The notes under the pieces are model-generated. The model ran no database searches and had not been told where the DNA came from. It was given only the letters and a program-made list of their open reading frames with translations. Of a DNA stretch of 32,000 nt, positions 1 to 32,000 are shown in pieces. Within the stretch, counting starts at the first letter, position 1, and every line of letters starts with the position of its first letter. A program made the position numbers and the translations under genes. The stretch lies in NCBI RefSeq assembly GCF_001465295.1, contig NZ_CP011034.1, positions 1,170,001-1,202,000 on the forward strand, in the 5' to 3' direction. This stretch comes from Pseudoalteromonas translucida KMM 520 (GTDB lineage: Bacteria; Pseudomonadota; Gammaproteobacteria; Enterobacterales; Alteromonadaceae).

Positions 1-3000
1 GGCAAGTCTAATGTTATTGATGCAGTGCGCTGGGTGCTTGGCGAAAGCTCGGCTAAAAATTTACGTGGCGACGCTATGGCCGATGTCATTTTTAATGGCT
101 CAACTAATCGTAAAGCTATTTCGCAGGCCTCGGTAGAGCTTACTTTTGATAACGATAAAGGCGACTTTCCTAATACCTTTGCCGATCGTAATCAAATTGC
201 AATAAAGCGTTTAGTTACTCGCGATGGTCAGTCGTTGTATTTTTTAAATGGCAGTAAATGCCGTAAACGCGATATTACCGATATATTTTTGGGCACTGGC
301 CTTGGCCCACGTAGTTACGCCATTATTGAGCAAGGCATGATCTCGCGCTTAATAGAGAGTAAACCGCAAGAGCTTAGGGTGTTTTTAGAAGAAGCCGCAG
401 GGGTGTCTAAATACAAAGAGCGCCGCCGCGAAACGCAAACTCGAATTAAAAGCACCCGTGAAAACTTAGAGCGCTTACTCGATGTGCGCAAAGAGTTACA
501 AAGTCAGCTTACTAAGTTAGCGGTGCAGTCGGTTGATGCTAAAAAATACCGCGAGTTAAAAGCGCAAGAGCGAACATTAAAAGGGCAAATTGCCGTTTTA
601 AAATGGCAAAAACTACACCAACAACAACTCGAAAAAAGCCAACAAATAAATAAATTAAATGAGCAAGTTACGTTTTTTAAAACGGCTCATTCTGGCCACG
701 ACGACGTACTTGCAAGCTTAGAAACCCAAGTACAGGCTTCGCAAGAAAGCGTAAGTGATGCACAACAGCAACAACATGTAATACACACTGAGCTTACGCG
801 ATCTGAGCAACAACAAATAAGCATAAAACAACAAATTCAAACGCTTAAACAAAATCAGATTACACTGCAGCAGCGCCAAACGCATAGTTTAGAGCTTAAA
901 ACGCAGCAGCAAACAGTGTGCGAACAACTAGAACACGCTTTGCAGCAGGCAATAGAAAACAACTTAATGCGCAACGAGCAAGTAAGTGAGTTAAGCCAAG
1001 AACTTGAGAGCGCTTTAGAGCTAAAGCAGCAACACACCGAGGATTGGCAATCGCTTAGCGAGCAACTACAGCAACTTAATAATAAGCTGCAGATGCAAGC
1101 AAATAATATTGAGCAAACTCAGCAGCAAAGCAAACACGTTAATGAACAAAGTGAGCAGTTAAACAAGCAAATTACACATCTAAAAAGTGGCGATGTTGAA
1201 CAGCAGTTAGTTTCTCAAAAACAACAAAGGCAAGTACTTACTCAAGAGTTAGCAACTAAGCAAACGGCGCATAGTAAAGGCCAAGTACTGCTTTTAAAGC
1301 AACGTTCGCAGTTAAACATTGCTGAGCAGCAATATCAGCAACTTAGCCAGCAAGCTAACGAACTAAAAGCTAGTATAGCAGGGCTAAGCAGTACATTAAG
1401 CCTTGATAATAAGAGCGAGCATCACAACACGTTATTAAATCAATTAAAGGTTAAAGACGGGTTTGAGCACTGTATCGAACAGGCACTTAAATCGCTTGAG
1501 CATTTAAATGTAAGTGAGCAGTCGGCAAATAACAGTGTGTGGCATAACGCATCAACAAAAAGTAATCAGGCAAATGTAAAAAATAGCTTAGCGGCATTTA
1601 TAACTCAGGGTGTTTACCCTGAAATATTGACCCGTATTGCTTATAGTAAAAACGGCGAACTTAAAGCGTTAGAAGATGATTTTTATATTGCCGTAATGGA
1701 TGAAACCGCCGCTTTGCATGGCCGGAACTGGCATGTAAGCTCAGATCGAAATGCTGAAAACTCATTACTGGTAAAGCACAAGCAATTGCAGCTTAAAACA
1801 GCGCAGCTAAAAAATGTAGAGGGTGAGTTACAACTCGCAGCACAAGTGCTTGAGCAGCAAAAAGCACAGCAAAGTGAGCTTAGTACGCAGCAAAGTGAGC
1901 TTAAAGAAACGATACATCAGCTGGCTCAAAATATTGCCGTAGCGAGTACGCGTAACGATATGCTAAAAGAGCAAGTAGCGCAGTACCAGCAGCAATTGCA
2001 ACAGTACCAAGCGCAACAGCAGCAATTAGTTACGCAGTTAGCACAAATACAAGAGGTGCTTAAAGAGCAAACAGTGCAATTTGAAGCACTTAAGCAGCAA
2101 CAGTTAAGTTTAAGCAGTGATCTTGCAACAGCTAATAACAAACGCACCCACAGTGATACAAATTATAGCCAAGTATTAGCCAGACTTGAGCAATATAAAA
2201 CGCAAGCTCATCAAGCAACGCTTGCTGAGCAACAGTCGCGTAGCGAGTGGCAATTAAGCCAAGCTAAACTAAGCCATGCAGAGCAAGCGCATTTAAGTGC
2301 AGAGCAGGGCGCAAAAGAATTACACGATCAATTAACCCAGCTGCAAATACCCGAGCAAGAACTACTTGAAAACATAACCCAGTTACTTAAACAGCATGCG
2401 CAAGGCGAGAAAAACGTAAGTACATTACAAAATAAATTAAACCAAGCAAAAGAGAGCTTAAGCGCGAAGCAAGCGAGTCTTAAAAGTTCACAAGGTGAGC
2501 TGGTGGCGCTGCAAGAGCAGCATCAAAAATTAAGCATAGAAGAGCAAAGTTTATTAATAAAAGCACAGTTGGCGCTTGAACCACTAGAAGAGTTAAAGCA
2601 AAACCTAAAGCAGGTGCTTGATGAGTTACCAGAAACACTTAGTATAAGCACAGCACAAAATAAACTTGCAGATATTGTTAATCAGCTAGAGCGTTTAGGT
2701 GCGGTAAATTTAGCCGCTATTGATGAGTTTGATCAAGCCAAAGCGCGCAGCGAATATCTTGATAATCAATTAGATGACTTAACTAAAGCGCTGAGTACCC
2801 TAGAAGGGGCTATTCGTAAAATTGATATAGAAACCAAAACCCGCTTTAAAGCGACCTTTGATCAGGTTAACCAAGACTTTGCAAAGCTATTTCCAAAGGT
2901 TTTTGGCGGTGGAAGTGCTTATTTAGAATTAACCAGTGACGATTTACTCGAAAGTGGTGTTAGTATAATGGCACGACCACCAGGTAAAAAAAATTCAACA

Positions 3001-3309
3001 ATTCATTTGTTAAGTGGTGGAGAAAAAGCGCTGAGCGCATTATCATTAGTGTTTTCTATATTCAGGCTCAATCCAGCTCCATTCTGTATGCTGGATGAAG
3101 TAGATGCACCGCTAGATGATGCCAACGTGGTACGTTTTTGCCGTTTGGTTGAAGAAATGTCACAATCGGTGCAGTTTATTTATATTAGCCATAATAAAAT
3201 TGCGATGGAAATGGCTGGTAGATTAACAGGTGTTACCATGGCTGAGCCAGGTGTGTCGCGCGTAGTGGCTGTAGATATTGAACAAGCTGTGCAACTTGCA
3301 CACGCATAG
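1..3309 (+). CDS. smc: chromosome segregation ATPase SMC (5' end upstream of window)
   Basis: The frame is open from base 1 (GKSNVIDAVRWVLGESSAKNLRG, SMC head just after Walker A). It has a very long Q-rich coiled coil, a C-terminal signature LSGGEKALSALSLVF and Walker B CMLDEVDAPLDD. Confidence 0.9.
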   Translation, partial: GKSNVIDAVRWVLGESSAKNLRGDAMADVIFNGSTNRKAISQASVELTFDNDKGDFPNTFADRNQIAIKRLVTRDGQSLYFLNGSKCRKRDITDIFLGTGLGPRSYAIIEQGMISRLIESKPQELRVFLEEAAGVSKYKERRRETQTRIKSTRENLERLLDVRKELQSQLTKLAVQSVDAKKYRELKAQERTLKGQIAVLKWQKLHQQQLEKSQQINKLNEQVTFFKTAHSGHDDVLASLETQVQASQESVSDAQQQQHVIHTELTRSEQQQISIKQQIQTLKQNQITLQQRQTHSLELKTQQQTVCEQLEHALQQAIENNLMRNEQVSELSQELESALELKQQHTEDWQSLSEQLQQLNNKLQMQANNIEQTQQQSKHVNEQSEQLNKQITHLKSGDVEQQLVSQKQQRQVLTQELATKQTAHSKGQVLLLKQRSQLNIAEQQYQQLSQQANELKASIAGLSSTLSLDNKSEHHNTLLNQLKVKDGFEHCIEQALKSLEHLNVSEQSANNSVWHNASTKSNQANVKNSLAAFITQGVYPEILTRIAYSKNGELKALEDDFYIAVMDETAALHGRNWHVSSDRNAENSLLVKHKQLQLKTAQLKNVEGELQLAAQVLEQQKAQQSELSTQQSELKETIHQLAQNIAVASTRNDMLKEQVAQYQQQLQQYQAQQQQLVTQLAQIQEVLKEQTVQFEALKQQQLSLSSDLATANNKRTHSDTNYSQVLARLEQYKTQAHQATLAEQQSRSEWQLSQAKLSHAEQAHLSAEQGAKELHDQLTQLQIPEQELLENITQLLKQHAQGEKNVSTLQNKLNQAKESLSAKQASLKSSQGELVALQEQHQKLSIEEQSLLIKAQLALEPLEELKQNLKQVLDELPETLSISTAQNKLADIVNQLERLGAVNLAAIDEFDQAKARSEYLDNQLDDLTKALSTLEGAIRKIDIETKTRFKATFDQVNQDFAKLFPKVFGGGSAYLELTSDDLLESGVSIMARPPGKKNSTIHLLSGGEKALSALSLVFSIFRLNPAPFCMLDEVDAPLDDANVVRFCRLVEEMSQSVQFIYISHNKIAMEMAGRLTGVTMAEPGVSRVVAVDIEQAVQLAHA

Positions 3310-3377
3310 TTAAATTAAACGTATTAGATTTTAACTAATACACAGGTTTAGGCATATAAAATAAAAAAGGTGAGGGG

Positions 3378-4124
3378 ATGGCCGAAGAATTAAGATGGGT
3401 TTTAATCGTGATCAGTGTATTTGTCATAGGTGGCTTATTAGTACACGGTTTATGGTCAGTGCGAAAAAAAGACAACCCAGAAATACCTGCTAACGAGCGG
3501 GTCGAACCACAACACACAGCTCACTCTCATTCGCCAAGTGCAGAGCCTGCACAGAGCGTTGCCTTTGAGCAAGAAGAACCACAATTTGGTGAACTAAATT
3601 TTGATGCCAACGAGCCGCAAATAGATACTAGCGTGCCAGAAGTACCAATTGAAGATGACCTTAGTGTAATAGAGCCAGAGCACGACCTTGAGCCAAGCGA
3701 AGAGCCAGCAGAGGTTTCAGACTTTGTGATTGTGCATATTCAAATGCCAGATGGAATGAGCATGCAAGGCAGTAAATTATTGCCCGCGGTAAACACCTTA
3801 GGGTTTAAATACTCAGAGGAAGGCTTTTTTAATCGTCATTTAGATCCAGCAGGCCAAGGCCCGGTATTATTTAGACTAGTAAATATGTATAACCCAGGTA
3901 CCTTCGATATTGATAATATGGAACAATTTAGTACCGCAGGCGTTAGCTTATTTATGACCTTACCGTGTGAAGGTGATGGCTTAGCGGCATTTAATATGCT
4001 GCACAGCGCAGCTAAAAAGCTCAGCGACGAATTTGGTGCGCAAATTTTAGATGCGCAGCGTGAAGAAATGACCGTAGATCGCGTTCGTCAATATGTTGAA
4101 CAGGTACGTGCATTTTCTGCGTAA
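3378..4124 (+). CDS. zipA: cell division protein ZipA
   Basis: N-terminal single TM (LRWVLIVISVFVIGGLLVHGLW), an acidic/P-rich linker and a C-terminal globular domain. Position is the classical smc-zipA-ligA neighbourhood. SD-like GGTGAGGGG lies before the ATG. Confidence 0.85.
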   Translation: MAEELRWVLIVISVFVIGGLLVHGLWSVRKKDNPEIPANERVEPQHTAHSHSPSAEPAQSVAFEQEEPQFGELNFDANEPQIDTSVPEVPIEDDLSVIEPEHDLEPSEEPAEVSDFVIVHIQMPDGMSMQGSKLLPAVNTLGFKYSEEGFFNRHLDPAGQGPVLFRLVNMYNPGTFDIDNMEQFSTAGVSLFMTLPCEGDGLAAFNMLHSAAKKLSDEFGAQILDAQREEMTVDRVRQYVEQVRAFSA

Positions 4125-4149
4125 TTAACGCAATAGGTTAAATTTTTAT

Positions 4150-6560
<2,411 letters not shown>

Positions 6561-6564
<4 letters not shown>

Positions 6565-7076
6565 GTCGCTATGGCCCAGAGTACTGGGATAAGTACGGCA
6601 GTTACCGTACGCCTATCGCCTTTCATTTAAGTGTGCTGGTATTGTTACGAGCTTACTTTATTTGGATAGTGGCAGGGTTAAGCCGACGCCCAGAATTGGA
6701 TTTGATGTCGATATTTTTTAAATCTAAAAACGATTTTTTTATTGCCATTGCCATTGGCGCTGTAGCCATAGTACCAACTATTTTATTTTGTTTACGCCGA
6801 CCCCGCGAGTCTCATAAAAGTAGTGAGCGCTTAGCTAAGATTTGGCGTTATATGCGCTGGCCTCTTATTTTGTGTGCGGTAATAGATTTAACCTGGTTGA
6901 GTGTTCAAGCGGCTCATAGCTATTATCATTTTTCGTTATTTTTAGCGATTCAAATGGTGATTGTATTATGGGTGCTGTGGTACTTAGCTAAAAGTCGTTA
7001 TTTAACGGTGTTTTTTAATGATTGGCCTGAGCCTACCGAAAAAGCCGCAGCAGAAAAGCGCCTTAATAAGGATTAG
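6561..7076 (+). CDS. integral membrane protein, unknown function
   Basis: Four predicted hydrophobic segments; translationally coupled to the upstream ORF via ATGA. Confidence 0.55.
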
Positions 7077-7078
7077 AA

Positions 7079-7519
7079 GTGGACGCTATAAATAAAAAAA
7101 TAGCTAAGGTAGTGCTGTTTATAGGTGTGGCGCTTAGTGTGCTAATGCTAACTACAAAGCTTACAGAGCAGCCTTGGTTTATATTTTTATTTGTTTTATG
7201 GATATTTGTATTTTGCTCATGTTGTTACCGATTAACCCCATTGTTTAAAACACGAAACCAAATTAATGATTTTATTAAGCGCGATGCAAAACACTTAGTA
7301 CTGTTTAGCTTAGCGGGATTTTTTGATAAAAAGTCTGGCCCGCAGTGGTTAGCAATAAAAAATATTAAGCGCCTTTCAACCCGCAATAATGAACTACTAG
7401 TACACAGCTACCAGCACACGCAATTTAGTATTAGTTTACCTGCGTCAAAAGTAGAACTAGATGCTTTTTTACAGCAGATACTGACTAATTCAGAAAGACA
7501 AAGTATTACATTTGATTAG
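7079..7519 (+). CDS. membrane-anchored protein, unknown function
   Basis: GTG start 2 nt after the previous stop; two N-terminal hydrophobic helices, then a soluble ~80 aa tail. Confidence 0.45.
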   Translation: MDAINKKIAKVVLFIGVALSVLMLTTKLTEQPWFIFLFVLWIFVFCSCCYRLTPLFKTRNQINDFIKRDAKHLVLFSLAGFFDKKSGPQWLAIKNIKRLSTRNNELLVHSYQHTQFSISLPASKVELDAFLQQILTNSERQSITFD

Positions 7520-7606
7520 GTTGATCTTAAGCAAATGTAATAACGTAATAATTAACCAATAAAGCTAAATTCGATTATAGCTAACCAAGCATTTAAAGAG
7601 GCTGTT

Positions 7607-8047
7607 ATGTTGAAGTGGAATGATGTTATTAATTTTGCCAATAATGGCAATCCAGCGCCGCCGAAAAAGGTAATTAAAACCGACGCTCAGTGGCAAGAGT
7701 TATTATCTGAAGATACCTATTACGTTACTCGTAAAAAAGGCACTGAGCGACCGCACAGCTCCGGTAGCTGCACATTATTAGAGCCAGGCAAGTATGTATG
7801 TATATGTTGCGATAACTTATTGTTTGATGCAGATGAAAAGTTTGATAGCGGTACGGGCTGGCCTTCGTTTACAAAACCCGCAACAATAGAAGCTGTTGCC
7901 TATATTAGTGATAGCACTCATGGGATGCAGCGTATTGAAGCCGTATGTAATGTGTGCGATGCGCACTTAGGTCATGTGTTTCCAGATGGTCCATTACCGA
8001 CTGGCCTGCGATATTGCGTTAATGCTGCGTCAATGAAAAAGCTTTAA
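7607..8047 (+). CDS. msrB: peptide-methionine (R)-S-oxide reductase MsrB
   Basis: SelR domain hallmarks: CxxC pairs (CICCDNLLF, CNVCDAHLGHVF), GTGWPSF and RYCVNAASM. Confidence 0.9.
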   Translation: MLKWNDVINFANNGNPAPPKKVIKTDAQWQELLSEDTYYVTRKKGTERPHSSGSCTLLEPGKYVCICCDNLLFDADEKFDSGTGWPSFTKPATIEAVAYISDSTHGMQRIEAVCNVCDAHLGHVFPDGPLPTGLRYCVNAASMKKL

Positions 8048-8052
8048 CGCGT

Positions 8053-9693
8053 TTAGTCGGCTTGAATATCTAGCTGCATATCTTTTGCTTTATGCAAAAT
8101 TTTATTTAAACGCTGCGCCTGATCTGCAGGTAGTTTGGCTTTACTCAGTAAGGCGTAGCATTTTTTAGCAAGCCCCATATTAAACGAATCTCCCCCTTGT
8201 TGTTTGGTCGAATCAAACAAGCACTGTAATAAGTTAAGTGCGATACTCTGATTACGAGGCATTACCCTAAATGCTTGAGTAAACGCTTCTAGCGCCGTAT
8301 TTAATTGCCCTCTATTAAATTGATTTACAGCATGGTTGTTTAACTCTTTAGGCCCCATTTTAATATCGCGACGCTCGCTTTGCTGTTGTTGAATATAACG
8401 TAAATAGGTTGTATCGCTTACACTTGGATGACGCTGACAATGCGTAATTATTTGGGCAAATAAATTTTGAGCTTTTTGATGAAAACCCAGTTCGTGAAAT
8501 GCTTTTGCTTTATCGAGTGCGCCGTCTACAGAGCGAATTTGTGTATCATCTTCATCAAGCTGTTCTATTAGCCGCTTAGCTTTTTGATGTTCATCTTTTA
8601 AGTAGTGTAGGCGTGCGTTTAATACATCGATTTGCGCCTGATTTACATTATTGGGAAACTGCTTTTTTAAATCATTAATATATTGATTAGTTTGGCGAGA
8701 AATACGTTGTATTTGATCCGTTTGATCTGTGGTCAGCGCAAAGTCGATACCGGCACGCGCCGCATTTAAATAAATATCTGGGCTATCGTGAATTGAGTAT
8801 TTTGCATAGCTTGCAATATCTTTTTGGGTTAAGTAGCTCTTTTCATAATCGTGATTAATTAACGATACATTACTTAAAGACTTTTGACGCATAATATTAA
8901 GAGGAGCAATATCCGCAGCCTGACTTAAAAACTCTTGCGCGAGCTCAAATTGATTAAGCTTTATTTCTAAACGACCTAATAAATCAAGCGCGATTAAACG
9001 AGTTTCGTTGCGCTCTAACATGGTTTTAAGCATGCGCTGCGCTAAAATATGTTCATTGTTTTCTATCAGCGCTTCTACTAAACCTACTTTAGCCCATGCA
9101 AATTTTTGGATGTCGAGTACCGACTTAAAAAAGTCTTTGGCTTCTTTGTTACGGTTAAGGCGAAGTAGGGCATCGCCTTTTAAGCGCAGCAAAATAGGGC
9201 TGTAGTTGTTATTTTTATTTAATGCTGCACTTATGTATTTAAGTGCTTTGGAGTCATTACCGTCATCAATAAAATTATAAACTGTTTGTAAATCACGTTT
9301 GCGTTTTAAAATACGCTCTATACGTATTTTAAGCTCTTGTGCTGTAAATGGTTTAACCAAAAAATCATCGGGTTGTAATTCAAGAACACTATGCACAAGC
9401 GAACCACTTGTTTCTGCAGAAATAAAAATAAACCCAGTGGAGCTTTTAATTAACTGCTTTATTCGCAATTCCTCATAAAGCTGATAACCATCTTGATGCT
9501 TATTTAGATTGAATGAGCATACAATTAAATCAAATTGCTCGTTTATACACTGCTCTTTTGCCGAGTTAGCATGATCTGCAAATCGTAACTGTCCAAAGCC
9601 AAGCTTTTCTAGCGATTGTTTCATATAGCTTTGGGCAAGTGGTTGCTCCTCTACTATAAGTATTTTGGCTGTTGAATAGATCTTTGTTGGCAT
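8053..9693 (-). CDS. receiver-domain protein with C-terminal TPR-like repeats (atypical, Asp-less receiver)
   Basis: N-terminal CheY-like fold (KILIVEEQP..., DLIVCSFNL, FIFISAE, LVKPF) followed by ~400 aa of helical repeat sequence. Confidence 0.8.
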   Translation of the reverse strand: MPTKIYSTAKILIVEEQPLAQSYMKQSLEKLGFGQLRFADHANSAKEQCINEQFDLIVCSFNLNKHQDGYQLYEELRIKQLIKSSTGFIFISAETSGSLVHSVLELQPDDFLVKPFTAQELKIRIERILKRKRDLQTVYNFIDDGNDSKALKYISAALNKNNNYSPILLRLKGDALLRLNRNKEAKDFFKSVLDIQKFAWAKVGLVEALIENNEHILAQRMLKTMLERNETRLIALDLLGRLEIKLNQFELAQEFLSQAADIAPLNIMRQKSLSNVSLINHDYEKSYLTQKDIASYAKYSIHDSPDIYLNAARAGIDFALTTDQTDQIQRISRQTNQYINDLKKQFPNNVNQAQIDVLNARLHYLKDEHQKAKRLIEQLDEDDTQIRSVDGALDKAKAFHELGFHQKAQNLFAQIITHCQRHPSVSDTTYLRYIQQQQSERRDIKMGPKELNNHAVNQFNRGQLNTALEAFTQAFRVMPRNQSIALNLLQCLFDSTKQQGGDSFNMGLAKKCYALLSKAKLPADQAQRLNKILHKAKDMQLDIQAD

Positions 9694-9813
9694 TTGGCTT
9701 AACAGTGATTACGTTTAACACAGACTATAATCAACAGTTTAGCTGCTTACAAGGGAATTTAGGTTATTACTCAACTTTATTAAGTACTTAATATGCATTC
9801 ATAGGCTTATATG

Positions 9814-9905
9814 TGGTGGGTGATACTTAGCTTGATACCTGCGATCCTCGCCATTCGTTATAAAGGGCGGCGATGCTCTTTTTCTTTCAGCTGAGCTAAT
9901 TACCC
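9814..9905 (-). pseudogene. tRNA-Val-derived element P1 (keeps 3' acceptor and CCA; expanded D and anticodon regions; T arm degraded)
   Basis: The reverse complement reads GGGTAAT-TAGCTCAGCTGAAAGAAAAAGAGCA-TCGCCGCCCTTTATAACGAATGGCGA...GTATCACCCACCA. Confidence 0.6.
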
Positions 9906-9971
9906 AAAAGGACATATATATTATTTAAGTATTTGATTGTGATATTAGAGATACTAAGAAGTGTTTATATG

Positions 9972-10047
9972 TGGTGGGTGATACTGGACTTGAACCAGTG
10001 ACCCTCGCCTTGTAAGGGCGATGCTCTCCCAACTGAGCTAATCACCC
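9972..10047 (-). tRNA. tRNA-Val (anticodon TAC)
   Basis: 76 nt with a hand-readable cloverleaf: acceptor GGGTGAT/ATCACCC, D arm GCTC-AGTTGGGA-GAGC, anticodon arm TCGCC-CTTACAA-GGCGA, T arm ACTGG-TTCAAGT-CCAGT, encoded ACCA. Confidence 0.95.
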
Positions 10048-10103
10048 ACATATAAAATAGGTATAACGCTTAATTAAATGCTTTGAACATTTAAACTGTA
10101 ATT

Positions 10104-10179
10104 TGGTGGGTGATACTGGACTTGAACCAGTGACCCTCGCCTTGTAAGGGCGATGCTCTCCCAACTGAGCTAATCACCC
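10104..10179 (-). tRNA. tRNA-Val (TAC)
   Basis: Identical copy of the 9972-10047 gene. Confidence 0.95.
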
Positions 10180-10201
10180 AAATTACATTATTAACTATCA
10201 A

Positions 10202-10296
10202 GGGTGATAGTTAATGCTGGACTTTAACCAGTAATCCTCGCCATTATTTGCAAAAGGCGGTGATACTTTCTTCTTTTGTAACTGAGCTAATCACCC
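10202..10296 (-). pseudogene. tRNA-Val-derived element P2
   Basis: 5' acceptor GGGTGAT. The D loop GGG is replaced by an A-rich insert. The anticodon region is CCGCCTTTTGCAAATAATGGCG. The T loop is TTAAAGT. The 3' acceptor ATCACCC is displaced by a 6-nt insert and embedded in hairpin TTAACTATCA/TGATAGTTAA. Confidence 0.6.
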
Positions 10297-10328
10297 AAAT
10301 TACATTTAATACGCACCATTTATAAAAA

Positions 10329-10404
10329 TGGTGGGTCGTACTGGACTTGAACCAGTGACCCTCGCCTTGTAAGGGCGATGCTCTCCCAACTGAGCTAACG
10401 ACCC
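10329..10404 (-). tRNA. tRNA-Val (TAC), acceptor-stem variant
   Basis: Same body as the other Val genes, but the acceptor is GGGTCGT/ACGACCC (two compensated base-pair changes). Confidence 0.93.
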
Positions 10405-10452
10405 ATATTAAATTTTAAACGCGACTATTAATATAACAATAGGTTTTATATG

Positions 10453-10528
10453 TGGTGGGTGATACTGGACTTGAACCAGTGACCCTCGCCTTGTAAGGGC
10501 GATGCTCTCCCAACTGAGCTAATCACCC
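10453..10528 (-). tRNA. tRNA-Val (TAC)
   Basis: Identical copy of the 9972-10047 gene. Confidence 0.95.
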
Positions 10529-10564
10529 ACATATAAATTAAAACGCTACTATTAAAATAAATAG

Positions 10565-10645
10565 TACTGGATTTTAACCAGTGAACACTGCCTTTACTTG
10601 TAAATAGCGGCTATGCTCTCTTTTTTCTAACTGAGCTAATCATCC
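10565..10645 (-). pseudogene. tRNA-Val-derived element P3
   Basis: The reverse complement reads GGATGAT-TAGCTCAGTTAGAAAAAAGAGAGCA-TAGCCGCTATTTACAAGTAAAGGCAG-TGTTC-ACTGG-TTAAAAT-CCAGT. There is no 3' acceptor; an AT hairpin TACTATT/AATAGTA follows. Confidence 0.6.
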
Positions 10646-10678
10646 ATTTAGATTTTGTAATATACACCATTTTAAAAA

Positions 10679-10754
10679 TGGTGGGTCGTACTGGACTTGA
10701 ACCAGTGACCCTCGCCTTGTAAGGGCGATGCTCTCCCAACTGAGCTAACGACCC
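10679..10754 (-). tRNA. tRNA-Val (TAC), acceptor-stem variant
   Basis: Identical to the 10329-10404 gene. Confidence 0.93.
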
Positions 10755-10783
10755 ATATTACATACTACTACCTATACAGATAG

Positions 10784-10863
10784 TACTGGACTTTAACCAG
10801 TGAACTTCGCCATTACTTGTAAGTAGCGGTGATGCTCTCTTTTTGTAACTGAGCTAACAACCC
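10784..10863 (-). pseudogene. tRNA-Val-derived element P4
   Basis: The reverse complement reads GGGTTGT-TAGCTCAGTTACAAAAAGAGAGCA-TCACCGCTACTTACAAGTAATGGCGA-AGTTC-ACTGG-TTAAAGT-CCAGT. There is no 3' acceptor strand. Confidence 0.6.
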
Positions 10864-10913
10864 ATATTACAATTTTAAAACGCGACTATTGATATGATAA
10901 TAACTTTTATATG

Positions 10914-10989
10914 TGGTGGGTGATACTGGACTTGAACCAGTGACCCTCGCCTTGTAAGGGCGATGCTCTCCCAACTGAGCTAATCACCC
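10914..10989 (-). tRNA. tRNA-Val (TAC)
   Basis: Identical copy; the flanks repeat those of 10453-10528, indicating a tandem duplication unit of about 460 bp. Confidence 0.95.
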
Positions 10990-11025
10990 ACATATAAATT
11001 AAAACGCTACTATTAAAATAAATAG

Positions 11026-11106
11026 TACTGGACTTTAACCAGTGAACTTCGCCCTTACTTGTAAGTATTGGTGATGCTCTCTTTTTTCTAACTGAGTTAA
11101 TTACTC
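11026..11106 (-). pseudogene. tRNA-Val-derived element P5
   Basis: Same architecture as P3 and P4 (GAGTAAT-TAACTCAGTTAGAAAAAAGAGAGCA-TCACCAATACTTACAAGTAAGGGCGA...TTAAAGT). Confidence 0.6.
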
Positions 11107-11140
11107 ATATAGAAATTTAGATGTGAACACTTATAAAAAG

Positions 11141-11216
11141 TGGTGGGTGATACTGGACTTGAACCAGTGACCCTCGCCTTGTAAGGGCGATGCTCTCCCA
11201 ACTGAGCTAATCACCC
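11141..11216 (-). tRNA. tRNA-Val (TAC), promoter-proximal copy
   Basis: Identical copy of the 9972-10047 gene. Confidence 0.95.
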
Positions 11217-11258
11217 ACATCTAAACAACAACACAATGCTGCGTTGTTGTGGGGCGCT

Positions 11259-11286
11259 ATTATAGATAGAGTTGTAAATGTGTCAA
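11259..11286 (-). promoter_or_regulatory. sigma70 promoter of the tRNA-Val array
   Basis: On the minus strand, TTGACA (11286-11281), a 16-nt spacer and TATAAT (11264-11259). A GC-rich discriminator AGCGCCCCAC follows and AT-rich sequence lies upstream, the stable-RNA promoter pattern. Confidence 0.75.
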
Positions 11287-11864
11287 CACTTGAATGATAA
11301 AAATATGCTGAGTGGGGTTTTTATAAACAACTAGTAATGTTTGGAGTTTGTTTTATCGACAAATCAATGCTTAGTGTTTAAATAAACAGCGTATTATCTG
11401 TTTAGGCCTAGATAGTTAATGTCTAAAATCAAGAAAGTAATAAGCCAATTTATTTTAACTTAGTTGCTATGTGCTTTTATTGATCATAAAGCGCAGCTTA
11501 ATAAAGTAATCATTTATGTTACAAATTTAGACGTAATTAAATCGCCTTTAAATTAAACCAATTTTAATCTGCAAAAAACAACGCGATCTAATAGTGCGTA
11601 AAGTGGTTGTTATGCCAAGGCATAAAGTAAGGATACGCTATTGAACGATGAACTAAATATGCCAAGTTGAATTTGCATATAAATGTATACCTTTTCTATG
11701 CTCGATAAAAATTAAAACAAGTAGAGCAGGGGTTATCTAATCATCCAGCCATAATTTATAATACGCTCAAGGAGCTAATTTACTGTAAATTGTCCATTTT
11801 AGCCTGCTTGGTAGCCAGTTTGTTGAAAAATAAACCATTTAAATAAAGCAGAACAAAAAACTGT

Positions 11865-11893
11865 TGACTTTATTTTGGGTGGTGCATAGAATG
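11865..11893 (+). promoter_or_regulatory. sigma70 promoter of the tRNA-Ala/Glu array
   Basis: TTGACT (11865-11870), a 17-nt spacer and TAGAAT (11888-11893), then discriminator GCGCCCCGC. An A-rich UP-like tract lies upstream. Confidence 0.75.
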
Positions 11894-11947
11894 CGCCCCG
11901 CACTAAGCAATACACGACGTGTTTATCACAGCGTGTGTAAATAAGTT

Positions 11948-12023
11948 GGGGCTATAGCTCAGCTGGGAGAGCGCTTCGCTGGCAGTGAAGAGGTCTGCGG
12001 TTCGATCCCGCATAGCTCCACCA
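11948..12023 (+). tRNA. tRNA-Ala (anticodon GGC)
   Basis: GGGGCTATAGCTCAGCTGGGAGAGCG-CTTCG-CTGGCAG-TGAAG-...GGTTCGATCC...CTCCACCA, with the G3:U70 context preserved. Confidence 0.93.
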
Positions 12024-12060
12024 ACTTATTAGTGTTTGTCCTAGGGTAGCAGTTTTCTGT

Positions 12061-12136
12061 GTCCCCATCGTCTAGAGGCCTAGGACACCGCCCTTTCACG
12101 GCGGTAACAGGGGTTCGAATCCCCTTGGGGACGCCA
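12061..12136 (+). tRNA. tRNA-Glu (anticodon TTC)
   Basis: GTCCCCATCGTCTAGAGGCCTAGGACACCGCC-CTTTCAC-GGCGG...GGGGACGCCA; near-identical to enterobacterial tRNA-Glu as I remember it. Confidence 0.95.
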
Positions 12137-12280
12137 CTTAGCTTTAATTAGTTAAAGGCGGTTTTACCGAGAAAATAGCGTCACAATTAAAGCTCGAGTC
12201 TTTACTTGTATTAAACGCAATTACCTTAAAGCTCAGGATGTGAGTTAAACTAATCAACTGTCCTAGTGATACATTTATGT

Positions 12281-12356
12281 GTCCCCATCGTCTAGAGGCC
12301 TAGGACACCGCCCTTTCACGGCGGTAACAGGGGTTCGAATCCCCTTGGGGACGCCA
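12281..12356 (+). tRNA. tRNA-Glu (TTC)
   Basis: Identical copy. Confidence 0.95.
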
Positions 12357-12534
12357 CTTACTATTTAATAGTCAGTGCAGTGTTATTAAGAAAGCTCGCC
12401 TGAAACGAGTCTAAAAATTCAGTTGTCCTAGTGACACAGAAAATGTTTCTGAGAAGATAATGCCATTCGCCTCACAGGCTCGGTCTCATCTTACACAGAA
12501 ATAGCAAATCAATGATTTGCAAACCAATTTCTGC

Positions 12535-12610
12535 GTCCCCATCGTCTAGAGGCCTAGGACACCGCCCTTTCACGGCGGTAACAGGGGTTCGAATCCCCTT
12601 GGGGACGCCA
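12535..12610 (+). tRNA. tRNA-Glu (TTC)
   Basis: Identical copy. Confidence 0.95.
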
Positions 12611-12703
12611 CTTACTTATTTTTAATAGGGAAGTGCAGTGTTATTAAGAAAGCTCGCCTGAAACGAGTCTAAAAATTCAGTTGTCCTAGTGACACATTTC
12701 TGT

Positions 12704-12779
12704 GTCCCCATCGTCTAGAGGCCTAGGACACCGCCCTTTCACGGCGGTAACAGGGGTTCGAATCCCCTTGGGGACGCCA
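12704..12779 (+). tRNA. tRNA-Glu (TTC)
   Basis: Identical copy. Confidence 0.95.
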
Positions 12780-13330
12780 CTTACTTATTTTAAGTATTGT
12801 ATAAAGCAGTGTGATACCACACTCTCTATTCATGACATTATCAAGAAAAATTATATCTTGTAAATGCCGCTTAATTTATTTAATAAGCTAGTGTAGTGTT
12901 ATTAGAATAAAGTTATAAGTTACTATCCTCATTCTATATTTTCATATCTATCTATTTATACTTCGTTACAAAACCAATATTACAATTGTTTCATATTCCT
13001 TGTTGTACTTTTAATTAGCCTTTAAACTCAAGCCGTTGATAAAAATATTGCTACAGAAACATCATTCCAAGCGTAACACTTATTGAATCAGTGAAATAAA
13101 ACGCGATTAAAATCACTATACCGTATAAAAAATACAAACTAAATAATGGGTTAACTATAGTTTTGTCACATGATCTTGCCCCAAGTTTTGTTAAACAGCG
13201 CAACAAAATAGTGAGCAATATTAGTAAAGCTGAGATCAATACATTAGCGGCTTTTTTGTTCTATTCAGTGCCAATAAAGCTGTTAATAGCTATTATAAAG
13301 ATAAATGTCCAACTCATTAGGAGGTTATAT

Positions 13331-13597
13331 ATGGCAAGTGGATGGGCACGAGAAGGTGCAGTTCAAGATCAAATAGACGCAAGTGTTAACGATGCCGTTC
13401 AGTACGCTCGCAGTAACTTGGCTTCAGGAGCAAGTGCTGAGTTGTGCGAAGAATGTGATGCTGCGATCCCTCAAGCGCGTAGATTGGCGTTACCCGGTGT
13501 TCGCTATTGCGTTACATGCCAGCAAGCAATAGAAGGTAAGAGCGCAACAGCAGGGGCTTTTAATCGCCGAGGCAGTAAAGACAGTCAACTGCGCTAA
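13331..13597 (+). CDS. ybiI: DksA/TraR-family C4 zinc-finger protein (YbiI-like)
   Basis: 88 aa starting MASGWAREGAVQDQI, CEECDAAIPQARR...RYCVTCQ, C-terminal NRRGSKDSQLR. A TAGGAGG SD lies 7 nt upstream of ATG 13331. The longer 13163 start has no support. Confidence 0.85.
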   Translation: MASGWAREGAVQDQIDASVNDAVQYARSNLASGASAELCEECDAAIPQARRLALPGVRYCVTCQQAIEGKSATAGAFNRRGSKDSQLR

Positions 13598-13621
13598 AAA
13601 AGGTGCTAAAAGCACCTTTTT
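13596..13621. terminator. bidirectional terminator between ybiI and gloA
   Basis: AAAAAGGTGCT-AAAA-AGCACCTTTTT: a perfect stem flanked by an A-run and a T-run. Confidence 0.75.
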
Positions 13622-13650
13622 AATTAAAAAAAACTTGTTTAGATACAAAT

Positions 13651-14052
13651 TTAAAAACGACTTATATCTTCTTTTTTCTGAATAAGCTCAATTGCATAGC
13701 CATCGGGGTCTTTTACAAAAGCAATTTCAGTGCTGCCGCCTTTTACCGGGCCAGGCTCACGACTCACATTACCACCGGCTGCTTTAATATCGGCGCAGGT
13801 TTGGTAAATATCGTCAAACTCAATTGCAATATGTCCATAAGCATTGCCTAAGTCGTAACTGTCGTGATCCCAGTTATAGGTTAGCTCTAATACCGTATTG
13901 TCTTTTTCGTCTCCGTAACCAACAAAAGCTAAGGTATAACGATATTCTTCGTTATCTGCACGGCGTAACTCTTTCATCCCAAGTACTTTGGTATAAAATT
14001 CGATTGATTTTTCTAAATCAGCAACACGTAACATAGTGTGTAATAAACGCAT
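13651..14052 (-). CDS. gloA: lactoylglutathione lyase (glyoxalase I)
   Basis: [26 protein letters not shown]...YNWD...GHIAIE...[13 protein letters not shown], the typical GloA VOC fold pattern. Confidence 0.9.
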
Positions 14053-14349
14053 TTAAGCACCCTTGAATTGTCTTTAAATTTTAAAAATACTGTTACAACA
14101 TGACTAAGGCTGTGCAAAATAGCGCTTATTATAATAGTAAGCTAAAACTCATTTTTATAATATATCTCATGTTTGCTTAGCAACTACTTTGGCAATACAC
14201 AGAGTAAAGCACTGCAATTTGAGACTCAAAATATAATTGTGTATTCAGCGCAGGCCTTAAAATATAACAGTAGTAAGTCTTGATGCACATTCTATGGTTT
14301 TCATATAGATTTGCAATACATCTAGGTTGCACAACCTCTTAAACAACTT

Positions 14350-14800
14350 CACTATGGCATTTATTTAGCGTGCAGAATCTAATTGCTCTGTTTCTACAAA
14401 GGCGCAAGCTTAGTTGAGGTATTAAAAGCAATAAAAACACCTGGCGAAGCTTAAAGTAGGTACAGGTACAGTCATAAATACAGCTATACTAGAGCAAGTA
14501 TGTGCAGTGGGTACCGATTTAATAGGTACAACTGCTACGTAACCAAAATCACTCAGCGAACTTGTTAACTGTAATGTGCCTGTATTACCCGGTGTTTTTA
14601 ATACCGTGATATTATGGCGTTAAAATACAGCTTTGATGAGCAAAAACATTTTCCGCCATCTTTGTGTGATGGTATTGATTTTTTATCGGCTGTATTTTTT
14701 GCTCTGTTAGTTTTTGCCGTAACAGGCGTTGCTAAAAAGGGTGAGTAGAGCAACAAAACTGGCGAGCAATTACAGATGCTTGTATAAAAGCTTTAAAACA
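14350..14800 (+). pseudogene. eda: decayed KDPG/KHG aldolase gene (eda remnant)
   Basis: Broken frames read GASLVEV, KLKVGTGTVINTAILEQVCAVGTDLIGTTAT*, VPVLPGVFNT, KHFPP...G..FLSA...TGV and ATKLA. These are colinear with E. coli Eda ([54 protein letters not shown]...TGG, ITKLA) but carry stops, frameshifts and deletions. Confidence 0.5.
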
Positions 14801-14814
14801 GTAAGGAACCAATA

Positions 14815-15897
14815 ATGAATTATTTAGCTACAACTATTCAACCCGGCGTTATAGTTGGCGATGAAGTAAGTGCGGTATATAAGCATGCCCGTACAAATCA
14901 ATATGCATTACCTGCAGTTAACGTTGTTAGTACCTCGTCTATAAATGCAACTCTTGAAGCCGCGCAAACAATGAAGTCACCGGTTATCATTCAACTTTCA
15001 AATGGTGGAGCGCAGTTTTTTTGTGGTAAGGGCTTGTCGCTACCTGAACACCAAGGGGCTGTACTTGGCGCGGTTAGTGCTGCTAAGTATGTTCATTCTG
15101 TTGCTAAGCATTATGGTGTAGCGGTTATGCTGCATACCGATCATGCTTCAAAAAAATTATTACCTTGGATTGATGGTTTATTAGATGAAGGCGAGCAGCA
15201 TTTTGCACTTACTGGCAAGCCGCTTTTTAGTTCGCACATGATCGATCTTTCAGAAGAATCTTTAGAAGAAAACATTGAAATATGTGAGCGTTACTTAGCG
15301 CGCATGGCAAAAATAGGCATGACCCTGGAAATTGAACTAGGGTGTACCGGTGGTGAGGAAGACGGGGTAGATAACTCTCATCTCGATAGCTCTGCGCTTT
15401 ATACTCAACCAGAAGATGTAGCTTATGCTTACGAGCGCTTAAGTCGTATTAGTCCAAACTTTATTATAGCGGCGTCATTTGGCAATGTTCATGGGGTATA
15501 TAAACCCGGCAATGTTGTGCTTACTCCTACTATATTAAAAGACTCACAGGCCTATGTAGCAAAACAATTTGGCTTAGAGCATAACGCAATCAATTTTGTA
15601 TTTCATGGCGGTAGTGGCTCTGAGTACGATAAAATTGCAGAGTCGTTAACATACGGCGTAGTAAAAATGAATATTGATACAGATACGCAGTGGGCGTGTT
15701 GGAACGGTATTTTAAATTATTACCAAAACAAACAAGCGTATTTACAAGGGCAAATTGGTAACCCAGATGGGGACGACAAGCCTAATAAAAAATATTATGA
15801 CCCTCGCGTATGGCTTCGTCATACAGAGCAACATATGGCTGCAAGGCTAGAGCAGTGTTTTAACGATCTAAATTGTGTAAATCGGTACAGCTCATAA
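14815..15897 (+). CDS. fbaA: class II fructose-bisphosphate aldolase
   Basis: Long identical blocks with E. coli FbaA from memory (LHTDHASKKLLPWIDGLLD, GKPLFSSHMIDLSEESL, MTLEIELGCTGGEEDGVDNSH, ASFGNVHGVYKPGNVVLTPTIL, KMNIDTDTQWA). Confidence 0.95.
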   Translation: MNYLATTIQPGVIVGDEVSAVYKHARTNQYALPAVNVVSTSSINATLEAAQTMKSPVIIQLSNGGAQFFCGKGLSLPEHQGAVLGAVSAAKYVHSVAKHYGVAVMLHTDHASKKLLPWIDGLLDEGEQHFALTGKPLFSSHMIDLSEESLEENIEICERYLARMAKIGMTLEIELGCTGGEEDGVDNSHLDSSALYTQPEDVAYAYERLSRISPNFIIAASFGNVHGVYKPGNVVLTPTILKDSQAYVAKQFGLEHNAINFVFHGGSGSEYDKIAESLTYGVVKMNIDTDTQWACWNGILNYYQNKQAYLQGQIGNPDGDDKPNKKYYDPRVWLRHTEQHMAARLEQCFNDLNCVNRYSS

Positions 15898-15939
15898 AAA
15901 TAGCTTGTTAGTAAGCTAAGCTGAATTAGCCGGTGTTTT

Positions 15940-15966
15940 AGGCTCAACAGATCTGTTGAGCCTTTT
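15940..15966 (+). terminator. rho-independent terminator after fbaA
   Basis: AGGCTCAACAG-ATCT-GTTGAGCCT followed by TTTT. Confidence 0.7.
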
Positions 15967-16131
15967 AATACTAATAATGCCGTTTTCTATTACTAAACTA
16001 TTTACTCGCTAAATAAAATACAGCTAAACATTAAAATAGTAATTACTGAGTGGCAGCAAAAAATTATCTCAATAACGCTTTATACAGCAGCAATGCCTAG
16101 CGACACTGCTGCCCAGTAAAAAGACTATAAC

Positions 16132-18039
16132 CTACTTCTTAACCTTGCCTTTTAGAACATAGATCTCGCCATCGAAGCTTCCCTGAATCGTCAATCCTTG
16201 TCCCGCTAATTCTTTCAGATACTCTATATGATCTTCAGTGATATGCTGTCCCGGAACCAACAGTGGAATGCCAGGTGGATATGGCGTAACTAAACCGGCA
16301 CAAATGCGGTTGTTACTTTTGCTAATAGGCACAGATTCGCGCTCGCCATAAAAAGCATCGCTTGGAATACAAGCTAGGTCGATGGCAGGCAAATTCTCCG
16401 GCAAGCGGGAGCGACGCGACGATGTTGAGAGCTTCACCTTACCGCTGTCGAGTTTTTTTAATGCATTGTACAGACGAATGATCTTCGAACGTGTGCCTCC
16501 AAGCGTCAGTAAAACCAAGATGGTGCTGTGGGTGTATTTTTCTATTTCTAGCCCAATTTCATCTAGCAGGAATTTATGAATATCCTTTAATGAATAAGGT
16601 AATTGACTAATGTCGATGAGAATTTTTAGTGGATCATGGCCCATATTGTCTCCGCTAAAATGCGGAAATATTTCCATAAAGTCTTGCTTACCAAGCACTT
16701 TAATATGGTTAAGCGAGGCCATTTGTTGTTTAAATTCTTCCACATGTTTTAACAAGGCATTGAGCAGCTTATAGCCTTCCATTTCTAACTGCTTTTGGCA
16801 CACGTCAAGTGACGCTATAAGTTGATACTTCGGCGATGTGCTGGCGTAAATACTGTAAATCTCTCGAAAGAAATCGGCATCAAAATCAGGATCGTTAATA
16901 TGAATATAAGACGCCTGAGAAAACGCCGATACCACTTTATGCGCAGAATGGGTGATATAGTCGGCCCCAGCATGAATGGCAGAATAATAGCGTAAGCTGG
17001 GGTGAAAAAGGGAGTAAGCAAACCACGCTTCGTCGATAAACACTTTAATACCATGTTGATGGGCAAAAGCTACCACTTGTTTCAGATCGCTAAGTAAGCC
17101 ATCGTAAGTGCAACCAGTGAGAACCAGCAATTTTGCATCGGTATTTTGCTCGATCGCCTGCTTTATGTCGGCCAACGAAGGTGGCGCGAAGATCCCATAT
17201 TTAGGATTTAAAATACTCGATAAATAAATGGGAAAGCTAGCTGATTGCAAGATGCCATAGTGCACAGACTTATGACAATTTCGGTCGATGATTACTTTAT
17301 CGCCCTTGCGCAGCAGGGTCTGTAAAATGATTTTATTTGAGGTAGATGAACCGTTCGTAACGAAATAGGTATGCTTAACTTCAAACGTCGCCGCTGCTGA
17401 TTCTTGAGCACGGCCAATGGTATTGGTACTGTCTGACAATGAACCTAACGAATCGACTGAAACCGACAGGTCGCCAACAAATACATTACGGCCATAAAAC
17501 TGATAAAAATCTTTGATATAAGGGGAGTTTCTAAAGCTAGAACCGCCGCTATGGCCAGGTGTGTGCCATGAATCGTTTGCTTCGCCAACATAACGGCGAT
17601 ATGCCGTCCAGAATGGGGTTTCTCCTCGATCATCGAAGTCGTTGATCATATAACCTAAAATTGCTTCTGGGTCAGAAATCACCTCATCTTTAAAAAAGAA
17701 AGACTCAATTTCCCCCGACTCGTTAACTATTTCTAATCCTTTAGTGTCGTCGCCGATAACATACACAGGCAACTCGATACGGATCCCTTTTAACTGCTCG
17801 ATAAAGCGACTATATGTTCTCTCGCCCTTGTTGTGCACATCCCAACTGAGAACCACAGCTTGAATATCACCATCTTCTTCTACATATTCCAACGCTTGCT
17901 TGAGATCAAGACATTCAATTATGTCGATATGAACATCATTTCGCTCAAAATTAGGGATCGTTTTCGATAGATTCGTTGAAAGCTCTTGCAAGATGATAGG
18001 GTCTTGCTCAATTAACAAGATACGAAGTAAAGGTAACAT
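16132..18039 (-). CDS. Orn/Lys/Arg decarboxylase family PLP enzyme with N-terminal CheY-like wing domain
   Basis: 635 aa. The N-terminus ILLIEQDP... has a receiver-like fold. The major domain carries the PLP lysine motif SAHKVVSAFSQAS. Substrate cannot be assigned from sequence alone. Confidence 0.8.
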   Translation of the reverse strand: MLPLLRILLIEQDPIILQELSTNLSKTIPNFERNDVHIDIIECLDLKQALEYVEEDGDIQAVVLSWDVHNKGERTYSRFIEQLKGIRIELPVYVIGDDTKGLEIVNESGEIESFFFKDEVISDPEAILGYMINDFDDRGETPFWTAYRRYVGEANDSWHTPGHSGGSSFRNSPYIKDFYQFYGRNVFVGDLSVSVDSLGSLSDSTNTIGRAQESAAATFEVKHTYFVTNGSSTSNKIILQTLLRKGDKVIIDRNCHKSVHYGILQSASFPIYLSSILNPKYGIFAPPSLADIKQAIEQNTDAKLLVLTGCTYDGLLSDLKQVVAFAHQHGIKVFIDEAWFAYSLFHPSLRYYSAIHAGADYITHSAHKVVSAFSQASYIHINDPDFDADFFREIYSIYASTSPKYQLIASLDVCQKQLEMEGYKLLNALLKHVEEFKQQMASLNHIKVLGKQDFMEIFPHFSGDNMGHDPLKILIDISQLPYSLKDIHKFLLDEIGLEIEKYTHSTILVLLTLGGTRSKIIRLYNALKKLDSGKVKLSTSSRRSRLPENLPAIDLACIPSDAFYGERESVPISKSNNRICAGLVTPYPPGIPLLVPGQHITEDHIEYLKELAGQGLTIQGSFDGEIYVLKGKVKK

Positions 18040-18285
18040 AGGCGTTTTCGCAATAAAATTTCATAATGTTTAGTAGCATAACCAAAGGATTGATACTTGT
18101 GAAATTAATACTTTGAAAATGTTCTATTAAATGCGCAAAATCACGAATAAATAGATTTTATTTAAATTGACTTACAAGGTATGAAAAATCAAAGGTGACT
18201 AAAGTCAGGCACCTACTTTAATAAACAAAAAGTAATACTGGAATGCGCATTAATTATTGAGTTGAAGTAGCTCATATCTGACTTA

Positions 18286-18500
18286 CAGCTATGAGCGAGA
18301 AGCGGTCAGTCAGGGTTAATTGGCATTAACTAAGCACTAAAAGGGAACTTTTCCCTTTTTTACATAGTGAAATAACCTACAATAAGCATGATATTTATAG
18401 CTGGCAATAGGTTACGCTATTTGCTATTAATAAAAAATCATAAAATAAGGACGTTTTCGCGCTAAAATAGGGAAAGTGTTCTCTGCTAAAGCTGTTAGGC
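18286..18500 (+). repeat. cassette-junction module, copy A (ends in core site GTTAGGC 18494-18500)
   Basis: Aligns by eye along its length with 19172-19388. Contains terminator 18341-18361, an ATATTTATAGCTGGCAAT box, a TTTGCTATTAAT box and hairpin 18449-18481. Confidence 0.7.
18341..18361 (+). terminator. rho-independent terminator inside module A
   Basis: AAGGGAA-CTT-TTCCCTT followed by a T-run. No plus-strand gene lies upstream of it. Confidence 0.55.
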
Positions 18501-18525
18501 GATAATTCATAGGTATATTTACAAT

Positions 18526-19134
18526 ATGTCAGAAGCACAGGGGTTCCTAGATTCAATTCAATGTTTTGATTTATGGTTATTTAAAGCTGATGGGTTACTT
18601 ACTGCCGCATTAGAATTAACAAAGTCATCAAATGCTTTACGTCAGGAACTATCCAGTGTTGCTGATACTCATAAAGGGCATGAAGAGCGCTGGCAAAACT
18701 CACTACATTTGAATGGTTCTGCGAGTTTATTATATGGGTATGCGCTTGAAACTCTGTTTAAAGGGATTCTGTTAAAGCACAAACCAGAGTCTATTGAATT
18801 AGAAATGACAATGAATGGTTCTGGTGAAATTGGCAGTGCAAAAATTAATAAACTTGGTGTTCAAATGAATAAAGGTCATGATTTAGTCGTACTAGCTAAT
18901 GAAATTGGTTTGTTTAAGTTAATTGAAAATCCGAAGCAAGCTAAAAAAACACTCAATTATTTAAGTGAGTGTGTAAAATGGAGATCAAGATATCCAGCAC
19001 CACAAGAGTCTAAGAAAAATAGACGTTTGACAGGTGAAGAAGCTACAGATTTTATGGTAAACAGTATTTTTATTCACTTTGACCCAATTTATTTAAAATC
19101 ACTAGAAATAGCAGAAAATGGGATCCCGGAATAA
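18526..19134 (+). CDS. HEPN-like domain protein (cassette 1)
   Basis: The pattern YALETLFKGILLK...KGHDLVVLANEIGL...LNYLSECVKWRSRYPAP matches the layout of classical HEPN domains (helix with E..lKa.L, tHdL..L, then ..RYP). Confidence 0.5.
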   Translation: MSEAQGFLDSIQCFDLWLFKADGLLTAALELTKSSNALRQELSSVADTHKGHEERWQNSLHLNGSASLLYGYALETLFKGILLKHKPESIELEMTMNGSGEIGSAKINKLGVQMNKGHDLVVLANEIGLFKLIENPKQAKKTLNYLSECVKWRSRYPAPQESKKNRRLTGEEATDFMVNSIFIHFDPIYLKSLEIAENGIPE

Positions 19135-19135
19135 T

Positions 19136-19388
19136 GCTCTAACCGTCCGCCGTTGGCACTTTTACGAAGTTCGGCTGTGAGCGAGTAGCTGTCATTCAAG
19201 TGGATCGTCATTAACTTAGTAAGAATAAGAGGACACCTTCCTCTTTTTTACATGTTTATATAAATAACAGAAAGCATAATATTTATAGCTGGCAATGACT
19301 TAAACTGTTTGCTATTAATGTAAGTTCGAAAAATAAGGACGTTTTCACGCTAAAAAAGGGAAAGTGTCCTCTGATAAAGTTGTTAACC
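19136..19388 (+). repeat. cassette-junction module, copy B (ends in core site GTTAACC 19382-19388)
   Basis: 19172-19388 aligns with module A, and 19145-19196 aligns with 22693-22743. Contains terminator 19227-19249 and hairpin 19337-19369. Confidence 0.7.
19227..19249 (+). terminator. rho-independent terminator after cassette-1 ORF
   Basis: AAGAGGA-CACCT-TCCTCTT followed by TTTT. Confidence 0.65.
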
Positions 19389-19414
19389 CTTTAAGCATAC
19401 AACGGAGATGTATC

Positions 19415-20134
19415 ATGCTGAGCCATTCATTTGAAGATCTAGCACAAACCTTTAGAGTTCTTATCGAGGCGCAATTTAAATTAGGTCAATTGATCACTAT
19501 AGATCGACCCGAAGCTGTTGGGAATATTGAAACTTCAGTAAATGCTATGTTGAATGCTTTTTCTAATCTATACGACTTAATGCAGCAAGAGCTTGATTCA
19601 CCCGTAGATTGGTATGCAACGCCTGAGTTATGTGTAATTCTTGCCATTAGAAATGCAAGACACCATAACAATGCCAATCGAATTAGAACAATTTATAATT
19701 ACCATGTTCAGAATTCATCTTCTCCAACAGATACATCTAAATACTTTTATGTAAATTTCCCTGCTAATCCAAATGAAGAGGGAGGTGGCTTCTTTGATGT
19801 TGGTATTTCTTGGGGAGATTTATCACTACTATTAGATATGCCTAGAAGCCAATCTAGGTTAAGAAGTAGTGCGAGAGAATTAATTCGTAACTACCTCAAT
19901 GCAGATCAATTTGAAGCTGACGCAGTTGCAGCTGGCTTAACAAATGATGACATTTTCATAAATTTTGTGCCTTTGGCTACAAATGCAGGAATAGCTTTAT
20001 CTCCATATATTCGAGACCATATACAGGCAGCTTCAACAGAGGCTACTGCATTTTTATCTCACTTTGAAAATGTAGCTCCTGCAATTACACAAAGCCATGA
20101 TAGTGAAAAAATAGAATTTATGCTCCCTGCCTAA
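19415..20134 (+). CDS. hypothetical protein with RNxxHH (Rx4H) motif (cassette 2)
   Basis: ATG 19415 is preferred (GGAG 6 nt upstream; the 19364 start would read through the core site). Motif LAIRNARHHNNANR. No other recognisable domain. Confidence 0.55.
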   Translation: MLSHSFEDLAQTFRVLIEAQFKLGQLITIDRPEAVGNIETSVNAMLNAFSNLYDLMQQELDSPVDWYATPELCVILAIRNARHHNNANRIRTIYNYHVQNSSSPTDTSKYFYVNFPANPNEEGGGFFDVGISWGDLSLLLDMPRSQSRLRSSARELIRNYLNADQFEADAVAAGLTNDDIFINFVPLATNAGIALSPYIRDHIQAASTEATAFLSHFENVAPAITQSHDSEKIEFMLPA

Positions 20135-20142
20135 AAAGGGTT

Positions 20143-20164
20143 AACAACACGCCCTGAGGTGGAC
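20143..20164 (+). repeat. 22-mer AACAACACGCCCTGAGGTGGAC, copy 1 (left arm of an attC-like site)
   Basis: Exact repeat of 20692-20713. Directly follows inverse core GGTTAAC (20139-20145) and abuts the 3' end of IS remnant 1. Confidence 0.7.
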
Positions 20165-20690
20165 AGCAAGCACTAAAGTTCACTTTCCACCGCAAATTTT
20201 AACAGCGGTGATCCCTTACTTTTCAATGCGATTAAGTAAGTTGATTCATCGTAGGGCGTATGTGTTTTCCAGCACCTAAATAGTATTCTTATCCACTTAA
20301 ATGCTAATGATCTGATGATGGTATTATGGGGTTTTCCTTTGGCCTCTTGCTGCCGATAATATGCTTTTGCCCAAAATGAATAACGCACAGATAATCCTGC
20401 CCATTCAACAAATGTTTGCCTTAAAAATTTAGTGCACGAATATCGCCAGTGTATCCATTCCTTCTTGCCACTGCGCTCGGTAACAGGGGCAATGCCTGCG
20501 TATTTTTGTATGTCAGCAGCGCACTTATAACGGTCACGATTTGACCCCATAGCGGCTAATAACCGAGGCGCTAATTGTGGTCCTGCACCTGGTAAACTAT
20601 CAAAAATAGCGCGATCTGAATGTTGCTTATAAAGCGTTTTAATTTCGTCATCAAATCGGGTTATTGCCTGCATTAGATGTTTGAGTTGAG
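20165..20690 (-). mobile_element. IS110-family insertion sequence remnant 1 (3' part only, transposase 5'-truncated)
   Basis: ORF 20173-20673 carries only the C-terminal Transposase_20-type domain (FDSLPGAGPQLAPRLL...YAGIAPVTERSGKK...AFKWIRILFRCW). The N-terminal DEDD domain is absent. Confidence 0.8.
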
Positions 20691-20691
20691 G

Positions 20692-20713
20692 AACAACACG
20701 CCCTGAGGTGGAC
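20692..20713 (+). repeat. 22-mer AACAACACGCCCTGAGGTGGAC, copy 2
   Basis: Exact repeat of 20143-20164; abuts the 3' end of IS remnant 2. Confidence 0.7.
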
Positions 20714-21345
20714 GACTAGTAAAATTTAGCTATTAATTGCAAATTTTAAAAGTGGTGAGCCTCTGCGTTTTAATGCAGCTAAATACGTCGATTCATCGTA
20801 GGGTGTATTCGTTTTCCAACACCTAAATACAATCCTTATCCATTTAAATGCCAGTGATCTAATAATGCTGCTATGCGGCTTACCCTTGGCTTTTTGTTGC
20901 TCATAATACGCTTTAGCCCAAAATGAATAACGAATAGAAAAGCCTGCCCATTCTACAAATGTTTGCCTTAAAAAAGTGGGGCAACTATAACGCCAATGCG
21001 TCCACATCTTTTGACCACTGCGCTCAATAACAGGCGCTATACCAGCGTACTTTTGAAGTTCTGCAGCATCATTGTAACGCGCACGATTGCTCCCAAAAGC
21101 AACAAGTAAACGTGGGGCGAGTTGTGGACCTGCACCGGGTAAGCTATCAAATATCTTTTTATCTTGCTGGGCTTTATAAGCCGATTTTATTGCTTTATCG
21201 AGCTTTTCAATACCTTTTAATAACACTTTAAACTGCGTAATAAGCACTTCAACGAGCATTTGATTAGGCACAATGACTCCTTCATCCAGAGTTAATGGCA
21301 TCGCATTTTTAATACTGTCTAGTACGGACAAAAAACAGCTGGCTT
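20714..21345 (-). mobile_element. IS110-family insertion sequence remnant 2 (3' part only)
   Basis: ORF 20726-21331 is clearly paralogous to remnant 1 but diverged. It starts in the linker helix region, so the catalytic N-terminal domain is missing. Confidence 0.8.
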
Positions 21346-21420
21346 TTGCTCGTTCCTCTCTAATTTTCGCCAGCTATTTTATTGCCGCTTAGCAAAGCGT
21401 TAGGCTTACAAGGAAGTCAT

Positions 21421-21981
21421 GTGCAAACTCCATTATTAATTTCTATAATTGCGGTTTTTATTTCTGCTATAAGTGCAGCGGTTACTATATTTAATATATA
21501 TAGAGATCGTGCAAAGGTGATTTCATGGTCAGAAATTGTTTATGATATGTCGCAAGATCCTGATGACCCACCACCAGTATTGTATATAAAAATTGTAAAT
21601 ACAGGGTTAAGACCAATAATCCTTACATCAATTAAAAAGATAGCTAAAAATTCTAGTTGGGGTAACGCTCTTAGGTATCCAGACTATGATCAACTTGATG
21701 TTAACGCTTCAGACGCAATTAGAGATCCAGAAACACGTCGTTCAGTTTTTTCTATTAAAAATACTAGTGTCGTATTAAAGGAATCTGAATATTTTGAAGT
21801 ATCATATGGAATTGATGACTTTCAGCATGAGGTTCGAAGTTTTTTTAACGATGAATTACACGAAGCAATAAGTATGCAAATTGAAGATGTTTTAGGTACT
21901 AAAATTAAAATCAAAGATATTAAAAAAAACATCGAGGCTATGTATCAATATAAGCCTAACAAGAAAATCAACAAGGACTAA
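21421..21981 (+). CDS. hypothetical single-pass membrane protein (cassette 3)
   Basis: GTG 21421 is preferred (AGGAAG 4 nt upstream, downstream of core site GTTAGGC 21399-21405). N-terminal TM LLISIIAVFISAISAAVTIF, then a ~150 aa soluble domain. Confidence 0.55.
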   Translation: MQTPLLISIIAVFISAISAAVTIFNIYRDRAKVISWSEIVYDMSQDPDDPPPVLYIKIVNTGLRPIILTSIKKIAKNSSWGNALRYPDYDQLDVNASDAIRDPETRRSVFSIKNTSVVLKESEYFEVSYGIDDFQHEVRSFFNDELHEAISMQIEDVLGTKIKIKDIKKNIEAMYQYKPNKKINKD

Positions 21982-22019
21982 AAACAGTGGGCTGTTCGCT
22001 CCATTTTAGCTTGTTATTT
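21951..22019 (+). repeat. attC-like recombination site of canonical size
   Basis: Inverse core GCCTAAC (21954-21960) and GTT at 22013-22015. Hand pairing gives 21958-21963/22010-22015, 21964-21968/22003-22007 with a 2-nt bulge, 21975-21977/22000-22002, and apical stem AACAG/CTGTT (21983-21996). Confidence 0.6.
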
Positions 22020-22032
22020 AGGCATTATATTT

Positions 22033-22665
22033 ATGTCGAGGTTTACTGAAGTGACAGAAAATGTAAAAACTAATCTATTTTCCAAAGACCCTAAAGCTAT
22101 TTTCGATCATGTCCGAAATGTTGGAATATCAACCGGCGTTATCTTTGGTTCAAGTATACTTTACAAGCAGAAAGAAGGTGTGCCTGTAGAAGACCAGATA
22201 ATAATAGAAATCGGTACTTGGTCATTACTCATAGTCGGTATATTACTTTTTATAATAAATGTTAACTACGCAGTGCAGACAATTTCTACTTTTATTTTGG
22301 GTAAAAAAGTGGGTTTCGTAGAGCGAATTAAAATATTTTATAGGATAGCAACCTTAGCTTTCAAACTTTCCAAAAAAGGGAAGTCACTTTCTCTTAAAGT
22401 TGATACTTATAAAAAAATTAGGAATTACCATTTAAGAGAATTCGGAGCTCAAATTATTTTAATGTTTTATTATTTAGTAATTGGACTTTTATTAGCCTCA
22501 CACTTGGCAGCATCTGGTGTTATAGATTTAAAGTCTAATACAGATGCTGAGAGGCTATATCTGAACATCTCAAAAGTTACAGAAGTCATTAAAAAACAAC
22601 AAGCTGAACTAACAGTTTTAAAAGAGAAGTTAGCTTTATTAGAGACTGAAGCCACTAAAAAATAA
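22033..22665 (+). CDS. hypothetical membrane protein with C-terminal coiled coil (cassette 4)
   Basis: Hydrophobic helices (WSLLIVGILLFIINV, IILMFYYLVIGLLLASHLAA) and a heptad-like tail QQAELTVLKEKLALLETEATKK. Confidence 0.55.
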   Translation: MSRFTEVTENVKTNLFSKDPKAIFDHVRNVGISTGVIFGSSILYKQKEGVPVEDQIIIEIGTWSLLIVGILLFIINVNYAVQTISTFILGKKVGFVERIKIFYRIATLAFKLSKKGKSLSLKVDTYKKIRNYHLREFGAQIILMFYYLVIGLLLASHLAASGVIDLKSNTDAERLYLNISKVTEVIKKQQAELTVLKEKLALLETEATKK

Positions 22666-22957
22666 ATATAACTAGTGACTAAGGTTACGACAGTCCGCTA
22701 ATGGCACTTTGGCGAAGTCCGCCTAGAGCGAAAACCAGTCATTGCGATTGACTAAATATAATAGTTAACAGATTGGTCAATGTTGTTTGCTCATTAATTG
22801 GAGGTAATGAGCGGCGCGCGTATATTGTTTCATTTAACTTTACATAAAAACTTTAGAAAACTTAGTAATATCTTAGGTAATTTGTTAAAACTATGTAGAG
22901 ATGAGCTAGCAATAGCAAATAAATACGCTATTTGCACACTATTAAATTGTTAGCTGC
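22666..22957 (+). repeat. cassette-junction module, partial copy C (ends in core site GTTAGCT 22949-22955)
   Basis: 22693-22743 matches 19145-19196. 22904-22935 matches 18399-18424, including the exact 12-mer TACGCTATTTGC. Contains hairpin GCTCATTA/TAATGAGC at 22789-22812. Confidence 0.55.
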
Positions 22958-22988
22958 TTTGAGGTAAATCATTAAGAAGGTGCTGTAA

Positions 22989-23870
22989 ATGAGAATATTG
23001 GTAACAGGCTCTGCGGGTAGAGTAGGGCGTGCGATCTATATTAAATTAATGCGAACACATAACGTAGTCGGTATTGATAAAACACCTTGTTCAACAGCCG
23101 ATTACATTGGTGATATTCGTGATAGTGCTCTGATTGATGGGGTTCTTGAAAATATTGATGTCATCATTCATACAGCGGCTCTTCATGCTCCTCATGTTGG
23201 TTTAGTGCCTGATTCTGAGTTTAAATCTATCAACGTAGACGCGACTGAGAAACTGGCTTTGTCTGGCGTAAAAGCAGGTATTAAGCATTTTGTTTTTACC
23301 AGTACAACTGCGTTGTACGGTTATGCTTCGACTCCGAAAGGTATTTCAGGTTGGATTAATGAGGAGGTTACTCCGCAACCTAAGTCGATTTACCATAAAA
23401 GTAAAATTGATGCTGAAACTAAGCTAAAAGAAATTTCAAACCTGTTTCAGCTTCCAGTGACTGTGCTGCAAATGTCGAGATGTTTTCCTGAGGCTGCGGA
23501 TTTAATGGCGGTATTTCGTCTGACTCGTGGTATTGATGCTCGAGATGTAGCAAGTGCTCATTTATGTGCTGTGGAAAAACGTTTAAACGGTTTTAATCGT
23601 TTTATAATTTCAGGTACAACACCTTTTCATCTTTCTGATTGCGAAGCTTTATATACTGAAGCTGGATCTGTCATCAAGCGTAAGTGCCCAGAAATCGCGC
23701 TAGCATTTAAACAAAGAAATTGGCAATTACCTCAATGCTTAGATCGCGTATATGATTCATCGTCCGCACGTGAGAAATTAGGTTGGTCACCTATACATGA
23801 TTTTGAAAGCGTTTTGGAAATGTTAGATTCTGAAACAGCAGAAGTATTGCCAATTTTAAAACGCAGCTAA
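22989..23870 (+). CDS. NAD-dependent epimerase/dehydratase (extended SDR) family protein (cassette 5)
   Basis: Rossmann motif VTGSAGRVGRAI and catalytic YHKSK (YxxxK). SD AAGAAGG lies upstream. Confidence 0.8.
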   Translation: MRILVTGSAGRVGRAIYIKLMRTHNVVGIDKTPCSTADYIGDIRDSALIDGVLENIDVIIHTAALHAPHVGLVPDSEFKSINVDATEKLALSGVKAGIKHFVFTSTTALYGYASTPKGISGWINEEVTPQPKSIYHKSKIDAETKLKEISNLFQLPVTVLQMSRCFPEAADLMAVFRLTRGIDARDVASAHLCAVEKRLNGFNRFIISGTTPFHLSDCEALYTEAGSVIKRKCPEIALAFKQRNWQLPQCLDRVYDSSSAREKLGWSPIHDFESVLEMLDSETAEVLPILKRS

Positions 23871-23911
23871 ACGCGGTAAGTCGGGCTGTTTCTAGTAAAC
23901 TCATCATTTTT

Positions 23912-24000
23912 GTCGGATGGCGTGGCTTCGCCACTTATCCGACCTACCCCGTACAGTAACGTCAAAAGGTAGGTTGGTTAAGCCGAAGGCGCCACCCAAC
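23912..24000. repeat. pair of inverted REP-like palindromic units (BIME-like)
   Basis: GTCGGATGGCGTGGCTTCGCCACTTATCCGACCTAC (23912-23947) and the inverted, diverged GGTAGGTTGGTTAAGCCGAAGGCGCCACCCAAC (23968-24000). Same design as enterobacterial REP (G.CGGATG...CGCC.TTATCCG.CCTAC), recalled from memory. Confidence 0.6.
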
Positions 24001-24184
24001 AAAAAGTTTCAGATTCACGCCTTGAGGCCCGTTAATGGCACATATGGGACTGTCAGATTTGATCGAGTCCTATTAGTTGGATTTGACAGATCAAGTAAGA
24101 CTTATTCATCTAAGCAATCCAAGAAATTAGACAGAAGTGCTCTTCACTGTAAATAAATCAAGCAAGCAGCTATTTAGCTGTTTT

Positions 24185-24820
24185 TTATTCTTCAGTTTTA
24201 TCTTTAAACTCACATAAATCTTCGATGATACAACTACCACACTTAGGTTTGCGCGCCACACAGGTATAACGTCCGTGCAATATAAGCCAGTGGTGTACAT
24301 CAACTTTAAATTCTTTAGGCACTACTTTTTCAAGCTTTTGCTCAACGGCTACAACATCTTTACCCATAGCAAGTTTAGTACGATTAGAAACACGAAATAT
24401 ATGCGTGTCTACGGCGATTACAGGCCAGCCAAACGCGGTGTTGAGTACTACGTTTGCGGTTTTTCGGCCAACGCCAGGTAGGGCTTCTAGTGCTTCTCGG
24501 TTTTCGGGAACTATGCTGTTGTGTTCATCCACCAAAATTTGGCACATTTTATAAACGTTTGCCGCTTTAGAATTAAATAAGCCAATGGTTTTTATATAAT
24601 CTCGAAGTGTATCGTGCCCTAAATCTAAAATGGCTTGTGGTGTGTTAGCCACAGGGAACAGCTTTCGAGTGGCTTTGTTAACGCCTACATCGGTTGCTTG
24701 CGCTGAGAGCGTTACAGCTACAAGTAACTCAAACGGGCTTGAGTATTCAAGCTCGGTTTCTGGGTGCGGGTTATCATCGCGTAAGCGAGTAAGAATTTGG
24801 TGGCGTTTTTCTTTATTCAT
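24185..24820 (-). CDS. nth: endonuclease III
   Basis: MNKEKRHQILTRLRDDNPHPETELEYSSPFELL..., HhH-GPD LPGVGRKTANVVLN, and a C-terminal 4Fe-4S cluster CVARKPKCGSCIIEDLC. The start is set at MNKEKR by analogy with E. coli Nth. Confidence 0.93.
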   Translation of the reverse strand: MNKEKRHQILTRLRDDNPHPETELEYSSPFELLVAVTLSAQATDVGVNKATRKLFPVANTPQAILDLGHDTLRDYIKTIGLFNSKAANVYKMCQILVDEHNSIVPENREALEALPGVGRKTANVVLNTAFGWPVIAVDTHIFRVSNRTKLAMGKDVVAVEQKLEKVVPKEFKVDVHHWLILHGRYTCVARKPKCGSCIIEDLCEFKDKTEE

Positions 24821-24860
24821 ATTACTTAAGCGCACACTTTATTAATGTGCGCTTTTCCTA

Positions 24861-25559
24861 TTAAGTTAAGCTAGTAACACGAGCACGAGGGCCTTTTTCA
24901 GGCTCTGGTGGGGTAACTTGTTTTGACTTTATTTGTGCGTCAATTACATTTTTAGCGGCAATAAGTAGCCCAAGACCTAAAAAGGCACCCGGTGGTAAAA
25001 TTGCGAGTAAAAATTGATTATCAAAGCTAAATACTTCAATGCGCAGGCTTTGTGCCCATGGGCCAAGTAACAAGTCGGCGGCATCAAATAAAGTGCCTTG
25101 CCCAATTAGCTCGCGCATTGCGCCTAAAACAACAAGCACAATCATAAAACCCAAACCCATCATTAGCCCATCAAACGCCGATAAGTGAACTGGGTTTTTA
25201 GACGCGTATGCTTCAGCGCGACCAATAATGGCGCAGTTAGTAACAATTAACGGAATAAAAATACCTAACGACTGATAAAGCCCATAGGTATAAGCGTTCA
25301 TTAACAGCTGCACTATAGTTACAAAGCCAGCAATAATCATGACAAATACCGGTATACGAATATCTTTAGGTACCCAGTTACGTACAAACGATACCGTTAC
25401 GTTTGAGCCCACTAATACCAGTAAGGTTGCTAAGCCAAGGCCAAGGGCATTGGTAATGGTGGAGGTAACAGCAAGCAGTGGGCAAAGGCCTAATAGCTGT
25501 ACTAGGGCAGGGTTGTTGACCCACATACCGTCTTTATATAGTGTTTTTAATTCACTCAT
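24861..25559 (-). CDS. rnfE: Rnf/Rsx electron transport complex subunit E
   Basis: Polytopic membrane protein [16 protein letters not shown]...; last gene of the rnfABCDGE order, before nth. Confidence 0.9.
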
Positions 25560-26197
25560 TTAGTTACCTCTACACATTCGGCATTAGGTGCTGCAAAAAT
25601 AGTATCAAATTCACTTTGAGCAAATAATACGGCATTTTTTACCGAGCCAACCACAGCGCGAGGTGTAATGGTTGCACCGGTAAATTGATCAAACTGGCCA
25701 CCGTCTTTTTTAACCGCCCAACGTGCATCGCTACTGCTTTGTACAGTTAACGTTTTAAAGGCGGTGATCCACGATGATTTTTTAACTTCTACTTTATCAC
25801 CAAGTCCTGGTGTTTCTGCGTGCTTAGTAGTACGCACACCAGCAATACTACCATCACTTAAAACTGCGGTTAGTAAGTTAATGTCACCACTGTAACCACT
25901 TGGCGTTACGTGCCTTACAACAAGAGCTACAGGTTGATTATTTTTACGGGCACGGTAAATTACTTGATTAGCGTAAGGGCCTAGTCGTTCATCTGAAATA
26001 ATAACGCAATCTGTTGATAGCTCGTTGTCGTAAGTACTAGGGTCGAGCACTTCTTGTAATTGCGAAGTAAGGTGCAATAGCTCTTGCTCTGCTATTTTAT
26101 CAGCGGTGAGCACATTAATAGAGGCAACCAGCCCTGTAGTCACTAATGCAAAAGCAGTTAAAATAGCGCCGTTTTTAGCCATAGAGGATAGTATCAT
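25556..26197 (-). CDS. rnfG: Rnf/Rsx complex subunit G (FMN-binding)
   Basis: N-terminal anchor plus the flavinylation-type motif [10 protein letters not shown]. Overlaps its neighbours by 4 nt. Confidence 0.9.
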
Positions 26198-27252
26198 TTT
26201 GCTACTCCGTGGCCATAAGTGCGCGGCTGGGTATAGTAGTCAATTAAGGGAACAGCAATATTGAGCAGTAATACACTAAAAGCAACAGCATCAGGGAAGC
26301 CACCAAAAGTGCGAATTAAATACACTAATAAGCCAATTGCTGCGCCATAAATTAAGCGCCCTTTATTGGTTGTGGCAGCCGACACCGGATCGGTAGCAAT
26401 AAAAAATGCAGCCATCATAGTGGCACCACTTAATAGATGAAATATTATACCGGGCTCTGTACCGGGCGCTGCTATATAACCTATGCCACTGCACAGTGCT
26501 AAGCTTGCAATAAAACTTACTGGAATATGCCAGTTAATTATTTTTTCTTTTAAAAGGTATAAACCACCGGCTAAAAAGCCTAAGTTAACCCACACCCATC
26601 CATGGCCAGCCCACTCATTAAATATCGGCTTTTGCATGCTTTCGGTTACGGTTAAACCATGGGCAATATCTGTTTTAATAGTGTCCAGTGGGGTTGCCAT
26701 AGTAATGCCATCTATACCTGCACGTACTTGATCTAAACTAAAGCCGGTGGCAGTAAAGTCGGTAAAAACAACCCTAAGCTGCTCGGTAAAACCAATCGGA
26801 GTATTTAATAACTCGGTAATTGGCATCCACGCGGTCATTTGTACCGGAAACGAAATTAATAATAATACATAAGCGGCCATAGCAGGGTTAAATAAATTAA
26901 ATCCTAAACCACCATAGAGCTGCTTAACAATAACGATGGCAAATAAACAGCCAATAATAACTATCCACCAAGGAGCTAATGGCGGAATACTTAATGCAAG
27001 TAGTACTGCGCTAAGCCACGCACTGCCATCACTTAACGCAGGCCAAACGGGGCGTTTGCGAAGTAGCATTACTGCAGCTTCAAATACACTTACAGCAATC
27101 AGCGCTAATATGAGCTGAATAAGCACACCTGTACCAAAAAAGATGATCTGAGCAATTAGCCCAGGAATACACGCAGCAATAACGCAAAGCATTAATCGGG
27201 TTAACGATTTATGGCTATGGCTGTGAGGCGAACTGGCCATGGTTAATTTCAC
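26194..27252 (-). CDS. rnfD: Rnf/Rsx complex subunit D
   Basis: NqrB/RnfD-like polytopic protein with the GATMMAAFFIATDPVSA region. Confidence 0.9.
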   Translation of the reverse strand: MKLTMASSPHSHSHKSLTRLMLCVIAACIPGLIAQIIFFGTGVLIQLILALIAVSVFEAAVMLLRKRPVWPALSDGSAWLSAVLLALSIPPLAPWWIVIIGCLFAIVIVKQLYGGLGFNLFNPAMAAYVLLLISFPVQMTAWMPITELLNTPIGFTEQLRVVFTDFTATGFSLDQVRAGIDGITMATPLDTIKTDIAHGLTVTESMQKPIFNEWAGHGWVWVNLGFLAGGLYLLKEKIINWHIPVSFIASLALCSGIGYIAAPGTEPGIIFHLLSGATMMAAFFIATDPVSAATTNKGRLIYGAAIGLLVYLIRTFGGFPDAVAFSVLLLNIAVPLIDYYTQPRTYGHGVAK

Positions 27253-29549
27253 GACTGATCATTTCCTTCTTTTTGAGACTTTTTGGCTTTTGCGCGGGCA
27301 ATAGCAGCAGCTACTGCGGCTTTTTTCTTGTCATCGTTCGCTTTAGGCTCGTCGGTTTTAGGGCTAGATGCGGCGTCGTTATTCTCAACAGCGCTCGTTA
27401 CTTGCGCATCATCAGTTGTACTTTCAGCATCGGCTAATGCTTTAGCGGCTTTTTTCGCTTTGGCGCGAGCAATGGCGGCGGCTACAGCAGCTTTTTTGTC
27501 ATCAACGGGTGCATCGTTTTGCGGTGTATCGTCAGTTGTACTTTCAGCATCGGCTAATGCTTTAGCGGCTTTTTTCGCTTTGGCGCGAGCAATGGCGGCG
27601 GCTACAGCAGCTTTTTTGTCATCAACGGGCGCATCGTTTTGCGGTGTATCATCAGTGGTATTTTCAGCGTCTGCTAGTTGCGCGGCTTTTTTCGCTTTAG
27701 CGCGAGCAATAGCTGCGGCTACAGCAGCTTTTTTGTCATCAACAGGTGCATTGTTTAGCGGCGCATCGTCAGTGGCATTTTCAGCGTCTGCTAGTTGTGC
27801 GGCTTTTTTCGCTTTAGCGCGAGCAATAGCAGCCGCTACGGCTGATTTTTTATCATCAGGGCTTGCTGGCTCATCACTTTGTGCTTTTTGCTCTTTATAT
27901 TGTCGAGCTTGTTCTTTACGCAATGCGCGTTCTTTTGCTACTTCGCTATTATCTGGTTCAAGTGCATCGCCTTGTTGCTTTTTAGCTTTAGCACGGGCAA
28001 TAGCAGCGGCTACGGCTGATTTTTCATCGCTATTAGCTGATTTGCTTTTAACTCTTGCTAAAGCATCGGCTACTTTTTGTTTTTCGTCTGGTGTTTTAAC
28101 TGCAGGTTTACGTTTATGGCGATTTTGTCGCTCAGCTTGTTCGCGATCAAGGCGCTCTTTTCGCGCATCAAAACGCTCTTTAGCACGATCTGCTTTAATT
28201 TTTTCTGCCTGCTGCTCTTTTATTTCTACCTTTGCAACCCGATAATACTGCACTAGCGGTATTTCACTTGGGCAAACGTAGGCACATGCACCGCATTCAA
28301 TGCAGTCAAACAAATTATGTTCTTGTAGTTTGTCGTATTCTTTTGACTTAGCAAACCATTGTAATTGCTGAGGTAATAAAGAAGCAGGGCAAGCATCTGC
28401 ACAGGCGCTACAGCGTATACAGGCTTTTTCTGGGCCGGGCTCTGCAAGCTCTTTATGATCGGGCGCAAGTATACAGTTAGTGGTTTTTACCACGCCAATG
28501 CGAATTGTTGGCAGGGTAAAGCCCATCATTGGGCCGCCCATAATTACTTGTTGTTGTGGTACAGGTGAAAAACCTTGGCAATCGAGCAAATGCTTTATTT
28601 CGCTGCCTAATAAAGCCCATACATTCCCAGGTTTATGAATAGTATTACCCGTTACTGTGACTACGCGCTCAATTAATGGTTTTCCTTCATAAACGGCTTG
28701 TTGTATAGCAAATAAAGTACCGGTGTTATGTACCAGTATACCAACATCTGCCGGAATGCCATTATTAGGCACTTCGCGATTAGTAAGCAGTTTAATAAGC
28801 TGTTTTTCGCCACCAGAGGGGTAAATAGTGGGCACTTTTTGCACCAATATTAAGCTGTTATGTTCCGCTGCTTGTATCATTGCAGCAATCGCTTCTGGTT
28901 TGTTGTCCTCTATCCCCACAATGCATAACGTAGGATTGAGCAGTTGTTGCATTAGCTCAATACCTTGCACTATTTGCTTGGCATGCTCGCGCATTAGCAT
29001 GTCATCAGCTGTTATATAAGGTTCGCACTCAACCGCATTAATAATTAAAAACTCGATAGGTTGCCTGGTATCGGCTTTAACATAAGTTGGAAAACCAGCG
29101 CCTCCCATACCACTAATGCCCGCTTGATGAATAATATTAATAAGTTCATCGTGGCTTAGCGTTGCTGGGTTTTTAATTGGGTTAAGCTCGCACCATAAAT
29201 CTTTACCATCGGGTTCAATAATTACACTCAGTTCAGGTAGGGCAGAAGGGTGCGCCGAAGGCATTAATTTTATGTCGGTTATTGTGCCTGAGGTTGGCGC
29301 ATGCATAGGCACCGACCAGTTAGCAGTAGGTGTGGTTAAAGCTTGGCCTTTTAAAACGTGCTGGCCCTTCTCAACAATAAGTTTACCGTTTGCACCTATG
29401 TGCTGTTTAAGTGCAACGACGAGTTTGTCGGGTAGTGGTAAGCGAGTAATACTGGCACTATTAGAGAGCGATTTTTGTTGTGGTGGGTGAACGCCGCCAG
29501 GGAATGGCCAAACGACCCCTTTTTTTATTTGTTCAAGTAACTTATCCAC
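27249..29549 (-). CDS. rnfC: Rnf/Rsx complex subunit C with extended repetitive C-terminal tail
   Basis: Contains GISGMGGAGFPT and two ferredoxin motifs (CIRCSACADACP, CIECGACAYVCP). The C-terminal ~300 aa consists of AAVAAAIARAKAKK repeats. Confidence 0.92.
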   Translation of the reverse strand: MDKLLEQIKKGVVWPFPGGVHPPQQKSLSNSASITRLPLPDKLVVALKQHIGANGKLIVEKGQHVLKGQALTTPTANWSVPMHAPTSGTITDIKLMPSAHPSALPELSVIIEPDGKDLWCELNPIKNPATLSHDELINIIHQAGISGMGGAGFPTYVKADTRQPIEFLIINAVECEPYITADDMLMREHAKQIVQGIELMQQLLNPTLCIVGIEDNKPEAIAAMIQAAEHNSLILVQKVPTIYPSGGEKQLIKLLTNREVPNNGIPADVGILVHNTGTLFAIQQAVYEGKPLIERVVTVTGNTIHKPGNVWALLGSEIKHLLDCQGFSPVPQQQVIMGGPMMGFTLPTIRIGVVKTTNCILAPDHKELAEPGPEKACIRCSACADACPASLLPQQLQWFAKSKEYDKLQEHNLFDCIECGACAYVCPSEIPLVQYYRVAKVEIKEQQAEKIKADRAKERFDARKERLDREQAERQNRHKRKPAVKTPDEKQKVADALARVKSKSANSDEKSAVAAAIARAKAKKQQGDALEPDNSEVAKERALRKEQARQYKEQKAQSDEPASPDDKKSAVAAAIARAKAKKAAQLADAENATDDAPLNNAPVDDKKAAVAAAIARAKAKKAAQLADAENTTDDTPQNDAPVDDKKAAVAAAIARAKAKKAAKALADAESTTDDTPQNDAPVDDKKAAVAAAIARAKAKKAAKALADAESTTDDAQVTSAVENNDAASSPKTDEPKANDDKKKAAVAAAIARAKAKKSQKEGNDQS
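27405..27860. repeat. tandem repeat inside rnfC (120/117-bp period)
   Basis: 27421-27540 versus 27541-27660 differ at 3 of 120 positions. Two further 117-bp copies follow from 27661, with diverged relatives at about 27287-27340 and 27980-28030. Confidence 0.9.
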
Positions 29550-29557
29550 TCAAACCT

Positions 29558-30112
29558 CTAATCTATTTGTGTAACGGGAATTGCATTTAACTGCCATTTC
29601 CAGTTTTGTTTAGTTTCGGCTACAGGGAGCATATCAATGCAATCTACAGGGCAGGGCTCTACGCATAAATCGCAGCCAGTACATTCATCAATTAATACAG
29701 TATGCATTTGTCGAGTTGCACCAACAATGGCGTCAACCGGGCATGCTTGTATACACTTGGTACAGCCAATGCATTCGTCTTCGCGAATATAAGCCACAGT
29801 TTTAATTGGTTCAGCTTGCTCTCCGCCAGCTAATGGCTTGGGGTCAACGCCCATTAAATCGGCGAGCTTTTTCATGGTGGCTTCGCCGCCAGGAGGGCAT
29901 TTATTTATTTCGTCGCCATTGGCAATTGCTTCGGCGTATGGCCTACAGCCAGGGTAGCCACATTGGCCGCATTGAGTTTGCGGTAAAATGGTATCAATTT
30001 GCTCAACAATAGGGTTACTTTCTACCCGAAAGCGAATAGCGGCAAACCCTAAAATTAGGCCAAAAACTAATGCCAGTGAGCCTAGTGCTATTAATGCATA
30101 AAACAAGGTCAT
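29558..30112 (-). CDS. rnfB: Rnf/Rsx complex subunit B (Fe-S)
   Basis: N-terminal anchor, [15 protein letters not shown] cluster and two 4Fe-4S motifs ([24 protein letters not shown]). Confidence 0.92.
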
Positions 30113-30113
30113 A

Positions 30114-30695
30114 TTAAAACTTCACTAATCCGGTAAATCCCATAAATGCCATCGACATCAAGCCTGCGGTAATTAAGGCAATAGAGGCACCTTTAAAGGG
30201 GGTAGGAACATCGGCCGCTGCAAGGCGCTCTCGCAGGGCAGCAAACAATACAAGTACTAAAGAAAAGCCAACTGCGGCACCAAAACCGTAAACCGCCGAC
30301 TGTAAAAAGGAGTGATCTTCTTTGATATTAAGTAATGCAACGCCTAATACAGCACAGTTTGTGGTTATAAGGGGTAAAAATATACCCAGCAAGCGATATA
30401 AAGTAGGGCTTGTTTTACGTACTACCATTTCAGTAAATTGTACTACCACGGCAATGACTAAAATAAAGCTCATGGTGCGTAAATAGGTAATATCCAGCGG
30501 TATTAAAATATATTGGTTAACTAAATAGCTGGTTACAGAGGCAAGGGTAAGCACAAAAGTGGTAGCCAAAGACATACCTATAGCCGTGTCAAGTTTACTC
30601 GACACCCCCATAAATGGGCACAAGCCTAAAAATTGTACTAATACAAAGTTATTAACCAGAACAGTGCCAATCAATAACAATACATATTCTGTCAT
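30114..30695 (-). CDS. rnfA: Rnf/Rsx complex subunit A
   Basis: 193-aa polytopic protein [18 protein letters not shown]...; first gene of the operon. Confidence 0.92.
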
Positions 30696-30905
30696 GTGTG
30701 CCTCGCGCTATTAAAATCCAATGCATTATCCATTTTTCTGCCGAGATAAACAACATGTGGAGTAGTTATCAGTCAAATAAATAGGGTAAAATAATTAACG
30801 CATAATGAAGATGTAAAATTACTGTAATTTGTTTGTAGAGTTTACTTAACGTTATGGTTTTAGTATGGGTTTAAAGTACTAAGCAGTACTGAAAATAAAG
30901 CAAAA

Positions 30906-30927
30906 AAGAGCAACAAGTGCTCTTTTT
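30906..30927 (-). terminator. terminator of the GGDEF-EAL gene (bidirectional design)
   Basis: AAGAGCA-ACAAG-TGCTCTT, flanked by an A-run and a T-run. Confidence 0.65.
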
Positions 30928-30969
30928 ATTAATTAAATAACCTAAACTTTGGTTAAATACGCCCTTAGA

Positions 30970-32000
30970 TCAAATGTCTTTAGGTTTTTCTATGTAATAA
31001 CCTTGTACACCATCTAAGCACAGGGTTTCTATAATGTGCTTTTCTTCTTGGCTTTCGACCCCTTCAGCAAAAACACTCACACCAATTCTGTGTGCTAAGT
31101 CGACCATTAAGCGCATAAAATATTGATTGTTTTTATCATCTTCTAAGCCGCGGGTATAACTGGCATCCATTTTAATAAAGTCTGGTTTTAAATCGCGGAA
31201 AAACTTAAACGACGTTAAGCCAACACCAAAGCGTTCAACTGTTATGCGAGCACCAACACGATGAATCATGTCAATAAAGCGTTTACTTGCTTTAATATTT
31301 TGCTGTAGTCCAAACTCGCTTACTTCAAAAACAAGTTTTGATGCAATATGGGTGTCTTTTAATAATCGGCGTTCTAACCAAATTACAAACTGGTCGTTGT
31401 GCGCACTTGAAGGCGTAACATTTAAACCAAAAAACTTTTCTGAAAGGTTTCGACTTTTTATTTTTTCAAGTGAAGAGTCAATAATTAGCCTGTCGATTTC
31501 TATAGCCATATCAAGTTTTTCGGCCATGGCTAAAAATGATGCTGTAGGCAGCATTTGATTATCTTCGGTTTTAAATCGCACCTGAATCTCAGCATACGCT
31601 TTAATATTTTTGCCCAAAGGCATAATATTTTGCATTACTAAATGCACACGCTTTGCTTCAATTACTTCATTTATAACTTTGCGCCAATTTTGATTACCAA
31701 ATCCAGCACTTACATTATTAATTAAATCGCTTTCGCGCTGTACATGCCAAGCGTTAGCATGTTTTGATTGCGCCATACTCATGGCGTTATCTACTATCGA
31801 GAGCAATTCGCCAAGTGGTTTTGCTTTTTCGTAAGCAACAATACCAGTATTAGCTACTGAGCTAAGCTCTTGGGTTTGTTGATACTGAGTAAAGCGAGAT
31901 TGTAAGTTTTCACCAAAACGTTCGGCTTCTTTTAGCGGTATATTAGGTAATATAGCTACAAAATCAGAGCTGTTAAGTCTAAATACTTGGCTACCAGTAT
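30970..32000 (-). CDS. GGDEF-EAL domain protein with degenerate motifs (5' end beyond window)
   Basis: The frame stays open from 31806 to the window edge. That upstream part reads ...VFRLNSSDFVAILPNIPLKEAERFGENLQ, a GGDEF domain with NSSDF. The EAL domain has YAEIQVRF, LNVTPSS, FEVSE, VERFGVG, KMD, AEGVES and GVQGYY. Confidence 0.8.
   Translation of the reverse strand, partial: TGSQVFRLNSSDFVAILPNIPLKEAERFGENLQSRFTQYQQTQELSSVANTGIVAYEKAKPLGELLSIVDNAMSMAQSKHANAWHVQRESDLINNVSAGFGNQNWRKVINEVIEAKRVHLVMQNIMPLGKNIKAYAEIQVRFKTEDNQMLPTASFLAMAEKLDMAIEIDRLIIDSSLEKIKSRNLSEKFFGLNVTPSSAHNDQFVIWLERRLLKDTHIASKLVFEVSEFGLQQNIKASKRFIDMIHRVGARITVERFGVGLTSFKFFRDLKPDFIKMDASYTRGLEDDKNNQYFMRLMVDLAHRIGVSVFAEGVESQEEKHIIETLCLDGVQGYYIEKPKDI

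Follow-up and report, generated by a model that had tools for sequence, protein, structure and literature searches.

The window (the whole 32-kb stretch of DNA analysed) contains a strain-specific 5.8 kb insert in a Pseudoalteromonas chromosome, spanning about 18267–24070, that is in all likelihood a fossil piece of an integron without its integrase, in which gene cassettes alternate with attI-like platforms of presumed IntI-mediated origin and which is probably frozen. We read it as a fossil array of the CALIN type, interspersed with attI-like platforms that have no integrase. As an array it is an element of an ordinary kind, and the platform architecture is possibly new; no description was found of an arrangement in which cassettes are separated by repeated attI-like platforms. 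This reading is carried by attC homology, attI homology, the target position of an IS, the reuse of units and cassettes in other arrays, and the absence of intI.

Location and extent of the island

The island has a G+C content of 31–37% across 18.0–23.0 kb, against about 39–44% in the adjacent flanks, and it lies between two housekeeping genes, nth and a gene for an Orn/Lys/Arg decarboxylase; the ORFs past nth presumably form an rnf operon, which they resemble in appearance. The nth-decarboxylase intergenic interval is a hypervariable hot spot in Pseudoalteromonas, measuring about 185–540 bp in some species of the genus and holding several kb of unrelated content in others. Many of the unrelated islands found there in other species have partial copies of the nth 3' end at their borders; the window contains no partial nth copy. 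Loci L019 and L020 share the flank with the window to about 18305 and diverge beyond it. Related elements, identical at 22 of 33 positions when read by eye from the sequences, stand at the two ends of the island:

18267–18298, + strand: left island boundary, a degenerate E1-like stretch followed by an E2 core TGAGCGA (18292–18298)
24034–24066, + strand: right terminal E1/E2-like element, TGGCAC at 24036–24041 and TGATCGA at 24060–24066
24164–24183, downstream of the right terminal element: nth terminator, from a terminator prediction

Cassettes and their reuse in other arrays

The island encodes five ORFs, all on the same strand:

18526–19134, + strand: ORF1, cargo of cassette 1; 202 aa, no known family
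19415–20134, + strand: ORF2, cargo of cassette 2; 239 aa from ATG, no known family
21421–21981, + strand: ORF3, cargo of cassette 3; about 186–199 aa with a start at GTG 21421 or TTG 21382, no known family
22033–22665, + strand: ORF4, cargo of cassette 4; 210 aa
22989–23870, + strand: ORF5, first cassette after head type 2; NAD-dependent epimerase/dehydratase family, 293 aa (PF01370, E 8e-21)

ORF1 has no Pfam, NCBIfam, PHROGs or PADLOC match. By eye, ORF3 has an N-terminal hydrophobic stretch and ORF4 has hydrophobic stretches. Related arrays encode defence-type genes (TIR, SLATT, Shedu, GAPS4 and AAA_15). The cassettes of the window are promoterless-looking.

A sequence-only reading of this DNA had proposed that each cassette ends in the inverted complement of its own start, and the strings it named are all in place: GTTAGGC at 18494, GCTCTAAC at 19136, GTTAACCCTTT at 19382, AAAGGGTTAAC at 20135, GTTAGGCTTA at 21399, TAAGCCTAAC at 21951, GTTATTT at 22013, ATATAAC at 22666, GTTAGCTGC at 22949 and GCAGCTAAAC at 23863. 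The five + strand ORFs, the housekeeping flanks and the IS110-family remnants (PF02371) that it listed are likewise present. For each ORF, the 50 nt ahead of the start codon and the 60 nt around the stop codon were searched for their longest exact inverted match, which was set against 3856 random placements in other parts of the window. The proposed complementarity stands for four ORFs, namely ORF2 (14 nt, 19379–19392 with 20135–20148, equalled by no random placement), ORF3 (10 nt, P about 0.005), ORF4 (8 nt, TTATATTT at 22025–22032 with AAATATAA, P about 0.044) and ORF5 (8 nt, P about 0.044), but not for ORF1, whose match is not above chance. Cassette 4 does not start at GTTATTT 22013 as had been thought; the sequence that the window and locus L001 have in common at ORF4 begins with TTATAT, which puts the boundary at A22024|T22025.

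The ORF1, ORF4 and ORF5 units recur, 98–99.5% identical, in arrays where their neighbours are different. A protein identical to ORF1 is encoded on four metagenome contigs, in two further neighbourhoods, and in three different contexts the ORF1 unit retains the head upstream of it; ORF4 is 98.7% identical to a cassette of L001, where it stands behind a different attC; and a protein identical to ORF5 occurs together with its head in another array (GCA_015864295.1). Unit breakpoints relative to other arrays fall at 19384/5 and 22024/5, both of the G|TT type, and in the E1/E2 spacer described below; L001, for example, is common with the window up to 19385 and continues with a different cassette. 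The same cassettes with different neighbours, the several G|TT breakpoints and the hypervariability of the nth-decarboxylase interval support the integron-type assignment.

attC sites and IS110-family fragments

A sequence-only nhmmer profile, derived from 15 attC sites at other loci (one of them in a complete integron), specific to one attC family and distinct from the covariance model of IntegronFinder, matched only two places in the 32 kb, at 21321–21404 and 21954–22028, both on the + strand and about 550 bp apart. The attC-related features of the island are:

19136–19143, + strand: R''-type box GCTCTAAC, leftover of the collapsed attC of cassette 1; E1 directly next, the usual G|TTAC missing
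20139–20145, + strand: R'' box GGTTAAC of the attC of ORF2, with an IS directly after it
20146–20691, - strand: IS-a, 3' part of an IS110-family element, transposase fragment PF02371
20692–21323, - strand: IS-b, IS110-family fragment nested in IS-a after ...GGAAC, truncated by deletion
21321–21405, + strand: remainder of the canonical attC of ORF2 (E 2.1e-13, model positions 18–99), R' GTTAGGC at 21399–21405
21954–22030, + strand: full-length but short attC (E 2.3e-7, model positions 1–98), R'' GCCTAAC at 21954–21960 and R' ATTATAT at 22024–22030
22666–22690, + strand: collapsed attC after ORF4, R'' ATATAAC, 11 nt, and R' GTTACGA (22684–22690)
23863–24037, + strand: degenerate 3' region of cassette 5, R''-like GCAGCTAAAC, an inverted REP-like pair at about 23911–24001 and R'-like GTTAATG at 24031–24037

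Both matched sites are homologous to attC sites of L209, an integron that bears intI, and the HL-AS1 integron, in which intI is also present, has the same attC family; matches on the cassette strand and homology to the L209 sites again support an integron-type array. The stretch at 21321–21405 is the rest of the attC of ORF2, interrupted just after R'' by the two nested IS110-family fragments; its central stem folds (z -2.8) and its L'' side is missing. The hairpin with bulged bases that had been noticed at 21951–22019 is borne out, since the junction at 21945–22031 folds as such an imperfect hairpin with z -4.5 and 0 of 200 shuffles as stable; another fold of this attC gave z -3.1. Its crossover base is A rather than G (A|TT versus G|TT), and both surviving attC sites look inactivated.

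The attC sites of ORF1, ORF4 and ORF5 are collapsed or decayed. No hairpin and no profile match was found at the ORF1 junction (19137–19216, z +1.0), at the ORF4 junction (22666–22690, z -1.1) or, when the REP pair is left aside, in the 3' region of cassette 5 (z -0.4), so that two of the five attC positions predicted earlier are real attC sites and three are not. The R''-ACTAAGG|TTACGA arrangement of the ORF4 junction also occurs in pPBSW1 and L180, and L214 has the same REP pair.

The two fragments of the island are both C-terminal transposase fragments (PF02371). IS-a is 92% identical to a full IS in L001, and IS-b is 97.6% identical to a full-length IS in L214 that encodes a 420-aa transposase (PF01548 and PF02371). 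A duplicated cassette in the HL-AS1 integron, where the same IS sits directly after the R'' AAC, shows that AACACGCCCTGAGGTGGAC is the IS end and not attC sequence. The IS/attC junction is identical in L001, L206 and L214, and an insertion of this family at the one attC position is found in the window and four other arrays, which further favours the integron-type call; in the window a deletion has removed the rest of the IS along with about 10 nt of attC. Neither intI nor a remnant of it was found in the window (tblastn with a real Pseudoalteromonas IntI, best E 0.6), as the sequence-only reading had stated, and its description of integron-type cassettes without a nearby integrase (CALIN-like) agrees with the attC profile, the intI-bearing relatives, the IS position and the cassette reuse.

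attI-like platforms

The junctions other than these two attC sites combine a collapsed attC, a spacer and an attI-like head, so the array is not a plain run of ORF-attC units. The island is made of three units, each led by a platform that consists of a ~55-nt imperfect palindrome (E1-linker-E2) and a ~170–200-nt head ending in an attI-like ...A(T/A)AAnnTG|TT. To the left, platforms are delimited by the preceding attC's R' box (G|TTAC..., missing after ORF1), and to the right by their own G|TT:

18292–18496, + strand: head type 1, copy 1, a conserved non-coding module ending ...CTGCTAAAGCTG|TT, GTT at 18494–18496
19144–19198, + strand: first E1-linker-E2 spacer, an imperfect palindrome between units, TGGCAC at 19154–19159 and TGAGCGA at 19178–19184
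19178–19384, + strand: head type 1, copy 2, ending ...CTGATAAAGTTG|TT, GTT at 19382–19384
22691–22747, + strand: second E1-linker-E2 spacer, TGGCAC at 22702–22707 and GAGCGA at 22726–22731
22725–22951, + strand: head type 2, ending CACTATTAAATTG|TT, GTT at 22949–22951; homologous part about 22780–22951

Head type 2 is homologous to the intI-attI intergenic region of Pseudoalteromonas integrons, and the alignment stops at the same CACTATTAAATTG|TT. It aligns locally with pPBSW1, blastn gives 70% over 97 nt, and through L019 as an intermediate the similarity is 74% over 175–182 nt (E 1e-22 to 1e-25). By this homology an attI-type region is present at 22780–22952, contrary to the earlier view that the window has no attI. 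Four different sequences follow the same GTT of head type 2 in five loci.

The two copies of head type 1 (~205 nt, attI-like end ...ATAAAGnTG|TT) are 79% identical over 160 nt, and more than 25 homologous copies lie in other loci, where they start same-strand ORF runs with canonical attC 3' ends. In 29 loci 29 different sequences follow this head, and family conservation falls from 75% identity before the GTT to 31% after it. Head type 1 never adjoins intI among the six integrons examined, so its attI nature rests on position, end sequence and analogy. The same IS91-like element abuts the GTT in two settings, at a real attI in pPBSW1 and at a head in HL-AS1, and platforms of both head types stand inside arrays with an intact or frameshifted intI (pPBSW1; P. 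shioyasakiensis). No covariation in support of any head fold was found. The heads may have a promoter function; no sigma-70-like promoter is predicted on their + strand. Across the family E1 is an inverted copy of E2, with 8–11-bp matched arms in four copies; the first spacer of the window belongs to this conserved family, but its arms are mismatched.

Origin of the array

An integron integrase would originally have captured the five cassettes, recombining them at G|TT. Because platforms are bounded by an R' box on the left and their own G|TT on the right, their simplest origin would be attI x attC insertion, in which attI-carrying, integrase-less circles entered attC sites with IntI acting in trans. 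The repeated platforms could then recombine homologously and so shuffle the units; breakpoints within E1-linker-E2 have no single fixed position, so homologous recombination fits them as well as site-specific recombination does. With no intI in the window and damaged crossover bases, the array is probably frozen now.

The E1/E2 elements also suggest an unlikely alternative, that small non-autonomous units (E2-head-cargo-E1), bracketed by the imperfect inverted repeats TGAGCGAnnnGCGGTCATT ... AATGACYGCnnnTGGCAC, were moved by a transposase or recombinase other than IntI, that three accreted in tandem, and that the integron features are their cargo. Solitary copies at unrelated sites that have no intI in their vicinity (L206 by chaN, L207 by a plasmid rep gene, and L208), the constancy of the head upstream of ORF1, the family-level inversion of E1 and E2 with its four well-matched copies, and E1/E2-like elements at both island ends would all agree with such movement. 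However, inspection by eye found no target-site duplication at the ends inspected, arm complementarity is no better within a copy than between copies (5.4 versus 4.9), breakpoints vary inside the spacer, the units have no candidate transposase associated with them, and the R'-type G|TTAC that usually precedes E1 is predicted by the integron model and not by this one.

It is very improbable that the insert is an ordinary strain-specific genomic or defence island, brought in by homologous recombination of its flanks, whose GTT/AAC matches and repeats are incidental. The hot spot does hold unrelated islands in other species, many with partial nth 3' ends, and defence-type genes do occur in related arrays, but the window has no partial nth copy and its start/end complementarity is above chance; the attC-profile matches (E 2e-13 and 2e-7), the attI homolog within the island and the attC-targeting IS at its canonical position contradict this explanation. 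Scarcely credible is the idea that each spacer is what an internally deleted intI has left behind, first codons fused to last, and each platform an integron that lost its integrase in place. E2 does lie exactly at the intI start position relative to head type 2, a reverse-strand mini-ORF in the spacer (M-(T/S)-A-x-R-S-x-P-N-F...) is reminiscent of the IntI N-terminus MKTRSPFLNY, and GTGCCAACGG matches ...GANG... codons near the IntI C-terminus; yet a profile of 10 spacer copies gave nothing significant against six intI genes (best E 0.34, 15-kb search), and several of the mini-ORFs have stop codons and frameshifts.

Comparison with known systems

A CALIN is a cluster that comprises two or more same-strand attC sites within 4 kb and lacks an integron integrase (Cury et al. 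2016, PMC4889954). The fossil array in the window resembles one in its pair of attC sites, which share a strand and lie within 4 kb, the lack of a nearby intI, its mostly unknown cargo and its associated IS elements; it differs in that attC is kept at only two of five junctions, both seemingly inactivated, and its attI-type regions fall outside the CALIN definition. With the sedentary chromosomal integrons of marine Gammaproteobacteria, represented by those of Pseudoalteromonas chromids (sp. Bsw20308 pPBSW1, HL-AS1 and P. shioyasakiensis), it shares the attC family, the attC-targeting IS, the attI-proximal region ending CACTATTAAATTG|TT and E1-E2-head platforms inside arrays, whereas those integrons have an intact or frameshifted intI and a LexA-box-like CTGT-N8-ACAG by attI, both absent from the window.

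The IS1111-attC group of the IS1111/IS110 family, for example ISPst6 and ISKpn4, targets attC sites (PMC11187229). The elements described here likewise have a DEDD-type transposase (PF01548 and PF02371 in full copies) and a fixed attC position and orientation, right behind the R'' AAC in five independent arrays; unlike them, what the window retains is two nested 3' fragments, the rest deleted with about 10 nt of attC. ORF-less promoter-bearing cassettes and shared 5'-UTR segments such as qacE101, of which the described ones end in a classical attC (PMC8876359), are comparable to the heads as non-coding segments with cassette-type crossover bounds before many different cassettes, and in having a terminator-like hairpin and AT-rich promoter-like sequence; the heads differ from the ORF-less cassettes in their attI-like ends, their lack of an attC-profile match and the E1-E2 palindrome in front. 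SALINs, isolated cassettes at secondary genomic attG sites (Loot et al., bioRxiv 10.1101/2022.09.11.507474), are also integrase-made insertions outside a complete integron, although the island is an array of several units with attI-like heads of their own instead of single cassettes and no attG-type junction can be defined in it; a SALIN-type insertion could account for how cassette material reached the nth-decarboxylase spacer.

The decarboxylase-nth interval

The stretch between the decarboxylase gene and nth contains five plus-strand ORFs and two minus-strand IS110-family transposase fragments. Its G+C content is 31-37% across 18.0-23.0 kb, and that of the adjacent flanks is about 39-44%. 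The genes in and around it are as follows.

16132-18039, minus strand: Orn/Lys/Arg decarboxylase gene with receiver domain
18526-19134, plus strand: ORF1
19415-20134, plus strand: ORF2
21421-21981, plus strand: ORF3
22033-22665, plus strand: ORF4
22989-23870, plus strand: ORF5
24185-24835, minus strand: nth

Many Pseudoalteromonas species have decarboxylases that share 93-97% identity with this one (an exact-protein look-up of it returned no record). In P. phenolica and three other strains the nth-decarboxylase spacer is about 185-540 bp long and holds the decarboxylase promoter region and REP-like repeats alone, and elsewhere in the genus it is 1.4 to >7 kb long with unrelated contents. Base-for-base conservation across the genus, which the sequence-only reading had said would count against a cassette array, is clearly not seen, as both the size and the content of the spacer vary widely. 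Beyond its first ~260 bp by the decarboxylase gene, the window insert is absent from this locus in the 80 genomes fetched. At the same locus in a metagenome-assembled genome (L019) position 18304 is joined directly to a homologue of 22726-22952, without the ORF1-ORF4 block.

Partial copies of the nth 3' end, one to four in number, often split the larger inserts at this locus. The window is not an island bounded by such a duplication, since tblastn finds no partial nth copy in it; copies are present at L011, L013, L020, L041 and other comparison loci. We note that partial nth 3' ends (residues ~130-215) in L011, L013, L014, L020, L031, L039 and L041 delimit blocks of 1-3 kb with unrelated genes, that these divided intervals look like series of islands each bringing its own nth 3' end, and that no integrase-sized ORF was seen in the three nth-copy-bearing intervals listed. 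About 6 kb from the island lie seven tandem tRNA-Val(TAC) genes (9972-11216, minus strand) and a divergent plus-strand cluster of one tRNA-Ala(GGC) and four tRNA-Glu(TTC) genes (11948-12779); both clusters are highly repetitive tRNA arrays.

attC sites and the nested insertion elements

Fifteen canonical attC sites from other loci, one of them from the complete HL-AS1 integron with its annotated integron integrase, were aligned to build a profile with which both strands of the window were searched. RNAalifold gave no consensus structure for this alignment, so nhmmer was used and no covariance model was built; the profile is specific to this attC family and is not IntegronFinder's covariance model. 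It replaced a home-made R''/R' arm-pairing scanner, which was too insensitive where canonical attC sites have unpaired spacers and was dropped. There are exactly two significant matches, both on the cassette (plus) strand, and the next best (E 0.037, 4386-4512) is far outside the island. The sites, and the elements that interrupt the first of them, are these.

20139-20145, plus strand: R'' box (GGTTAAC) of the ORF2 attC
20146-20691, minus strand: IS-a, an IS110-family fragment
20692-21323, minus strand: IS-b, nested after ...GGAAC inside IS-a and 97.6% identical to the full copy in the GCA_015864295.1 array (L214)
21321-21404, plus strand: remainder of the same attC (E 2.1e-13, model positions 18-99), complete but for its R'' box and the beginning of its left arm
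21954-22028, plus strand: second attC (E 2.3e-7, full model length)

By this family-specific profile the island thus contains two or more attC sites on one strand within 4 kb, and tblastn of the 32-kb window finds no intI gene or pseudogene nearby, as in CALINs (attC clusters without an integrase). The absence of intI from the window had been noted from the sequence alone and holds up: the best tblastn match to the IntI of pPBSW1 has an E value of 0.6, an IntI1 query found nothing significant, and the window has no intI adjoining an attI, the arrangement of a complete integron.

The full-length attC (21954-22030) is 77 nt long, with R'' GCCTAAC and R' ATTATAT, and forms the imperfect bulged hairpin of canonical size that had been predicted for the ORF3/ORF4 junction; folded as single-stranded DNA it has a z score of -3.1 (21.95-22.03 kb), or -4.5 when extended, and two attC sites of the metagenome array L001, used as controls, gave -4.8 and -2.6. 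The split attC (20139-20145 plus 21321-21405; R'' GGTTAAC, R' GTTAGGC) has a reconstructed central stem that folds with z -2.8. These two sites show the attC architecture (RYYYAAC and GTTRRRY boxes around a bulged hairpin of 57-141 nt), except that the R' of the full-length one, ATTATAT, departs from GTTRRRY. There is no hairpin after ORF1 (z +1.0), ORF4 (z -1.1) or ORF5 (z -0.4), where that architecture is lacking, so attC sites stand at two of the five positions predicted and fail at the other three. The attC that precedes the ORF4 cassette has an A for the crossover G (A|TT, 22024). The same change occurs at several independent sites, namely at about 3837 in L150 and in heads (described below) of L007, L148, L149, L185 and L205; such sites have either lost their activity or lie in a system that accepts A|TT.

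All of the short sequences quoted in the sequence-only reading are at the positions it gave. To examine its claim that each ORF ends in the complement of its own cassette start, the 50 nt upstream of the start codon were matched in inverted orientation against the 60 nt around the stop codon, and the length of the longest exact match was set against that from 3856 placements chosen at random in the rest of the window. The claim stands for four ORFs: ORF2 has a 14-nt match, a length never reached among the random placements, ORF3 one of 10 nt (P about 0.005), and ORF4 and ORF5 8 nt each (P about 0.044). It fails for ORF1, which shows nothing beyond chance by the same placements. Four of five ORFs at P <= 0.044 is far from chance. 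The ORF4 cassette had been given a start at GTTATTT (22013); the start that matches its end is instead TTATATTT at 22025-22032.

The interruption of the ORF2 attC is explained by the HL-AS1 integron (L209), whose first cassette is present in two identical copies (10874-11699, one protein accession twice). Copy 1 ends in ATATAAC|AAGTCATTC... with its attC intact, and copy 2, with an insertion sequence in its attC, ends in ATATAAC|AACACGCCCTGAGGTGGAC..., behind which lies a full IS110-family element; the duplicate may reflect a recent duplication at attI. Comparison of the two copies identifies a 22-nt repeat of the window (20143 and 20692) as the R'' AAC plus the insertion sequence end, not as attC. 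The insertion point is immediately 3' of R'' ...AAC, with the AACACGCCCTGAGGTGGAC end, in the window (20145/6), L001, L206 (a second HL-AS1 locus), L209 and L214, so that position and orientation within attC are fixed across five arrays. The IS110-family remnants reported from the sequence alone in one junction are indeed two fragments, each with PF02371 of the DEDD transposase, and the full copy in L214 has both PF01548 and PF02371. IS-b is followed by a deletion and then by the rest of the attC, which ends in R' GTTAGGC at 21399; about 10 nt of the left arm are lost, and this split attC is almost certainly dead. Some IS1111-family members target one end of attC sites (PMC11187229), and the placement of the window elements agrees with the attC-end targeting of that IS1111-attC group.

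Cassettes shared with other arrays

Four metagenome contigs, which show two neighbourhoods other than that of the window, encode a protein identical to ORF1. In L001, one of the comparison loci, both the ORF1 cassette and the ORF4 cassette recur (98.7-99.5% identity); a full insertion sequence and four further called ORFs separate them, and L001 has canonical attC sites of ~120 nt. It diverges from the window right after the GTT at 19382-19384 (19384/5) and reconverges at TTATAT 22025 (22024/5), reading ...CAGGCG|TTATAT where the window reads ...TTAGGCA|TTATAT. Part of the GCA_015864295.1 array matches the ORF5 unit (about 22705-24021) at 98.7% identity; this array contains TIR, SLATT_5, Shedu (SduA_C) and GAPS4-type genes, three attC-profile matches and two heads. 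Gain or loss of cassettes at G|TT, which had been put forward as support for a cassette array, is therefore seen at several junctions: the two L001 boundaries (19384/5 and 22024/5), L019, which lacks 18.3-22.7 kb, and head type 2, with its four different followers.

Searches of ORF1-4 with PADLOC, PHROGs and NCBIfam returned nothing, and an exact-protein look-up of ORF2 found no record. Neighbours of defence type in L001, L003 and L214 include CAP12-PCTIR TIR, SLATT_5, SduA_C (Shedu), PDDEXK_GAPS4 and AAA_15/AAA_21 ATPase pairs, and because related arrays carry such cassettes the orphan ORF1-4, for which PADLOC gives no call, may be defence genes too. An inverted REP-like pair, GTCGGATGGCGTGGCTTCGCCACTTATCCGACCTAC and GTAGGTTGGTTAAGCCGAAGGCGCCACCCAAC (about 23911-24001), lies in the ORF5 cassette, within its degenerate 3' region, and accompanies the ORF5 unit in L214; a 79-aa ORF that spans it (23917-24156) is probably spurious.

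Head modules and attI-like sites

Two kinds of non-coding module, here called heads, precede cassettes in the island: type 1, of ~205 nt (18292-18496 and 19178-19384), and type 2 (22725-22951). The sequence-only reading found no attI in the window. However, 22780-22951 aligns with the sequence that separates intI from the first cassette of pPBSW1 (L205) and HL-AS1, and all end alike at CACTATTAAATTG|TT. The direct match is weak (70% over 97 nt), and the L019 homologue bridges the window to the intI-attI spacer at 74% over 175-182 nt (E 1e-22 to 1e-25). Across five loci the type 2 end has four different sequences after its GTT. The homology and the varied followers together indicate an attI-type crossover, followed by ORF5, at GTTAGCT 22949, which had earlier been read as the core site of a cassette. 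Where intI would be expected to start, head type 2 has a short conserved element instead. We note that at about 9001-9060 of the P. shioyasakiensis SDCH90 integron (L212) intI is apparently frameshifted near its 5' end, with one A missing in ATGAAAACTCGC, and that the gene table leaves this position empty; this intI is likely to be a pseudogene beside a four-cassette array.

Head type 1 has more than 25 further copies beyond the two in the window, in metagenome contigs and in four PLSDB Pseudoalteromonas plasmid records that we take to be chromids (large replicons) and smaller plasmids. A metagenome scan with a head 17-mer gave 120 new loci, of which blast recognised ~30 as true copies, the rest being apparently chance matches, and a scan of viral contigs for the head found none. 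Conservation starts at TGAGCGA and stops sharply at ...CTGATAAAGnTG|TT: identity among 29 copies is 75% in the 40 nt before the GTT and 31% in the 40 nt after it, the downstream sequences differ in all 29, and the crossover triplet is GTT in 23, ATT in five and GCT in one. Its end resembles Pseudoalteromonas attI ends (...ATTAAATTGTT, ...CAATAAGCTGTT in CuT4-3 and ...ATAAACATGTT) over the last ~15 nt only, and no type 1 homologue adjoins intI in the six integrons examined; spacer homology that ends at the crossover GTT is thus a property of head type 2 only. Head type 1 stands at the start of arrays and has 29 different followers; in these respects it behaves in an attI-like manner and is a putative attI.

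On longer contigs a head opens a run of same-strand ORFs with canonical attC 3' ends; the run ends in ...G|TTAC(C/G)A, after which comes E1 (AATGWCYGCnnnTGGCAC). Before the next head, E1, a linker of ~17 nt and E2 (TGAGCGAnnnGCRGTCATT) form an imperfect palindrome of ~55 nt, and this spacer and its head together make up a platform. A MITE-like or transposon unit would have terminal inverted repeats and a target-site duplication; E1 and E2 are imperfect inverted repeats at the family level, the breakpoints vary, and no target-site duplication was seen at the unit ends inspected. Platforms of both types occur inside intI-bearing arrays (pPBSW1 and P. shioyasakiensis, the latter with two copies within 3 kb), and solitary head-ORF-E1 units are found at unrelated sites with no intI nearby. 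One chromid locus, between a TIGR00366-family gene and ppiC, holds the integron in P. shioyasakiensis (L212) and a type 1 head with one ORF and no intI in strain CF6-2 (L208), which looks like a natural example of platform/integrase replacement at one site.

Genes for an IS91-family transposase and a tyrosine recombinase lie on a ~2.3-kb IS91-like element (L205 16195-18515 and L206 12175-14494). This element abuts the pPBSW1 attI GTT and the HL-AS1 type 1 head GTT alike, TGTT being present at each junction; the final ~40 nt of the element recur as an inter-cassette junction in L007, and a metagenome contig (L096) has the HL-AS1 head arrangement without it. The element is either a cassette or a GTT-targeting insertion sequence.

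Several other identities were considered for heads and spacers. The heads do not match the attC profile and, unlike ORF-less cassettes, have no classical attC at the 3' end. They can fold into a terminator-like hairpin plus another that has conserved G-U pairs, or into one long-range stem of ~20 bp, whose significance is modest (z -2.2 and -2.5). The head was also considered as a giant attC or an RNA element: pairing is seen in 80% of cells for the long-range stem and in 91% for the local hairpins, and neither exceeds the controls in covariation; the family is too conserved for covariation to choose between the folds. A whole-window Rfam scan (E <= 1) returned the tRNAs and one sub-threshold chance match only, placing heads and spacers in no curated RNA family. 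No sigma-70 promoter is predicted on the plus strand of the heads, so that a promoter or insulator role is only a hypothesis; the one sigma-70 match points leftward (18407->18379). The island has no partial nth by tblastn, and derivation of E1 from an nth 3' end, which rested on an 8-mer coincidence seen by eye, was rejected. Also discarded was an attC-hairpin identity for E1-E2, as the window copies do not fold and arm complementarity is no better within copies than between them, and descent from a miniature or deleted intI is statistically unsupported (best E 0.34).

Proposed mechanism and state of the array

Each platform is flanked by crossover-type G|TT, on the left the R' of the preceding attC and on the right its own GTT. 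The most economical account is that a circle carrying an attI-type site recombined with an attC in an array, and such attI x attC insertion would yield attC-left-G|TTACCA-E1-E2-head-G|TT-next cassette. The head GTT would afterwards be a further insertion point, which we propose as the source of the diversity of sequences behind heads. Recombination between repeated platforms would shuffle whole units, and may be why unit breakpoints are not at one fixed position. We suggest, as a tentative idea that we think less likely than not to hold, that Pseudoalteromonas carries "satellite integron platforms": integrase-less units of ~260-300 nt, E1-E2 plus an attI-like head with G|TT on both sides, that would behave like cassettes bearing an attI site, enter attC sites through IntI in trans, and provide extra capture points, possibly also insulators or promoters, in arrays and at scattered chromosomal sites.

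The window array itself looks frozen, as there is no intI and, among its attC sites, one is disrupted by insertion sequences and truncated, one has the A|TT crossover, two have collapsed to R'' (plus R') boxes and one is degenerate with the REP pair. Its details document one path of decay, through an attC-targeting insertion sequence nest, collapsed attC hairpins and a crossover G-to-A change.

Comparison with known integron systems

CALINs outnumber complete integrons in sequenced genomes, 279 to 164 (Cury et al. 2016, PMC4889954). Their origin is unsettled, and satellite platforms, if real, would be one concrete route to CALIN formation. Integrase-less attI-like regions are reused many times at the head of cassette groups, both in complete integrons and at solitary sites. 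If the heads are active with IntI in trans, an array would have several points of capture and expression, not one, which would change models of cassette order, expression and CALIN origin; should they be inert, the locus amounts simply to a fossil array, well documented, within a recombination hot spot.

The window is tied to Pseudoalteromonas chromid integrons by its attC family, its attI homologue and its insertion sequence, and the array itself is ordinary and well explained. In a limited check of the literature it differs from described arrays in one respect, the interleaving of integrase-less attI-type platforms with cassettes. The nearest described analogue is the ORF-less promoter cassettes, which end in a classical attC (PMC8876359), unlike the heads. 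The platform architecture is thus possibly a new variant of integron organisation.
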